Assembly: GCA_964646815.1 (NCBI GenBank)
Contig: CAZYFH010000017.1
Location: forward strand, 2,624 to 66,623
From: an uncultured Vicinamibacteraceae bacterium
GTDB lineage: Bacteria > Acidobacteriota > Vicinamibacteria > Vicinamibacterales > UBA8438
Direction of reading: 5' to 3'
Length of the DNA: 64,000 nucleotides
In this document: one piece after another, positions 1 to 64,000 of the stretch
Numbering within the stretch: the first letter of the stretch is position 1
Layout of the letters: every line of letters begins with the position of its first letter
The notes under the pieces: model-generated
What the model saw: the letters and a program-made list of their open reading frames with translations, nothing else
The model's database searches: none
Told to the model about the DNA's origin: nothing
Translations under genes and position numbers: made by a program

Positions 1-585
1 CTGATAATCCTCGCGCGGAATCGGGCGACGGAGCCCCTGCGTCGCATCGATCGCGCCGTCGGCGCCGAAATCGGCAATCGGCCGGCCGGTCCGCGCGTCG
101 ATCGCCCACAGGTACGCGTTGCCGGTCGGCAGGAAGATGCGGGCGTCCCGGCCGTCTGACCAGTACGCCACGCCCCGCGAGTTATAGCCGGTGTTCGCCG
201 GGCGCCACTCCTCCCAGCTCCCGGGGTCGAACACCCAGAGCGTCTCGCCGGTCGCGGCGTCGATCGCAGCGGCCTGTGACATCGACGTCTTGATGTACAG
301 CACGCCGTCAGCGAGCACCGGCGTCGACTTGAACGCGGCCGGCAGCGTCGGCAGCGTCGTGCGGTTGTCGGTCACGACGACGTTGTCAGGTGAATCCCAG
401 CGCCAGACGACCCCGAGGCGTTCGACCGTCTCGGCATCGATCTGATCGAGTGGCGAGTACTTGGTGCTGCCGTGATCGCCTCCGTAGGCGGGCCACTGAC
501 CGGGTGGGGTTCCTTGCTGCGCGAAGGCGGACGACGACCAGAACAGACCCGCCGCCAGAACGGAAACGTGGACGCGCTGTCGCAT
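1..585 (-). CDS. PQQ-dependent (quinoprotein) dehydrogenase, N-terminal part; C-terminus lies left of the window
   Basis: Not in the ORF track because it runs off the edge. Reverse translation from ATG at 585-583 gives MRQRVHVSVLAAGLFWSSSAFAQQGTPPGQWPAYGGDHGSTKYSPLDQIDAETVERLGVVWRWDS... This is a signal peptide followed by the W-x-YGGD..(R/K)YSPL motif shared with the full-length paralogs at 31789 and 55998. Confidence 0.8.
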   Translation of the reverse strand, partial: MRQRVHVSVLAAGLFWSSSAFAQQGTPPGQWPAYGGDHGSTKYSPLDQIDAETVERLGVVWRWDSPDNVVVTDNRTTLPTLPAAFKSTPVLADGVLYIKTSMSQAAAIDAATGETLWVFDPGSWEEWRPANTGYNSRGVAYWSDGRDARIFLPTGNAYLWAIDARTGRPIADFGADGAIDATQGLRRPIPREDYQ

Positions 586-631
586 GGGGACCCCCTGAGT
601 GCCCCATAGTATCGCCCGAACCTGGCGGACG

Positions 632-958
632 CTACTCGGCTCGCAGTGCTGTGATCGGGTCGACGGCCATCGCCCGCCGCGCGGGAGCAGAGGACGCAAG
701 GAGCGCCACGCTCAGCAAGACGGCATTGACGCTACCGAAGGCAACGACATCAGTTGAGCTGACACCGTAGAGCAGACTCCGAAGCAGCCGGCTCGTCTCA
801 AACGACCCGATCAGAGCGGCAGTGACACCGGACGGCGCCAGCACCATGCCGTGCCGTGCCGGATGACGAGACCGAAGATCTCGCTCCGCTGCGCGCCGAG
901 CGCCAGCCGGACGCCGAGCTCGCGTCGCCGCCGGCATCCAGAGCGCGATCATCCCCAC
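632..958 (-). pseudogene. Relic of an FtsX-like ABC transporter permease (MacB/ADOP type): last ~105 codons only, internally frameshifted
   Basis: ...LLYGVSSTDVVAFGSVNAVLLSVALLASSAPARRAMAVDPITALRAE* is the canonical FtsX-family C-terminus. The preceding RRRELGVRLALGAQRSEIFGLVIRHG motif is readable only in another frame (~850-930). The ~700 upstream codons expected for such a permease are absent. Confidence 0.65.
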
Positions 959-1326
959 CGTCCTTCCTGCCGAGCCTTCTCGATCAGTTCAGACAGCAAT
1001 TTCAGGCCTGCCTCGGACAACGTCGCCTGATCGAACAGCGCGGCCAACACCTCCTTGGTCGATCCCTCGAAAAGCGTCTGCATAACCTGAGTGAGCGCGG
1101 AGCGGCGGGTCTTCTCGGGTGGCAGCGTTGACAGGAACACATATGGTTCCCGCACCGACCTGAGCTCGTCCACGGACGCCGGTCGAGCGGGTGCCAATTG
1201 CGTCGCTGCAGGCGCCCGCCGGTCAGTGACCCCATACTGGCACCCGAGCGCTCCCATCACCCCAAACAGGAGACTCCACAACAAGGTAGGACGCGACCGA
1301 GGAGGATGACCGCCCACCACGTGCAC
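949..1326 (-). CDS. Hypothetical protein; C-terminal half resembles BlaI/MecI/CopY-family repressors, N-terminal winged helix not recognisable
   Basis: ORF track, 125 aa. ...REPYVFLSTLPPEKTRRSALTQVMQTLFEGSTKEVLAALFDQATLSEAGLKLLSELIEKARQEG fits the wing + F-x-GS + C-terminal helix pattern of the family. It may itself be a decayed copy. Confidence 0.35.
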   Translation of the reverse strand: MHVVGGHPPRSRPTLLWSLLFGVMGALGCQYGVTDRRAPAATQLAPARPASVDELRSVREPYVFLSTLPPEKTRRSALTQVMQTLFEGSTKEVLAALFDQATLSEAGLKLLSELIEKARQEGRWG

Positions 1327-1433
1327 CGCACGGATTCTGGGTCCACGGCCCGCGAGCCTAGTGGACCGCGATCGGGCCAGGCGTCGAGTGCGTAACGGGA
1401 ACGAATCGGTCGGGTCCGTGACGACAAACCGGC

Positions 1434-2315
1434 TTAGGAAGACCGTCGTTCCGCAGCGGCCTGCGCTCGCTGGAGGTAACCGCTCACGTTCACGCGCGCA
1501 CAGAACTCGAAGAACGCCGGCCGCGGACCAGTCCAGCGCAACTCGTCCACGTCGTCGAACACCGGCAGGTCACGTCGCAACATGGCGAGATCCTTGAACA
1601 GCGCCGCCTCCTCCCGGTGGGCGGCCAGGGTGCGCGCCAGCGACGCGGCGCCGCGCACCCTCACATCCCACACGCGGGGATCGTCCGGGATCGACTCGAG
1701 GTGCTCGTAGCAGGCGAGTACCGCGGACGCCGACTTAGCACCCCACCCGCGCAGTCCCGGGAACCCATCGGCTGAATCGCCCATCAGCGCCAGGTAATCA
1801 GGAATAGATGGCGGGGCGACACCGAATCGCTCACGCACGCCGTCGGCATCCCGCACGATTCCGGCGCGACGATCGAACTGCACGATGCGTCGGCCGTCGA
1901 CCATTTGCGCGAGATCCTTGTCCGGCGTACAGATGAAGACCTGTTCGACGCGCGCATCGCTGGCGGCGCGGACGGCCGCGGACGCGAGCGCGTCGTCCGC
2001 CTCGTGTTTGACCGTCTTCCAGACGACGATTCCCAGCGCCTCGAGTGCCTCTTCGAGCGGATGGAACTGGGCGAGCAGCGTGGGGTCGATGCCCTCGCCG
2101 GTCTTGTAACCAGGCCAGAGCTCGTTCCGAAACGACTGGATCACGTGGTCGGTTGCCACGCCGATGTGCGTCACCTGCTCTTCCAGCATCGAGAGCAGCG
2201 AGCCGACGACGCCGCGCACCGCACCCATCTCGCTTCCGGCGGCATCGACAACGGGCGGCACGGCGTAGAAGTGTCGAAACAGCTCGTAGGTGCCGTCGAT
2301 GAGGAAAACGTTCAT
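1434..2315 (-). CDS. 5'-3' exonuclease (FEN / DNA polymerase I N-terminal domain family)
   Basis: 293 aa. MNVFLIDGTYELFRHFYA..., ...KHEADDALAS..., ...IPDYLALMGDSADGFPGLRGWGAKSA are the PIN-like nuclease and H3TH motifs of this family. Confidence 0.9.
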   Translation of the reverse strand: MNVFLIDGTYELFRHFYAVPPVVDAAGSEMGAVRGVVGSLLSMLEEQVTHIGVATDHVIQSFRNELWPGYKTGEGIDPTLLAQFHPLEEALEALGIVVWKTVKHEADDALASAAVRAASDARVEQVFICTPDKDLAQMVDGRRIVQFDRRAGIVRDADGVRERFGVAPPSIPDYLALMGDSADGFPGLRGWGAKSASAVLACYEHLESIPDDPRVWDVRVRGAASLARTLAAHREEAALFKDLAMLRRDLPVFDDVDELRWTGPRPAFFEFCARVNVSGYLQRAQAAAERRSS

Positions 2316-2412
2316 CGGACCCTATTCTCTAGGGCCTGGCGGATGGAGGCTGGGAGAGGGGGTCCAGGTCACCGACGGGCTGACGCGACAGGCCGCCGCG
2401 CCAGAACGCGTC

Positions 2413-4134
2413 TTACGCGACTCCCTGATCGGCCAGCTCAGCCGCTTCCCGGCGCCGGCCGGACCGCTGGCCACGGCGAGGCTCGACGAAGGAACTGAGT
2501 CGGCGGCTCAGCGACGGATCGCGAAGCTTGCGCAGCGCGGCCGCTTCGATTTGGCGAATCCGTTCGCGCGTCAAGGAGAACTTCTCTCCGAGCTCGGCGA
2601 GTGTCGGCTCGGCTCCATCGCTCAGACCGAACCGCATCCGAATGACCTCGCGCTCCTTCGGGCTGAGGGTCTCGAGCACCGACTCCGTCTGACGCCGCAA
2701 GTCAAAAGCGACCGTCGCTTCGGCGGGGTTGACCGCCTGCCGGTCTTCAATGAAGTCGCCGAACTGGCTTTCATCACTATCACCGATCGGCGCGTCGAGC
2801 GACACGACCGTCTGCGCGATCTTCCGCGCTTTTCGCACGACTGACAACGGTAGGTCGGCGCGCTCGGCCAGCTCGTTCGGGGTCGGCTCGCGGCCGAGGT
2901 CACGCGTCAATGTCTGCATCGCGCGATTCAGCTTGTTGAGCGTCTCGATCATGTGGACCGGAATCCGAATCGTACGAGCCTGATCCGCGATGGCGCGCGT
3001 GATCGCCTGCCGAATCCACCACGTGGCGTAGGTCGAGAACTTGAAGCCACGGCGGTAGTCGAACTTATCGACCGCGCGCATCAGTCCGATGTTGCCTTCC
3101 TGGATGAGATCGAGGAACGCGAGACCCCGGTTGACGTATTTCTTAGCGACCGAGACGACGAGGCGCAGGTTAGCCTCGGTGAGTTCCTTCCGCGCCTTGT
3201 CCCCCTCTACGACGCCGCGCCGGATCGACTTCTGGATGACGGTCAGATCCGCTGCCGTCTCACCGAGGTCCTTCTTGCACTCCGAGAGCTCGCGCCGCGC
3301 CTCACGCAGGCCGGGGCTCACGGCCGACCGCTGCCCGCGGCGGCCGATCGCCGGGGACTGACGGCTCAGGTGCTCGACCCGGCGTTCCGCCCGCAGCAGC
3401 GTCGCGGCGGCCGACTCGACGCACTCGATCAGCGAACGACGCACGGCCGGCGTGAACTTGATGTGCCGGATGGTGTGCGACACCGCGATCCGGGCCCGCG
3501 CGACGCGCCACAAGGTGCGGGTGGACGGACGACGGCGGCGTTTGCGGACCGCAGCGGCACGCGCCTCCCGGCGCGCTAACTCCTTGAGCGAGTCGCGTAC
3601 GGCATCTGCGTCGGTCAAGAACCGTTTGACGCGATTGGCCAGCTGGCGCTGCGACAACTCGGTGTCGGGCATCACAATGGTGTCGCGCAACGTGCGGTCG
3701 CCAGCGCGCAACTGATCGGCGAAATGACTGACTCGGTGCGCGGCGATAAGACTTCGCGACAACGCCCTCATGATCCGCAGCTCGCCGCGCTCGATGCGCT
3801 TGGCGATCGCGACCTCGCCCTCGCGAGTGAGCAGCGGCACGCGGCTCATCTGACGCAGGTAGGTCCGGACGAGATCCTGACCCTGATCCTCCTCGTGCGA
3901 TGCGATCTGTGGCTCCCGAGGGCGCGCAGCCGGGCGCCGTTTCGGGTCGGCGACCTGTTCTGCGCCGTCGACCTCGACGCCCTGGCCCTCAAGGTCCTGC
4001 AGCAACGCGCTCAGATCCTCGACGTCGAGATCGGCTGGGGTGCGCTCCAGCACCTGATCGAGCGTCACGAACCCACGCCCAGCGCCCAGAGTCACGAGTT
4101 CACGAACGATGTCCTGGCGTTCCTGTGTCAGCAA
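2413..4134 (-). CDS. rpoD: RNA polymerase primary sigma factor (sigma-70)
   Basis: 573 aa. Region 2-3 signature [61 protein letters not shown]. Region 4 [15 protein letters not shown]...[31 protein letters not shown] start at 4134 is preceded by AGGGAG. Confidence 0.95.
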
Positions 4135-4527
4135 GTGCCAACTCTCCCTCTATATACATATCGGCACCGCGTCAGGAAAACGACGCCGATGCCGGACAAA
4201 CCCCTCCCCGCTTGTTAGGACGACACAGGAAGGCGCACGGTTTCTGCGAAAGTCGCTTATTGTATCAATAATTTGCTACTAATTGCGACACTTTTGGGCT
4301 TATCACCTAAGGCAGCGAGGGAAAGCACGACACGCATGATCGCGTTGCGAGTTCGGGCAGACACGGAGGGTTAGTCGGGTGACTACTAGCGCCTCTTCCG
4401 TGCGAGACGCGTTGGCAGGGCCTTTTGTTCGCTGACATAGCCGACCAGGCGGCGGCCGCGCGACGGCGCCTTCTTCCGTCATCATCCTGCGCGAAGTTGA
4501 CGGACCCGCGCCTGTCTGGCGGCGGGC

Positions 4528-5314
4528 TACTCCCAGAACCGTAGCGGCACCAGATGACGGACACCCCGCAGCACGAGGCCCGCATAACGAAGTGCCCGCT
4601 CGCGGCGAACGTTCCACGGCAGGCCGTAGGCGCTCCGCAGCGCCTCGGGCAGTAATCCGACGGTTATTATGCGATCGAAGTCCATCGCCGGCCAACCGGC
4701 CGCCAGGTGGGCTCAGCAGGGCAACCGCGAGGTCGCGCGCTGTGTCGGTGACGACGAGCCGGCCGCTCTGATGGATGTCGTCCAGGCACCCCGCAACTGC
4801 TGCCGCCGTCTGCGGCAACCCGTCGGCCCGTACGAGGAGTGGTCCGACCGCGGCCGCTTCGGCGCAGTACTGACCCTCTTCTTCATCGGTCGTCAGCGTG
4901 CCGGCGAACAGCCGGTATGTCCGTAGCTGGCTATCGACAAGCGTCGCGTGCACCCAGGTGAGCAAGGTGGGGTCGGCAGCGGAGTAGTGCGTGCCCGCCC
5001 GAAACAGCCCAACCGTGTCCGGGAGACGCCCGTGCGCCCGCGCGTGGAGCGCATTGATCTGGGCGGCGGCCCGACGCACCTCCGGCTCGTTTCCGAACGT
5101 CAACGACAGCATCGCGCCAATCGTGCGGCGCATCCGTCGAAACTAGGCGAGGGCACCAGCCTCGAATTCGCTTTGGTGCGCGACTGCCGCGGCGACCAGA
5201 GGGTGCGCGATCTGGATCAAGATCGCACGACCCCCATCCGAGCACCACGACCGCCTCGCTGTTGACGCGACGCGAGAATACCGCGGTGTTTGCAACAAGG
5301 AGTGCAGGCAGCAC
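4528..5314 (-). pseudogene. DUF2236 / MpaB-type oxygenase family gene disrupted by two frameshifts and one in-frame TAG
   Basis: Family motifs are spread over three frames: SRRVNSEAVVVLGWG (frame 1), then GGRAILIQIAHPLVAAAVAHQSEFEAG, in-frame TAG at 5145-5143, then FRRMRRTIGAMLSLTFGNEPEVRRAAAQINALHARAHG (frame 2), then ITVGLLPEALRSAYGLPWNVRRERALRYAGLVLRGVRHLVPLRFWE* (frame 3, stop at 4530-4528). The shifts are near 5234 and near 4705. Confidence 0.7.
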
Positions 5315-5394
5315 CTAGAGTTGCGCAACCCACTTGCGAACCCCAGCTAACGATCCAATCACCTGAAGATCGACGTTCAAAACTCGGAGACGAC

Positions 5395-6048
5395 GTGAGC
5401 GGTCAGACAACGATCAAGCCGAACCCGAACGGAACCTACCTCGTCACCAACTGCCGTCTCCTCAAGGGCATGATGAGCGGCAAGGAGTACGCCACGGAAG
5501 GAACGGTGGTGCTGTGCCGTTGTGGCGGCTCGCAGAACAAGCCGTATTACGACGGCACCCACAAGACCAACGGCTTCTCTGGCGAAAAGGCGGCCGATCG
5601 GGCGCCCGACAGACGGGAAAGGCACACCGGCGACGGCGTGACCATCCACGACAACCGCGGCATCTTCGCCCACGCCGGCCGCTGCACCGATGGGCTCAAG
5701 GCGGTGTTCAGCCTCGGCGAGGAGTCCTGGATCAACGCACGCGCAGAGCCGCCGCAGGCGATCGTCGAAACGATCGAGCCGTGCCCGTCGGGAGCACTCA
5801 GCTACACCACAGGCGACGCGGAGCATCGCGACCGCGAGAGCGACCCGATGGTGGTCATCGTGCCGAACGGGCTGTATGCGGTGAAGGGCAGCGCCGATTG
5901 TCAGGGCGCCGACTTAGGGGAAGGGGCATCACGCGAGCATTTCACGCTGTGCCGGTGCGGCCAGAGCAAGAACAAGCCATTCTGCAGCGGCGCGCACTGG
6001 TATCACCAGTTCGACGAGCACGCCCCGAAGCCCGACGCCCAACCTTAG
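5395..6048 (+). CDS. CDGSH iron-sulfur domain protein with a central divergent mono-cluster ferredoxin-like domain
   Basis: Two CDGSH-type motifs (LCRCGGSQNKPYYDGTH and LCRCGQSKNKPFCSGAH) flank ...HDNRGIFAHAGRCTDGLKAVFSLGEESWINA...IEPCPSGALSY. GTG at 5395 with GGAGA 7 nt upstream is preferred over the track start at 5290. Confidence 0.8.
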   Translation: MSGQTTIKPNPNGTYLVTNCRLLKGMMSGKEYATEGTVVLCRCGGSQNKPYYDGTHKTNGFSGEKAADRAPDRRERHTGDGVTIHDNRGIFAHAGRCTDGLKAVFSLGEESWINARAEPPQAIVETIEPCPSGALSYTTGDAEHRDRESDPMVVIVPNGLYAVKGSADCQGADLGEGASREHFTLCRCGQSKNKPFCSGAHWYHQFDEHAPKPDAQP

Positions 6049-6080
6049 TCAGGACCGCCTCGCGGCCGCCGGGGCCGCGC

Positions 6081-7610
6081 TCACCGGCGGCGCTCGACGC
6101 GTGCATGATCGAGGTAGCGGTGGCGGTCGAGGACCGTCATTTGAGCCGTCACGCGGTAGCGACCGTCGGCGGTCTCCGCCGAGACATCTTCTGTCTGCCA
6201 GTCGACCGACTCATCGGGTCCGCCGTTGAGCGCCTCATGCAAGACACGGCCCTCCATCGTCGGCGGGGCGTCGACGCCGAACAGGAAGAGGAAGGTCGGC
6301 GCGAAGTCGACGTTGGCCGTCGGCGACGCGATCCGGATTCCGGACTTCACATCAGGTCCGGCGGCGATCAGCGTGTTATGGATGTCGCGGGGGCTCGCGC
6401 TTCCATGTCCGGCGACCCCGTCGGACGCTACTGTCCCCCCGTAGCCGAACGTGTTCTCATCATCGGACCATGCCGGAGAGAAGAGGACATCGGCCGCGCG
6501 GTCATGGTTCCAGCGGATGTGGTCGAATGACAGCGTACCCGGCGCCCGCCCTCCCCTCGTGAAGATTGCTCCAACCCGTTCCTCGCGCTGCAATGCCTCC
6601 ACGATCGCGACGACGGTGTCGCGGTCTCCGTCCCGAACGTAGATCGCGCCACCACCCGCAACGATCCGCGGCGTGCCGTCAGCGAGCGTACCGGAGAACG
6701 GGCCCAGCACGGACTCGAGATCGACGCCACCCATGTGTGTCGAGAACCCGTGGTCCGACGTGACCCAGATGTTGACGTCGTCGAATAGACCGGCGGTCCG
6801 CAGCTCATCCTGGATTCGGCCGATCTCGTCATCGACCCCGCGCAGCGCGGCAATCGACGTGGGGTGCCCGATGCCGTGCGCGTGGGCGCTCGTATCCGGC
6901 TCGCTCAGCCACATCAGGGTCACCGCAGGGTCGACCCGCGGGAGGCCAACCTTGAGGAAGGCATCAACGACATATCGATTCCTCGCATCGTTCGGCATGT
7001 CCGCTGGCGGCACGGCGCCGAGACGCTCGCGCACCTCGGCCTCGAGCGGTGCCGGCAGCGCATAGTCATAGTGGATGATCCCGCCGCCGGCAACGTGATG
7101 GTTGAGCAGATACGACGACCCGGTCGAGCCGGCGCTGACAACCAACAAGCGGTGGCCGGCCGCCTGCAGGCATTCCCCGAGCGTCGACGCGGTCAGGAGC
7201 CCCGACGACTCCGATGCGGCAACCTGCAGGAGATTGTCACGATCGCTGGTGCTCAGGAAACGGGTCGAATCAACGGCAGGGAAGAACACGGCGTTGCCCA
7301 GGAGTCCGTGAACTTGGGGGTAGGCACCCGTCGACACGGACGCGGCGTTGACGCGCGTCACGGTCGGGTAGACGGAGTGATGGTTCGTGAAGATGACCCC
7401 GCGCTCGCCGAGCGCGTGCAGGTTGGGCATCAGATCGGGCGTCACGTAGTCGGGCCGGAGCCCATCGAGCACGATGAGCAGTTGCCGCTCCGCGACCGGA
7501 TCAATGGACCCTGTCGGCTCAATGGACGGCGGCGGATCTGTACCCATCCGCATCGTGACACCGCATGCGAGAGTTAGGACGACGGCTGCACCAACCAAGT
7601 ATCGTGTCAT
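6081..7610 (-). CDS. Alkaline phosphatase superfamily protein, nucleotide pyrophosphatase/phosphodiesterase (NPP)-like lipoprotein
   Basis: Trimmed from track ORF 6081..7928 to the ATG at 7610 (GGAG 4 nt upstream). MTRYLVGAAVVLTLACG is a lipoprotein signal. LLIVLDGLRPDYVTPDLMPNLHALGERGVIFTNHHSVYPTVTRVNAASVSTGAYPQVHGLLGN is the NPP metal/nucleophile region. Confidence 0.8.
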   Translation of the reverse strand: MTRYLVGAAVVLTLACGVTMRMGTDPPPSIEPTGSIDPVAERQLLIVLDGLRPDYVTPDLMPNLHALGERGVIFTNHHSVYPTVTRVNAASVSTGAYPQVHGLLGNAVFFPAVDSTRFLSTSDRDNLLQVAASESSGLLTASTLGECLQAAGHRLLVVSAGSTGSSYLLNHHVAGGGIIHYDYALPAPLEAEVRERLGAVPPADMPNDARNRYVVDAFLKVGLPRVDPAVTLMWLSEPDTSAHAHGIGHPTSIAALRGVDDEIGRIQDELRTAGLFDDVNIWVTSDHGFSTHMGGVDLESVLGPFSGTLADGTPRIVAGGGAIYVRDGDRDTVVAIVEALQREERVGAIFTRGGRAPGTLSFDHIRWNHDRAADVLFSPAWSDDENTFGYGGTVASDGVAGHGSASPRDIHNTLIAAGPDVKSGIRIASPTANVDFAPTFLFLFGVDAPPTMEGRVLHEALNGGPDESVDWQTEDVSAETADGRYRVTAQMTVLDRHRYLDHARVERRR

Positions 7611-7624
7611 CTCCTGAGCACCCG

Positions 7625-9772
7625 TTAGGCGCACTGACGGGCGGCTACCTTCGCCACGAACCGTTGCACGACCGCGCGTTGCGCGCCGCCCCAGTGGATC
7701 GGCCGGGGCACCCCCTTGACGACCTTCACGACGAAGCGGCGGCCTGCCTCGGTTTCGAGACAGTGCCCGAGCAGAAGGTCGAGGGCCAGTTCGCCTCGGA
7801 CAACCTGGGGGAGATAGGTCATCGGCCAGTCGCCACGGGAAAAGCGGACGGCGACGGCCCGCCGGAGCCGCTCGTTGTGATCCCACTGCCTGAGGATCTG
7901 AGGCACACGCCTCTGGAGTCGTGACCAAGCGACCGAGCCGAGCCGTTGCTGGCGCGCTGCGTCGTAGACCGGCTGAAACGCCAACACGGCAAGACTCGCC
8001 GCTTCGGCCCCGCGGTGATCGAGCGCTACCGCCAGCAGGAACGCCTTGAAATTGACCGGCTCGGGTGCCAGGTTGGCGGAACGGGTAGCCGCGTTCAGCC
8101 AGGTGTCGAGCGGGATGCGGGACACAACGTCTGAGTCCGGGTCGAGCGCCTTGGCAATCACAGAGAGCGTCCAGGGATGAAGGGCGCCCTCACTGACCAC
8201 CGGGCCGAGAAGGACTGCGGGGTCGCGGCCAAGCAGGCGGATCCAGGCCAGGTCGAGTCGACGCGGCATGGGGTCGCTCTCCGCCAGCCAGGCCAGCACG
8301 GTCTCGACCGCCGTCTCACCGAAATGCGTAACGACGCCGTCCGCCAACTCGGTGCAGTTTGCCTCGAGCATCGCGCGCACGATGCCGATGCGCGTAGCCT
8401 CGTCGACCTCCGCCGGATCGGCTGACGTGACCGCAGTCCACAACGTCTGCCGCGAGTCGACCGGCATCGCCCACACCCCCGCCTTCGCCGCGAGGCCGAC
8501 GTTGCGCGCGACGGCGCGACCCAGCAGGTCGTCGCCGCCGGCACCAGACAACAGCGGGCCAAGAGCGACCTCGCCCAGCGGGTTCATTCCGATCTCAAGC
8601 GCCGCTTGTGTGAGGCGCAGGGCGGTTGCGCCGTGCGTCTGCAGCAGGCGCGCGGCCCGGTCAGCGACCGCCAGACGTTCCGCGTCGAATGCCGCTGCCG
8701 CGCGTGTGATCGCCAGCGCGAGCAGCATGTCCGCTTCCGAGAAACCCGCTGGCCGCGGCTCGGGCGCTGCCGCCCCGCCGAACAGCGCCAGCTTCAAGCG
8801 CGCGGCCTCGGCCGGGTTCGGAAAGCGGTCGCCCACCAGTCCCAAGAGACGAGTCGCCCGCCGGACACCGTCGCGTGTCAGTCCCTCCCCCGTCATCGCG
8901 CTGCCCGATTCGGCGTCGCTGGCACCCAACTGCGCGTAGACATCGGCCAGACGTGCCAACCCCGCTCTGCCGCTGCCGGCGTCATCGCCAAATCGCCACA
9001 GGAACGCGCTGAGCGAACGGTTGTGCGAGTCCGCGATCAAGTCGTCCACCGTTTCGCGGACCCAACCGGCGGATGGGGCGGGCGGGGCGCTCGCGCCGGC
9101 GTCGACCGTCGCGATTTCGTCGGCTGGGGCCAGATTGGCGCTCCGCTCGCGCGGCACAACCTGGAGCGCGAACGGTGCGTCGGCGAGCCGCAGGTCGCCG
9201 AGCGCCAACGTGCAGAACGTGAAGCGCTCCCGGAGGCTGGGCCATTGTTGGAGCCAGCACGCGAGTGCGAACGGGTCCCATGGCACACGGTCGTCAGTGA
9301 TCACCCGTACGGCCCGCGGCGTGCCCGGATCGTACAGACGCGAGACGACCTGCGCGACGACGTCGGCGGAGACCAATGGTGGCGTATGTTGCGCCGCCGC
9401 CACTCGCTCGCCGGGCAGCTCGATCGGGGTCGAGTACGGCAACCAGTCGCCGCCGTCGGGCCGCCGGAACAGGCCGACCAGCGGCGCGAGATCGCGGACG
9501 TCCGCCAGATCGTTGTCGGCGATCAACAGCGTATGCGTCCACACCGAGCCCGCACGCGCCACGTCGGTGGCGTTCCATGTGCGAGCCAATGCGTACAGCC
9601 CGCGGCGGACGGGGTACCCGGAGAGGTAGTCGTCGAACGTCACGCCGCCACCGTGCCCTGAGATGTCGCTCAGCGATGCGAGGGTGTGCCGGTCTTCCGT
9701 CGATAGCGGCATCGAGGTAGCGAGGAGCCGATGTCCGTCGGTATAGCCGTGAAGGGTCTGATGGACGATCAT
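7625..9772 (-). CDS. GAP1-like protein (GTPase-associated protein 1) of a GTPase-associated conflict system
   Basis: 715 aa. The N-terminus MIVHQTLHGYTDGHRLLATSMPLSTEDRHTLASLSDISG matches my recollection of the GAP1-N1 signature (QTLHGY..GHRLLA.S). It is the last gene of the GASH / GTPase / GTPase cluster, 22 nt after the preceding gene. Confidence 0.65.
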   Translation of the reverse strand: MIVHQTLHGYTDGHRLLATSMPLSTEDRHTLASLSDISGHGGGVTFDDYLSGYPVRRGLYALARTWNATDVARAGSVWTHTLLIADNDLADVRDLAPLVGLFRRPDGGDWLPYSTPIELPGERVAAAQHTPPLVSADVVAQVVSRLYDPGTPRAVRVITDDRVPWDPFALACWLQQWPSLRERFTFCTLALGDLRLADAPFALQVVPRERSANLAPADEIATVDAGASAPPAPSAGWVRETVDDLIADSHNRSLSAFLWRFGDDAGSGRAGLARLADVYAQLGASDAESGSAMTGEGLTRDGVRRATRLLGLVGDRFPNPAEAARLKLALFGGAAAPEPRPAGFSEADMLLALAITRAAAAFDAERLAVADRAARLLQTHGATALRLTQAALEIGMNPLGEVALGPLLSGAGGDDLLGRAVARNVGLAAKAGVWAMPVDSRQTLWTAVTSADPAEVDEATRIGIVRAMLEANCTELADGVVTHFGETAVETVLAWLAESDPMPRRLDLAWIRLLGRDPAVLLGPVVSEGALHPWTLSVIAKALDPDSDVVSRIPLDTWLNAATRSANLAPEPVNFKAFLLAVALDHRGAEAASLAVLAFQPVYDAARQQRLGSVAWSRLQRRVPQILRQWDHNERLRRAVAVRFSRGDWPMTYLPQVVRGELALDLLLGHCLETEAGRRFVVKVVKGVPRPIHWGGAQRAVVQRFVAKVAARQCA

Positions 9773-9794
9773 CGGGTCTGCCCGAATCGGCGCG

Positions 9795-10616
9795 TTACTG
9801 ACTCATCAGCCAGCGGACCGGCGCGCTGAGGTCATGCGGCTGGCATTCGGGTCCGACGATCATGACCCGCTCCCACGGCTCGACCTTCGCGAGCAGCTCG
9901 GCCCGTTGGGCGTCGAGGTCCCCGCCTTGCGCGCTAACTCCGTAGACACGACTGGGGAACGTGTCCTCGTTCGTCCAGAGATACTGGTGCAACAGTGGCA
10001 GCGTCTGCGCGAGCCAGTAATTCGGCGGCAGATGGCGATCGGCCGCACGGTCCCACGCGGAGACGAGCACCGAGACGGGACAGCGTTCGACCTGGAACGG
10101 CGGGCGACCGAGCGCCTGAAGCATCTCGACGAGCTGGACCTGGGTTCCGGCCATCTGCGGCCGCCAGGCTCGCGCCGAGCCGCCACCACCTATACCGGCT
10201 GGAGGCTCGCCGTCGATCACGGGGGTGCTATCGACCGTCAAGGGGTTGATGAACAGCAGTACCCCTAGTGCGCCCCGCGCGAGCGTGAGATAGTCGCCGC
10301 TCGCCCGCCCGAGCTCCCACTGGTCGGTGAAAGACTCACCGGCCGGATCGGGCACGATCAGCTCCGTCGCCGCACTCCCATCGGCCTCGATCAGCCGCAT
10401 GCGGACCACTACCTCCTGGCCTCGACGTGTCCGCTCGATCGGTTGGCAGCTGCCCCAAGCATCGCGGATGCGATTGAGATAGCCCTGGTCACCGTGGACC
10501 TCGGACAACCGCAACGCGCCGGGCACCTGCCCGCTTTCGAGGACATGCCACAGCGCAGCGAGAAAGGTGGTCTTCCCGGCCGCGGGCAACCCGATCACGA
10601 GCTGTTTACGGTCCAT
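9795..10616 (-). CDS. P-loop GTPase (TRAFAC-like; double-GTPase 2 type)
   Basis: 273 aa. Walker A VIGLPAAGKTTFL, Walker B LIVPDPAGESF, SAWD in the NKxD position. The start overlaps the upstream GTPase gene by 11 nt. Confidence 0.7.
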   Translation of the reverse strand: MDRKQLVIGLPAAGKTTFLAALWHVLESGQVPGALRLSEVHGDQGYLNRIRDAWGSCQPIERTRRGQEVVVRMRLIEADGSAATELIVPDPAGESFTDQWELGRASGDYLTLARGALGVLLFINPLTVDSTPVIDGEPPAGIGGGGSARAWRPQMAGTQVQLVEMLQALGRPPFQVERCPVSVLVSAWDRAADRHLPPNYWLAQTLPLLHQYLWTNEDTFPSRVYGVSAQGGDLDAQRAELLAKVEPWERVMIVGPECQPHDLSAPVRWLMSQ

Positions 10617-11577
10617 CGCTCAGCGTCTGGGACGGCTGCGCGGTGGGAGGACCGGCGTCCCTCGACCCAGTGCTGGCGATGGCCGGTGGCGACCGGAACC
10701 GATCGATCTCGCGATGTACCAGCGGGACGCCGAGCGAGACAGTCTGTTGCGGACTGACGCCGCCGTCCTCGACCCACGCAGGCAACAGCTCGGCGAGTCC
10801 GTACCCCGGCGGGAGTGTGCTGCCGGGTGCCGGACGCGCGGCCGTCCGTCCGAAGCGCAGCGTGGCGACGCGGGCCGTGAAGTCATCGCGGAGCCGGTGC
10901 GAGAGTCGATCCAGCCTTGCGGTTACATCGGCTCGCGTGGTTAGGGCGAGCGCTTCGACGGCGTCCCACTTCGTCACCACGATGTCGATCCGGCCACCGG
11001 GACCGACCATGCCAATATCACACGCGCGGCGAAGGAAGTCGCGCACCGCCGCGGTCACCGCAAACCGGCGCGTCGGATCGGCCAACTGCGCGCCATCGAC
11101 GCCGAGGACAAGTCGATCTGCGCGTTTGAGCACGCCCAGACGCGCCATCGCCTCGGAGGAGTCCTTAGCCTGCTGGAACGAGATGCCATCGATCTCCGTC
11201 AGCAGTAGGTCGCGCGACGGTGCCGCCAGATCCGCCCGCCGAACGCGGAGGTGCAGCAAGACAGGCGGCAGGGTCGGCGGCGTCGGCTCCAGACCTGGCC
11301 CGGCCAGGCCCGACCCGACACGTGCATGGTGGCATCGTTGCTCGAACCCAACGAGAGTCTCTGAGCCGGCGAAGCAGTACTCGCCAAACGCGGGCACACG
11401 CAGAAAGCGCTCGTAGAGACCGGTCAACAGGCTGGTCGTCCCACAACCGCTCGGTGCGCCGATCACGACCACCCGCGTCAACCGAGCGGCGGTGATGCAG
11501 GCGGCACTCGCCGGATCGAGGTCGACCGAGCGCGGGAGCTCGACGAACCCACCGGCTGGACGACCGCAATCAGTCAT
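10606..11577 (-). CDS. P-loop GTPase-like protein (double-GTPase 1 type) with a non-canonical Walker A
   Basis: 323 aa. VVVIGAPSGCGTTSLL is P-loop-like, with Thr where Lys is expected. IVVTKWD resembles the [NT]KxD motif. The start is 4 nt after the stop of the upstream helical-protein gene. Confidence 0.65.
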   Translation of the reverse strand: MTDCGRPAGGFVELPRSVDLDPASAACITAARLTRVVVIGAPSGCGTTSLLTGLYERFLRVPAFGEYCFAGSETLVGFEQRCHHARVGSGLAGPGLEPTPPTLPPVLLHLRVRRADLAAPSRDLLLTEIDGISFQQAKDSSEAMARLGVLKRADRLVLGVDGAQLADPTRRFAVTAAVRDFLRRACDIGMVGPGGRIDIVVTKWDAVEALALTTRADVTARLDRLSHRLRDDFTARVATLRFGRTAARPAPGSTLPPGYGLAELLPAWVEDGGVSPQQTVSLGVPLVHREIDRFRSPPAIASTGSRDAGPPTAQPSQTLSDGP

Positions 11578-11581
11578 GCCG

Positions 11582-12703
11582 TCATACGCGCGCGGGGATC
11601 AGGGAGACCAAGAGGTGCTCGTAGTATGACTGGAGCGCTAGGTCGATCGGGTCGCGCGCGATGCACGTGCTGATGCCTGTCAATTCCTCGACAGCTTCGA
11701 CCCACGCGTCCGGTGTGCGGACCTCGCTCGCCCGCTGAGCGGCGATCAAGGTCGGGCACAGGTCCCCATGGAAGGCAACGACGTCACTGGCAGACCAGAC
11801 TGCGAGCCAGTCCCCCGGGACCTGCTGGATGGCGTCGGCCAGCGTCACGCGCATTCGTGTGCCAGTTGCCGTACCACGCAGCACGCGATCCAGGATGGCT
11901 CGGGCCGAGACTGGTCCCGGCGGGACGGTGACCAGCGCGGCGAGCTCCTTGGCGGCGATCAAGGGCGCCGCGCTCGCTTCGATATCGTCGAACGATCGCT
12001 GAAGCTCGCGGCTATAGCCGGAGAACGCCCACCAGAAGATGTCGCACTCCTCACCGAGCAGTTTCAGACGCTGATTAAGGGCACCGACCGCACCGGCCGC
12101 CGACTCCCCGAACGCCGAGAGTGCCGCAACCGTTTCACGGATCGTCTCTCCTGCGGCCGACGCGTCGATGGTGCTGCGCGGCTGCAGCTCGATCCGGCCC
12201 TCGGGTGTGTAGGTCACGAGATAGTGCTTGGTCGCCCTCCCCAGGTCTGGTGCGTTGAGCTCGACCTCGCGAGTCATGGCATGCAGTGCGGCCGAGCGTT
12301 CGAGCAGATACTGTCGTGCGCGGTCGACGAAGAAGGGGAACGACTCCATCCGCCGACTCCCAGAGTAGTCGGCGCACAGCATCGCGAGCGCGGCCACATC
12401 GGCGCGCCTGCCCCGGCCCTGCTCGATTACGGCGCCGGCGACCGACCCGGCCAAAAGGGAAACTTCGAGGTCGTTGCCGTGCATCGCGAAGGCCGCGTCC
12501 GCCGCCTTGAACGGTTCGCGGAACGCCTCGTCGAAGCCCGCGCTCCTCGAGGACAGCCCGTGGAACAAGCGGACTGTGTCGAGCACCGTGCCGATCGTCG
12601 GCGCCTCGATGAAAGCCTCGATCGCGGTCCACCGCTTCGTCAGCAGATCGGTGCTCGGCTCGACCCCTGCAGCGCGATACCAATCCGCGAAACTCTTGTG
12701 CAT
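11582..12703 (-). CDS. All-helical protein, GASH-like (GTPase-associated system helical protein)
   Basis: Trimmed from track ORF 11582..12919 to the ATG at 12703 (MHKSFADWYRAAGVEPSTDLLTKRWTAIEAF...), because the extension overlaps the divergent gene and is Arg-rich. The composition is helix-rich with no other motif. The assignment rests on position as first gene of the double-GTPase/GAP1 operon. Confidence 0.55.
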   Translation of the reverse strand: MHKSFADWYRAAGVEPSTDLLTKRWTAIEAFIEAPTIGTVLDTVRLFHGLSSRSAGFDEAFREPFKAADAAFAMHGNDLEVSLLAGSVAGAVIEQGRGRRADVAALAMLCADYSGSRRMESFPFFVDRARQYLLERSAALHAMTREVELNAPDLGRATKHYLVTYTPEGRIELQPRSTIDASAAGETIRETVAALSAFGESAAGAVGALNQRLKLLGEECDIFWWAFSGYSRELQRSFDDIEASAAPLIAAKELAALVTVPPGPVSARAILDRVLRGTATGTRMRVTLADAIQQVPGDWLAVWSASDVVAFHGDLCPTLIAAQRASEVRTPDAWVEAVEELTGISTCIARDPIDLALQSYYEHLLVSLIPARV

Positions 12704-12810
12704 CGGGCCGCAGTATAGCAGCGGTCTGGCCACCGTTCGGTCGTCCGCGAGGTCAATGGCGCGACCGCACGACCGTTCTATAATCGGACTCTCCACGTAC
12801 CCGTAGACCG

Positions 12811-14163
12811 ATGCGAACCCAGGCGCTCGTCGCTCTCGTCGCGTCCCTTCCCCTCGTCGCGTCCGCGCAGCCGATCGCCCCCGAAGGGGAATGGCCGTCG
12901 TTCCGCGGGCCGCACGCAAGCGGCGTGTCCGACGGGCAGCAGCTGCCCGATGCGTGGGATGTGGAGGGCGGCGCCAACATCCGCTGGACTACGGCGATTC
13001 CCGGCCTCGGGCACTCGAGTCCGATCGTCTGGGGAAACCGCGTGTTCGTGACCTCCGCCGTCAGTGGCGACCCGGCGGCGTCCTTCAAGCCTGGGCTCTA
13101 TGGTGTAGGGACATCGTCAACGGACCGCACGCCGCACCGCTGGTGGGTGTACGCGCTCGACACCCGGACGGGCGACCTGGTCTGGGAGGCGCTCGCGGCC
13201 GAGGCGGCGCCCATCGACAAACGACACCTCAAGAACACGCACGCGAGCTCGACGCCGGTGACCGACGGGCGCTACCTGGTGGCGTTTTTCGGGTCCCAGG
13301 GGCTCTACGCCTTTGATATGGAAGGGACGCTAGCGTGGTCGAAGGAGCTGGGGCGGCTCGACACCGGCGCGTACGACGTGCCCGAGTATGAGTGGGGCAC
13401 AGCGAGCTCACCGATCATCTTCGACGATCTCGTTATCGTGCAGTGCGACACACAAGGCGACTCATTCCTGATCGCAGTCGATATCCGTTCGGGCGAAACG
13501 ATCTGGCGCGCCGCACGCGACGAGTTGCCGTCGTGGGGGACACCGACGATCTACGAGCGCAAAACGCGAGTCGAGCTGGTCACGAACGGGTCCAACCACA
13601 TTCGCGGCTATGACCCGCGCACCGGCCGTGAACTGTGGCGGCTCGGCCGAAGCTCGAAAATCACCGCGCCGACCCCGGTGGGCGCGGACGATCTCATCGT
13701 CGTCGCGAGCGGGCGCGCGCCCGAGGCGCCGATCTTCGCGATCCGACCTGGCGCCACCGGCGACATCACGCTCCGGCGCGAGGAACACTCGAGCACGTTC
13801 GTCGCGTGGCATCGCGAACGCCGCGGCCCATACATACCGACACCGCTCATCTACCGAGACGTCCTCTACAGCTTGAACAACCCGGGTATTCTCGATGCGT
13901 ACGACGTCGTAAGCGGTGAGGAGATCTATCGGCGTCGGATCCCGCACGCCGGCTTCGGCTTCAGCGCCTCACCGGTGGCGGCCGATGGAAAGATCTATCT
14001 CGCGGGCGAGGACGGCGACATCTTCGTCATCCGCGCCGGTCCACGGTTCGCGTTGATCGCGACCAACGACATGGGCGAGCCGCTCCTAGCAACTCCCGCG
14101 CTCTCCGGCGGAACCATGTATGTTCGTGGATCCCGGCATCTGTTCGCCATCGGTCGGCACTGA
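12811..14163 (+). CDS. Secreted PQQ-like beta-propeller repeat protein (BamB-like fold)
   Basis: 450 aa. Signal peptide [20 protein letters not shown]. Repeated ...G..(V/I)W... blades, e.g. [39 protein letters not shown]. Confidence 0.85.
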
Positions 14164-14179
14164 CTCGCGGGGGAAAGCG

Positions 14180-15019
14180 ATGCCCACGACGACGATTCGC
14201 GTGATGCCAGTGTCACCGGTCATCGGAGCCGAGATTTCCGGTGTGGACTTGCGAGAGCCACTCGACGATGCGACGCTCGCTGAACTAGAGGCCGCCTGGG
14301 GCGCACACCTGGTGCTCTTCTTTCGCGACCAGGATCTGACGTTGGACCAGCACAAGGCAGTTGGACGTCACTTCGGCGCACTGCACATTCACCCGGCGGC
14401 GCCGAAGGACGCCGAGCACCCCGAGATCCTCGTCGTCCATGGCGACGACACCGTCGACTTCGTCGCTGGCAGCCTCTGGCATTCCGACGTCTCGTGCGAC
14501 GACGACCCGCCGATGGGGAGCATCCTCCGAATCGAGCAGGTACCGTCATCGGGCGGCGACACGCTGTTCGCCAGCATGTACGCGGCGTTCGAGGCGTTGT
14601 CTGACCCGATGCAGCGTCTCCTCACCGGGCTGACGGCGGTGCACGAGGGCGAGCAGTACTACCGAGGTCGATACGACAAGGCGAACCTGCGCGACAGCGC
14701 CTACCCCACCGCGGAGCATCCGGTCATCCGGACCCATCCGGTCACCGGACGGCAAGCGCTCTACGTCAACGAGGGCTTCACCACGCGGATCAAGGAACTG
14801 TCGTCGGGCGAGAGCGAGACGCTCCTCGCCTTTCTGTTCCAGCACTGCGCGAAACCGGAGTTCCACTGCCGCTTCCAGTGGCGCAAGAACTCCATCGCGT
14901 TCTGGGACAACCGGTGCGCGCAGCACCTGGCCATCTGGGACTACTACCCAGACACCCGGCACGGCTACCGCGTGACGATCAAAGGCGACCGGCCATTCTA
15001 CCGGCCGACGCGTGACTAG
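14180..15019 (+). CDS. TauD/TfdA family Fe(II)/2-oxoglutarate dioxygenase
   Basis: ATG at 14180 (GGGGAAAG upstream) is preferred over the track start at 14120. VMPVSPVIGAEISGVDL..., WHSDVSCDDDPPMGSILRIEQVPSSGGDTLFASMY and ...FWDNRCAQHLA are typical of TauD-like enzymes. Confidence 0.9.
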   Translation: MPTTTIRVMPVSPVIGAEISGVDLREPLDDATLAELEAAWGAHLVLFFRDQDLTLDQHKAVGRHFGALHIHPAAPKDAEHPEILVVHGDDTVDFVAGSLWHSDVSCDDDPPMGSILRIEQVPSSGGDTLFASMYAAFEALSDPMQRLLTGLTAVHEGEQYYRGRYDKANLRDSAYPTAEHPVIRTHPVTGRQALYVNEGFTTRIKELSSGESETLLAFLFQHCAKPEFHCRFQWRKNSIAFWDNRCAQHLAIWDYYPDTRHGYRVTIKGDRPFYRPTRD

Positions 15020-15067
15020 TGGCCGCAAACCGGCCTGAAGGCCTGCGCTACGCGTGACGCTCCGGGG

Positions 15068-16543
15068 TTAAGAACCGGAAATCAGATTCACGCCGATGAT
15101 CGACACCGTCACGCAGAGCGCGGCGGCCACCGTCATCACGACGCCCACCTTCGCCATGTCACGAATCGAGAAGTAGCCGGCCGAATACGGCAGGACGTTG
15201 GTCGGGCTCTCGGTAACGAGGATGAACGCCAGAGACGATGTGAACGCGGCGGGTGCGGCGATGGTCCAGACGTCGAGCCCCAATACTTGGGCCAGCGCGA
15301 TGAGAATGGGCATGATGATGGTGCCGGTCACTGTGTTGCTCGAGAACAACAGGTGAAGCAACGCCACCACGAGCACGATGATGAACGGCTGCGCGGCCGC
15401 CGGCACGATACCCAGACGTCCGAGCAGCACCTGCGCCAACCAACTCGCCGCACCGGTCTCGAACACCATCACGCCCAGTGAGAGCCCCGCGACGATCAGG
15501 ATCACGCCGCCCCAGTCCATGTCCTGTTGCGCTTCCTTCCAGGTCTGCACCTCTAGACCGGGGAGAAACAGCAACAGGCCGCCGAGGAGGGCGACCGCCT
15601 GAATCGGCGGATCGATGCGCCCACCGGTGAGCTCCGCCAGCAGAGGCGTGGCCAGCCAGGTGCCGATGGTCATGCCGAAGACCATCAACGTCCAGATCTC
15701 GAGACGGCTCGGAGGGCCGAGGGCGGTCGCACGACGTGCGATGTCGTCGTCGGAGAGTGGCAGCCGCGCTAGTTCCGACGGAAACGCCCACAACAGAATC
15801 CACCAGCCGAGCGGGATCATGAGGAGTGACGCCGGCACGCCGTACGCCATCCAACGGAGGAAGGAGATCTCGAGGTCAGCCAGTTCCCGGAGGTAACCGA
15901 CCGCCGCAAGGTTGGCGCCTGTGCCTGCCGGCGTCGCGATGCCGCCGATCAGCGGCCCGAACGCACAAGCGATCATCAGCGAGCGTCCGAAGTTGCTTTT
16001 GCGTGGCTTCAGACCAGCGTCGCGCAGCACGCCGACGCCGAGGGGTAACAGCAGGGCGGCGACGGCCATATCGGTAATCCACATCGACAGCAATGCCCCG
16101 ACGAGCAGGAACCCGAGGAGGACGCGGTCGGTGCGGGTTCCCACCGTCCGCAGCACCTGCAGCACCAGTCGGCTCCCCAGCCCCGAGCGGGTGAAGCCGG
16201 TGGAGAGGAAGAGCACTCCGATAAAGAAGGTGATGAGTGGGTTCCCGAACCCGGCTTGAACGACGGTCGCGTAGTCCGCGATCCCAAGAACGGGGATCAA
16301 CACCAGGACGAAAAGCGCCGTGACGGCGAAGGGGATTGCCTCGGTGACCCAGAGGGTGATTGCGAACGTGAGGATCGCGAGACAGGCCTTGCCGTCTCCG
16401 GTCAGCGCGACGACCTCGCCGCCCCGCACCATGGGCGCCGGGATAGGCAAGGCGTGCACAACCAGCATCAGCGCCACCGCCAGGAGCATGACGAGCGCCC
16501 CTCTTCGGGCGTGAAGCAGGTGCTGCCCTGAGCTGACCGGCAT
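15068..16543 (-). CDS. SLC13/DASS family anion:sodium symporter
   Basis: 491 aa polytopic membrane protein. LFSSNTVTGTIIMPILIALAQ and GGIATPAGTGANL hairpin motifs are characteristic of DASS permeases. Confidence 0.8.
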   Translation of the reverse strand: MPVSSGQHLLHARRGALVMLLAVALMLVVHALPIPAPMVRGGEVVALTGDGKACLAILTFAITLWVTEAIPFAVTALFVLVLIPVLGIADYATVVQAGFGNPLITFFIGVLFLSTGFTRSGLGSRLVLQVLRTVGTRTDRVLLGFLLVGALLSMWITDMAVAALLLPLGVGVLRDAGLKPRKSNFGRSLMIACAFGPLIGGIATPAGTGANLAAVGYLRELADLEISFLRWMAYGVPASLLMIPLGWWILLWAFPSELARLPLSDDDIARRATALGPPSRLEIWTLMVFGMTIGTWLATPLLAELTGGRIDPPIQAVALLGGLLLFLPGLEVQTWKEAQQDMDWGGVILIVAGLSLGVMVFETGAASWLAQVLLGRLGIVPAAAQPFIIVLVVALLHLLFSSNTVTGTIIMPILIALAQVLGLDVWTIAAPAAFTSSLAFILVTESPTNVLPYSAGYFSIRDMAKVGVVMTVAAALCVTVSIIGVNLISGS

Positions 16544-16693
16544 CGGTGGATCGAGATCCTATCGCACCCCTTCGGTTCAGCACCGCCTCAAGAATGTCTG
16601 GACGTGAGGACTGATAATAGTTGACCGACCAACTACAGATGTCTTACTCAGTTTCCTTGGACAGGACTGACCTTCCGCCCACCGCAGTGGAAC

Positions 16694-17245
16694 ATGCCCA
16701 CTGTGACAGCTAAGCATCGGGGCGCGGATACCCGGACTCGATCAGGGCTCAGCACGTTCGGAGGATTCTTCACCCCGAGCGTGTTCACGATCCTCGTCCT
16801 CATCTTGCTCCTTCGCCTCGGATACGTCGTCGGGAGCAGCGGGCTTGTCCGCGGCCTCCTCATGCTGGTCCTGGCCACGCTCATCTCGGTGCTGACCAGC
16901 CTCTCCCTCTCGGCGATCGCCACGAACCGCAAGCTTCGGAGCGGCGGCGACTACTACCTAATCTCGCGCAGCCTCGGGGTCGAATACGGCAGCGCGATCG
17001 GCCTGATTCTCTACGTCGCTCAGACGATCTCGGTAGCGCTCTACTGCGTCGACTTCGGCGAAGGGGTGGTGCAGCTCTCGGCGACCGGCGCGCCGATTGG
17101 ACTGTTCGCGCTCGCCTATGTCGGCGCTGGCCCGCGCGGCAATCCTCGACGCCCAACCGGGCGCGAGGCGTTGTCAACCCACGTGAACTCCGGAGTTAAG
17201 ATCTCACTGACAGGTGTGCCGCCGCGCGGCACCTGCCCCCCATGA
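16694..17245 (+). pseudogene. N-terminal fragment (~125 codons) of an APC/SLC12-type cation-chloride or amino-acid permease
   Basis: LSTFGGFFTPSVFTILVLILLLRLGYVVGSSGL...SLSAIATNRKLRSGGDYYLISRSLGVEYGSAIGLILYVAQTISVALY matches only the first three or four helices of a family that normally has >600 aa. The reading frame then degenerates and runs into the ppk1 start. Confidence 0.65.
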
Positions 17246-19365
17246 CGAGCCCAACGAAGCCGATCCTGCCCATCCGCGACATCACCCCGCCACCAGGACC
17301 GAAATCGACCGACCTCACGGAACCCGCGCTGTTCATCAACCGGGAGCTGAGCTGGCTCGAGTTCAACCAGCGCGTCCTGCTCCAAGCCCAAGATGATCGG
17401 CACGCGTTACTCGAGCGCGTCAAGTTCGTTTCGATCGTGGCGACGAACCTCGACGAGTTCTTCATGGTGCGGATCGCGACGCTGCTCCGCAAGCTGCGGG
17501 GCGACGTCGAGGATCTCTCGCCCGACGGCCTAAATACCGTTCAACAGCTCGACGCGATACGTGTGCGAACGGGCCGGATGATGGACACCCTGGCCGCGTG
17601 CTGGTCCGACACGCTCCGCCCCCTGCTGGCAGCGGAAAATATCCGCATCCTTGACCGAGTGGACTACACGCTCACCGTCGAGGCGTATCTGCGCCAGCAC
17701 TTTCAGCGCAACGTTTACCCGGTGCTCACCCCGCTGGCGTTCGACCCTGGGCGCCCGTTTCCGTTCATCTCCAACCTCAGCATGAACCTCGCGGTGGTCG
17801 TCGAGCACAACGGAAGCACCCGGTTCGCCCGCGTAAAGCTGCCGGACGTCCTTTCACGCTTCGTGTCGATCCCGAGCGACGTCGTGGCGCAGTCGGGTGA
17901 ATCATTCGCGTTTCTCGAGGACGTCGTCACGCTCAATATCGGCACCCTGTTTCCAGGCGCCACCGTCCGAGGTGCGCATCTCTTCCGGATCATCCGGGAC
18001 ACCGACATGGTGATTCAAGAGGATGAGGCGGACGACGTACTCGAGTCGGTCGACCGCACGTTGAAGGAGCTGCGTTACGGTGACCTGTCAGAGCTGCTCG
18101 TCGATACGAGCATGCCGCCCCACGTGCTCAGCATCCTGATCGAGAACTTCGAGATCGAGGAGGACGTCGTCGCGCGTACGTCGGGCCGAATGGGGTACGG
18201 CGACTGGAGCGAGCTCAGTCGGCTCCATCGCCCGAAGCTCAAGGACCCGCCGTTCTCGCCACCGGCCCTCTGGACCGACAAGGACGCGATCTTCGACGCC
18301 ATCCGTGAAGACGACCACCTGGTGCACCACCCGTTCGAGTCGTTTGTGTCGGTCGAGGCGTTCCTGCGCGCGGCGGTCCACGACCCGCAGGTCATCGCCA
18401 TCAAGATCACGCTCTACCGAATTGGGGCGAACTCACCGTTGGTCGACCTGCTCATCGAGGCCGCTGATGCCGGGAAGCAGGTGGCTGTCCTCGTCGAACT
18501 GATGGCGCGCTTCGACGAGCGCAACAACCTCGAGTGGGCGAACCGGCTGGAGTCGGCTGGCGTGCACGTGGTGTATGGCCTGGTCAACCTCAAGACACAC
18601 TGCAAGCTCTGCCTCGTGGTCCGCCAAGAGCACGACGGCATCGTTCGTTACGCACACCTCGGTACCGGCAACTACAACCGTGCCACGTCACAGGTGTACA
18701 CCGACTTCGGGCTCTTCACGGCCCGGCCGGTCATCGTCGACGAGATCACCGAGGTCTTCAACTACCTGACGGGCTATTCGAACAAGCGGGACTACCGCGA
18801 ACTGCTCGTCTCGCCGCTGCAGCTCCGTGCCGCGTTCACGCGCCTCGTCGAGCGCGAGGCCGAGCATGCGCGGCAGCGACGCCCGGCGAGAATCGTCATC
18901 AAGAACAACTCGGTGGCCGACCCCGAGATGGTACGAGTACTGTATCGGGCGTCGCAGGCCGGCGTGTCGATCGACATGATCGTGCGGGGTGTCTGCTGCC
19001 TGCGCCCAGGCATTTCAGGCGTCAGCGACAACATCCGCGTCCGATCGGTTGTCGGGCGCTTCCTCGAACACTCCCGACTCTATTACTTCGAGAACGCCGG
19101 CCACCCGGACGTCCTGATCGGGAGTGCCGACCTGATGGAACGTAACCTCGATCGGCGGGTCGAGGTCCTGTGTTACGTGCGCGACGCCGACCTGCGGGTC
19201 CATCTCCGAGACGTCGTGCTTGAGACGCTGCTGGCTGACACCGATCGCGCGATGGTGCTCCAGACCGACGGGACGTATCGGCCGGTCACCGGCCAGCCCG
19301 GCGCCGAGCCCATCAACGCCCAGGAAGCGCTCCTGCGGTGGTATACGGAGCGCACCGACGACTAG
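17242..19365 (+). CDS. ppk1: Polyphosphate kinase 1
   Basis: 707 aa. ...FINRELSWLEFNQRVL..., ...FVSIVATNLDEFFMVR..., ...HCKLCLVVRQE...YAHLGTGNYN..., ...VGRFLEHSRLYYF... are PPK1 N, H and C1/C2 domain signatures. Confidence 0.95.
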   Translation: MTSPTKPILPIRDITPPPGPKSTDLTEPALFINRELSWLEFNQRVLLQAQDDRHALLERVKFVSIVATNLDEFFMVRIATLLRKLRGDVEDLSPDGLNTVQQLDAIRVRTGRMMDTLAACWSDTLRPLLAAENIRILDRVDYTLTVEAYLRQHFQRNVYPVLTPLAFDPGRPFPFISNLSMNLAVVVEHNGSTRFARVKLPDVLSRFVSIPSDVVAQSGESFAFLEDVVTLNIGTLFPGATVRGAHLFRIIRDTDMVIQEDEADDVLESVDRTLKELRYGDLSELLVDTSMPPHVLSILIENFEIEEDVVARTSGRMGYGDWSELSRLHRPKLKDPPFSPPALWTDKDAIFDAIREDDHLVHHPFESFVSVEAFLRAAVHDPQVIAIKITLYRIGANSPLVDLLIEAADAGKQVAVLVELMARFDERNNLEWANRLESAGVHVVYGLVNLKTHCKLCLVVRQEHDGIVRYAHLGTGNYNRATSQVYTDFGLFTARPVIVDEITEVFNYLTGYSNKRDYRELLVSPLQLRAAFTRLVEREAEHARQRRPARIVIKNNSVADPEMVRVLYRASQAGVSIDMIVRGVCCLRPGISGVSDNIRVRSVVGRFLEHSRLYYFENAGHPDVLIGSADLMERNLDRRVEVLCYVRDADLRVHLRDVVLETLLADTDRAMVLQTDGTYRPVTGQPGAEPINAQEALLRWYTERTDD

Positions 19366-19533
19366 TGGTCGGTGACACCAACACGCTTTACAGCAAGGTC
19401 ACCAAAAAGTACCAGCAGAACGGCGAGAACACCGTTGAGACTCGACGTCTGGAACGAGAACCAAGCCCGGCTGGGAACCGGCCAGCCACGAGACGGTAGA
19501 TTTATCGAGCTACGCAATGCGAGGGTATAGACG

Positions 19534-20820
19534 ATGGGCAAAGGCAACGATTCACGCTCGGCCGGATTCCGGCGCCGCGAAATCCTCAAAGCGGTCGGAT
19601 TCGGGTCGCTGGGACTATCCATCGGAATGCCGATTAGGATCATGGGACAGTCTGCCAACAAAGTCGAGGGCGACCTAGAGATTCACGGCCATTGCGATGA
19701 GCGATTCGCGTCGCTTCGTGACGAGTTCGAACGCAACTTCACCGAGCGCGGCGAAGTCGGCGCCTCGTTCGCCGCCACCGTCGAAGGCGAGTACGTCGTT
19801 GACATCTGGGCGGGGCATCGCGACGAAGCGAAGACACTCCCATGGGAGCAAGACACCATCGCGTGTGTCTTCTCCTCCACGAAAACGATGACGGCGTTGT
19901 CCGCATTGCTGCTCTTCGATCGGGGCGAGCTCAGTTTCGACGATCGGGTCACCAAGTACTGGCCGGAATACGGCCAGAACGGCAAGCAATCCACGGAGAT
20001 TCGCCATTTCATGGGCCACACGGCGGGCTTGCCCGGATTTGGTGAGAAGCTCACGTTGGCGCAACTCTACGACTGGGACTACGCCACCAGCGTGCTCGAG
20101 CGGCAAGAGCCCTGGTGGCAGCCGGGTGAAATGTGCGCCTATCACACGTTGACCCAGGGCTTTCTCGTTGGCGAGATCGTGCGCCGTATCACCGGACAGT
20201 CGTTGGGGACTTTCTTCCGCGAAAACATTGCTAAACCGTTGGATGCCGACTTTCACATCGGTCTCGATCCAACCCACTACGCGCGTACTGCACAAATGCT
20301 GGCGGACCGCGAGTGGGTAGCAGAGCTATCGGAGCCGAGGGAGGAGGACCTTCCCGAGTACATGCGCGGTCGGGAGATGGGTGCGCCTAGCGTCATGCCG
20401 CCGGTGACGAATTCAGACGGCTGGCGGCGGGCTGAGATTCCCGCCGGCAACGGACATGGTAATGCCCGCTCGGTCGTGCGCGCACAGACGGCAGTCGCGA
20501 ACGGCGGTTCGGCATTTGGCGTTAATCTCATCTCACCCGCAGCGATTGAGCAGATCTTTCGGGAGCAAGGCAACATTGTCGGCTCGGACATCAAACACGG
20601 CATCGGCTATGGCCTGAGAAGTGGACCCGTTCATACGGAGGCCATGCAGATGCCGCAAGGAACGAAGGTCTGCTGGTGGTCAGGTTTCGGTGGCTCGACG
20701 ATACTGCTCGATCACACGAACCGAGCGTGCTTGTCCTATGTGATGAACCGTATGCACAGCGGCATCTTCGGGGACATGCGGGGCTCCAACCTGACCGGCG
20801 CATTCTATGAAGGCCTCTAA
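19534..20820 (+). CDS. Serine hydrolase, beta-lactamase (class C/esterase) family, Tat-type signal
   Basis: 428 aa. Twin-arginine RRREILKAVGFGSLGLS. SxxK motif FSSTKTMTAL. Later AYHTLTQGFLVGEIV. Confidence 0.85.
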   Translation: MGKGNDSRSAGFRRREILKAVGFGSLGLSIGMPIRIMGQSANKVEGDLEIHGHCDERFASLRDEFERNFTERGEVGASFAATVEGEYVVDIWAGHRDEAKTLPWEQDTIACVFSSTKTMTALSALLLFDRGELSFDDRVTKYWPEYGQNGKQSTEIRHFMGHTAGLPGFGEKLTLAQLYDWDYATSVLERQEPWWQPGEMCAYHTLTQGFLVGEIVRRITGQSLGTFFRENIAKPLDADFHIGLDPTHYARTAQMLADREWVAELSEPREEDLPEYMRGREMGAPSVMPPVTNSDGWRRAEIPAGNGHGNARSVVRAQTAVANGGSAFGVNLISPAAIEQIFREQGNIVGSDIKHGIGYGLRSGPVHTEAMQMPQGTKVCWWSGFGGSTILLDHTNRACLSYVMNRMHSGIFGDMRGSNLTGAFYEGL

Positions 20821-20821
20821 G

Positions 20822-20968
20822 GAGAACATCGCAGCAAGAGCCCAGGTCGCTGCCGTCGTGTTGAACTATCACTTCGGCTCGCGCGCCGGGATGTTGCGCG
20901 AACTGATGGCAGCACAGGTGCAGGACTTTTTTTGTCACGCCTGTCTGTACCGACACCAGCACCCGTAA
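20822..20968 (+). pseudogene. Relic of a TetR-family regulator (second half of the HTH only)
   Basis: ENIAARAQVAAVVLNYHFGSRAGMLRELM... matches the IA..AGV....(L/I)NYHFGSK..L helix 3 region. There is no start codon or first helix upstream, and the frame stops after 49 codons. Confidence 0.45.
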
Positions 20969-21185
20969 CAGCCATGTGTGGAGTGCGGTCCGAGCCGAGA
21001 CGCCCGGCCGGCAAGGCGTGACGAGGGAGCATGTTCCGTATATGTAACCGAGGAACACCGCTGGCAGGCGGTATGCCCCGGCCGGAAATCGCTCTACAAA
21101 TGGCTATTACAGGCCACTAGTTCCCCGGCCTCGACAGTCCTGGTGGCCTTCGCGACACGAGCACGCGAGTAACACCGGGGGTAGG

Positions 21186-21228
21186 GCGGGGCTGGTCGAC
21201 GGTCCTCGGCTCCGTCGGCCAGCCCCGC
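21186..21228. terminator. 17-bp GC-rich inverted repeat (one G-T mismatch, 9-nt loop) immediately 3' of the minus-strand gene ending at 21236
   Basis: GCGGGGCTGGTCGACGG-tcctcggct-CCGTCGGCCAGCCCCGC. No U-tract follows on either strand, so it may be a stabiliser or an atypical terminator. Confidence 0.35.
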
Positions 21229-21235
21229 GGGTTCG

Positions 21236-22402
21236 CTAGCGGGACGGGGTCTCAGTGACAGGCCGGGGGTTCCAACGCCCTTCGGGCACGGCTGCCAGAC
21301 CGGCCCCGATCACTTGCACCCAGTCGCCTTCGAGAACCGCCAGCGCTGAAGCGTCAAGCTGACCGGCGTCCTCGCTGCCCAGAAGCTCCGCGACGAGATC
21401 CGGCGATTCCGGTGGGTCGGGCGCCGATTCAACGACCTCGGCGTCATCGTCGTCCGCCCCCGACGACGGGTCGGTTACAGGCGCGGCTAGCTGCACCGTC
21501 GTACCGCCGGCGCTGATGAGACGGGCCTGGTCGCCGGCGATCGCCGATGGATCACCTTCCGCATCGCCGTCCTCTACAGCGGAAAGCGGGGGGTCCCGCG
21601 GAGTCGCGACGGGACCGAGGAGTCGAGCTTCATCGTCAGCGACCGCTGACGAGCGATCCTCCGTTTCCGTGACGCCCTCGATGCCCACGCCGGTCGCCTC
21701 AGGCGGCGGCGCGGCAATCACATCGCCATGCTCGTCGGAGAGAGGCGCGGCAGGCACCACTGGTGCCACGGTCACCCCGGCCGTGGACGCCGGCGGATCG
21801 GCTACCACCAGCGAGTCGGTCGTCGGCTCGGCCGCAACGCCGTCGCGGTCCGCCGGCGCAGTTACCGCCGCCTGATTCACCGGCATGCCGTCGTCAAGCT
21901 CCACCGCCATTGCATTCGTGAGCTGCGTCGTGATCTCGTGCGAGATCGCCTTCAGCCGGACCATCGCGATGCGGGTGACGGTCTCACGGATCGGCTCGAA
22001 GAGTTCGGTCAGATCCAATTGGACGCTGTTCGCGCGATCGGGGCTCTGGCGGAGTTCAGCGATCTGACGCTCGAGCGCAGCGATCCGGTCCTGAGCCGCT
22101 GCCTGCTGCTCGAGCAGCCGATCGCGGTCCTGCTGCACCGCGCGCTCCATGACGAAGTACCCCCCTCCGAAGGACCCGGCCACTGCCGTGAGGGTGAGGA
22201 TGAGCGCCTGGGTCACGATTCGTGATGCTGGGGAGACCGTCCGGCTCCGATGGGCCAGCCCAGGCGTCACCGGTATCTCTTGGGCCTCGGTCGGTTGGAC
22301 GAGGTCAGTGACGACGTCACTGACCTCGTCACTGACCTCGTCACTGCTGGATGGGTTGGTCGCCGGCTCATGACCGGTGTCTGGTTTTGCGTTGTCTATC
22401 AT
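21236..22402 (-). CDS. Hypothetical bitopic membrane protein: acidic N-terminus, one TM helix, coiled coil, Ala/Pro/Asp-rich tail
   Basis: ATG at 22402 is preceded by GGAGGAGGG (the track start at 22477 was trimmed). TM segment IVTQALILTLTAVAGSFGGGYFV. Heptad-like LLEQQAAAQDRIAALERQIAELRQ. No family recognised. Confidence 0.55.
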   Translation of the reverse strand: MIDNAKPDTGHEPATNPSSSDEVSDEVSDVVTDLVQPTEAQEIPVTPGLAHRSRTVSPASRIVTQALILTLTAVAGSFGGGYFVMERAVQQDRDRLLEQQAAAQDRIAALERQIAELRQSPDRANSVQLDLTELFEPIRETVTRIAMVRLKAISHEITTQLTNAMAVELDDGMPVNQAAVTAPADRDGVAAEPTTDSLVVADPPASTAGVTVAPVVPAAPLSDEHGDVIAAPPPEATGVGIEGVTETEDRSSAVADDEARLLGPVATPRDPPLSAVEDGDAEGDPSAIAGDQARLISAGGTTVQLAAPVTDPSSGADDDDAEVVESAPDPPESPDLVAELLGSEDAGQLDASALAVLEGDWVQVIGAGLAAVPEGRWNPRPVTETPSR

Positions 22403-22919
22403 TGACCCTCCTCCTAGTGGTGAACCGCTGCAAAGGGCGCCGCTGTAACGCGCGCCGCGCGTCATCATTCGAAGCATCGGTTGCCAGGGCGCGGAAAGCG
22501 CCTTCCGTCATTGCCGTCGCCCGAATGAAAAGGCACGTCCTGGAGACGTCGCCAGCCCCGTTCCGTGCAAGTTGCGACACGATCCGATGACGGCCTGGAA
22601 GTGAGCCGTCACAAAGGAAGGGTGAGCCCAGACCTAAATGCCCAGGTGCATTATAGAGTCGGTGCCGTTCGTGTCAAGAGCGAAGCAAGACAAAACCACG
22701 AAGCCAAGTACGCCCTCGCCGTTGCGAAGGTCGGCCGCCTGCGCACGGAAATGTCTCGTAATGATCGCGCACCAGCTGACACACGACGCTCCGCGCGGGT
22801 TGCCGTGGTTGGTACGTCGTCGATGGCATGGGCACGCCCGACGGAGCGCGGAGCCCATGCAAAGCGACGCAACAACCGAAAACTTGAGAAATCGTGCGTG
22901 GCAGTTTGTACGAAGAGAG

Positions 22920-24407
22920 CTAACGTCGGCGGGGACGCGACGGGCGGCGGCTACTACCGCGACGCGGGCCGCCGGGCCGGTCGGACTTGCGCACGGCGGG
23001 GGGGCGGCTCATCGCCGAGGCGGGGGCGCCAGCCGGCGGCACCGGCAGGGCGTGTAGCGTCTGCTGGTAGTAGTCGTCGAGTAGCATGGCGATGAGCGCC
23101 GACTCGTCTTCGTTGTCGGCAAGCGCGCGCGCGAGCGGCACGAAGCGCGCACTCCGCTCGGTCTTGAGCTTGTCGCGCTCGCGGAACCGGGCCTCGAGCA
23201 GCGTCGTCACCCGCTCGCTAACGATCGCGGCCACGTCGGCGTCCGTCGGTGCGAGACGCTTGTGGAACCCGACACCGTAGCGCTTGGCGATGTTATCGAT
23301 CTCCAGTGTTTCCGCCTCGGTCACCAGCGAGAGCGCGATCCCCTCGGCGCCGGCCCGGCCCGTCCGACCGGCGCGGTGGATGTAGTCCTCGGCATCCTCC
23401 GGCGGCTCGTACTGGATGACGTGCGACAGCTCGGGGATGTCGAGCCCGCGCGAGGCGACGTCGGTCGCCACAAGAAAACGCAGGTTGCCCTCGCGTACGC
23501 GTTTGAGGATCTGCTCGCGGTCGCTCTGCGACCGGTCGGCGCTCAGCTCGTCGGCGTCATAGCCGAACCGCTGCAGCACGACCGTCACGTAGTGCACGTT
23601 CGCCTTGGTATTACAGAAGATGAACGCCGACGCCGGGTTCTCTACTTCGATGATGCGCACGAGCGCCCGGTCCTTCTCCATCGCCGGCACGATGTAGAAG
23701 ATGTGCTCGGTGTCGGTGACGTGGACGTGGTCGCGGCTGAGCGTCAGGAACTGTGGCTCGGCAATGAACTCCCGTGCGGTGCGCATAACTGAGTCCGGGA
23801 AGGTGGCCGAGAACATGCTCGTGTGAATCGCCCGGCTCGGGAGATAGGACTGCACCTCCTTCATGTCGGGATAAAACCCCATCGACAGCATCCGGTCGGC
23901 CTCGTCGAAGACGAGCATCGAGAGGTGGTCGAGCGAGAACGTCCGACGCAGGAGGTGATCGAGCGCGCGACCGGGTGTGGCCACGACCAAGTGCGCGCCA
24001 CCACGCAGTGCATCGATCTGCGGACCGTAGCCGACGCCCCCGTAGACGGCGACCGTCCGGAACCCGGTATCGGCCCACAGCGTTTCGGCGTCCTGGCGCA
24101 CCTGCCGCGCTAGCTCCCGTGTCGGCACCAGCACCAGCGCTTGGCAACGAGCCTTGTTGGGATCGAGGCGCTCGAGCATCGGGAGCAGAAACGCTGCGGT
24201 CTTTCCACTCCCGGTCCGGGCCTGGATGACGATGTCGCGCCCGGCCAGCAGATACGGAATCCCGCGCGCCTGGACCGGCATGAGCTCGGTCCAGCGGGGC
24301 CGCGCCACCGCATCTCTGAGCCGATCGGGAAGACCCTCGATCGTCACTTCGGGAAGCGGATTCGTAGGCTCTTCGAGCGTCTGGTGCTGTACGTTGGGTG
24401 GCGTCAC
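22920..24407 (-). CDS. DEAD-box ATP-dependent RNA helicase
   Basis: 495 aa. Q motif/Walker A ...PVQARGIPYLLAGRDIVIQARTGSGKTAAF, DEAD box VFDEADRML, SAT (FSATFP), HRAGRTGRAG, and an Arg-rich C-terminal tail. Confidence 0.95.
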   Translation of the reverse strand: MTPPNVQHQTLEEPTNPLPEVTIEGLPDRLRDAVARPRWTELMPVQARGIPYLLAGRDIVIQARTGSGKTAAFLLPMLERLDPNKARCQALVLVPTRELARQVRQDAETLWADTGFRTVAVYGGVGYGPQIDALRGGAHLVVATPGRALDHLLRRTFSLDHLSMLVFDEADRMLSMGFYPDMKEVQSYLPSRAIHTSMFSATFPDSVMRTAREFIAEPQFLTLSRDHVHVTDTEHIFYIVPAMEKDRALVRIIEVENPASAFIFCNTKANVHYVTVVLQRFGYDADELSADRSQSDREQILKRVREGNLRFLVATDVASRGLDIPELSHVIQYEPPEDAEDYIHRAGRTGRAGAEGIALSLVTEAETLEIDNIAKRYGVGFHKRLAPTDADVAAIVSERVTTLLEARFRERDKLKTERSARFVPLARALADNEDESALIAMLLDDYYQQTLHALPVPPAGAPASAMSRPPAVRKSDRPGGPRRGSSRRPSRPRRR

Positions 24408-24448
24408 GGGCCTTTCCTAGACTGCGTCATTCTACAATTCCCCTTGAC

Positions 24449-24924
24449 ATGATGCGCGCCATGATCGTTCTGGCTCATCGTCTCGCCGCGTGTCTCACCC
24501 TCGTGACGCTCGCATCCGCCGTCGCGTCGGCGCTGCTCGGCCCGACCCAGGCCGAGTTGAACGAGGCTGGTTCGACGACAGATTGTCTGCTGACCGGCCA
24601 CTATTACCGCGGACAGCGTTTCGTCGATCTCGACGAGATCACCGCAGATAACGTCAGCACACTGGCGGAACAGTCTACCTACGAATCGGGATATGACGGT
24701 GCCTCGCACACGAACCCGCTCGTGCGGAATGGCGTGATGTATCTCACCTTGGGCGCGACGGAACCGTCCTGCATCGAATATCGGTAGGCGCCACCATTCA
24801 AGAGGGCATCATCAGTTGTGTCGTCGACGGCACACAGTACGTCGCCGTCATGACGGGCAACACCTCCGCGCTTTGGCCGACAGAGCCGGCCGTCGCCAAG
24901 GCCATCGTCTTCGCGCTGCCGTAA
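24449..24924 (+). pseudogene. Deletion remnant of a PQQ-dependent alcohol/glucose dehydrogenase (N-terminal ~110 codons joined to the last ~42 codons in another frame)
   Basis: N-terminal piece: signal peptide MMRAMIVLAHRLAACLTLVTLASAVA, then LLTGHYYRGQRFVDLDEITADNVSTLAEQSTYESGYDGASHTNPLVRNGVMYLT. After the stop at 24785-24787, a different frame reads QEGIISCVVDGTQYVAVMTGNTSALWPTEPAVAKAIVFALP*, the typical last blade. About 450 internal codons are missing. Confidence 0.6.
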
Positions 24925-25011
24925 CGCTGCCCCCCCCCGTATCCGGCACCGCCGGTCGGCAGTTGGCGCTTACACCGATCCCACCAGGCTTGCGGGGACA
25001 TAGCCAGTAAG

Positions 25012-25030
25012 ATATTGTAATTTACAATAT
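25012..25030. promoter_or_regulatory. Perfect palindrome ATATTGTAA-t-TTACAATAT overlapping the antitoxin start codon; putative autoregulatory operator of the TA module
   Basis: 9-nt arms with a 1-nt spacer, read directly. It lies in a ~50-bp AT-rich patch with further ACAATA repeats (25036-25060), in an otherwise GC-rich locus. Confidence 0.5.
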
Positions 25031-25301
25031 GAAAACAATATCAATAACAATAGACGAAGGTCTCCTCGGAAGGATCGACCGGGCTGCAAAGTCGGCGCGT
25101 CGGACGCGGTCGGAGATCTTCCGAATGGCCCTGCGCGACTGGCTCGCCGCTGGAAGGCGTCGGCAGATGGTGGCGGAGGATCGTGCGGGATACAAGGCCC
25201 ACCCGGTGGACGCCCAGGAGTTTGCGGGGTTGATCGCCACCCAGGTTATCGAGTCCGATCGGCAAGACGACGACCAAGGCGGCAGCGGGCCAGGGTGGTG
25301 A
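25029..25301 (+). CDS. Ribbon-helix-helix (CopG/MazE-like) antitoxin
   Basis: 90 aa. MKTISITIDEGLLGRIDRAAKSARRTRSEIFRMALRDWL is a typical RHH N-terminus. The 3' end overlaps the toxin gene by 7 nt. Confidence 0.8.
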   Translation: MKTISITIDEGLLGRIDRAAKSARRTRSEIFRMALRDWLAAGRRRQMVAEDRAGYKAHPVDAQEFAGLIATQVIESDRQDDDQGGSGPGW

Positions 25302-25612
25302 GGCGGGGCGAGATCTGGATGTTCCGGTTCGTGGCATCCGACAAGCAGCGACCGGTCCTCGTCCTCACTCGGTCGGACATGGTGCCCGTCCTGAACACGG
25401 TGACGGTCGCACCGTGCACGCGGACAGTGCGCGGTGTTGGATCGGAAGTGGTCGTCGGGATCGAGTGCGGTCTCAAAGTGCCTTCCGCAATCAACCTTCA
25501 CCATGTCGTGACCGTCCCGAAGGCAGGGCTTCGCCGTTTCGTCGGGACTGTGCCACCGGCGGCGCTGGCACAGGTCCGTTCCGCCCTGCTCTTCGCCCTC
25601 GGGCTCGAGTGA
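25295..25612 (+). CDS. PemK/MazF family toxin (endoribonuclease type)
   Basis: 105 aa. RRGEIWMFRF...KQRPVLVLTRSDMVPVLNTVTVAPCTRTVRGVGSEVVV...VPSAINLHHVVTVPKAGL follows the RGdIw...RPvlVls...v.v.piT pattern. GTG start overlaps the antitoxin stop. Confidence 0.85.
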   Translation: MVRRGEIWMFRFVASDKQRPVLVLTRSDMVPVLNTVTVAPCTRTVRGVGSEVVVGIECGLKVPSAINLHHVVTVPKAGLRRFVGTVPPAALAQVRSALLFALGLE

Positions 25613-25623
25613 CGAGACCCCTC

Positions 25624-26407
25624 ATGCCACTGTGCCCAGACGAGTTCGAAGACCGATACGCCCGACCGCATGGCGACGCGACACGCCGTGCGGAACGCAC
25701 CGTCCTGGGTCACGAGGCTGGCCTAAACGGCTACACCACGCTTGCACAGGCCGAGGCGCTGCACGAGGTGCTGCAGGTCACGCGGGGCCGACGCCTCCTG
25801 GACCTCGGGTGTGGCTACGGGTGGCCTGGCGTCCACATCGCGCAGCGCGACGGAGTCGACCTGGTCTCCAGCGATGTTCCCGTAGACGCGTTACGCGAGG
25901 CGATGACGGACGCGAACAGGTACCAACTTCGCGGATGAACCGCGGCCGCGGCCAACGGTCGCCGGCTGCCGTTTCGCTCGCTCGCCTTCGACGCCATCGT
26001 GCGCGCCGATGCGTTCTGTTGAATCGAGGACAAGCTCTCCGTGTGGAGAGAATGCCATCGCGTCCTGAAGCCGGGCGGTCGTATCGCCGGCTATGTCATC
26101 CATACTGTGGCGGGTCTGGCCGCCGACGACGAGCAGCGGGCGTCCGCACTCGGGCCACCGCACGTCGCTGGTTCGACGGTGCACCTGGCGTGGTCAGGGG
26201 GGTTCTGCGACGTGACGCTGCAGGACGTCACCGACCTCTTCCGGTCCACCTGCGAAGCGCTCCTCGAGGCGCGCGACCGGTGGAAACTCGAGTTGCGTGC
26301 GGAACTGGGTAATGAGGAGTACGCGGAGCGTCGCGGGCGAGGCGATGCTGACCGGCATTCGCGAAGGGTTGCTGCTGCGCTCTCTGGTCGCCGGCCGGAA
26401 GCCGTGA
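25624..26407 (+). pseudogene. Class I SAM-dependent methyltransferase interrupted by two in-frame TGA codons and a probable C-terminal frameshift
   Basis: RRLLDLGCGYGWPGVHIA (motif I) ... RYQLRG-TGA(25936)-TAAAANGRRLPFRSLAFDAIVRADAFC-TGA(26020)-IEDKLSVWRECHRVLKPGGRIAGYV, all in one frame. A plausible C-terminus, EAMLTGIREGLLLRSLVAGRKP* (stop 26405-26407), is in the +1 frame from about 26330. Confidence 0.7.
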
Positions 26408-26415
26408 GGATCGGA

Positions 26416-28221
26416 TCAGTCGACGCCGAAGGCGAGCAGCACGTTGCCAGGGCGCCCGCCGAACATGGCGTACCCGGAGGTCACGTAGACCATTCCGTCG
26501 ACGACGACCGCCCCTGGCCCGTTGATCGATCCGCCCTTCGCCTCGACGCCGTTGACGGTGTCGTACTCGCCGTTCGTGTCGTATTGCCAGAGCACCGCTC
26601 CAGCGTCCGATGAGTAGGCGCGCAAGGTACCGTCGAACGCCCCCGAGAACACCGCGCCCGGAATCGCGGTGACGGCCGCGAGCTGCGCCGCGCGGCACCC
26701 GTCGCAGACCGGCTCCCGTGGGTCGGCGTACCACACCAGCTCGCCGGTCCGCAGACGTACCGCGGCGAGACCACCGGGCTGCGGGCCGAGGTAATCCGAG
26801 TTGGCGAAATACGCCATCTCATCGTCCACGGCGAAGCCCCACTCGATACCGCCGAGCGCGCTTCCCTCGCCGACGCGGTACTGCCACACGATTGCGCCGT
26901 CGCGGTCCGGGTCGAGCCCGTAGCCCACACCGGACTTCTGGCCGATCACGAGCAGGTCGCGCCCGTTCGACATTGTGACAAGCACCGGCGAGGAGCCGAA
27001 GTCGAAGTCGGGGCCGTCCTCTTCGGGGCAGTTCGCGTTCTCACGCCCCCTGCAGATGATGAAGACGTCGCCCGGAGTGAGCTGATTCGACCATCGCACG
27101 GCGCCCGTCTCGAGGTCGAAGGCGATGATCGCGTCGCTCGTCGCGGCCGCCGGCTCGGTGTACGCATTGCCAGTCGCCCCATAGACGAGACCACGCTCGA
27201 CGTCGATCGTCGGTGCCGACCAGATGGCGGCACCCGAGGGTCCCATGAGAAAGGCGCCGTCCGGGTTCCGCCCGCGCGGACTTGGCGCCTCGGCGATGGC
27301 GTAGCTCTTCCAGGTCACCTGCCCGGTCGCCGCGTCGAGGGCGACGATGCTGCCGCGAAACGTGCAGCAGGCGTACGCCGGATTCGCCGCGAACACTTCT
27401 TCGAGTGAGGAGACCGGAACGTAGAGCCGGCCGCCGTAATAGGTGGGCGCACCGGTAATCCGTGCGGCCTCGTGATCGTCGACATCGATCACCCACAGCA
27501 ACGCTCCCGTTGCCGCGTCGAGCGCGTACACGTTGGCGGTGGCATCCCCGAAGTAGATCGCCTGTCGACCGTCCGGAAGTCGGCTCACGGTCATGGCGCT
27601 GCGCACACCGCTCTTGGCCGCATACGACCAATGGGTGCACCCAGTCGCCGCGTCGAGCGCGTACACCTCACCGCGCTGGCTTCCGACGAACAACCGACCA
27701 CCGACGACCGTCGGCTGGGCTGACGCCGCGGCCGCGTCAGGGAACCCGAACGCCCACTTGAGGCTCAAGCGGGGAACAGCGCCGGCGGTCAGGCCCGCCT
27801 GGTCGGCTGTCTGGAACCGCCTATTCCGGATGCCACCCCCCCAGCCGTTCCACTCGGGACCGCTCCCCAGACCGGGCCAGGCAGCTGTGGCCGCGCAGTT
27901 ACCGGCGTCCGGAGCGGCGGCGCTGCCAGCGATGGCCCGCCCGGTGACGAACTCAGCCACGGCCCGGTGCTCCGCTGCACTCAAATCGGCGCCTTGCTCA
28001 CGCATCGCACCTGTGGCCAGCGCCGTAACAATCACTTCGGGCGCCAGGGACCGCATCGTGCTCATCGCGAGCGCGCGCGGCACGACGTCACTGAAATGGC
28101 AGGAGGCACAATGCTCGTCGAAGAGCGCCGAGCCGTTCGGCGTCTGCCCCGCGGCCGGCAACGGTGTGAACGCGGCCAGGAGACCGGTGAAGACGACGAG
28201 GACGAGCGCCGATCGGTTCAT
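26416..28221 (-). CDS. Cytochrome c-fused PQQ-like beta-propeller dehydrogenase (polyvinyl-alcohol-dehydrogenase-like architecture)
   Basis: Trimmed from track ORF 26416..28767 to the ATG at 28221 (GGAGG 5 nt upstream). Signal peptide MNRSALVLVVFTGLLAAFTPLPAAGQ. Haem motif FDEHCASCHFS. Then propeller blades (GGRLFVGSQRGEVYALDAATGCTHW..., ANVYALDAATGALLW..., IVALDAATGQVTW...). Confidence 0.8.
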   Translation of the reverse strand: MNRSALVLVVFTGLLAAFTPLPAAGQTPNGSALFDEHCASCHFSDVVPRALAMSTMRSLAPEVIVTALATGAMREQGADLSAAEHRAVAEFVTGRAIAGSAAAPDAGNCAATAAWPGLGSGPEWNGWGGGIRNRRFQTADQAGLTAGAVPRLSLKWAFGFPDAAAASAQPTVVGGRLFVGSQRGEVYALDAATGCTHWSYAAKSGVRSAMTVSRLPDGRQAIYFGDATANVYALDAATGALLWVIDVDDHEAARITGAPTYYGGRLYVPVSSLEEVFAANPAYACCTFRGSIVALDAATGQVTWKSYAIAEAPSPRGRNPDGAFLMGPSGAAIWSAPTIDVERGLVYGATGNAYTEPAAATSDAIIAFDLETGAVRWSNQLTPGDVFIICRGRENANCPEEDGPDFDFGSSPVLVTMSNGRDLLVIGQKSGVGYGLDPDRDGAIVWQYRVGEGSALGGIEWGFAVDDEMAYFANSDYLGPQPGGLAAVRLRTGELVWYADPREPVCDGCRAAQLAAVTAIPGAVFSGAFDGTLRAYSSDAGAVLWQYDTNGEYDTVNGVEAKGGSINGPGAVVVDGMVYVTSGYAMFGGRPGNVLLAFGVD

Positions 28222-28390
28222 TGCACCTCCTTCAGCGGTTACCGAGTCGATAACCCGGTGCGCTCCCCCCTCCCACGCCCCCAATGTTCGAGGGTCCCCG
28301 ATAATACCGCCTCCTGCTTGGCCTGACGAAGCCACACTCTTGAGCGAACGACGCGACGGCGGTACGCTGTCCACGCACGGGAGGCACGAC

Positions 28391-30013
28391 ATGAATGCAC
28401 GGATGGTGACCGCGGTGGGGGTATCGGTGCTCAGTGCAGGGATCATGGCGAGCACTGGTGGGGGCGCGCCCACCGGGGCCGCCGCGCAGACCCCGAGCGC
28501 GCCGGGCGATTGCGGCGGGCTGGTCGCGGCGCGCCTCGGAGCGCCGCACACGGAGATCGCCGAGGCCGAGCCGATCACGGCGCTGTTCGCAGCCCCTGAC
28601 AACGCGCGCTCACGTGGCGTGACGGTCGACACTCCGTTCTGCCGCGTGTCAGGCGTCGCGCGACCGACGGCTGACTCCGAGATCCGGTTCGAGGTGTGGC
28701 TGCCACCTGCCGAGGAGTGGAACGGACGCTTCCGCGGCGTCGGCGCGGGTGGGTCGACCGGCGCCATCAGCTACGGGCCGATGGCGTCGAGCGTGACGGC
28801 CGGCTATGCCGTCGTGGCGACCGACAACGGCCACACCAGCACGAGTGGCTTCGACGGGAGCTGGTCGCTCGGACACCCGCAGCGCATCGTTGACTTCGGC
28901 TACCGCGCGCAGCACGAGGCGACCGTCGCCGGTCAGGCAGTGACCGCCCTGTACTACGGCCGGGCAGCAGACTACGCGTACTTCATCGGCTGCTCGCAGG
29001 GTGGACACCATGCGCTGATGGAAGCGCAGCGTTATCCCGAGGACTACGACGGCATCGTCGCCGGCGCGCCGGCGAACTACTGGACCGGCCTGATGGCGGG
29101 AGAGCTGTGGTCCGGACTCGCAAGTCTTCGGGACCCCGTCGGGGGCCTGCCGGATACCAAGCTTCCGATTCTGGGCAACGCGGTCCTTACGGCGTGCGAC
29201 GAAGTGGACGGCCTCGCCGACGGCCTGATCGATGACCCGCGGAACTGCGATTTCGACCCGTCCACCGTCGAGTGCGCGAACGGCGACGATACCGACTGCC
29301 TGACCGCCGCGCAGGTCAAGGCCGTGGAGCAGATCTACGAGGGACCGCGCAACCCGCGGACGGGCGAGCGCATCTACCCCGGCTACCCGCCCGGGAGCGA
29401 GTATTTCGCCTCGCCACAAGGCATCGGCGGGTGGGGACCGTTCTGGGCGGGGATCTCCGAGCCGGGCGGCAGCTCGAACGACTTCATGAAGTACACCGTC
29501 TTCCGCGACCCGGATTACAACGTCCGCACGTTCGACTTCGATCGGGACTGGGCACTGGTCAACGAGCGCCAGGTCGCCGACGACACGCTCGCGTCGGCGC
29601 TCAACGCCACCGACGCCGACCTATCACCGTTGGAATCCCGCGGCGGCAAGCTCCTCATCTATCACGGGTGGGCGGACCCGCTGGTGACGCCGTACAACAC
29701 GGTTGACTACTACGAGGACATCGTGCAATCGGTCGGTGGCCGCACCGAGACCGAGGCCTTCGTCCGGTTGTTCATGGCGCCGGGCGTCGGACACTGCCGC
29801 GGAGGCGTGGGGCCCGATCAGTTCGACATGCCGGCGGCGATTGAACGCTGGGTCGAGCAGGGGGTCGCGCCCGACCGCATCACGGCGAGCCACATGACGG
29901 ACGGCGAGGTCGATCGCACTCGGCCCCTCTGCCCCTACCCCCAGGTCGCGCGCTGGACGGGCCAGGGCAGCATCGACGAGGCTGCCAACTTTAGGTGCGT
30001 GAATCCCCGCTAG
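28391..30013 (+). CDS. Tannase/feruloyl esterase family alpha/beta hydrolase
   Basis: Trimmed from track ORF 27593..30013 to the ATG at 28391 (GGGAGG upstream). FCRVSGVARPTADSEIRFEVWLP..WNGRFRGVGAGG, ATDNGH, nucleophile elbow YFIGCSQGGHHAL, PLCPYPQVARWTG. Confidence 0.9.
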   Translation: MNARMVTAVGVSVLSAGIMASTGGGAPTGAAAQTPSAPGDCGGLVAARLGAPHTEIAEAEPITALFAAPDNARSRGVTVDTPFCRVSGVARPTADSEIRFEVWLPPAEEWNGRFRGVGAGGSTGAISYGPMASSVTAGYAVVATDNGHTSTSGFDGSWSLGHPQRIVDFGYRAQHEATVAGQAVTALYYGRAADYAYFIGCSQGGHHALMEAQRYPEDYDGIVAGAPANYWTGLMAGELWSGLASLRDPVGGLPDTKLPILGNAVLTACDEVDGLADGLIDDPRNCDFDPSTVECANGDDTDCLTAAQVKAVEQIYEGPRNPRTGERIYPGYPPGSEYFASPQGIGGWGPFWAGISEPGGSSNDFMKYTVFRDPDYNVRTFDFDRDWALVNERQVADDTLASALNATDADLSPLESRGGKLLIYHGWADPLVTPYNTVDYYEDIVQSVGGRTETEAFVRLFMAPGVGHCRGGVGPDQFDMPAAIERWVEQGVAPDRITASHMTDGEVDRTRPLCPYPQVARWTGQGSIDEAANFRCVNPR

Positions 30014-30063
30014 CGCTTTGTTTCAGAGGCCCGCATCAGGGTGAGGAGCAAATAGGCCGCACC

Positions 30064-30282
30064 ATGCCGCTGATCGTCGGAGACCGGATCGGGCACGACC
30101 ACGTCATCTCCCTCATCGGTGAGGGGGGCATGGGCCAGATCTATCAGGTCACCGACACGAAGCTCAATCGCGATGTCGCGCTGAAGATCCTCCCAGACGC
30201 CTTCGCGACGGACTCCGCTCGCCTCGCTCGGTTCCAGCGGGAAGCGCAGGTACTAGGATCATATTCGGCGGTACCTTTTTAA
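30064..30282 (+). pseudogene. N-terminal fragment (~65 codons) of a Ser/Thr protein kinase
   Basis: IGHDHVISLIGEGGMGQIYQVTDTKLNRDVALKILPDAFATDSARLARFQREAQVL covers the Gly-rich loop, VAxK lysine and helix C. The frame ends a few codons later (GSYSAVPF*). No catalytic loop or DFG motif is present in any frame downstream. Confidence 0.6.
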
Positions 30283-30635
30283 CGCGCTGGTTCCAGGGCC
30301 GCGTTCGCGCAGAAATCCAACCCTAGCGTAAAGAGATAAGAACTCCAGGCAAGTGGGCCCAGCGGTTGGTCTCGCAGAGAAAACCGTCGGAGGCACCGCA
30401 ACCCAGCCCCTCAGAACAGCCACCCTGCTGCCGTGACAACGCGGTTTTCGGAGAGGGACCAACGCTGGGTCACCCTCCGAGCCGTGGTGCACTTCGAACC
30501 TGCGGGAGCCGTGGCCGGCCTGACGCCATGCGCCGAGGCGCGTTTCTGCGCGCCTCGCGGGCGCGGAGCGAGTCTCTCAGGTCTCCGCGTAGCGTCCCGC
30601 GGCAGGGTTCGTGGGCGCAGCCCCCCAGTCTGACC

Positions 30636-31637
30636 CTAGTTCGATGGCCGGCGTCGCCCGTAGGGGCGCTGGCCGAGCGCCCGCTGCATCACCTCGTACT
30701 GCACCGACATGATGTGGCCAATCGACTCGATCCAGTACGCCGCGTTGTGCGCCCCCGGCATCTGCATGTAGTCGAACGGGATACCTTCCTCAAGCATGAT
30801 CGCGGCCAGCTTCTTCGCCCCCTCGATGAGCCGGTCCTCGGTACCGCAGTCGAGGTAGATGTGGGGGAGCTGATCCCTCGGCACCTGGCGGATGAGCGTG
30901 AACGGATCGTAGGCTTCCGCCTGCTCGGGCGTCGTGAACATTGTCCCGTTCGGTGTGCGCTCGACCTGGCTGCTGAAGCTGTTGATATCGATCAGCGGAT
31001 TCGGCTGTCGCCGACGTTCCCGTTGCTCTGCGGTGAGCTCGCGCGGCGTCCGGGGAGGCATCTCCCCGCGCATCCGAGCGGCCGCCTGGCGGCCGTACTC
31101 CAGCGCGCCGCTCGTGCTGCCAATGGAGACGAACATGTCGGGATGCCGGAGACCCAGCGTAATCCCACCGAAGCCACCCATTGACAGCCCGGTGATCGCG
31201 CGTCCTTCGCGCTGCGCAATGGTCCGAAAGTTCCAGTCGACATGGCTCACCACGTCCTCGATAACATGGTCTTCCCAGTTGTTCTTCTGCCCGCCTGCGC
31301 TTTCGGCCCAGTTGACATACCAGGAATTGCCGACGTCGGGCATCACGACGATGAGGTCGTCGTAGAGGCCGGCGTAGAATGGCGCGCCGTTGGCCAGCCC
31401 CCACGCCGTGTAGTTCTGCGTCAGCCCATGCAGCAGGTAGAGAACGGGATACCGCTCGGTCGACGCCTCGTAGTCGCCGGGTAGCAGGATGTTGTATTTC
31501 ATCGCCCGCTCAACGGCCGGGCTGAAGAACTCCACGGTCTGGAGCTTCAATCCCTCGGCTATGGCCGAGGTCGCGAGCGCGACGAGCGCGACCGCCAACG
31601 CCGTGGTCCGCAGCATCCGCATCGTTATCGTTCTCAT
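30636..31637 (-). CDS. Secreted esterase family protein (esterase D / enterochelin-esterase-like alpha/beta hydrolase)
   Basis: Trimmed to the ATG at 31637 (GGGGAGG upstream). Signal MRTITMRMLRTTALAVALVALATSAIA. YPVLYLLHGLTQNYTAW. Nucleophile elbow AITGLSMGGFGGI. Confidence 0.85.
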   Translation of the reverse strand: MRTITMRMLRTTALAVALVALATSAIAEGLKLQTVEFFSPAVERAMKYNILLPGDYEASTERYPVLYLLHGLTQNYTAWGLANGAPFYAGLYDDLIVVMPDVGNSWYVNWAESAGGQKNNWEDHVIEDVVSHVDWNFRTIAQREGRAITGLSMGGFGGITLGLRHPDMFVSIGSTSGALEYGRQAAARMRGEMPPRTPRELTAEQRERRRQPNPLIDINSFSSQVERTPNGTMFTTPEQAEAYDPFTLIRQVPRDQLPHIYLDCGTEDRLIEGAKKLAAIMLEEGIPFDYMQMPGAHNAAYWIESIGHIMSVQYEVMQRALGQRPYGRRRPSN

Positions 31638-31788
31638 AATGACCTCCCCGAGCCCGAGCGCGCGGAACTCACCCCGTGGCAGGCTCGCTCGGGACCGCTT
31701 CATCCTACCCGAAAAACGACTACTGGCCGACGCGCGCATCCTCGCGGTATCCTTTGGCCCGGTTCCCAAGACGACGGAGGACGATCGA

Positions 31789-33765
31789 ATGGCAATGAAC
31801 CGCTCGCGGGTCGCCTGGGTGCTTGCGGCGTGGATCGCCGTCGCTGGAGGGACGGCCGACACCGAGGCCCAGCAGGAGGGCACCCGGAACGGGGAATGGC
31901 CGACCTATGGCGGCGACCTCGCCAACACCCGCTATTCGCCGCTCGACCAGATCACCGGAGAGAACTTCAACGACCTGGAGCTGGCGTGGAGCCTGAAGAC
32001 CGACAACTTCGGACCCTCGCCGGAACGCGCGCTGCAGGCGACACCGCTTATGGTGAACGGGGTCGTCTATGCGGCGGTGGGCACACGGCGCGTTGCGGTG
32101 GCGCTCGATGCCGCGACCGGCGAAATCCTCTGGTTCCATCGCTACGATGAGGGCGAACGGGGCGAGGCGGCGCCCCGGCGGCTCTCGGGGCGAGGCCTGG
32201 CCTATCGCGACGACGGGGGCGACGGCGAGATCTACTACGTCACGCCTGGCTATCACTTAATCGGCCTCGATGCGGTCACGGGCGAGCGCCTCCCGGGGTT
32301 CGGGTCCGACGGAATCGTCGACCTCAAACGGGGGCTCGATCAGGAAATCGACTTGGTGACTGGCGAGATCGGACTGCACGCGACGCCCGTCGTCGTCGGC
32401 AGCACGATCGTCGTCGGCGCCGCGCACCTCCCCGGCGGGTCGCCCGAGTCGATGACCAACGTGAAGGGCTTCATCCGGGGATTCGATGCGTCGACCGGCG
32501 CGCGGAAGTGGATCTTCCACACGATCCCGCTGGGCGACGAATTCGGAAACGACACTTGGCAGGGTGACTCGTGGCGCTACACCGGCAACACCGGCGTTTG
32601 GGGACAGATATCGATCGACCCGGAGCTAGGCCTCGCCTACCTGCCGGTCGAGATGCCGACCAACGATTACTACGGCGGCCACCGGCTCGGCGACAACCTG
32701 TTCTCTGACAGCCTGGTCGCGGTCGACCTCGAAACCGGTGAGCGACGTTGGCACTTCCAGATCACCCATCACGATGTGTGGGACTGGGATTTACCGGCGG
32801 CCCCGATCCTCGCCGATATCACGGTGGACGGGCGCAACATCAAAGCGGTCGCGCTGCCGACCAAACAGGCATGGGTGTTCGTGTTCGACCGCGAGACGGG
32901 CGAGCCCGTCTGGCCGATCGAAGAACAGCCGGTCGACCCGTCCGACGTCCCGGGCGAGCTGCTGTCCCCGACGCAGCCGCACCCGACGAAACCGCCGGCG
33001 TTCGATCGGCAGGGGGTCGGCCCTGAGGACCTGATCGACTTTACGCTCGAGCTGCGCGAGATGGCGCTAGAGATCCTCAACCGCCGCCGCTACGGCCGTT
33101 CGATCTACACGCCACCCTCGGTCGCGACGGCCGACGGGACCCTCGGCACGATGCAGGTACCGTCGTCCACCGGCGGGGTGAACTGGCCTGGAGGGTCGCT
33201 CGACCCGAAAACGGGGATCTACTATCAGTACTCGAAGTCCGAGATTACCAGCCTGGGGCTCGTCAACGATCCCGAGCGATCGGACATGAACTTCATCAGT
33301 GGCCGCCCCGAAGGGGTCAGTGCGGCGGACGCAGCCCTCAACATCCGTGGTATTCCAATCCTCAAGCCGCCATGGGGCCGAATCACGGCCATCGATCTCA
33401 ACACGGGTGACATCCTCTGGCAGATCCCGCACGGCGAGACCGCCGACAACATCCGTAACCACCCGTTGTTGGAGGGCATCGACATTCCGAGGACTGGCCG
33501 GCCCGGGCGTGTCGGCACCCTGATCACGAAGACGCTCGTGGTCGCGGGTGACGGTGGAACATTTACGAACGAGGTGGGCGTATCCGGCGCGATGCTCCGA
33601 GCATACGACAAGATGACCGGCGCCGAGCTCGGCGCGGTGTACATGCCCACACGGCAGAGCGGTTCGCCGATGACCTACTTGCACGATGGCCAGCAATACA
33701 TCGTCGTCGCCGTGAGCGGCGGTGGCCATGGGGGCGAGCTGCTCGCATATCGCCTGCCATCATGA
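31789..33765 (+). CDS. PQQ-dependent dehydrogenase (soluble quinoprotein, glucose/quinate-dehydrogenase-like)
   Basis: Trimmed from track ORF 31489..33765 to the ATG at 31789 (GGAGGA upstream). Signal peptide, then GEWPTYGGDLANTRYSPLDQITGENFNDLELAW, ...ATPLMVNGVVY..., ...HHDVWDWDLPAAP..., ...YLHDGQQYIVVAVSGG.... Paralog of 55998..58073. Confidence 0.9.
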   Translation: MAMNRSRVAWVLAAWIAVAGGTADTEAQQEGTRNGEWPTYGGDLANTRYSPLDQITGENFNDLELAWSLKTDNFGPSPERALQATPLMVNGVVYAAVGTRRVAVALDAATGEILWFHRYDEGERGEAAPRRLSGRGLAYRDDGGDGEIYYVTPGYHLIGLDAVTGERLPGFGSDGIVDLKRGLDQEIDLVTGEIGLHATPVVVGSTIVVGAAHLPGGSPESMTNVKGFIRGFDASTGARKWIFHTIPLGDEFGNDTWQGDSWRYTGNTGVWGQISIDPELGLAYLPVEMPTNDYYGGHRLGDNLFSDSLVAVDLETGERRWHFQITHHDVWDWDLPAAPILADITVDGRNIKAVALPTKQAWVFVFDRETGEPVWPIEEQPVDPSDVPGELLSPTQPHPTKPPAFDRQGVGPEDLIDFTLELREMALEILNRRRYGRSIYTPPSVATADGTLGTMQVPSSTGGVNWPGGSLDPKTGIYYQYSKSEITSLGLVNDPERSDMNFISGRPEGVSAADAALNIRGIPILKPPWGRITAIDLNTGDILWQIPHGETADNIRNHPLLEGIDIPRTGRPGRVGTLITKTLVVAGDGGTFTNEVGVSGAMLRAYDKMTGAELGAVYMPTRQSGSPMTYLHDGQQYIVVAVSGGGHGGELLAYRLPS

Positions 33766-34934
33766 TCGTCGGAGTTCCCAAGGAAGCGTTCCCAGGCGAG
33801 CGTCGCGTCTCAGTGGTTCCCGCCGTTCTCCCGTCGCTGACAAAGGCCTCGCTCGACGTGGTCGTCGAGCCGTCGGCCGGCGCCTCCGCGGGGTTCCCCG
33901 ACAGCGCATACACCGGCAAGGGCGCACGGCTTGCCGAGTCGCGCGCGCAGCTGTTCGCGGACGCCGACGTCGTGCTGCAAGTGCGAACGCCCGGCGCGGC
34001 GGGTGACGCGGGTCAGACGGACCTCGCCTCGCTCCGGCGAGACCAAACGGTCCTCGGGTTCTCGGAGCCGCTCGCGGAGCCAGCCCTCGCGCGGGCGGTC
34101 GCGGAGCGGGGCGTCACCGCGTTCTCGATGGATCTCATCCCGCGCATCACGCGCGCCCAGGGCATGGACGCGCTCTCGTCGATGGCGACGATCGCCGGCT
34201 ACAAGGCAGTGCTCCTCGCGGCCGACACACTTCCCCGCATGTTCCCGATGATGATGACGGCCGCTGGTACCATCGTACCCGCGCGCGTGCTCGTCATCGG
34301 CGCCGGTGTCGCCGGCCTGCAGGCGATCGCGTCAGCTCGCCGGCTCGGGGCGCGAGTGGAAGCGTACGACGTGCGGCCGGCCGTCAAGGAGCAGGTCGAA
34401 AGCCTCGGAGCGAAGTTCGTCGAACTCCCGCTCGAGACCAGCGAGGCGGAAGACGCCGGCGGCTACGCGAAAGCGCAGGACGAGAGCTTTCTGGTTCGGC
34501 AGCGGGAGATGATGACGCGTGTCGTGGCGAACAGCGACGTCGTCATCACGACGGCGCTGATCCCGGGCAAGACGGCGCCGGTGCTGGTCACGGCCGAGAT
34601 GGTGGCCAGCATGGAACCGGGAGCGGTCATCGTTGACCTGGCGGCGGAACGGGGCGGGAACTGCGCGTTGACACGAGCCGATGAAACGACGGTCGAGGAT
34701 GGCGTGACGATTCTGGGGCCGACCAACCTCCCCTCGACGGTGCCGTATCACGCCTCGCAGATGTATGCGAAGAACATCTCGACGCTGCTGCTCCATCTGG
34801 TCTCCGACGGCGCAATGACGATCGATCTGGAGGACGAGATTACGGCGGGGACATTGATCTCACGCGGCGGTGAGGTGGTACACCCGCGAGTCAGAGAGCT
34901 GCTCGACGTAGGACAGGCCGGGCCTAGAGCTTAG
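33762..34934 (+). CDS. pntAA: NAD(P) transhydrogenase subunit alpha part 1
   Basis: 390 aa. MIVGVPKEAFPGERRVSVVP..., Rossmann VLVIGAGVAGLQAIASARRLGARVEAYDVRP. The ATG overlaps the preceding stop (ATGA). Confidence 0.95.
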   Translation: MIVGVPKEAFPGERRVSVVPAVLPSLTKASLDVVVEPSAGASAGFPDSAYTGKGARLAESRAQLFADADVVLQVRTPGAAGDAGQTDLASLRRDQTVLGFSEPLAEPALARAVAERGVTAFSMDLIPRITRAQGMDALSSMATIAGYKAVLLAADTLPRMFPMMMTAAGTIVPARVLVIGAGVAGLQAIASARRLGARVEAYDVRPAVKEQVESLGAKFVELPLETSEAEDAGGYAKAQDESFLVRQREMMTRVVANSDVVITTALIPGKTAPVLVTAEMVASMEPGAVIVDLAAERGGNCALTRADETTVEDGVTILGPTNLPSTVPYHASQMYAKNISTLLLHLVSDGAMTIDLEDEITAGTLISRGGEVVHPRVRELLDVGQAGPRA

Positions 34935-34953
34935 GGTTGGGGCATTTTCTCCT

Positions 34954-35232
34954 ATGGAAACGTTCATCCCGCTGCTGACCATCTTCATGCTGGCGATCTT
35001 CGTCGGCTTCGAGATCATCACCAAGGTGCCGCCGCTGCTCCACACACCGCTCATGTCGGGCAGTAACGCCATCTCGGGTATCACGATCATCGGCGCCCTG
35101 TTGTCCGTCTCGTCCTCCACTCGCGCGACGATAATCCTCGGGTTCCTGGCGCTCGTCATCGCCACCATCAATGTCGTCGGCGGGTTTTTGGTCACGCACC
35201 GGATGCTCGGCATGTTCAAGAAGAAGGACTAG
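34954..35232 (+). CDS. pntAB: NAD(P) transhydrogenase subunit alpha part 2 (membrane)
   Basis: 92 aa. FVGFEIITKVPPLLHTPLMSGSNAISGITIIGAL is the conserved PntAB core. Confidence 0.9.
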   Translation: METFIPLLTIFMLAIFVGFEIITKVPPLLHTPLMSGSNAISGITIIGALLSVSSSTRATIILGFLALVIATINVVGGFLVTHRMLGMFKKKD

Positions 35233-35393
35233 CAGCCTGTGGTGAAAGACCTGCTGCATTCGACCGGCCCTGCATCCCGCCTGATTGCGGTGCTCGTCGG
35301 TCAAATACTGGGAGTATTCTCCCTTCTCGCGCCTTGTCAGCCAGGCGCATCACCGGTCTCGGTGCGAACCGGGACGTTCACCACGGGCTGCTA

Positions 35394-36794
35394 GTGGACG
35401 TCGTCCTCATCGATCTCTCCTATCTGGTCGCGTCGGCGCTGTTCATCCTCGGGATCCGGGGCCTGACGCACCCGCGCACCGCCGTGCGTGGCAACTTGCT
35501 CGGCGCGACCGGGATGCTCATCGCCGTGATCACCACGCTGCTCGACCAGCAGATCTTCGGCGCCGGCGCCCAGGCGTTCGCGCTCATCCTGGGTGGTGTC
35601 GTCCTCGGCGCCGGGATCGGGGCGGGGTTGGCGCTCAAGATCCAGCTCACCGCGATGCCGGAAATGGTCGCGCTGCTCAATGCGTTCGGCGGCGGGGCGT
35701 CTGCGCTGGTCGCCGGCGCCGTCCTGGTCGGGACGGCGGACCCCTCGACGCAAACCACCGTCGCGACGGTTGCCTCGGGCATCATCGGTTCGATCACGTT
35801 CTGGGGCAGCCTCGTGGCATTCGACAAGCTACGGGGCCTGCTCCTGCCGGACGCGCCGGTCGTCTTTTCCGGCCAGCAGCCGCTTAACGCACTGCTTGCG
35901 ATGGCTGCGCTCGGGCTGGGCGTCTGGGTCGTGGCCGATCCGGGGACGGTCGCCGCGTACGCGGGCATGGTCACCGTCGCGTCCATACTCGGCATCCTGC
36001 TCACGATCTCGATTGGCGGCGCCGACATGCCGGTCGCGATCGCGATGCTCAATTCCTACTCGGGGCTGGCGGCCGCGTCCACAGGGTTTGTTCTGAGCAA
36101 CAACATCCTCATCATCACCGGCTCGCTCGTTGGCGCCTCGGGCATCATCCTGACGATCATCATGTGCAAGGCGATGAACCGATCTCTGGTCAACGTCCTG
36201 GTCGGCGCGATCGCGGAGGGCAGCCGGACGAAGGTGGACGCGGACGATGTCTACGCCGGGCGCGTGAAGCGAACCTCCGCCGAGGAAGTCGCGATGCTGT
36301 TCGACGGGGCACGCCGGGCCGTCATCGTGCCAGGCTACGGCCTCGCAGTGTCGCAGGCGCAGCACCAGGTGCGCGATCTTGCCAACCTGCTCGAGTCACG
36401 TGGGGTCGAGGTGGATTACGCGATTCACCCCGTGGCCGGCCGCATGCCCGGACACATGAACGTGCTCCTGGCCGAGGCGGACGTCGACTACGACAAGCTG
36501 AAGGAGATGGACGTCATCAACCCGTCGTTCGAGCAGACGGACGTCGCGATCGTGATCGGCGCGAACGATATCGTCAATCCCGACGCCCGCACCGACCCGT
36601 CGAGCCCCATTGCCGGCATGCCGATCCTCGACGTCGACCAGTCGCGCACGGTCGTGGTCATCAAGCGGAGTCTCTCGCCCGGCTTTGCCGGGGTCCCGAA
36701 CCCGCTCTTCGCTGCCGACAACACGCTCATGCTGTTCGGCGACGGCAAGCAGGTGGTCCTCGATTTGATCGCGGCCGTCAAGGACGCGGCGTAG
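35394..36794 (+). CDS. pntB: NAD(P) transhydrogenase subunit beta
   Basis: GTG at 35394 gives VDVVLIDLSYLVASALFILGIRGLTHPRTAVRGN..., matching the usual PntB N-terminus (the track start at 35334 is TTG). C-terminal dIII: VIVPGYGLAVSQAQH...AIHPVAGRMPGHMNVLLAEA...VIGANDIVNP. Confidence 0.9.
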   Translation: MDVVLIDLSYLVASALFILGIRGLTHPRTAVRGNLLGATGMLIAVITTLLDQQIFGAGAQAFALILGGVVLGAGIGAGLALKIQLTAMPEMVALLNAFGGGASALVAGAVLVGTADPSTQTTVATVASGIIGSITFWGSLVAFDKLRGLLLPDAPVVFSGQQPLNALLAMAALGLGVWVVADPGTVAAYAGMVTVASILGILLTISIGGADMPVAIAMLNSYSGLAAASTGFVLSNNILIITGSLVGASGIILTIIMCKAMNRSLVNVLVGAIAEGSRTKVDADDVYAGRVKRTSAEEVAMLFDGARRAVIVPGYGLAVSQAQHQVRDLANLLESRGVEVDYAIHPVAGRMPGHMNVLLAEADVDYDKLKEMDVINPSFEQTDVAIVIGANDIVNPDARTDPSSPIAGMPILDVDQSRTVVVIKRSLSPGFAGVPNPLFAADNTLMLFGDGKQVVLDLIAAVKDAA

Positions 36795-36880
36795 TCTCCC
36801 ATCGGTTCGAGCGAGGGAGCTACAGGGAAGGACGCCCTATCCGAAGAGGCGGTGAGGCACTGCCGACTGAACCGCCGGGA

Positions 36881-37212
36881 CAGACGCGCCGTCGCCATCC
36901 GCGCGTGCCGTCGGCGCTCGATGCGAGCCCGCATCGGAAGCAGGGTTGTTCCGCTGTTCGACTTGGAGAACTGAGCGGCGGCGGCTGCTTCGTACGCTCG
37001 CTCGATCCCAGACCTCCATCCGGAACCCTCCGCTGCTTCTGGATCTTCCGAAGGACGGTGTGTTGTGGCTCAGCGGACGGATGGTCTACGCACAGGCACA
37101 GCGGGGGTTCGGCGTAGAGTTCTTGAACGTGCCGGCGCCCGCTCAGGCTGTGCTGGTCGGAGCCGTCTCGGCTCTCCAGTCGTCGCGGAGCGTCACTGGC
37201 CGCGGATGGTGA
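36881..37212 (+). pseudogene. PilZ-domain protein split by one frameshift (or a sequencing error)
   Basis: RRRHPRVP...AVRLGELSGGGCFVRSLDPRPPSG is in one frame. PLLLDLPKDGVLWLSGRMVYAQAQRGFGVEFLNVP is in the next frame from about 37025. Together they give the RxxxR ... D/ExSxxG PilZ pattern. No clear start codon. Confidence 0.45.
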
Positions 37213-37242
37213 CTCGGATCGGCTCCGGCGGTCGACGCGGAG

Positions 37243-37800
37243 TCAGGAGAACAGCCAGGATCCGCTGGCGACGTAGAACGCGACGATGGGGATCTCGCCG
37301 ATCGCAACGCCAAGTATGAACTTGCCCAGGTGCATGCGCAGGGTGCCCGCGACGTAGCAGATGATGTCGGTCGGCACGAAGGGAAAAACCGACCACCCGG
37401 CCACGATCCAGAAGCCCTTGGCGCGCACCTGGGTTTCGAGCCAGCGGACACGGGCCGCGTGCTTCCGCTCGAACAGCTCTGCCAGTCCGAGGTAATCGAA
37501 GAAGAAATAGACGAGCGTCGAAGACGTCACCACACCCGCGAGTGACACAGTGAAGACGAGCCAGTAGCGGCCTGGAAACAACAGTGTCCCGACGACGATG
37601 AGGACGGTGCTCGGGACCAGCGTCACCGGCCGGAGCACGCTCACCAGCACGTAGCCGATCAAGACGAGCGGACCCGCCTGGCGGAGCGCGCGCGCGAGCG
37701 TCACGGGATCAATCAGCTCAGGATTCACGAAGTACAGCACGCCGAGACCGACCGTGAGCGCGAACCAGAGTCCGAGCGCGATGCGGCGACGGGCGGTCAC
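37243..37800 (-). CDS. TVP38/TMEM64 (DedA-related, SNARE-associated) family membrane protein
   Basis: 185 aa, about 5 TM helices. LRPVTLVPSTVLIVVGTLLFP and VFPFVPTDIICYVAGTLRM are family-typical. Confidence 0.75.
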   Translation of the reverse strand: MTARRRIALGLWFALTVGLGVLYFVNPELIDPVTLARALRQAGPLVLIGYVLVSVLRPVTLVPSTVLIVVGTLLFPGRYWLVFTVSLAGVVTSSTLVYFFFDYLGLAELFERKHAARVRWLETQVRAKGFWIVAGWSVFPFVPTDIICYVAGTLRMHLGKFILGVAIGEIPIVAFYVASGSWLFS

Positions 37801-37941
37801 CTTGCGCGCCTCGCGGCTGTGCCGGACGAGTATTTCAACGACGGTGTCCGCGTGCGCTCGGGAGCGACGGACATCTGCGCCGGCGACGATCCAAGAGTGA
37901 AACAGTACCCCACGTGCTGTAACCGATCGATCGCGAGCGGA

Positions 37942-38562
37942 TCACGAAGCGCGTAGCACGTCCACGGCGAGGGCGAGGCATCGCTCGAACTCGTCCAACC
38001 GCCCGTAGTGATCCCCGCTCGGCACGCTCCCGTCAGCGCCGAGCGACCCGGTCTCGGCCGGCACGACGATCGTCGCCCCGCTGCCGATGACTGCGTAGTC
38101 GAGCATCAGGTTGTCGGTTAGACCGAACGTTTCGATCATCAGGCCGTTGGGATCGCGAAGGATGCCGTCGGGGTCCTGAATCGGCGCCACCGCGTGGGCG
38201 GTTCGCGTCGTAAAGTTCTGCGCGACGGTCGAATACGCGAACACCGGAAGGCCGCGCCCGCGTGCGAACCCTATCTCATAGGCGGTGCCGACGTCCGCGC
38301 TCGGGCCACGGAATGGCGTGACGTTCGCGATGACGAGATGACACGTCTCAATCAAGGCCTCATTGCCCCTGGCAATCGCATATCCGCTTGCCGGGACGGG
38401 CGTGGTGGGCACCTCGTTATCGGCGGGATAGACGCCTTCGAATCCGTGCGTCGCGCACAGCGCCTTCTTTGCTACACCGACGTCTCGCGAGTTGGACAGG
38501 AAGACTTCAGGTCCGGCCAGGTAGACACGTGAGTGTGCGGTCGTCCGCGTGGAAACAGTCAC
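37942..38562 (-). CDS. Nucleoside 2-deoxyribosyltransferase family protein
   Basis: 206 aa. VYLAGPEVF..., ...CHLVIANVTPFRGPSADVGTAYEIGFARGRGLPVFAY contains the family Asp/Glu catalytic region. The start overlaps the msrB stop by 4 nt. Confidence 0.75.
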   Translation of the reverse strand: MTVSTRTTAHSRVYLAGPEVFLSNSRDVGVAKKALCATHGFEGVYPADNEVPTTPVPASGYAIARGNEALIETCHLVIANVTPFRGPSADVGTAYEIGFARGRGLPVFAYSTVAQNFTTRTAHAVAPIQDPDGILRDPNGLMIETFGLTDNLMLDYAVIGSGATIVVPAETGSLGADGSVPSGDHYGRLDEFERCLALAVDVLRAS

Positions 38563-38990
38563 GCGCGGAGGGGCGGCATGTCGTCGCCGGCCGGGACGAA
38601 CTTCAGCGCGACACCGTTATTGCAGTAGCGTTTACCGGTCGGCGGCGGACCGTCCTTGAATACATGGCCCTGGTGGCCGCCGCAGCGGCCGCAGTGGTAT
38701 TCGGTGCGTGGCAGGATGAGCTTGAAGTCGGTCTTGGTCCCGAGGTGGCCAGGGATCCCGTCGAAGAAGCTGGGCCAGCCGGTGCCGCTGTTGTACTTCG
38801 TCGACGCCTCGAACAGCGGCAAGTGGCACGCCGCGCAAATGAACGTCCCCTCACGCTTCTCGCCGTTCAGCGCACTCGTGCCCGCCGACTCAGTCGCCTC
38901 CCTGAACAACACGGCGTAGGCGTCGTCGGGAAGGAGCGCTCGCCACTCCTCACGTGGTTTATCTAGCTTTTCGATCGTCGTCTCAGCCAT
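38559..38990 (-). CDS. msrB: Peptide-methionine (R)-S-oxide reductase
   Basis: 143 aa. CAACHLPLF...GTGWPSFF...EYHCGRCGGHQGHVFKDGPPPTGKRYCNNG carries the two CxxC zinc motifs and the catalytic RYC. Confidence 0.95.
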   Translation of the reverse strand: MAETTIEKLDKPREEWRALLPDDAYAVLFREATESAGTSALNGEKREGTFICAACHLPLFEASTKYNSGTGWPSFFDGIPGHLGTKTDFKLILPRTEYHCGRCGGHQGHVFKDGPPPTGKRYCNNGVALKFVPAGDDMPPLRA

Positions 38991-39025
38991 GATCGTGAAC
39001 CTCTCCGTAAGCCTTGAACTCGCCG

Positions 39026-41851
39026 CTAATACCGAAACAGATACTGCAGCTTGGTAAAGAACGCGCGGTTCGTCCGCCGCAGCGCCGTTCCTGGAAAGAA
39101 CTCGTCGTAGAACTGATCAAGCTGCTGGTAGTGATCGTCGTAACCGACGTAGAACACCGTCAAGGCGTTGATCCGATAGGTGATGAGGAAGTTCAGCGCG
39201 AGCGTCTTCGCAAAGGAGTTGTACTCCGTGATGTTTCGGATCAGCAAACGGTCGGTGAACGTGAAGGTGCTGAGCGCGCGGAACAGCTTGACATTGAACA
39301 CCTCGACGTCACCCGACCGGACGTCCGTGAACTGACTGGTGTTTACGTTGATCTGAGACGTCAGGCGCGGAACGGGGCGGAGATTGGCGAACAGTCGCGC
39401 GCTCGAGCCCCGGCCGAGATACGGGTTAGTCGGGTCGTAGAAGATTTCCTCCCCCCAGCTGTAACCTGCCCCGAAACCGAAGAGACGATTGGTGTTGACA
39501 TTGGAGAACACGTTGTAGAGCGCCCGGTTGAAATCGATGCCGCCGAAACGTTCGAGGAGACGGTTCGAGTTGACGCCGAGGCTGATGTTCTTGGCGAATT
39601 GGAGATTCAGCGCCAGGTCCCGTCTCTCGTCTTCGCGAATCCCTTCGTGGTTATAGCTCAGTTCGTAGCTGACACTCGGTCCCCAGCTGATGATCCAGCT
39701 CTCGGGCCACCAGCGGTAGCCGACGCTGACGCCCCCCAGGCGCTGATCCACGCGGCGCACGAAGCCGACGTCGGTGCGGAAGTCGGGATCGATCAGACCC
39801 GCGAACGTCGAGGCGCTCAGGTTGCGCCCGTTGTGCGTCAGGAGGGCGCCTGCCATCGGCCCGCTGCGCTCCCGCCCCGCCTCGTCCCGATGCGTCGACT
39901 GCACCGCCACGAAATTGAACCGACTCGTCTGTCCCAAACGGAACTGCCCATCGACGCCGCCGACCCGACTGTAACCGTCGAGGAACTCACGGTCGGTCAC
40001 GATCGCGCCGATATGGGATTCGGCGTAGAGGTCGTATTTGGCGCGGCCGATCACGACTTGGGCCGTCTGGCCGAACCCCGGGTCGAACGGGTCGTCGCGC
40101 TTGCCGGGCGCTGCGTCGTCGGCCACCAGGACGCCGAGCGTCGTCCGACCCACCTTGCCGGTCAGCTTGCCTCCGACGTAGGGGTCGACGACCGTGCGCG
40201 TGTGCACCAGGTTGACCGGCGAGGTGAAGCTGAAGATTTCCTGGCCCTCGAGAAAAAAGGGCCGGAGCTCCGAGAAGAAGAGCGGGAAGCGCTGGTTGAT
40301 GTCGATCTGCGCTAGGTCGGACTCGATCTGCGAGAAATCGGGATTGAACGCGAGATCGGCCGTCAGATTTGACGTGATTCCGTACTTGATGTTGACACCG
40401 GCCTGGGGCGTCGTCCCTTGGTCGACGAATCCGCCGGTCGTGTCGTCGAGCGAACCGAACTTAATGGCGGTGAAGGTCGGCAGGATCTCCAGGTTGCGGC
40501 TGGTCGACAGATCGGTCATCCCCTCCAGCACGCCCATCTGCGCCATGAACCCCGAGATGTCGCGCGACATCGGTGCCCAGACGGCGTTCTCGGCGTTCTT
40601 CGCCTTGATCTCGCGCACAATTTGGAATCCCCACCGGTGCGGGGTCCCCGACGGCTGTTCCGGGTAGCGGAAGCTCTTGAACGGGATCGCCATCTCGGCG
40701 GTGTAGCCGTCCTCGACGATCTGGGCACCCGAGTAGAACAGCGTGTCCCATGATCGGTCGGGATTGGGGATCGCATTGCCGCCGCCGTCACCGCCGAACC
40801 CGCCCGCGGTGATGATCCCGTCCCCCTGCACGTTGTAGGCGTTGACGTCGAAGTCGTAGCAGCGCTGCTGGCTCATGAAGGTGTCCAGATACACGGTCAT
40901 CAGGTCGTCCTGCCATGCCCGGTCGCGATCGACGCGGTTCGCGCGCATGATGCTCCGGTCCTCGTAATGGAGGTAGAAACCGAAGTACAAGTGCTCACTG
41001 TCGTAGGCGAGGTAGACCTCCGTCTGCTCAGTGGCCGGCGCCCCATCGAGCGGCGCCTGCTGGACGAACTCGGTGATGACGGCTGCTGTGCGCCAGACCT
41101 CGTCGTCGAGCCGGCCGTCGATCGCGGGCGGTGCATCGGTGCGCCGTGGCCGTGCCACGGGCCGGCCAGCGAGGATGCCGAGATCCGCAGGCGTGCCGGC
41201 GGCACCGGACGCATCTATCCGAGTCGCGTCGGTGCGACCGCCCGGAGCGGCTGCGCCGTTGGCGCGCCGTACCGCCGCCTCGGGCTCCGGTCGCGACGCT
41301 CGTCCCAGCGCCCGCGCGTCTCCCGCGAACGGCCCAAACCCCTGGCCGAGCTCCGCCACGATGCGGTCCTGCAATGCAAAGACATCGGCGATCGTACCAT
41401 CGATGGTGATGCTCTGCGCGACATCGCCGGATCCAACGTCGATGACGCGCGCCGTGACGCGGACTCGATCGCCGGCCCGCTGGACACCACCGGCGACGAC
41501 CCAGCGGACACCGAGCGCCCGCCCGATGCGCGACGTCATCTCGTCGCGTGGCCCTCCGTCGCCAATCGCCGACGCCCGCTCAAGCACCGCCTCCGGCCCG
41601 ACCACATCCAGCACGCCGAGTCGATCGAGATCCGCGGTGACCGTCTCGGCGATGCCGCGTCCGATCCAGTCGTCCGCCGCGGTCCCGGAGATGTTCACGA
41701 ACGGAAGGACGGCAACGGCGGCCGCGAGTGCCGCCTGCTCATCGCCGCGCCGAGTCGACTGCGTCTTTGATTCGGTGACCGCGACCATGGTGAGGCAGAT
41801 GGCCAGCGCGACCGTGAGCCGGAAACGACACGGCGATCCAAGATCCGTCAT
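39026..41851 (-). CDS. Outer-membrane protein with N-terminal TolB-like module, CBM9-like domain and DUF5916-type beta-barrel
   Basis: 941 aa. Signal peptide. AVLPFVNISGTAADDWIGRGIAETVTADL. AIDGRLDDEVWRTAAVITEFVQQAPLDGAPATEQTEVYLAYDSEHLYFGF (CBM9-like). Long beta-rich C-terminal part ending ...FFTKLQYLFRY. Confidence 0.7.
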   Translation of the reverse strand: MTDLGSPCRFRLTVALAICLTMVAVTESKTQSTRRGDEQAALAAAVAVLPFVNISGTAADDWIGRGIAETVTADLDRLGVLDVVGPEAVLERASAIGDGGPRDEMTSRIGRALGVRWVVAGGVQRAGDRVRVTARVIDVGSGDVAQSITIDGTIADVFALQDRIVAELGQGFGPFAGDARALGRASRPEPEAAVRRANGAAAPGGRTDATRIDASGAAGTPADLGILAGRPVARPRRTDAPPAIDGRLDDEVWRTAAVITEFVQQAPLDGAPATEQTEVYLAYDSEHLYFGFYLHYEDRSIMRANRVDRDRAWQDDLMTVYLDTFMSQQRCYDFDVNAYNVQGDGIITAGGFGGDGGGNAIPNPDRSWDTLFYSGAQIVEDGYTAEMAIPFKSFRYPEQPSGTPHRWGFQIVREIKAKNAENAVWAPMSRDISGFMAQMGVLEGMTDLSTSRNLEILPTFTAIKFGSLDDTTGGFVDQGTTPQAGVNIKYGITSNLTADLAFNPDFSQIESDLAQIDINQRFPLFFSELRPFFLEGQEIFSFTSPVNLVHTRTVVDPYVGGKLTGKVGRTTLGVLVADDAAPGKRDDPFDPGFGQTAQVVIGRAKYDLYAESHIGAIVTDREFLDGYSRVGGVDGQFRLGQTSRFNFVAVQSTHRDEAGRERSGPMAGALLTHNGRNLSASTFAGLIDPDFRTDVGFVRRVDQRLGGVSVGYRWWPESWIISWGPSVSYELSYNHEGIREDERRDLALNLQFAKNISLGVNSNRLLERFGGIDFNRALYNVFSNVNTNRLFGFGAGYSWGEEIFYDPTNPYLGRGSSARLFANLRPVPRLTSQINVNTSQFTDVRSGDVEVFNVKLFRALSTFTFTDRLLIRNITEYNSFAKTLALNFLITYRINALTVFYVGYDDHYQQLDQFYDEFFPGTALRRTNRAFFTKLQYLFRY

Positions 41852-41953
41852 CGTGAAACGGGGAAGCGAGCTGCCGGTCAGATCAATCGTGCTTGGGCGA
41901 GGACGCCGGCCGCCACCCTATCGTGTCGTCCGGACCAGCGTACGATCATTGTA

Positions 41954-42493
41954 GTGTCTCGCGCCGGAAGTCGTGTGAACGCCGAGACCGTGGAGGCGCC
42001 TGGTAGGTGCCTCCCGGAGCGCCCACGCGGACGGCCAAGGGAAGGGTGGCCTCGCCCTTGCCTCAGGTCCCCGGCGCGCGCCCTCGCAATCGTCGACGAA
42101 ATAGGGCACAGTGAAATCACTGGGAGAAGGTGCAAGACGTCGATGATATCGACGATGCGTCCAGCCATGGTCGTCCGATGCCTGCGGCTCGACGGGTCGA
42201 GCAGTACCTCGTTCCCGTCGGGGCACAGCTCCGGCACGTTTGCGTCGGCAGCCGTGCTCCACCACCACTACGGCTGGAAGGCAGGGTTGCCGGCCCACGG
42301 CATGGCGTCGTGGGTGGCCGCGTCGCGTCTGAACGAGAACCGGCACTTTCTCAGCAACGTGGCGTTTGGCGCGGCAGTCGGTCTGCTTGGCGTCCGGACC
42401 GTGACGCTCGACTACGGGTCGACCCGGTTCGAGGTTGCGCCGCTCGCGGCGCCCGCTGGGACCGGCGTACAGGTGAGGGTGCTCGGGCGCTAG
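41954..42493 (+). CDS. PAP2-family phosphatase-like protein, apparently lacking the N-terminal membrane helices (possible relic)
   Basis: K-x7-RP, SFPSGHSSGTFA and SRLNENRHFLSNVAFGAAVG correspond to PAP2 motifs C1-C3, with Asn where the C3 Asp is expected. No hydrophobic N-terminal region exists in any frame upstream. Confidence 0.45.
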   Translation: MSRAGSRVNAETVEAPGRCLPERPRGRPREGWPRPCLRSPARALAIVDEIGHSEITGRRCKTSMISTMRPAMVVRCLRLDGSSSTSFPSGHSSGTFASAAVLHHHYGWKAGLPAHGMASWVAASRLNENRHFLSNVAFGAAVGLLGVRTVTLDYGSTRFEVAPLAAPAGTGVQVRVLGR

Positions 42494-42621
42494 TCCGGCC
42501 GCGCCACAGCACGTCGATGAGTACATGCACGGCGGGAGGCAATCTGTCGCGGGGGCGGCACCACCAGGCATCGTTCGTCGTGCTCGCCCTCCCCGAGGGC
42601 GAACCGTCACACTAGTAGACC

Positions 42622-43908
42622 GTGGATCGCCTCATCCTGCTCGTCGCGGCGCTAGCGGCGGCCGGGAACGCCGCCGCGCTCACGGTGTCCTTCTCGGTAT
42701 CGCATCGTCACCCGGCCATCGAGTACGGGACACGCCCACGCATGGACCGTGTGGCGCAGCTCCACGCCCGGCTTCGCTCCGGGGACGCGACGCTGACGGC
42801 CGAGCCAGAACGCGGGTTCCTTCGATCGCTGCTCGACGCCCTGGACGTACCGGTCGAGTCGCAGTCACTCGTCTTCTCTAAGACGAGCTTGCAGTCCAGG
42901 TTCATCGGCCCCGACAACCCGCGCGCGATCTACTTCACCGATGACGTCGCCGTCGCCTGGGTGCGTGGCGCGCCCTCGATCGAGGTCGCCGCGCACGATC
43001 CAGCACAGGGCGTCATGTTCTACGCCCTCAGCCAGCGGGCGCCGGCCGCGCATGGGTTTCAACGACCTCGGTCGTGCCTGGAATGCCATATCTCGGAGGC
43101 AACCCTTGACGTGCCCGGGCTTGCGGTTGGCAGCACCGTCGTCGACCCCGACGGCGTGCCGTATGCATCGGTTGCCGTCGATCATCGGACGGCCGTCGAG
43201 TCGCGATGGGGCGGATGGTATGTCACCGGCAGGACCGGCGTCGGGCGCCACGTCGGCAACACGGTTGCGTCTGATCCCGCGGACCCGATGCTCCGGCACG
43301 ACTCCGCCAGTTTCAACCTCGCTACGGTCGCGGACCGTTTCGACACCTCCGGGTACCTGACACCTCGGAGCGACGTCGCGGCGTTGATGGTGCTCGAGCA
43401 CCAGACTCACATGACGAACCTGCTGACGCTCACTGGCTGGGAGTTCCGGGTTTCGACGTTCGAGAGCCGCGTCACCAGTGGGCTGCTGACGTCACCAGCG
43501 TCCGGGCCCGATGATCCGGCGCTCCGCGAAACGGTGCGTACCCTCGTCGACTACATGCTCTTCATTGACGAGGCGCCGCTGACGGATACCATCGTCGGCA
43601 CTGCCGGCTTCAACGACGCGTTCGAGGCGCGCGGACCCTTTGACCGCCGAGGCCGGTCGCTCCGGCAGATCGATCTCGATCGCCGGCTCTTCACATACCC
43701 CTGCAGCTACATGATCTACACGGCCGCGTTCGATGCGCTGCCGGCCGAGGCGAAGGACGCCGTCTATCGACGCCTCTGGCGCGTCCTCTCTGGCGGTGAC
43801 CCGGATCCGCGGTACGCCCGGCTTTCGCCAGACGACCGCCGGAACATTATCGACATCCTGCGTGACACCGACCCGAATTTGCCGGACTGGTTCCGGTCGG
43901 CCGACTGA
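42622..43908 (+). CDS. Conserved-looking hypothetical secreted protein with a single CxxCH motif
   Basis: 428 aa. Signal-like MDRLILLVAALAAAGNAAA. ...SLVFSKTSLQSRFIGPDNPRAIYFTDDVAVAWV..., ...RSCLECHIS.... No family name recalled. Confidence 0.55.
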   Translation: MDRLILLVAALAAAGNAAALTVSFSVSHRHPAIEYGTRPRMDRVAQLHARLRSGDATLTAEPERGFLRSLLDALDVPVESQSLVFSKTSLQSRFIGPDNPRAIYFTDDVAVAWVRGAPSIEVAAHDPAQGVMFYALSQRAPAAHGFQRPRSCLECHISEATLDVPGLAVGSTVVDPDGVPYASVAVDHRTAVESRWGGWYVTGRTGVGRHVGNTVASDPADPMLRHDSASFNLATVADRFDTSGYLTPRSDVAALMVLEHQTHMTNLLTLTGWEFRVSTFESRVTSGLLTSPASGPDDPALRETVRTLVDYMLFIDEAPLTDTIVGTAGFNDAFEARGPFDRRGRSLRQIDLDRRLFTYPCSYMIYTAAFDALPAEAKDAVYRRLWRVLSGGDPDPRYARLSPDDRRNIIDILRDTDPNLPDWFRSAD

Positions 43909-44486
43909 GGTAGGGAGACGGCGACGGACGCCTGCCGAGCACACGACGACCGCGCCGGTCACCACACGCAATCCGCACACTGTCTCGAATCTGGACACAG
44001 ATCAAAAATCTGACCCCGCGGAGATCGGGCCTCACGACCCGCGTCGAGAGAGCCCCGATTCCTCACGCGTTTCCTATCCGCCAAGGCGTCTTGGATGGCA
44101 CATGCTTTGCTTCAGTCTAGGCCAGGAGACAACGCGATGAGACCTCAGCCGTTCGTGTGGGAAGTTCCGGTGCGCCCCGAGGTACATGACGACGCAGCTC
44201 GCTGAGCTGCGAACTCTGACACATGATAGGTACACAACGTCGTGAAGAAGGCCTCCTCGAGGCGGGTAATGGGTCGCGACAACAAGAACTATATGCTGCA
44301 GATTTCGATCGGCCTCCCAAAGACGAGTCGGGCCGTGGTCACGGTCCGGTTGAGCGGTGGCGGATGGTCGAAGCCACGTCTGACCGAGCGGTTCGAGATG
44401 GCGTGCGCGTCATAAAGGCACGCTTGGCGCACGCGCGAACCGTGCCACTGACAGGTGTGCCCGTCCGCACCTGACACAATGGATGC

Positions 44487-46337
44487 GTGCCGCGCGCTGA
44501 TGACCCTGTCCCCGCAGACCCCCGCGCCGCGTACACCGACCGACTCGACGCCCGGCGCGCCGCGCACGCCACACTGGTGCACCGGCACCGGCAACTGGGC
44601 ACCCTTCGCCTCCTGACGCTTGGCTTGGCGGGTGCGCTCGGCGTCGCCATGCTCGGCGGCGTCGGCCCCTCGGGCTGGTGGCTGCTCGCACCGCTCGCGA
44701 TCGTGGTCGTCCTTGGCGTCGTCTTGAATCGCCTGGAAGCAAGACGCGACCGGCGCGCGCGCGCCATCGCCTTCTACACGCGCGCGATCGCCAGGCTCGA
44801 CGACTGCTGGGCCGGGACGGGCGAGACCGGCGCGCGCTTTCTCGATGAGCAGCACCTCTACGCACGAGACCTCGACCTGTTCGGCGAGGGGTCGCTCTTC
44901 CAGTTCCTGACCCACGCGCGGACCCGGATGGGCGAGGAGACGCTGGCAGCGTGGCTGCTGGCCCCGGCTGACGCAGAGACCGTCGTCGCCCGGCAAGCCG
45001 CGGTCCGCGAGCTCGCGTACAACCTCGACCTCCGGGAGGACCTCGCCGTGCTCGGCGAGGACGCGCGCACCGGCGTGCGCCCCGACGCGCTCGCGGCTTG
45101 GGGGGAACAGCGGGAGCTCCTTCCGGGGCCGGGATTTCGGTCGGCGGTGCGTGTCCTGTCCGTCTTCGGTGGCCTCGCTATCGGCGGGGCCGTCACGGTC
45201 GCGCTCGCGGCGGAAGGGTCCGTCGCGCTGACGACCGGGGTCGCGTCGACCCTGCGCGCGGTGTTCGTGCTCGCGCTCGTCGGGAACGGAACCGCGGTTT
45301 GGCGCCTCAGGCACAGTCTGGGGCGGATCTTCGCTGCGGTCGACGCCGCCGTACACGACCTGAATCTCCTCGCCGACGTCTTGCGCCGACTTGAGGCCGA
45401 ACGTTTCACTTCCCCGCGACTGGTGGCGCTCCAGACCTCGCTTCAGGTCGATGGCGATCCGCCGTCCCGGCGGCTTGCGCGTTTGAACCGGCTCATGGGC
45501 TACGTCGACTCCCGGCACAATTTCTTCGCGCGAATCGTCGGCCTGTTCATACTGTGGGACATCCATCTCGCGTACGCGGTCGAAGCGTGGCGCCGGAAGT
45601 CAGGCGCGGGGCTCAAGCGGTGGCTCGAGGCGGTCGGTGAATTCGAGGCACTGTCGTCGATGGCGAGCTATCGCTACGAGCGCCCCGCAGCGGTCTTTCC
45701 GGAACTGGTCACCGACGCGTCGGTGTTCCAGGCCGATGACCTCGCGCACCCGCTGCTCGACCAGCGCGCGGTCGCCAACGACGTGTCGCTCGCGGCCGGG
45801 CCGCAGGTTCTCGTCGTCAGCGGCTCGAACATGTCCGGTAAGAGCACGCTGCTGCGTACGGTCGGCGTCAGCGCGGTGCTCGCCCAGGCCGGCGCGCCCG
45901 TCCGCGCCCGCGCGCTTCGACTGTCGACGCTCGGCGTCGGCGCGTCGATCCGTCTCCTCGATTCACTGCAGGACGGGACTTCCCGGTTCTACGCAGAGAT
46001 CACGCGGCTGCGCCAAATCATGGACGCCGCCGGGGGTACCCCCCCCGTGCTATTCCTGATTGACGAACTGCTGCACGGCACCAACTCGCACGACCGAAGG
46101 GTCGGCGCCGCGGCCATCGTCGGTGGCCTGGCGGATCGCGGCGCGATCGGTCTCGTGACGACTCACGACCTCGCGCTGACCGAGATCGCCGACACCCTGG
46201 CAACACGCGGTGGCAACGTCCATTTCGCCGATCACCTCGAGAACGGACGGCTCCGGTTCGACTACCGAATGCGGCCGGGCATTGTCGAGAAGAGTAATGC
46301 CGTCGATCTGATGCGTTCGGTCGGCCTCGACGTGTGA
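44487..46337 (+). CDS. MutS-related ATPase (MutS domain V only) with membrane-spanning N-terminal half
   Basis: 616 aa. VLVVSGSNMSGKSTLLRTVG (Walker A), SRFYAEI, LFLIDELLHGTNSHDR (Walker B), VTTHDL. Hydrophobic segments at the N-terminus. No mismatch-binding domain. Confidence 0.85.
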   Translation: MPRADDPVPADPRAAYTDRLDARRAAHATLVHRHRQLGTLRLLTLGLAGALGVAMLGGVGPSGWWLLAPLAIVVVLGVVLNRLEARRDRRARAIAFYTRAIARLDDCWAGTGETGARFLDEQHLYARDLDLFGEGSLFQFLTHARTRMGEETLAAWLLAPADAETVVARQAAVRELAYNLDLREDLAVLGEDARTGVRPDALAAWGEQRELLPGPGFRSAVRVLSVFGGLAIGGAVTVALAAEGSVALTTGVASTLRAVFVLALVGNGTAVWRLRHSLGRIFAAVDAAVHDLNLLADVLRRLEAERFTSPRLVALQTSLQVDGDPPSRRLARLNRLMGYVDSRHNFFARIVGLFILWDIHLAYAVEAWRRKSGAGLKRWLEAVGEFEALSSMASYRYERPAAVFPELVTDASVFQADDLAHPLLDQRAVANDVSLAAGPQVLVVSGSNMSGKSTLLRTVGVSAVLAQAGAPVRARALRLSTLGVGASIRLLDSLQDGTSRFYAEITRLRQIMDAAGGTPPVLFLIDELLHGTNSHDRRVGAAAIVGGLADRGAIGLVTTHDLALTEIADTLATRGGNVHFADHLENGRLRFDYRMRPGIVEKSNAVDLMRSVGLDV

Positions 46338-46382
46338 CGCCGAGCGGCGTGCTATGCTCCTCAACTCATATTTTGGGAGGCG

Positions 46383-47021
46383 ATGACGATGCGGGGACTT
46401 TCGTTGATGCTGCTGGTCGTGGTCAGCTCTTTGACGCTCGCGGCGGCGTGTGGCGGCGGCGAGGTCGCGCACGACGCCGGAGCGATGGATCACGCGGACG
46501 CCGAGGCTCCCGCCGAGCCCGACGCCTCCAGCGACATGGGGATGATCGGCGGCGGTCACGCGACGCTGGTCCACGAAGGGCAAGCGGGCAGCCCGCATGT
46601 GAGCGTGCACTGGGGCGTCAACGACGCGAACATCACAATCAGCTATGGCCGGCCGTATCTGAAGGACCGGGTGGTCGGGGAGAGCGTCGAGCCGATGGCC
46701 GACCGCGTCTGGCGCCTGGGCGCCGACGAGGCGACGACGCTGACGACAGACACCGACCTCATGCTTGGCGGCACGCACGTGCCGGCGGGAGAGTACACGC
46801 TCTGGGCCGCCCACATGAACGACGAGTTCCATCTGATCGTCAACAACGAGACCGGACAATGGGGCACGGCCTACAACTCGGACCATGATGTCGCGCACAT
46901 CGCGATGGAGATCGGCACGCTCGACCAGCCGGCGGAACAGCTGATCATCTCGATCGCGGACGGCACACTGGGATTCGACTGGGGCACGATGGCCGCGGGC
47001 GTCACCCTGATGGCGCACTAG
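46383..47021 (+). CDS. DUF2911-family lipoprotein
   Basis: 212 aa. Lipobox LTLAAAC. ISYGRPYLKDRVVGESVEPMADRVWRLGADEATTLTTDTDLMLGGTHVPAGEYTLW...HLIVNNETGQWGTAY matches the DUF2911 pattern. GGGAGG RBS. Confidence 0.75.
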   Translation: MTMRGLSLMLLVVVSSLTLAAACGGGEVAHDAGAMDHADAEAPAEPDASSDMGMIGGGHATLVHEGQAGSPHVSVHWGVNDANITISYGRPYLKDRVVGESVEPMADRVWRLGADEATTLTTDTDLMLGGTHVPAGEYTLWAAHMNDEFHLIVNNETGQWGTAYNSDHDVAHIAMEIGTLDQPAEQLIISIADGTLGFDWGTMAAGVTLMAH

Positions 47022-47146
47022 TGGCGCAACGGCCCGAGGCGCGCACGGCGGGCGTCGCGACCGCGGAGTGGGGCACTCGAGGTCCCCACGCAACGGTCGC
47101 GGGGGGTTGGGGCGAAGGCCCATCTAGACGTAGAACGCCTGCCTGC

Positions 47147-47668
47147 ATGACCACGGTGCGGCGGTCGCTGGTCGTCGTGCTGTCGGCGGCCGTCTCGCTG
47201 TCGGCCCAGACCCCGAATTTCTCGGGTTACTGGACGCTAGACCGCGACGCCAGTCAGATCACGCCGCCGGCGTTCAGCGGCGGCCGGGGCGGCGCCGCGA
47301 TCGATCGACTCTTCGTCACCCATGCGGTCAACGGCACGCTGGTAATCGGCACGGAAACCAACGGGCTCAAAGCATGGTCCTACACGCCCGGCCGAGAGCG
47401 CACGATCCCCGTGGGGCGCGATACGACCATGACCGCGCGGTCGCGCTGGGACGGCGACCGCCTCGTGGCCGAGGGGCGTCAGGGCGACATGACGATGCGC
47501 GAGGAGTTGGTCCTCAGCTCGGATGGCCAGGTCTTCACGTTCGTGGTGACCACCACGACACCTGACGCCATCACCGTCAATCGGCTGGTCTATAAGAAGG
47601 GTCAGCCGGTTGGCCCATGCGAGACGTGGGCGACGCCCTGCAAGGACTTCACCGACCAACAGCGGTAA
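47147..47668 (+). CDS. Hypothetical secreted protein
   Basis: Trimmed from the track start at 47021 to the ATG at 47147. MTTVRRSLVVVLSAAVSLSAQ is a signal peptide. Beta-rich, no recognised family. Confidence 0.55.
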   Translation: MTTVRRSLVVVLSAAVSLSAQTPNFSGYWTLDRDASQITPPAFSGGRGGAAIDRLFVTHAVNGTLVIGTETNGLKAWSYTPGRERTIPVGRDTTMTARSRWDGDRLVAEGRQGDMTMREELVLSSDGQVFTFVVTTTTPDAITVNRLVYKKGQPVGPCETWATPCKDFTDQQR

Positions 47669-47765
47669 CTCCCGGCGCTCGCAGTCGTGCGCCGACGGCG
47701 CTCTTGTGGCGCGGGCCTTCAGGCGCGCGAGACAAGGCTGACGCCTTGCCTTACGAGTTCCGGTT

Positions 47766-49055
47766 CTATTCCGACAGGTCGATCGCCACGATCTTCTCCC
47801 GGTCACGCGCGTAGAGCGTCGTTCCGACGAGCGTCGGGGCAGTCCACGACCGCGTGTCGAAGAGCGGAGCCGCCGCGAGGATCGTCATGCCGCTCGGCGT
47901 CAGCCGGGCCAGTGTGAGATCGCCGTCCTCCTCGAGCAGCAATGCCTTGCCGTCGGCGTACACCATGCTCGCGCGGCTGAAGCCTCGCTGACGCCAGGCG
48001 GTTTCGCCGGTCGCCACGTGCGTGGCCGTCATGACGGCCGTGGCGCTCTGGCCGCTCGTGCCATATACGAAATCACCGACGCGGACCGGATTGAGAAACG
48101 TGAAACGCAGTCTGGGATCGGACCACAGCTCCTCGGTCCGCGTCGTCTCGCCGTCCCGCGTCAACCTGATCGCCCGGCTGCCGGCAATATAGCCCGACGA
48201 GAGGAACATGACGTTGTCGTCGTCGCTCCAGAGCGGCACTTGAAAGTTGAAATCGTTGCCCGCATCGTGTGGGTGCACCCAGAGGATGGCACCGGTGTCT
48301 GGGTCGAGCCCATGTACCGCCTGCCCGGCGAAGATGACGAGTTGCGTTTGTCCGTCAACGCTGATGAGTCGCGGCGGCGCTTCCGACACGAGGAAACTAC
48401 CGCTCCGCCAGACGACGCCACCGTCCGACTGACGCAGCGCCATGACGGACTGCCCCGGCCCGCCCACCTGGCAAATGATCGTGTCTCTGTACGGCAGGGG
48501 GCTAGCGCCGTAGCCGGACTTGATCATCGAGCGAATCAGCAGCGGTGGCGCCCCAAAGTCGGCGACGAAGTCGCGCGACCACTGCAAATCGCCGGTCGCG
48601 GCGTCGAAGACGTGAAGTTCCTTGTTAGTGCCGATCGTGTAGAGGCGGTCACCAACCAGCAGCGGTGTCGCGTGCGGACCGGCACCCTGGCCGAAGTCCT
48701 GGACATCGGAGGAATAGCTGTATTCCCACCCTGTCGCACCGGTCGCGGGGTCCATCGAGATGACCGTCTCGTCTCCACTCCACGGACCGCTCCCACCCTC
48801 GCCGTACGCCACGCGATACATCGTGAACAATCGGCCGCCACCGGTGATGATCGCCGCGTGTCCCGCACCCAGCGGGCGGCTCCAAATCTGACGCGGCCCG
48901 GACGCGGGCCATCGCTCGGCCAAACCCGTGGCCTCCGACGTGAAGTCGCGATGCGGGCCACCCCATTGCCGCCATTCGAGTCCCGCCTCGCCGTCCTGCG
49001 CAGCGACGACCGCGCCGAGGACCAGCGTGATGAGCGCGAACGCCCACTGTTTCAT
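47766..49055 (-). CDS. Secreted PQQ-like beta-propeller repeat protein
   Basis: Trimmed to the ATG at 49055. Signal MKQWAFALITLVLGAVVAAQ. WRQWGGPHRDF. Blades such as LHVFDAATGDLQW, VHGLDPDTGAILW, TGETAWRQ. Confidence 0.85.
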   Translation of the reverse strand: MKQWAFALITLVLGAVVAAQDGEAGLEWRQWGGPHRDFTSEATGLAERWPASGPRQIWSRPLGAGHAAIITGGGRLFTMYRVAYGEGGSGPWSGDETVISMDPATGATGWEYSYSSDVQDFGQGAGPHATPLLVGDRLYTIGTNKELHVFDAATGDLQWSRDFVADFGAPPLLIRSMIKSGYGASPLPYRDTIICQVGGPGQSVMALRQSDGGVVWRSGSFLVSEAPPRLISVDGQTQLVIFAGQAVHGLDPDTGAILWVHPHDAGNDFNFQVPLWSDDDNVMFLSSGYIAGSRAIRLTRDGETTRTEELWSDPRLRFTFLNPVRVGDFVYGTSGQSATAVMTATHVATGETAWRQRGFSRASMVYADGKALLLEEDGDLTLARLTPSGMTILAAAPLFDTRSWTAPTLVGTTLYARDREKIVAIDLSE

Positions 49056-49095
49056 CGGGCCGATCTTACTCGCAGACGCGGATGTTGAATTCGCC

Positions 49096-49119
49096 GGGCC
49101 GGGCCGGGCCGGGCCGGGG
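49096..49119 (+). repeat. (GGGCC)n tract: five G3-4 runs separated by CC (G-quadruplex-type motif)
   Basis: GGGCCGGGCCGGGCCGGGCCGGGG read directly, 41-64 nt upstream of the start of the minus-strand propeller gene (49055). Confidence 0.6.
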
Positions 49120-49584
49120 CGAGTGCGGTGGAACAGCAGACGCGCACGCTGGCGGCATGGGGTCTCATCCCAGCGCCCGTCGTGAACGCCCCGTGCCGCC
49201 TCCAACATTGTGATGCTCGCACTGACGAACGGCCCTTCTGAAAATCTTGGGGAGTCGTAGCAATCCGCGATCTCGCTACAGACATGCGCGCGATGCTGGT
49301 CCTCGATCTTGTCGTGCTAGGTGAAGAACGCCAGCGATAGGCTGGGGATCCGATCCGCCTTGACCCGCTGCTCGTCGCCGACAACCTTGGACGGCTCGTG
49401 GCCGCCTCCGGCATGACCAGCGACGACTACCAGGCGGACGAGGACTGGTGGCAGTGAGCTCTGAGTCTAGACGCCGACGGCTGCGTTGCTCCTCGGCCAT
49501 TTGGGCCCACCACTCCCCCTCGTCGCGCCTCTTCCTCGACGACCAGACCGGCGCCATCCGCAATCAACCGAAGTGAACTCTGGG

Positions 49585-50943
49585 TTAGTAGTCGGCTGCC
49601 GCAAGTGAAGCGCGAATGATCTCGCGGTCGTTTCGGACGACCACGTGCCGGTTTGCGAAGGCGGGATGGGTCCACAGGACCGCGCGGTCGTTCCACCGGC
49701 CGGTGGCGCCGCCGCGCGTGCGGAGCGTTGGCTCGAGCAACAGGGTGCGGTCCAACTCCGCATACCCTTCGGATGAAAATCGCGCGATGATCAGCTCGCC
49801 GGAATCGTTCATCACGAAGTGGCGTTCGCCATGGCGCACGAAGTAGGCGGTGGCCCAGCGATCCTGCGCGTTCATGTCGTCGGACTGCCACAGCCGTTCC
49901 CCAGTCGTTGCGTCGATGCCGCGAAGCTCACCGTAGCTCCCGATGCCGTAGAGTTGATCGCCAACGATGATCGGCGTCGAGATGATCGAATGCAGCCCGT
50001 CGGTCTGCTGTGGCAACTCGCTCCGGCTCCGCCCCTTCCAAAGCCTGCGCGCCGCCGGCCGGTCCGGATTGAGCACCATCATCATCGACCCGTTGAAGAA
50101 CTGGCTGACGACGAGATAGCGCCCGCTTCGAACCGGCGTTGAGATCGCCAACCCGCCGCCGACAGCGAATTCCTCTTCCCAGTAGACCTCGCCGGTCTGG
50201 GGGTCGAGCGATGTGAGCGCGGTCGCGTGCCAGACGATGAACTGCCTGGTGCCGCCCGCGTCGATGACGATCGGCGACGAATAGCCGGTTTCCGAGGTGC
50301 TCTCGAGGGCACGCCACGCTTCACGGCCGGTCGCCTTGTCGAACGCGACGATTTTCGCGTCAGGCTCGCCGCCGACGACGGCAACCAAGAGGTCGCCTTC
50401 AACGAGTGGTGACTGCGAGATGCCGAAGGCCGGTACCGTGGTGTCGTAATCGACGGCCGTGTCGACCCGCCACACGACCTCACCGGTCGCGGCGTCCATG
50501 CACGACAACATCCCGGCCGCGCCGAACACGTAGACCCGATCGCCGTCCACCGTGGGCGTGGCGCGCGGCCCGTTGGCGAACTTGAAGTGGATGTTGCGAT
50601 AGGCCGCTGGCCACTCCTGGGTCCAGAGCACCGCGCCGGTCTCCTCGTCGAGCGCCAGCAAGCGCTCGGTGCCATCCATCGTGCGGCTGCCCGGCGTTTC
50701 CTCGTAGTCGAGAACGAAGACACGGCCGCTGGCGACCGCTGGACCGGCGAAGCCGCCGCGGACCGGTGTGCGCCACTTCACGGTTAGGCCTGTGTCGGGG
50801 AACCGCTCGACGACACCGGTCTCGGTCCACACCGCGGAACGGCCGATGCCGCGCCACTGCGGCCAGTCCTCGGCCTGCAGGCCGACGCCCATGCAGAGCG
50901 CACCGAAAATAGCTGCCACGTACAGGCGAGTCCTCACAGCCAT
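49585..50943 (-). CDS. Secreted PQQ-like beta-propeller repeat protein
   Basis: Trimmed to the ATG at 50943. Signal MAVRTRLYVAAIFGALCMGVGLQA. DWPQWRGIGRSAVW. Blades LLALDEETGAVLW, LSCMDAATGEVVW, LTSLDPQTGEVYW, LRGIDATTGERLW. Confidence 0.85.
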   Translation of the reverse strand: MAVRTRLYVAAIFGALCMGVGLQAEDWPQWRGIGRSAVWTETGVVERFPDTGLTVKWRTPVRGGFAGPAVASGRVFVLDYEETPGSRTMDGTERLLALDEETGAVLWTQEWPAAYRNIHFKFANGPRATPTVDGDRVYVFGAAGMLSCMDAATGEVVWRVDTAVDYDTTVPAFGISQSPLVEGDLLVAVVGGEPDAKIVAFDKATGREAWRALESTSETGYSSPIVIDAGGTRQFIVWHATALTSLDPQTGEVYWEEEFAVGGGLAISTPVRSGRYLVVSQFFNGSMMMVLNPDRPAARRLWKGRSRSELPQQTDGLHSIISTPIIVGDQLYGIGSYGELRGIDATTGERLWQSDDMNAQDRWATAYFVRHGERHFVMNDSGELIIARFSSEGYAELDRTLLLEPTLRTRGGATGRWNDRAVLWTHPAFANRHVVVRNDREIIRASLAAADY

Positions 50944-51077
50944 GCATCGTGCACCGTTGGTGGCCAGCGGGTCAATCGACCGAGCGGGGCCGCGGCCGGG
51001 CGTCACCAGGGACGACACGCCGACAGTGTGAGACCGGTAGAGCCCGCTCGATAGATACGCGCCGCGCCGCCTACCGG

Positions 51078-51851
51078 TCATGGTAGGAACGGCGCTACGG
51101 GCAACACGGCGACCAACGAGAACGACCAGCGGCTGGCGCTGCCCAGATAGCGCTCGTCGCCGATGGCGTCGCCGGCGCGCGGCAACCCAGTGGCGACGTA
51201 GTCGAGCGAGCCTTCCAACTCAACGTCCTTCAGCCAGTTGCCGTCCGGCAGCCAGTTGAACAGCAGGAACGCGGTGTCGAGCTCGAAGTTGAGCTTATGC
51301 GTGTACGTACTCCTATCCGTCGGCCGTTCGGCGGCGCTCAGCTTGTCGACGATGTCGAAGTGGCTCTCCACCCACCCACCGGTTTGATCACCCGTCAGCC
51401 AATCGAAGTTCATCTCGAACTCGAACTCGATGCCGTTGTCTCGGATCGACGCGACGGCGAGGTCGGCGGCCGGCCGCCCGAACGGGTTCGTGTCACTCTC
51501 CCCGAGCGGCACGAAGATCGTCTCGAGCGTGAAGCCGACACGCGGGATTTCGGTGGGGATTTCGATCGCCAGGATCAGCTCGAAGACGGACTCCGTTTCC
51601 TGCTGGACGGTCGACACGTCGCCGGTCTCGGCGTCCGTAACCTCGACCAGCGCCCGGTTCGCGAGGTTCTCGAACGTCATGGTCGGCTCCACCTTGAGCT
51701 CCGGTGCGCAGAGGAAGAAGCACCGCGGGTCCTCGGCGTCGCCTTGGTCCTTTGCCAGGACAGGGCCGGCCACCAGCACCATCAACACGACGCCGCTGCC
51801 AATCAGGCGCCGCGAGGTCGGTCGCGCGTCTCGGCCCGCTCGATGCGTCAT
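51078..51851 (-). CDS. Hypothetical secreted protein (upstream partner of the 49585..50943 propeller gene)
   Basis: Trimmed to the ATG at 51851. N-terminal TM/signal LIGSGVVLMVLVAGPVLA. Acidic, beta-rich. No family recognised. Confidence 0.6.
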   Translation of the reverse strand: MTHRAGRDARPTSRRLIGSGVVLMVLVAGPVLAKDQGDAEDPRCFFLCAPELKVEPTMTFENLANRALVEVTDAETGDVSTVQQETESVFELILAIEIPTEIPRVGFTLETIFVPLGESDTNPFGRPAADLAVASIRDNGIEFEFEMNFDWLTGDQTGGWVESHFDIVDKLSAAERPTDRSTYTHKLNFELDTAFLLFNWLPDGNWLKDVELEGSLDYVATGLPRAGDAIGDERYLGSASRWSFSLVAVLPVAPFLP

Positions 51852-51885
51852 GATCGTCTGCACCCAGTTATACACTGGTGCTGCC

Positions 51886-53112
51886 GTGGCGAACGAGCGA
51901 AGAGTGATCGGGGCCGGCGTGCTGGTGATCGTAGCGGTCGCCTGCGGCGACCGGCCGGCGCCACCCAGCGTGGCGGATTTCCCGACCGAATTCACCGGCT
52001 CTGGCGTCTGCCGGGACTGTCATCTCGACATCCACGATCGGTGGCAGGACACGCTGATGGCCAACGTGCTGCTGAACCCCCGCGAGCACCCGGACGCCAT
52101 CCTCGGGGATTTCGGCCGCAATGACCCGCTTGTCACGTTCCGTCCCGCAGATGTCGCGTTCACCTATGGCAGCCGATGGAAGCAGCGTTACTTCACGCGT
52201 GTCGGCGACGACCTCTTTGTCTTTCCCGCCCAGTGGGACGTGCGCAACGGGAGTTGGCGTCGCTACGGTGCACGGCCGGGCACCGAGTGGTGGGTCGAGC
52301 ACTACCCCGATGACCAGATGCAGCGCCCGACCGGCCCGCTGTGCGACGGGTGCCACTCGGTCAACTACGACGTTCGGACGAAGACAGTCACCGAGTGGAA
52401 CGTCGGGTGCGAGGCGTGTCACGGCGCCGGACGGGAACACGTCCTCGACCCGGTAGCCGACACAATCGTCAACCCGGCTCGGCTCGACGACGTCAGGGCG
52501 AACGACGTCTGCATTCAGTGCCACTCGCAGGGCGTACCGGTCGACAACCCGATCGCCGGGCGCTATTTCGACTGGCCAGTGGGGTTCCGACCGGGCGATC
52601 GACTCAGCGATGTCTGGGAACTCGACGGTCCGCATCTCGGCGAGGAGACGTTCACGCACTGGCCGGAAGGATCGGCGCACAAGAACCGGATGCAGGGCAA
52701 CGACTACGTGCAAAGCCAGATGTACGTCAAGGGTGTTCGCTGCTACGCATGTCACGACGTGCATGGCACCGAGCACCCAGGCGATCTGATCGCGCCGGCG
52801 GACGAGCTGTGTCTCTCGTGCCACACGTCGCAGCTTCAGCCCGGGCCGCGAGGGTCGATTGAATACCACACGCGTCACGAGGCCGGCACGGCGGGCAGCT
52901 CCTGCATCGCGTGTCATATGCCAGAAATTGCCCGTACCGTCGGCGACGTCAACGTGCGCAGCCATACGTTCCGGTTCATCTCGCCGGCCGACACCGAACG
53001 CTACGGCGTCCCCAACCCCTGCACCTCGTGCCACACGGAGGAAACCGATGCGTGGGCGCTCGACGAGCTTCGGACCTGGCCGCACGTCTCGCCATGGCGG
53101 GTTGCGCCGTAG
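51886..53112 (+). CDS. Octahaem c-type cytochrome lipoprotein
   Basis: Eight CxxCH motifs: CRDCH, CDGCH, CEACH, CIQCH, CYACH, CLSCH, CIACH, CTSCH. N-terminus VANERRVIGAGVLVIVAVACGD has a lipobox. GTG at 51886 (alternative GTG at 51904) replaces the track start at 51430, which overlaps the divergent gene. Confidence 0.85.
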   Translation: MANERRVIGAGVLVIVAVACGDRPAPPSVADFPTEFTGSGVCRDCHLDIHDRWQDTLMANVLLNPREHPDAILGDFGRNDPLVTFRPADVAFTYGSRWKQRYFTRVGDDLFVFPAQWDVRNGSWRRYGARPGTEWWVEHYPDDQMQRPTGPLCDGCHSVNYDVRTKTVTEWNVGCEACHGAGREHVLDPVADTIVNPARLDDVRANDVCIQCHSQGVPVDNPIAGRYFDWPVGFRPGDRLSDVWELDGPHLGEETFTHWPEGSAHKNRMQGNDYVQSQMYVKGVRCYACHDVHGTEHPGDLIAPADELCLSCHTSQLQPGPRGSIEYHTRHEAGTAGSSCIACHMPEIARTVGDVNVRSHTFRFISPADTERYGVPNPCTSCHTEETDAWALDELRTWPHVSPWRVAP

Positions 53113-53152
53113 GTCGTCTGTAGCCCGAGATGAAAGCCGTGCGTTCTCCCCG

Positions 53153-53614
53153 GTGCCTGCGGTGACGGACTGGACGCAGCCGCTTCACCCGCTAATCGTC
53201 CATTTCCCGCTCGGCCTGCTTGTGAGCGCCGCCGCGATTGATGTCGCGTCGCTCGCCACACGGCCACTGTCGGCCGTGCGGCACGTCGCCACCGGCCTGT
53301 ACGTCGCAGGAGCAGTATCGCTCGTCGCGGCCTACTTCAGCGGGCGCGCCGACGCAGACGCGCTACGGGTGCCGGGGATGGCACACGCCATCATCGACGC
53401 CCATTGGACGTGGGCGCTGCGGACGACGCTCTACTTCGGGGTGCTGTCTCTCGTCCGCGCGGCTCTGGCCGTTTCCGGATATGTCGCACCGCGGCGCGTT
53501 TGGATCCCAGTCGTCGCAGGCGGCGTGCTCGGCCTCGCGCTGCTGTTCCAGACGGCCGAGCGCGGCGGCCGGCTCGTTTACGAGCACGGCGTCGGAGTCG
53601 CGGCGCCGCGGTAG
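53153..53614 (+). CDS. DUF2231-family membrane protein
   Basis: ...TDWTQPLHPLIVHFPLGLLVSAAAIDVASL... (HP.(I/L)VHFP signature), four hydrophobic helices, C-terminal GGRLVYEHGVGV. GTG start at 53153 or 53162; the track ORF began inside the cytochrome gene. Confidence 0.7.
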   Translation: MPAVTDWTQPLHPLIVHFPLGLLVSAAAIDVASLATRPLSAVRHVATGLYVAGAVSLVAAYFSGRADADALRVPGMAHAIIDAHWTWALRTTLYFGVLSLVRAALAVSGYVAPRRVWIPVVAGGVLGLALLFQTAERGGRLVYEHGVGVAAPR

Positions 53615-53726
53615 TTCGGGTGCGCCGAGGCGCCCTGGACTTCGAGGAGGCGACTTGTCTACCGGTTTCCCGCCGCAGCGACCGTCCGCGGCGCCGGACC
53701 CGCGCGAGATTGTACGCTACGAGTGC

Positions 53727-54509
53727 ATGGTGTCGAACGCGGACGCGCTCCGCGTGAGTTGCTTCGTCACGGTGTTCGCGACGATGGCGATCTGGGAACT
53801 GCTGTCGTCGACGCGTGCGTTGACCGTGCGCCGAGCACGACGATGGCCGACCAACGTGGCGATGCTGGTGCTCGGCCTAGCGTTGGTACGCGTGGCAATA
53901 CCGCTGACGCTGGCGGAGACCGCGCAGTGGGCCGGGCGCCTCGAGTGGGGTCTGCTGCATGCGATCGACGTGCCGGTGGCCGTGGCCGTGCCGTTGGCCG
54001 TCGTCGTCCTCGACCTCGTGGTGTACGCGCAACACGTCATCTTTCACCGGGTGCCGTTGCTCTGGCGCGTGCATCGGGTACATCACGCTGATACGGACGT
54101 CGACGTGACGACCGGCCTGCGGTTTCACCCGATCGAGCTTCTGCTGTCCGCGGTCATCAAGACGGCCGTGGTCGTGGCGTTGGGCGCCCCCGCGTTGGCT
54201 GTGGTCACCTTTGAGGTGCTCCTCAATGCGACATCGATGGTCACCCATGGCAACGTCGCGCTTCCGCGGTCGCTCGACCTCCTCGTGCGTCGTCTGTTCG
54301 TCACCCCGGACATGCACCGCCTCCACCACTCGGTCGATCCGTTGGACCACGGCTCGAATTTCGGGTTCAGTTTCTCCGTTTGGGACCGGATCTTCGACAC
54401 TTACCGGCGCGACTCGGTGGTGGGAACGATGGCGATGACCCTTGGGCTCGGCTATGACTCGGGGCAGGCCTGCGCGGTCGGCCGGGCTTTGCGGATTCCG
54501 TTCCACTGA
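53727..54509 (+). CDS. Fatty acid hydroxylase / sterol desaturase family membrane protein
   Basis: Trimmed to the ATG at 53727. His boxes YAQHVIFH, HRVHHAD, HRLHHS. Ends NFGFSFSVWDRIFDTY. Confidence 0.85.
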   Translation: MVSNADALRVSCFVTVFATMAIWELLSSTRALTVRRARRWPTNVAMLVLGLALVRVAIPLTLAETAQWAGRLEWGLLHAIDVPVAVAVPLAVVVLDLVVYAQHVIFHRVPLLWRVHRVHHADTDVDVTTGLRFHPIELLLSAVIKTAVVVALGAPALAVVTFEVLLNATSMVTHGNVALPRSLDLLVRRLFVTPDMHRLHHSVDPLDHGSNFGFSFSVWDRIFDTYRRDSVVGTMAMTLGLGYDSGQACAVGRALRIPFH

Positions 54510-54548
54510 CCGCTAACCGCCGCCGTCGGTGCGTCGTTTCGGATCGCG

Positions 54549-55820
54549 ATGAGGGAGGGGGTGACGCGAATGACACGGCGACACATTGCTCTCATGCTCC
54601 TCGGTTGCTGGCCAGGATCGATCATCGCACAGGGCCTCCCGACGGCCACACCCGAATCGGCTGGGCTCTCGAGCGACCGTCTGGCGCGCGCGACGGCCGC
54701 GCTCCAGACGCACGTCGAGGCCGGCGACATCCCGGGCGTCGTGGCCGCCGTCGCGCGGGACGGCCGGCTCGTCTATCTCGCGGCGGTCGGCCATCGCGAC
54801 CTTGAGACGCACAGCCCGATGCGAGCCGATGCGCTGTTTAGGCTCTACTCGATGACCAGACCGATCACGAGCCTGGCGGCGATGATTCTCTGGGAAGAGG
54901 ATCGGTTCGAGCTCGACGACCCGGTCGCGATGTACCTGCCCCAGTTCGAGGGCCAGCGCGTGTTCGTCGACGCCGAGGAGGCGGACTTGGCGCAGACGCG
55001 GGCGCGGCACCGGGAGATAACGGTCGAGCATCTGCTGCTCCACACCTCAGGGCTCGGCAGCCGGAGCTCTGCGATCTACCGCGCTGAGGGCGTGCGACTA
55101 CGGTCGATCACCTTGCCACAGATGGTCGACAACGCTGCGCGCGTGCCGCTGTTCGAAGATCCCGGCACCCGGTGGCGATACGGAATCTCGACGACCATCC
55201 TCGGCCGCCTAGTCGAGATCTGGTCCAGAATGCCGCTCGACGTCTTCATGCAGGAGCGCATCTTCGAGCCGCTCGGCATGACGGACACCGTATTCTGGGT
55301 CGACCCTTCCCGTGCCGATCGGCTCGCCTCGGTCTACCGGCTCTCGCCGGACGGCGATCTCCGACCGCACGCGATCGAGCAGGTGCCGTTCACGGATCCG
55401 CCGGCGCTGATCGAGGGCGGCGTCGGCCTCGTGTCGACGGTGGCGGACTACGTCCGGTTCTCGCAGATGTTCCTGAACGAGGGCGAGCTCGATGGCCGAC
55501 GGGTGCTTCGACCCGAGACGGTCGCGCTGATGACGGTGAACCGTATCCCGGACGCGCTGCAGCCCATCGGCTTCGGCCGCCCCACCCCGGGCCGAGGGTG
55601 GACGCTGGGCTTCTCGGTCGTCATGGATCCCGACGCGTTTCCCTTTCCCGTGAGCGAGGGGACGTTCTGGTGGGACGGCTCAGCGGGCACGCGGTTCTTC
55701 GTCGATCCGGTCCAGAACATGGTGATCGTCATCATGGCGCAGGTCTCACCCGCCGGCGGCAACGGCTTCCGCGAGGCTTTCACGATGCTGGTTGACCAGG
55801 CTATCGACGAGCGCCGCTAA
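54549..55820 (+). CDS. Serine hydrolase, beta-lactamase family, with SxxR in place of SxxK
   Basis: 423 aa. Signal-like MTRRHIALMLLGCWPGSIIAQG. GVVAAVARDGRLVYLAAVG...FRLYSMTRPITSLAAMIL. Alternative start at the internal ATG (54570). Confidence 0.8.
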   Translation: MREGVTRMTRRHIALMLLGCWPGSIIAQGLPTATPESAGLSSDRLARATAALQTHVEAGDIPGVVAAVARDGRLVYLAAVGHRDLETHSPMRADALFRLYSMTRPITSLAAMILWEEDRFELDDPVAMYLPQFEGQRVFVDAEEADLAQTRARHREITVEHLLLHTSGLGSRSSAIYRAEGVRLRSITLPQMVDNAARVPLFEDPGTRWRYGISTTILGRLVEIWSRMPLDVFMQERIFEPLGMTDTVFWVDPSRADRLASVYRLSPDGDLRPHAIEQVPFTDPPALIEGGVGLVSTVADYVRFSQMFLNEGELDGRRVLRPETVALMTVNRIPDALQPIGFGRPTPGRGWTLGFSVVMDPDAFPFPVSEGTFWWDGSAGTRFFVDPVQNMVIVIMAQVSPAGGNGFREAFTMLVDQAIDERR

Positions 55821-55997
55821 CTGCGGGGCACTTGCTGCAGGTTCTGAGCTTAAAGCGCCGGCGGCAACAGGGTACGGTAACCGACCGGGGGCGGTATGGG
55901 GGAGACCCGGCGCTGGAAGACACCCGTAGCCAGACTGCCGCAACGCCGGTAGACTACACTGGACTCCGGTCCGGTTTCGCACGCTGGGAGGAACATC

Positions 55998-58073
55998 ATG
56001 AGATCACACCAGGGACGCGTTTGGCGGAACAGCCTGGGGCCAAGCTTTGTGCTCGCGCTAGGCGTCCTCCTGGCGATGCCCACGGTAGCGGCCGCCCAGA
56101 CGGAGCGCGGCAATCCGCATGGCGAGTGGCGCTATCAGAGTGGGGACGCCTGGGGCACCCGCTACTCGCCGCTCACCGAGATCGACGCCGACAACTTCGA
56201 GGATCTGGAACTGCAGTGGGTCTGGCGGGGTGATAACTTCAGCCCGCACCCACTGTATCTCTCGCGATCGACCCCGAGCTATATCGACGGCATCCTCTAT
56301 ACCGTCGCCGGCTACCGCCGCACAATCGCGGCGATCGACCCGGAGACCGGCGAGACGCTCTGGACCTATCGTGAGCCGAACACGCGACGCTGGGAAGAGT
56401 CGATGCGCGCGAGCTACGGCAAAGGTGTCGGCTACGGGGAGATCGATGGGCGCGGCATCATCTACATCATCACCCCCGCCTTCTTCCTGCATGCGATCGA
56501 CGCCAAGACCGGCGAGCACCTCGAAGGCTTCGGCAGCCCGGTGCCAATTCCGGGCTTCCCGCGAACGGGAGTTGTCGACCTGCTCGCCGATCTCGGCCAT
56601 GACTACGACCCCTATGAAGGCATCCCGATGGATGTCGGCTACATCACCAGTTCGTCGCCACCGATCGTCGTCAACGACACGGTCGTGGTCGGGAATTCTC
56701 ACGAGCAGGGGTACCAGCAGTCACGGATCGAAAACGTGCCGGGCGACATCCTCGCCTACGACGCCCGGACCGGCGAGCACAAATGGAAGTTCAACATCAT
56801 CCCGCAGTCGGAGAACGAATTTGGCTTCGACACCTGGGAGAACGACGCATGGCGCTGGACCGGTGACGTCTCGTCGTGGGCGCCGCTGTCGGCCGACCTC
56901 GAGCGCAACATCGTCTACATCCCGACCAACGCGCCGACGATCGACTACTACGGCGGGTTCCGGCCTGGCGATAACCTGTATGGCGACAGTGTGATCGCCC
57001 TCGACGTCGAGACCGGCCAGCGGCTCTGGCATTTCCAGATCGACCACCATCCGATCTGGAACCACGAGGTCGCGAACGTCCCGATTCTGGTCGACGTCAC
57101 GGTGGACGGCCAACGGGTTCCGATGCTCGTCCAGACGACTAAGCAGGGAATGACGTTCGCCTTCAATCGCGAAACTGGCGAGCCGGTCTGGCCTATCGAC
57201 GAGCGCCCGGTGCCCCAGTCGATCGTCCCGGGCGAGCGCTTGGCCCCCACGCAGCCATTTCCAACGAAACCGGAGCCATTAAATCCGCTGGGGCTCTCCG
57301 AAGACAACGTGATCGACTTCACGCCGGCGCTGAAACAGGAAGCGCTCGAGATCATGAGCCAGTACCGGATCGGCGGCCCGTATATGCCGCCGCTTCCGAA
57401 CAATCACACCGAAGACGTGAAAGGGTGGATTAGCTGCTTCGGCGGGATCAACATCACGAATCCGGCGGTGCTCGACCCCGAGACCGGCTACCTCTACCAG
57501 TCGAGCGGACCCGGTTGTTCGGGCCGCACGGTGCAGCCGGGGGCGGATGTCGACGGCGACAGTCACGGCTGCACGTCGGATTCGGGAGAATGCACGACCA
57601 CCGGCACGACCCTGTCCGATTGGGTGCAGGGCGGCGGCGTCGGCTGGGGCGGCCCGCAGGGCCTCCCGATTCACAAGCCGCCTTACAGCAAGATCACCGC
57701 GATCGACATGAGCACCGGTGAGCGCGTGTTCGACGTCGGGGTCGGGGAAGCCTCCGAACAGATAAAGAACCACCCGGCCCTGCGCGGCGTGGATTTATCG
57801 AACGTTAGCGGGCGAGGCCGCGCGGTCATGATGGCCACCGCCAGCCTGCTCTTCGCGACCGAGGGCTCGAACGGCCCGCCGGTGCTGAACGCACACGACA
57901 AGCGAACCGGCGCGAAGCTCGGCACCATCGAGCTGCCGGCGCCAGGGCAGTACGGCATGATGACCTACGAGCACGACGGCAGGCAGTTCATCGTCGTGCA
58001 GATCGGGCAGGGCGGATCAATTCCAGGGTCGCTCGCCGCGTTCTCCCTGCCCGACGACGAGGCGCACGACTGA
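55998..58073 (+). CDS. PQQ-dependent dehydrogenase (soluble quinoprotein), paralog of 31789..33765
   Basis: 691 aa. Signal peptide. GEWRYQSGDAWGTRYSPLTEIDADNFEDLELQW, ...HHPIWNHEVANVP..., ...YEHDGRQFIVVQIGQGG.... Confidence 0.9.
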   Translation: MRSHQGRVWRNSLGPSFVLALGVLLAMPTVAAAQTERGNPHGEWRYQSGDAWGTRYSPLTEIDADNFEDLELQWVWRGDNFSPHPLYLSRSTPSYIDGILYTVAGYRRTIAAIDPETGETLWTYREPNTRRWEESMRASYGKGVGYGEIDGRGIIYIITPAFFLHAIDAKTGEHLEGFGSPVPIPGFPRTGVVDLLADLGHDYDPYEGIPMDVGYITSSSPPIVVNDTVVVGNSHEQGYQQSRIENVPGDILAYDARTGEHKWKFNIIPQSENEFGFDTWENDAWRWTGDVSSWAPLSADLERNIVYIPTNAPTIDYYGGFRPGDNLYGDSVIALDVETGQRLWHFQIDHHPIWNHEVANVPILVDVTVDGQRVPMLVQTTKQGMTFAFNRETGEPVWPIDERPVPQSIVPGERLAPTQPFPTKPEPLNPLGLSEDNVIDFTPALKQEALEIMSQYRIGGPYMPPLPNNHTEDVKGWISCFGGINITNPAVLDPETGYLYQSSGPGCSGRTVQPGADVDGDSHGCTSDSGECTTTGTTLSDWVQGGGVGWGGPQGLPIHKPPYSKITAIDMSTGERVFDVGVGEASEQIKNHPALRGVDLSNVSGRGRAVMMATASLLFATEGSNGPPVLNAHDKRTGAKLGTIELPAPGQYGMMTYEHDGRQFIVVQIGQGGSIPGSLAAFSLPDDEAHD

Positions 58074-58111
58074 ACGACCGTTCGTAGAGCAAGGCTTTAG
58101 CCTTACCCCAG

Positions 58112-58138
58112 GCAGGCCGAAGGCCTGCTCCGGGTTTT
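58112..58138 (+). terminator. Rho-independent-type terminator after the PQQ dehydrogenase gene
   Basis: GCAGGCC-gaa-GGCCTGC (7-bp stem), followed 6 nt later by TTTT. Confidence 0.5.
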
Positions 58139-58508
58139 GACCCCGACGCGAGATCTGCGGTCGCGTGATCGGAAGGCTCATTGCCCGCCTGCGTAAGTCA
58201 GTCGCCTGGCTCTGCATCAGCCTCGTGCTGCTCGCCGCGGTGACTAAAGCCGCCGCGCGGGACAGCTCGCCGCGGTCCTCGCGCCGCTGTGGCTGCTGTG
58301 CGCGGCACTGGCCGTGCGATGGCGACCTTGCACGGCCGTCCGCCGTAACGAACGGCTCGCGTCACCGCTTGCACTCGTTTCCTCCCGCGCCCCTCCCCGG
58401 CGATTCGCACTCGTCCTCGTGTAGCCGCCGTCGCCGTAACGGCCGGCGCACCGTGTCCACGAACCCGGCTCGTCACGCTTCGCGTGATGGAAGCAGCGGG
58501 AGGACCTC

Positions 58509-60721
58509 ATGGCCGCATCGCCCCACGTCGACCGTCGCGTGCGCAACAGTGTCGGATGGCAGCATCGTCTCGCCCGTCTGCGTGGCGCCCCCATTGAATT
58601 CGACCTTCGGCCGTTCGATGAGGTGTTGGCCGAGATCGGCCGGCTAGAGGAATCCGTCTCCGGCCTGTCCGATGACCAGCTCGCAGATCGGGCACGGGCG
58701 CTTCGCGCTGGTGCGCGAAGTGACCCGGCGCGCGCTGGGTCTGCGACCCTTCGACGTGCAGATGGTGGCGGCCCTCGCGCTCTCGCGGGGCCGTATCGTC
58801 GAGATGCGCACCGGCGAGGGGAAAACCCTCGCCGCGGTGATGCCGGCGGCCCTCCACGCGTTGACGGGCGACGGGGTCCACATCCTGACGTTCAACGACT
58901 ACCTGGCCCAACGGGACGCCGAGTGGATGCGGCCGGTCTACGGGCTACTCGGCCTGTCGGTCCGCCACGTCCAGCAAGGGATGACGGCTGAGGATCGCCG
59001 TCGCGCGTACCGCGCCAACGTCACCTACGTGACCGCAAAGGAGGCTGGCTTCGATCACTTGCGTGACCTGCGGGCTACCGATCCGCGGAATGTCAGGCAC
59101 AGGCCGTTTCACATGGCGCTCGTCGACGAGGCCGATTCGTTATTGATCGACGAGGCACGGGTGCCGCTGGTCATCGCGGGACAGGCCGGTCAACGGGCGA
59201 CGTCGGCTTGTCGTGTCGCGCCGCTCGTCGCCGCCCTGACCTCAGGGGTCGATTTCGACACCTACGAGTACGGGCGAAGCGTTGGGTTGACCGAGGCGGG
59301 CATCACGCGCCTCGAGCGCGATCTGGGCATCGGCAATCTGCACGACGCCGAGCACGTCCCGCTGCTCACCGAGCTCAACTGCGCCTTACACGTGCATGTG
59401 CTGCTGCGCCGCGACGTCGACTATCTGGTACGTGATGGCCAGATCGGCATGATCGACGAGTTCACCGGCCGTGTGGTCGAGGACCGGCACTGGCCGGACG
59501 GGCTCCAGGTCGCGCTGGAGGCCAAGGAGGGCATCGATCCGCACGCAGACGGACGGATTCTCGGCTCGCTCCCGCTGCAGCACTTCCTCCGCGGGTACCC
59601 GATGCTGTGCGGCATGACCGGGACCGCCCAGGCTGCGGCCGCGGAACTCCGTGATCTGTATGCGCTCGGGGTGGTGGTCGTGCCCACGCACCACCCGATG
59701 ATCCGCATCGACCGGCCCGACGCCCTCTTCACGCATCGCGAGGCCAAGGACCAGGCCGTCGTGGTCGAAGTCCGGCGCGTCCATGCCGTCGGGCGGCCGA
59801 TTCTTGTCGGAACGCTCACCGTCGAGGAATCGGACCGGCTGGCCGGGCGGCTACGCGCCGCCGGTGTCGCCTGCCAGGTGCTGAACGCCAAGAACGACGC
59901 GACGGAAGCACGCACCGTGGCGGGGACGGGCGCGCGAGGGGCGGTCACGATCTCCACCAACATGGCTGGTCGCGGCACCGATATCCGCCTGGGCGGCGCG
60001 AGCGCCGCTGAGCACGCCGCCGTCGTCGCACTCGGCGGCCTCTACGTCATCGGCACGAATCGCCACGAGAGTCGCCGCGTCGACCTGCAGTTGCGAGGCG
60101 GGGCGACAGGGCGACCCCGGCGAGTCGCGGTTCTTCGTGAGCCTCAAGGATGAGGTGCTCGTGCGCTACGGTATCGATAGCCTCCTGCCCGCGCGACAGC
60201 CGGAGCCGTTCGACAACCCGATTGTCCGCCGCGAGATCGCGCGCGCCCAGCGAATCATCGAAGGGCAGAACTTCGAGATTCGCCGTACGCTCGAACGCTA
60301 TTCCTCGGTGTTGGAGCAGCAGCGTCAACGCGTGATGGGCCGCCGGCAAGATCTCCTGCACGGACGCCAGACGCCTGCGATCTGGCGCCGCGAGCCTGAC
60401 CGCCACGCGGCGCTGGTCGACGCCGTTGGCGAGGAGGCCGTGCGTCGCGGCGAGCTGGCGGTAACACTGTTTCATACGGACCGCGCGTGGTCGGACCACC
60501 TCGGTCGCTGCGCGGATCTGCGGGAGGGCATTCACCTCGTGCGGCTGGGGAATCAAGACCCGTTGACCCGCTTCACCGCCGAGCCAATCACCGCGTTCGA
60601 TGAACTGGAGGACGTGCTCGACCTGGCGGTCTTGGACGGGCTGGACGCCGTGCGTGTGCGCGGGGACGGGCTCGATCTTCAGGTCGCCGGGGTCAGCCTC
60701 AAGGGCCCGGCGGCCACCTAG
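58509..60721 (+). pseudogene. SecA-like preprotein translocase ATPase paralog (short, SecA2-like length) broken by two frameshifts
   Basis: Three consecutive frames carry SecA motifs. (1) 58509-: ...FDEVLAEIGRLEESVSGLSDDQLADRARA. (2) 58672-: FALVREVTRRALGLRPFDVQMVAALALSRGRIVEMRTGEGKTLAAVMPAALHALTGDGVHILTFNDYLAQRDAEWM...LVDEADSLLIDEARVPLVIAG...TISTNMAGRGTDIRLGG...NRHESRRVDLQLRG. (3) from ~60095: AGRQGDPGESRFFVSLKDEVLVRYG.... The shifts are near 58700 and 60100. Confidence 0.75.
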
Positions 60722-60908
60722 TCGTACCTGGTGAACGACGACTCGTTTCGTGACCAGATCGGTCAGATGCTGACAGAAACGGCCGGACCAGCGTCGCTAT
60801 CCTCTCTGCCGCGCTCCTAGCGCCGCTCGTGATTACGTGGGCGCTCGCGGACCGGTACCTGCGCAAGCGCCCACGTCGGCGCTCCGACCCGTTCCGGTAG
60901 GAGCCGTC

Positions 60909-61880
60909 CTACTTCGCCACCGCTTTTCGCTCGTCGGCGCGCGTGCCGGAGAGGATACCTTCCAGGGAGTAGTTCCCCTCGTGGCACGCGTACTCGAAGA
61001 GTGGGAGGTCGTTCCGTCGCATCGGGACCTCAGCGGACCAGGGTGCCGTCCAGGTCGCGGGGTCGTCGACGGTGAATGCGTAGAGCAGGGTCTCGGCATC
61101 AACACGGGTGAAACGCTCGATCAGGTGCCGACCCGGCGTCGTGCCCCGCCAACTGTGCTTGTCGCTGAAGTTGGTAGTCTCGACGACCAGCGTGTCGCCT
61201 TCCCAGTGACCACGGGACTCGCCGGTCCACGAATCGATGGTCGGACGCGGGCGACCATCGAGCGGGATGATCCGAGAGTCGTGCACCATCTCGTTAAGCA
61301 CCACGACGTGATCGGGCGTCTGGAACACCTGCATGTTCTGGTTGTAGCCACCGGGCGTCATCGGTGGACCCTGGTTGAACCCGAGGATGCAGCGGTCGAA
61401 CGAGCTTCGGGTGAGATAGGTGTCGGCCGGATGCTCGCGCCGGTAGTCCCGGCGTGCGGCGGCGAGCCGCTCGCTTTGCGGCGTCAACGGCGGCATCCGC
61501 CCGTTCGGCGGATCCACGATGAGCGACGTCCGTCGATTCCCGACGACGTTGGTCCCGCGGTCCATCCAGAAATTGTTGTACGCACCGACACTCCCGCCGG
61601 CTTCCGTTTTCCGGGCTGCTTGGTACAACAGGCGTTCATCCCGGGCCACGGCTTCCTGTTCGAGGTTCGCCGCTTCTTCCGCGGTGAGAAACTCCTGGTC
61701 CCCGAGCTCTTCAGGCCGCTGGAGCGGCGTGATCGTACGGAAGTCCCAGACGCCCTGAAGGTCCGGGGCGCCCCACGGCGTCTGGGGCGACGCGGGTGCG
61801 CCCTGCCCGGACACCGACGCGGGCACCAGCGACGCGAAAAGGCTCGCCATCAACACTGCCGTGAGACATCGGTTTGTCAT
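60909..61880 (-). CDS. Hypothetical secreted protein
   Basis: 323 aa. Signal MTNRCLTAVLMASLFASLVPASVSGQ. ...PDLQGVWDFRTITPLQRP..., ...NNFWMDRG..., ...RCILGFNQGPPMTPGGYNQNMQVFQTPDHVVVLNEMVHDSRIIPLDGRP..., ...EYACHEGNYSL.... Looks like a conserved family, but I cannot name it. Confidence 0.65.
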   Translation of the reverse strand: MTNRCLTAVLMASLFASLVPASVSGQGAPASPQTPWGAPDLQGVWDFRTITPLQRPEELGDQEFLTAEEAANLEQEAVARDERLLYQAARKTEAGGSVGAYNNFWMDRGTNVVGNRRTSLIVDPPNGRMPPLTPQSERLAAARRDYRREHPADTYLTRSSFDRCILGFNQGPPMTPGGYNQNMQVFQTPDHVVVLNEMVHDSRIIPLDGRPRPTIDSWTGESRGHWEGDTLVVETTNFSDKHSWRGTTPGRHLIERFTRVDAETLLYAFTVDDPATWTAPWSAEVPMRRNDLPLFEYACHEGNYSLEGILSGTRADERKAVAK

Positions 61881-62200
61881 CTCTCACCCTCCTGTAGCGC
61901 GCTCTTGGTCTTGATGACCATCGCGGTGGCCACCGGCTCGTCGTGTTGCGACAGCTCGGCTTCCAGCTGTTGGTGTTCCTTGAACGCGATCCACTGCGCA
62001 TCGGTCCAGTGCCGCCGGTGACCGCGCGGTTGGTGCGCTAGCTCGACGCCGTCGGTACCGGCGTAGACCGGGACCGTCCGCGTCGGGTTGCGTTTCGCCA
62101 CGATACGCGCCGCAAGCGGCACCGCGTCGGTCACTTCGTGCGTCGGGAGCGGCACCGATTCGTACTCCACACCGCGCGCGTCACGATAGACGACTGCCAC
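61877..62200 (-). CDS. Hypothetical protein (107 aa), translationally coupled to 60909..61880
   Basis: ORF track. 4-nt ATGA-type overlap with the downstream gene. No recognisable motif. Confidence 0.45.
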   Translation of the reverse strand: MAVVYRDARGVEYESVPLPTHEVTDAVPLAARIVAKRNPTRTVPVYAGTDGVELAHQPRGHRRHWTDAQWIAFKEHQQLEAELSQHDEPVATAMVIKTKSALQEGER

Positions 62201-62275
62201 CTGCGTATTCTAGTGGCAGCGTCAACGGTTCAGGAGCGCGGCTCGCCGTCCGGGCTCGAGTCGGGTTGGCCGTAA

Positions 62276-62291
62276 TACTACCCCTGTAGTG
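62276..62291. promoter_or_regulatory. Inverted repeat TACTAC-cccT-GTAGTG (core ACTAC-N4-GTAGT) 11 nt upstream of the BlaI-family gene; putative operator
   Basis: Read directly. It resembles the TAC..AC/GT..GTA half-sites used by BlaI/MecI/CopY-type repressors, and lies in the 101-bp divergent intergenic region. Confidence 0.4.
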
Positions 62292-62301
62292 GTATTGCGG
62301 A

Positions 62302-62718
62302 ATGGCTCCCGTGTCTCAGAAGCGCGCCATCCGCCTCGACGAGCTTTGGAAGCGGCGGCCATGCGGGTTCGTCTGGGATCCCGGTGAAGCGACAGTACAG
62401 GATGTGGTCCGGGCGCTCGAAGCGTCGCGGTCGACGGCCTACACCACTGTGCTCACCGTGATGTCAAGGCTCACGGATAAGGGTCTGCTCAGTCGGCGGA
62501 AGAACGGGCGCGCTTTCGTCTTTCGTCCGGTGACACCGCATCGAACGGTCGCGGGGTCGCTGCTCAGCACGCTGGTCGAGCGGCTATATGCGGGATCGAC
62601 CGCGCGGGGCGTCGAGCATCTGACCGAGACCGAAGCTGACGTCGACGAGCGGGAGCTCGCGCGCCTAGAGTCGCTCATCAGGGCGAAGCGGAGGAGCAGA
62701 AGGACGAGACCGAGGTAA
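62302..62718 (+). CDS. BlaI/MecI/CopY family transcriptional repressor
   Basis: 138 aa. ...ATVQDVVRALEASRSTAYTTVLTVMSRLTDKGLLSRRKNGRAFVFRPV...LVERLYAGSTARGVEHL...ELARLESLIRAKR follows the family winged-helix and C-terminal helix pattern. Confidence 0.8.
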   Translation: MAPVSQKRAIRLDELWKRRPCGFVWDPGEATVQDVVRALEASRSTAYTTVLTVMSRLTDKGLLSRRKNGRAFVFRPVTPHRTVAGSLLSTLVERLYAGSTARGVEHLTETEADVDERELARLESLIRAKRRSRRTRPR

Positions 62719-62890
62719 CGCGGTTCGCGCTCTTCAACCTGCTGCCAGGCCGGCGCCGCCGGGCACCTGCCGAAGCGGTCAGCGGCATCCGAGCTTTCTA
62801 TTGCAACCTCCACCGTACTCAACGGCCGCACCTACCTGACCACTACTCATCACACGCGACGCGTCGCCATCCGTCGGGCCCTCTCCGATT

Positions 62891-63094
62891 CCTGAGCACC
62901 TCGGCGACCTGACGCCTCGGCAGCACGAGACACTGCAACTCGTCGCCGAAGGCCACGCGGCGAAAGACATTCGCCACCAGGCTCCGAATCTCAGTTAATT
63001 TCACAAGACGCGAACCATGGACCGCCTGGGACTCCGAACGGCGTCGGAGCTGACGAAGTACGCCGTCGCGCACGGCGTCACCAAGCTTCCGTGA
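62891..63094 (+). pseudogene. Relic of a LuxR/FixJ-type HTH (response-regulator C-terminal domain) with in-frame TAA
   Basis: LTPRQHETLQLVAEGHAAKDIRHQAPNLS-TAA(62996)-FHKTRTMDRLGLRTASELTKYAVAHGVTKLP* matches LTpRE.evLqLvAeG.s.KeIA..L.iS.kTVe.Hr..im.KLg.r..aeL..yA. Several residues are deleted around the stop. No receiver domain lies upstream. Confidence 0.55.
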
Positions 63095-63134
63095 TCGACG
63101 CGCGACGGATCACTGTGCGGGTGCGGGATGAGGA

Positions 63135-64000
63135 TCAGCAGCAGCCGGGGCCGCAGTCGTCCGCGTCGATCATGACGTCGCGAGCGCTCGTCGCCTCATC
63201 GACGATCACGAACGATGCGTGGTACGGCGGCTGCGCCAGCTTCGCGGCTGTATCGGTGCAAACCTCGACCGGCGTGCCGCGGGGAAAGAAATGGCCCTCT
63301 TCGTCGATAACGGCCTTTTGCGGACCAAGGTAGACTGCATACTGTCCGACATACCGGCAGCCCGCCTTCTTCTCGAACTTGAATCCACGCACCGTGACCG
63401 AGGAGAACGTGCAGCCTTCGACCTCTTTCCAGAATGATTTCTTCACCAAGGAAACGCCGTAGAAACCGGCGCGCTCCAACCCTGCCAGCAGCGCTTCCTC
63501 GGTCAGCGCGCCGCTGATGCACTCGCCCCAGAGCTGGCCGTCCGCGCGCATCCGCGGCGGGACTTCTCGGTCGGAGACGATATCGGCAATGACGGCGCGG
63601 CCATGGTCCCTCAACACGCGCCAGATCTCGCGAAACACCCGTGGCTTGTCGGTCGACAGATTTATTACGCAGTTCGACGTTACGACGTCCGCCGTGCCGT
63701 CGCCCAGCGGGATCTCCTCAAGGTAGCCCTTCTGGAACGCGACGACATCGTAGCCGAGCGCCGCGGCCACTTTCGGTTGGCAGTCACGCGCAACGGCGAG
63801 CATCTGGTCGGTCATGTCGATCCCGATCACGCGCCCGTCAACCCCGACCTTCTTCGCAGCGATGAAGCAGTCGATGCCTGCGCCCGATCCGAGGTCGACC
63901 ATCATCTCACCGACCGCGAGCGCCGCAGCCGTGACCGGACTCCCACAGCCATAGAAGCGTTCGACGACCTCTTTCGGAATGTGCGCGAGATCGCTCTCAT
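63135..64000 (-). CDS. SAM-dependent methyltransferase, arsenite methyltransferase (ArsM)-like; N-terminus lies right of the window
   Basis: The frame is open to the window edge: ...ESDLAHIPKEVVERFYGCGSPVTAAALAVGEMMVDLGSGAGIDCFIAAKKVG..GRVIGIDMTDQML...ADVVTSNCVINLSTDKPRVFREIWRVLRDHGRAVIADIV.... Cys-rich C-terminus DADDCGPGCC. Confidence 0.75.
   Translation of the reverse strand, partial: ESDLAHIPKEVVERFYGCGSPVTAAALAVGEMMVDLGSGAGIDCFIAAKKVGVDGRVIGIDMTDQMLAVARDCQPKVAAALGYDVVAFQKGYLEEIPLGDGTADVVTSNCVINLSTDKPRVFREIWRVLRDHGRAVIADIVSDREVPPRMRADGQLWGECISGALTEEALLAGLERAGFYGVSLVKKSFWKEVEGCTFSSVTVRGFKFEKKAGCRYVGQYAVYLGPQKAVIDEEGHFFPRGTPVEVCTDTAAKLAQPPYHASFVIVDEATSARDVMIDADDCGPGCC

Follow-up and report, generated by a model that had tools for sequence, protein, structure and literature searches.

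Four minus-strand genes lie packed together in the 64-kb stretch of DNA that we analyzed (the window), and their coordinates, lengths and intergenic spacings (4, -11 and 22 nt) are exactly those given in a preliminary description of the locus (Table 1). Third-position GC is high in all four, as expected of coding sequence in the host genome. Using profile-HMM searches against Pfam, we found that each protein scores above the gathering threshold (27 bits) for a family that had been proposed for this cluster: GASH, DO-GTPase2, DO-GTPase1 and GAP1-N1. The two GTPase names had been swapped, however; DO-GTPase2 corresponds to the protein of 323 aa and DO-GTPase1 to that of 273 aa, giving the order GASH-DO-GTPase2-DO-GTPase1-GAP1. 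The start of GASH at the ATG at 12703 agrees with the family consensus N-terminus, MHxxFAxWYR. We rejected a longer GASH reading frame from a TTG at 12919, the extension of which has low third-position GC (0.67) and overlaps a divergent PQQ-propeller gene, the upstream neighbor of GASH in the window. At the other end, a fifth co-directional gene that was missing from the preliminary description starts 14 nt past the GAP1 stop and encodes a lipoprotein of the nucleotide pyrophosphatase/phosphodiesterase (NPP) type. It is probably co-transcribed with the cassette, and we judge it to lie outside the system.

Table 1. Features of the cassette and its surroundings, in window coordinates.
Feature	Position	Strand	Evidence or remark
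NPP-type phosphodiesterase lipoprotein gene	6081..7610	-	Pfam PF01663, E 1.1e-42; signal/lipobox-like N-terminus
GAP1 (GTPase-associated protein 1)	7625..9772	-	715 aa; Pfam PF20012 GAP1-N1, E 1.8e-30, residues 3-102
GAP1 C-terminal alpha-helical solenoid, residues 236-715	7628..9067	-	DSSP on model: all-helical
GAP1 N-terminal alpha/beta region, residues 1-235	9068..9772	-	AF2 model pLDDT 88.8, pTM 0.89
GAP1 R194L and D202A	9161..9193	-	
GAP1 C76S	9530..9556	-	encodes RAGSVWTHT
DO-GTPase1, catalytic motifs all intact	9795..10616	-	273 aa; Pfam PF19975, E 1.9e-59
DO-GTPase1 Walker B PDPAGE	10335..10352	-	
DO-GTPase1 Walker A GLPAAGKT	10569..10592	-	
DO-GTPase2, predicted pseudo-GTPase	10606..11577	-	323 aa; Pfam PF19993, E 1.3e-33
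DO-GTPase2 degenerate Walker B EIDGI	11182..11196	-	family D-x-x-G-E; alignment of loci
DO-GTPase2 codon 47, ACG (Thr)	11437..11439	-	relatives Lys (Walker A GKT/S); window GCGTT, L006/L007 GCGKT
GASH (GTPase-associated system helical protein)	11582..12703	-	373 aa; Pfam PF19994, E 1.5e-27, residues 3-367
Intergenic region upstream of GASH, 107 nt	12704..12810	.	site of effector-GAAD gene in canonical systems

A survey of gene neighborhoods covered 80 genome loci, drawn from more than 10 phyla, and showed the four-gene order to be conserved in essentially all of them, in support of the preliminary description. The four genes are thus a genuine member of the GAP1-N1 "GTPase-centric" conflict system predicted by comparative genomics (Kaur, Burroughs, Iyer and Aravind, 2020, eLife 9:e52696; PMC7159879). 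The system itself is already described there and is present in Pfam; what we report is a variant of it. Consistent with the earlier statement that the families lack biochemical, structural and phage data, our literature search returned only the 2020 paper as naming GASH, DO-GTPase or GAP1 and found no experimental paper and no phage-challenge data, and no relative was found in the PDB. Searches of the four proteins against PADLOC models, as expected, and against PHROG gave no match.

The preliminary description had noted that none of the four proteins carries an effector domain. This is correct for the proteins, but it is not a trait of the family. In loci of other phyla, outside the clade of marine Vicinamibacterales (Acidobacteriota) to which the window belongs, a co-directional gene ends upstream of GASH in 68 cases, with a gap of at most 31 nt in 67 and of 150 nt in one. 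This gene carries a GAAD adaptor in 66 of the 68, the effector part being Metallophos in 40 of these, TIR/SEFIR in 3, PNP in 1 and alpha/beta-hydrolase in 1. The canonical fifth gene is an effector joined to a GAAD adaptor, mostly a calcineurin-like phosphoesterase. By contrast, a GAAD HMM run over the whole window found nothing (best E 2.1, against 1e-27 and 2e-22 for positive controls), nor is there a GAAD domain in the related clade loci L003-L007. The only intact four-gene loci without an effector-GAAD gene are those of the window clade. Compared with canonical loci, the effector gene has been lost from the cassette, and, as 66 of 68 other loci keep it in cis, the window locus is a derived, effector-less form, a term that here covers the cassette locus and the surrounding 64 kb. 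The sister group (L092/L093; DO-GTPase2 45-49% identical) retains both the Metallophos-GAAD gene and the Walker-B Glu of DO-GTPase2, and adjoins SIR2, an IS110 transposase and an rve integrase.

The two GTPases have fared differently in the clade, and decay of catalytic residues is limited to DO-GTPase2 and GAP1. In DO-GTPase1, the SAWD and SAQG motifs are intact, as are Walker A and B. The 323-aa protein, previously described as a P-loop protein, has a degenerate P-loop (GAPSGCGTT), without the Walker-A lysine; the Walker-B Glu and the switch-I Arg (R98) are missing too, and the G4 motif TKWD is retained. Glu occupies position 132 in 74 of the 75 non-clade loci, whereas all six clade members examined have another residue (I/S/S/Q/V/V), and E132 is also lost in the further clade proteins P0035-P0038 and P0040 (P0035 being that of locus L007). 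The window shares with L006 and L007 a replacement of Asp128 by Glu. Lys47 is found in 70 of 75 other loci, the remaining five being gaps. The exact K47T protein occurs on nine contigs from at least six independent samples, and so K47T is a real allele. From these substitutions, the clade DO-GTPase2 is predicted to be a pseudo-GTPase. An N-terminal zinc ribbon is absent from the DO-GTPases of the window and of its Vicinamibacterales relatives.

GAP1 changed as well. Residues C76, R194 and D202 are invariant elsewhere in the family; C76S and D202A are present in 6/6 clade members, and R194 is lost too. Of the N1/M/C domains once proposed for the protein, GAP1-N1 was detected and the GAP1-M and GAP1-C models had no match; residues 103-715 gave no Pfam match at a cutoff as loose as E<=10, and full-length homology extends to ~3300 clusters of proteins of ~700 aa. 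The AF2 model of GAP1 has a pLDDT of 86.3. In the N-terminal region, residues 1 to ~100 are predicted to have a beta-beta-alpha-beta-beta-beta topology, and the best PDB fold matches of the N-terminal region, all weak, are FNIP2, SMCR8/C9orf72, Lst4 and a Lokiarchaeal Roadblock-Longin protein, which are longin or longin-DENN GTPase regulators. With a best Foldseek E of 2.9e-3, no match at E<=1e-3 and TM-scores of at most 0.40, the modeled N-terminus appears weakly longin-like. The solenoid gave only weak fold matches, to ARM/HEAT repeats.

The preliminary description had also reported that no integrase or transposase flanks the cluster and that its neighbors are ordinary genes, which is correct. 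The cassette occupies a single syntenic chromosomal site between tauD and rpoD, common to L003-L007 and L094 at GAP1 identities of 56-85%, and interspersed sister lineages have the same site without the cassette, a presence/absence polymorphism. The dN/dS of the four genes (0.09-0.22; DO-GTPase1 0.09-0.14, DO-GTPase2 0.20-0.22, GASH 0.10-0.12 against L006/L007) is like that of rpoD, tauD, SLC13, NPP and CDGSH (0.09-0.25). Reading frames stay intact between lineages down to 56% GAP1 identity, at dS >1, and DO-GTPase1 and GASH are 90-91% identical to those of L006, with rpoD at 93%. Frame breaks in GASH or DO-GTPase1 in the clade assemblies L005 and L007 are consistent with either sequencing error or pseudogenisation; the L005 contig has 3x coverage. 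Inheritance of the cassette is thus vertical, with its chromosomal site fixed and its genes under purifying selection. Together with the loss of the effector and the decay of DO-GTPase2, this makes the earlier label of a working defense-like system unjustified for the window locus. As the clade-specific changes fall on one branch, their co-occurrence counts as one event and not as a statistical correlation.

Canonical systems, in contrast, are mobile: a DO-GTPase1 homolog is found on 18 plasmids, 17 of them conjugative or mobilizable, and on a Klebsiella IncF plasmid the five-gene operon adjoins an Abi gene and CcdAB. The closest known relatives, in Archangium minus (CP043494; L002) and on Klebsiella pneumoniae plasmid NZ_CP060051.1 (L175), share the four families, their order, the tight or overlapping spacing and, for each of the four proteins, full-length homology. 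They differ in having the effector-GAAD gene, the zinc ribbon, both Walker residues of DO-GTPase2 and the three GAP1 residues, and in lying on a plasmid or defense island, whereas the window cassette has a fixed place in the chromosome, surrounded by housekeeping genes. The GAP1-N2-type systems of Actinobacteria and Firmicutes, whose partners are FNIII-repeat, tubulin, HSP70 or kinase proteins (PMC7159879), share the DO-GTPase and GAP1 core and the proposed GTP-dependent regulatory switch; the window differs from them in its N1-type N-domain, in having GASH instead of the FNIII protein, and in lacking transmembrane segments and tubulin or HSP70 partners. RagA/C with FLCN-FNIP and GATOR1, C9orf72-SMCR8 and bacterial MglA-MglB offer an analogy only, in that two paralogous GTPases accompany a large partner; the window proteins have no sequence similarity to these longin/roadblock-regulated switches, the fold scores fall under any confident threshold, and DO-GTPases, which have a Walker-B Glu, form a TRAFAC family of their own. 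Although no PADLOC-DB v2 model matches, GTPase systems catalogued there (e.g. the dynamin-like Eleos/LeoA) also encode P-loop GTPases in multi-gene operons, and proximity to Abi and TA genes is a trait that canonical relatives of the window share with catalogued defense.

Collectively, we lean towards a model in which the cassette is the conserved core of a GAP1-N1 double-GTPase system in a derived, effector-less state, a captured defense-type switch module that is maintained without a cis effector, and consider this somewhat better than an even bet. A mobile five-gene operon (effector-GAAD, GASH, DO-GTPase2, DO-GTPase1, GAP1) would have been captured between tauD and rpoD in a chromosome ancestral to the marine Vicinamibacterales lineage. 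The effector-GAAD gene and the zinc ribbon would then have disappeared, along with the Walker-B Glu and switch-I Arg of DO-GTPase2 and C76, R194 and D202 of GAP1, with vertical inheritance, purifying selection and occasional loss of the whole cassette thereafter. From domain logic and the 2020 prediction, we infer that DO-GTPase1 would be the sole hydrolysing subunit, paired with DO-GTPase2 as a pseudo-GTPase scaffold, and that the pair may dock on the weakly longin-like N-terminal module of GAP1. The GAP1 solenoid and GASH might then provide partner- or ligand-binding surfaces, and the module could be a one-sided GTP switch or timer. A GAAD-tethered phosphoesterase in cis would no longer serve as the read-out; this role may instead fall to assembly or sequestration by the complex, or to an unlinked partner.

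If the cassette still worked in anti-phage defense or conflict, GAP1 might recruit an effector, carrying GAAD or another adaptor, from elsewhere in the genome. The conserved W630-D631 motif near the GAP1 C-terminus is thought to bind effectors and is kept in the window, so that a partner could still be recruited; moreover, the cassette is under selection, and its dispensability resembles that of defense genes. Even so, we regard such an arrangement as unlikely, since canonical loci keep their effector in cis, with no further GAAD ORF in the 8 kb on either side of ~70 of them, and neither the window nor five clade loci contain a GAAD domain. The coincidence of effector loss with loss of the DO-GTPase2 Glu and of invariant GAP1 residues also points to altered function and not to simple relocation. 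Less probable still is that the four-gene core is abortive or defensive on its own, for instance because DO-GTPase1 consumes GTP or because GASH and GAP1 form a toxic assembly, with the GAAD effectors of other loci as accessories. While the core is invariant across phyla as effectors vary, and is here maintained by selection without one, we found no catalytic or pore-forming fold in GASH or GAP1, the near-universal cis effector argues for need, and degradation of one of the two GTPases would weaken an NTP-depletion mechanism.

The effector could in principle have been replaced by the downstream NPP phosphodiesterase, a non-orthologous displacement of the calcineurin-like enzyme. The two genes are adjacent on the same strand, a search for a terminator between GAP1 and NPP found none, NPP follows GAP1 in 5/7 clade loci, and the commonest canonical effector is likewise a predicted nucleotide phosphodiesterase. 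We nevertheless give this very little credence: L005 and L094 lack NPP next to the cassette, no canonical locus has it, it carries no GAAD domain, and its signal/lipoprotein N-terminus points to an extracytoplasmic enzyme, whereas the GTPases are cytoplasmic. Equally improbable is a non-functional remnant, decaying since the effector gene was lost. The decay of DO-GTPase2 does look progressive (E132, R98, D128E and, in the window allele, K47T), related lineages have lost the cassette, and L005 and L007 have frame breaks. These breaks could be assembly errors, however, and the remaining evidence argues for maintenance: dN/dS equals that of neighboring housekeeping genes, reading frames have survived deep divergence, and DO-GTPase1 and GASH are conserved nearly as well as rpoD.

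The four minus-strand open reading frames of the preliminary description are all present, with the coordinates and lengths it assigned to them, and its intergenic spacings were borne out: 4, -11 and 22 nt from GASH to GAP1, so that the two GTPase genes overlap by 11 nt and GAP1 lies downstream of DO-GTPase1, 22 nt after its end. The codon-position GC of all four is typical of coding sequence in a 66% GC genome. Pfam places the proteins in the GASH, DO-GTPase2 (DOG2), DO-GTPase1 (DOG1) and GAP1-N1 families, every match well over the gathering score, which makes the locus a member of the GAP1-N1 DO-GTPase family; the assignment in the preliminary description was therefore right, with corrections. 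The names of the two GTPases had been swapped, the true order being GASH-DOG2-DOG1-GAP1. GAP1 had also been credited with N1, M and C domains, of which only N1 is matched: residues 103-715 meet no Pfam model at E<=10, and hence neither GAP1-M nor GAP1-C. Neither domain is precomputed for any of 33 GAP1 homologues, but the whole 715-aa protein aligns with canonical GAP1 proteins, those of five-gene, effector-bearing loci, at 96-99% coverage. As anticipated, the system is absent from the catalogued defence systems searched, with zero PADLOC-DB v2.0.0 families at E<=0.01 for the four proteins; searches of NCBIfam and PHROGs likewise gave no matches. Searching the PDB by sequence and by profile with DO-GTPase1, DO-GTPase2 and GASH returned P-loop-level or chance matches only. 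The GASH frame could be read 72 codons further at its N-terminus, but we rejected the idea that this extension hides a domain, since its GC3 is low, it runs into the PQQ gene and no Pfam match is gained with it.

Cassette genes and other features with coordinates, in the window or in the named relative
Feature	Sequence	Position	Strand	Remarks
GASH	window	11582..12703	-	373 aa; Pfam PF19994, E 1.5e-27, 97 bits vs 27-bit cutoff, residues 3-367
DO-GTPase2	window	10606..11577	-	323 aa; Pfam PF19993, E 1.3e-33
DO-GTPase1	window	9795..10616	-	273 aa; Pfam PF19975, E 1.9e-59
GAP1	window	7625..9772	-	715 aa; Pfam PF20012 GAP1-N1, E 1.8e-30, residues 3-102
NPP-type nucleotide pyrophosphatase/phosphodiesterase	window	6081..7610	-	PF01663; lipoprotein-like signal peptide MTRYLVGAAVVLTLACG
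Permease ORF	window	16694..17245	+	183 aa; PF00324
PQQ beta-propeller/PQQ-dehydrogenase paralogue	window	12811..14163		
PQQ beta-propeller/PQQ-dehydrogenase paralogue	window	26416..28767	-	
PQQ beta-propeller/PQQ-dehydrogenase paralogue	window	31489..33765		
PQQ beta-propeller/PQQ-dehydrogenase paralogue	window	55998..58073		
Tannase/feruloyl esterase	window	27593..30013	+	
GASH and DO-GTPase1, split across frames	L007	4550..5909 and 6839..7976		
GASH and DO-GTPase1, split across frames	L005	3858..4876		3x-coverage assembly
DDE transposase	L094	4464..5819		PF01609
Operon flanks	L092	148..2250 and 12231..13805		SIR2_2 protein, IS110 transposase, rve integrase, RelA_SpoT-like protein

In kind, the locus has already been described. 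GAP1-N1 "GTPase-centric" systems were defined by comparative genomics (Kaur, Burroughs, Iyer, Aravind, eLife 2020; PMC7159879), their parts being GASH, two DO-GTPases, a GAP1 with N1, M and C domains, and a variable effector. Both DO-GTPases belong to the TRAFAC class and have a Walker-B Glu, and one of them bears an N-terminal zinc ribbon; the effector, of which a calcineurin-like phosphoesterase is the commonest kind, can be fused to GAP1, coupled via EAD1, or made as a separate protein with a GAAD adaptor (PMC7159879). The system is thus not categorically new; what is new here is a variant, a conflict-system core without an effector and with a defined set of lost catalytic or invariant residues. 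In the literature searched we found no other paper naming these families and, in line with the preliminary description, no experimental study of them, papers citing the 2020 prediction included.

Scanned with a pattern, 185,579 species genomes yielded 320 loci encoding a GAP1-N1 relative, of which we annotated the best 80. The order GASH-DOG2-DOG1-GAP1 is kept in essentially every locus with enough sequence among these 80 of 320, and an exhaustive GAP1 profile search gave 3313 clusters at 50% identity, nearly all of them full-length matches of ~700 aa. The four genes are therefore strongly co-conserved, a point on which the preliminary description had staked its own reading. The system is widespread, being found in >10 phyla (the loci include Acidobacteriota, Planctomycetota, Verrucomicrobiota, Bacteroidota, Proteobacteria, Chloroflexi and Spirochaetes) and on conjugative Klebsiella and Aeromonas plasmids. 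DO-GTPase1 homologues occur on 18 plasmids, 17 of which are conjugative or mobilizable, and on a Klebsiella pneumoniae IncF plasmid the canonical operon adjoins an Abi gene and CcdAB. Searches of phage genomes with DO-GTPase1 (tblastn) and of E. coli complete genomes with the Klebsiella operon (megablast) gave no match. A marine-metagenome contig is identical to the window, and the closest genomes are MAGs of Vicinamibacterales (Acidobacteriota), whose GAP1 is 82-85% identical.

Outside the clade formed by the window and its Vicinamibacterales relatives (L003-L007 and L094), 68 of the best 80 of 320 loci have a co-directional gene close upstream of GASH, with a gap of <=31 nt in 67 and 150 nt in one. 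GAAD is found in 66 of these 68 upstream genes; of the 66 GAAD proteins, 40 have Metallophos, and TIR/SEFIR, PNP and alpha/beta-hydrolase are among the domains of the remainder. No co-directional gene stands upstream of GASH in the window, L003-L007 or L094, where the position is taken by a divergent PQQ, tauD or SLC13 gene. A GAAD HMM found nothing in the 64-kb window or in L003-L007 (positive controls, 1e-27 and 2e-22), and GAP1 of the window has no extra domain fused to it, in agreement with the earlier remark that no effector is recognisable. Among the best 80 of 320, GAAD is missing only from the clade, three contig-ended loci and two visibly degraded loci.

In L057 (a Sedimentisphaerales MAG) and L073 (a Nitrospirota MAG), GAP1 and DO-GTPase1 are present and DO-GTPase2 is a fragment; GASH and GAAD are absent despite 6-8 kb of upstream sequence, and the system may be degraded or rearranged in these two loci. 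DO-GTPase1 is ~410 aa, ~130 aa above the usual length, in L016, L018, L023, L024, L027, L040, L074 and L076, a subset from Acidobacteriota and Verrucomicrobiota with shorter upstream GAAD proteins (~310-350 aa). Because Metallophos accounts for only part of the GAAD proteins, these loci may carry an unrecognised effector domain.

The two GTPases have fared differently. DO-GTPase1 has its motifs intact (GLPAAGKT, DPAGE, SAWD, SAQG) and holds the Walker-B Glu of D-x-x-G-E, which DO-GTPase2 does not. The 323-aa "P-loop protein" of the preliminary description is indeed a DO-GTPase2, but its P-loop, GAPSGCGTT, has no Walker-A Lys, and its Walker B, EIDGI, has no Glu. K47T, a single A-to-C change (AAG to ACG), is peculiar to the window allele. 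Nine contigs, drawn from six or more independent samples, encode exactly this protein; the change is therefore real, and we rejected an assembly error. Outside the clade, 74 of 75 loci (best 80 of 320) have Glu at position 132 of DO-GTPase2; six clade loci have I, S, S, Q, V and V there, and the Glu is missing also from further clade proteins (P0035-P0038, P0040). Arg98 is lost in five of six clade loci, and Asp128 is Glu in three. In GAP1, Cys76 is Ser and Asp202 is Ala in all six clade loci, and Arg194, invariant in canonical loci, is lost in the clade; judged from the alignment, a possible bearing of Arg194 on GAP/arginine-finger activity is no more than a lead. Loss of DO-GTPase1 R103 was rejected as a clade signature, the arginine being merely shifted by one position (QWELGR). 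A zinc ribbon is missing from both window GTPases; DO-GTPase2 begins 35 aa ahead of Walker A, with only two Cys. A CPHY-type ribbon remnant lies upstream in many other loci, and a minority of canonical loci are also without a ribbon. The nearest outgroup, L092/L093, with DOG2 45-49% identical to that of the window, has a five-gene operon, a Metallophos-GAAD protein and the Glu intact; to judge from its flanks (see table), the surroundings of L092 (MAG GCA_040961615.1) look like a defence island. Collectively, these data show the locus to be a derived form that lacks an effector and has one GTPase degraded, the effector search covering 64 kb and L003-L007.

As the preliminary description noted, the neighbours are ordinary housekeeping and metabolic genes (rpoD, a 5'-3' exonuclease, ppk, tauD, an SLC13 transporter, CDGSH, PQQ dehydrogenases) and no integrase or transposase flanks the cassette in the window; tRNA genes and Rfam matches are also absent from the window. 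Whereas canonical relatives lie on conjugative plasmids or have IS elements or integrases adjacent, seven clade loci share one syntenic site: SLC13/tauD, cassette, (NPP)/CDGSH, rpoD, 5'-3' exonuclease. Divergence runs parallel to that of rpoD, with GAP1 identity falling from 85% to 56% while that of RpoD falls from 93% to 75%. Nei-Gojobori dN/dS of the window against L006/L007 is 0.10/0.12 for GASH, 0.20/0.22 for DOG2, 0.09/0.14 for DOG1 and 0.19/0.21 for GAP1, matching the range of the neighbours (rpoD 0.10, tauD 0.12, SLC13 0.11, NPP 0.17, CDGSH 0.25), and the cassette is therefore not in neutral decay. It is nevertheless dispensable. Many metagenome contigs whose SLC13 is 77-81% identical to that of the window have the cassette-less order SLC13-tauD-rpoD-exonuclease, and rough NJ trees built from SLC13 and RpoD show the cassette-less lineages interspersed among the cassette-bearing ones, a pattern in keeping with a single capture in an ancestor and repeated loss thereafter. 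Together, these observations show that the cassette is vertically inherited under purifying selection at a fixed site and has been lost by some relatives.

Among individual clade members, GASH and DO-GTPase1 are split across frames in L007 and L005, which may reflect pseudogenisation or assembly errors. The sole mobile element seen near any clade cassette is a DDE transposase in L094, which separates SLC13 from tauD a short way upstream of the cassette.

AlphaFold2 models of GAP1, built with 22-32 homologues, are confident, with a pLDDT of 86.3 for the full length and 88.8 (pTM 0.89) for residues 1-235. They comprise an N-terminal alpha/beta region followed by an all-helical solenoid of ~480 residues, which in a full-length fold search matches generic ARM/HEAT repeats only. 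The predicted topology of residues 1-~100 is beta-beta-alpha-beta-beta-beta (E2-10, E14-19, H25-35, E48-56, E59-67, E77-85). For residues 1-235, the best PDB folds are a consistent set of longin/longin-DENN regulators of small GTPases, all weak (E 2.9e-3 to ~0.2, TM <=0.40; for the top matches, E 2.9e-3 to 7.5e-2 and probability <=0.85): FNIP2 (FLCN-Rag-Ragulator), SMCR8/C9orf72-ARF1, the Lst4 longin domain, Lokiarchaeal Roadblock-Longin, GATOR1 and TagF. The predicted topology of GAP1-N1 matches that of longin regulators (FLCN/FNIP, SMCR8/C9orf72, Lst4, GATOR1 Nprl2/3), but the structural similarity is weak, and we treat its longin-likeness as a lead from modelling rather than a finding. The 2020 paper (PMC7159879) mentions neither longin nor roadblock. 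If true, a longin-like GAP1-N1 would link bacterial systems to eukaryotic Rag/Arf regulator logic.

What the cassette does we infer as follows. DO-GTPase1 would be the sole hydrolysing subunit and DO-GTPase2 its pseudo-GTPase partner; the pair would rest on GAP1's N-terminal module, partners would be bound by GASH and by the GAP1 solenoid, and the output would no longer be a cis GAAD-tethered enzyme. One reading is of a defence-derived heterodimeric GTPase switch (active GTPase, pseudo-GTPase and longin-like scaffold) that a marine Vicinamibacterales lineage would have domesticated for a host function, with GAP1-N1 a true longin-type regulator and the prokaryotic counterpart of Rag-FLCN/GATOR-type modules; taken whole, we consider it rather doubtful. 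An effector encoded in trans, away from a cassette with no GAAD gene beside it, is somewhat improbable, and a self-sufficient four-gene core, set beside the GAAD partners so regular elsewhere, is distinctly unlikely.

A candidate for a new effector is the NPP gene, which starts 14 nt past the GAP1 stop, with an AGGAG immediately before it. The gene is absent beside the cassette in L005 and L094, its product bears an export signal, and it has no GAAD; we therefore rejected it as a replacement effector and give that role very little chance. We treat it as a syntenic neighbour that is possibly co-transcribed with the cassette; a promoter/terminator scan of 5200-13400 gave nothing informative. Given the dN/dS values, a dead remnant is likewise highly improbable.

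The locus is a natural dissection, in which selection has kept a sensor/switch core without an effector and with one GTPase catalytically dismantled. It indicates which parts can do without the rest and which residues go together with effector coupling; these residues, the DOG2 Walker-B Glu and GAP1 C76, R194 and D202, are concrete mutagenesis targets for which the locus supplies natural mutants. It may, moreover, exemplify a defence module retained or repurposed after loss of its weapon. The GAP1-N1 family is an open experimental target, and the window locus makes its logic testable.

Elsewhere in the window, a 183-aa ORF abutting ppk covers no more of an amino-acid permease than its N-terminal ~100 residues. 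The orthologue is 760-792 aa in L004 and L094, and an independent contig (L001) gives the same 183-aa call; the ORF looks like a truncated remnant. The window also holds four PQQ beta-propeller/PQQ-dehydrogenase paralogues, one of which overlaps the tannase/feruloyl esterase call on the opposite strand by >1 kb, which means that one or both starts are overcalled.
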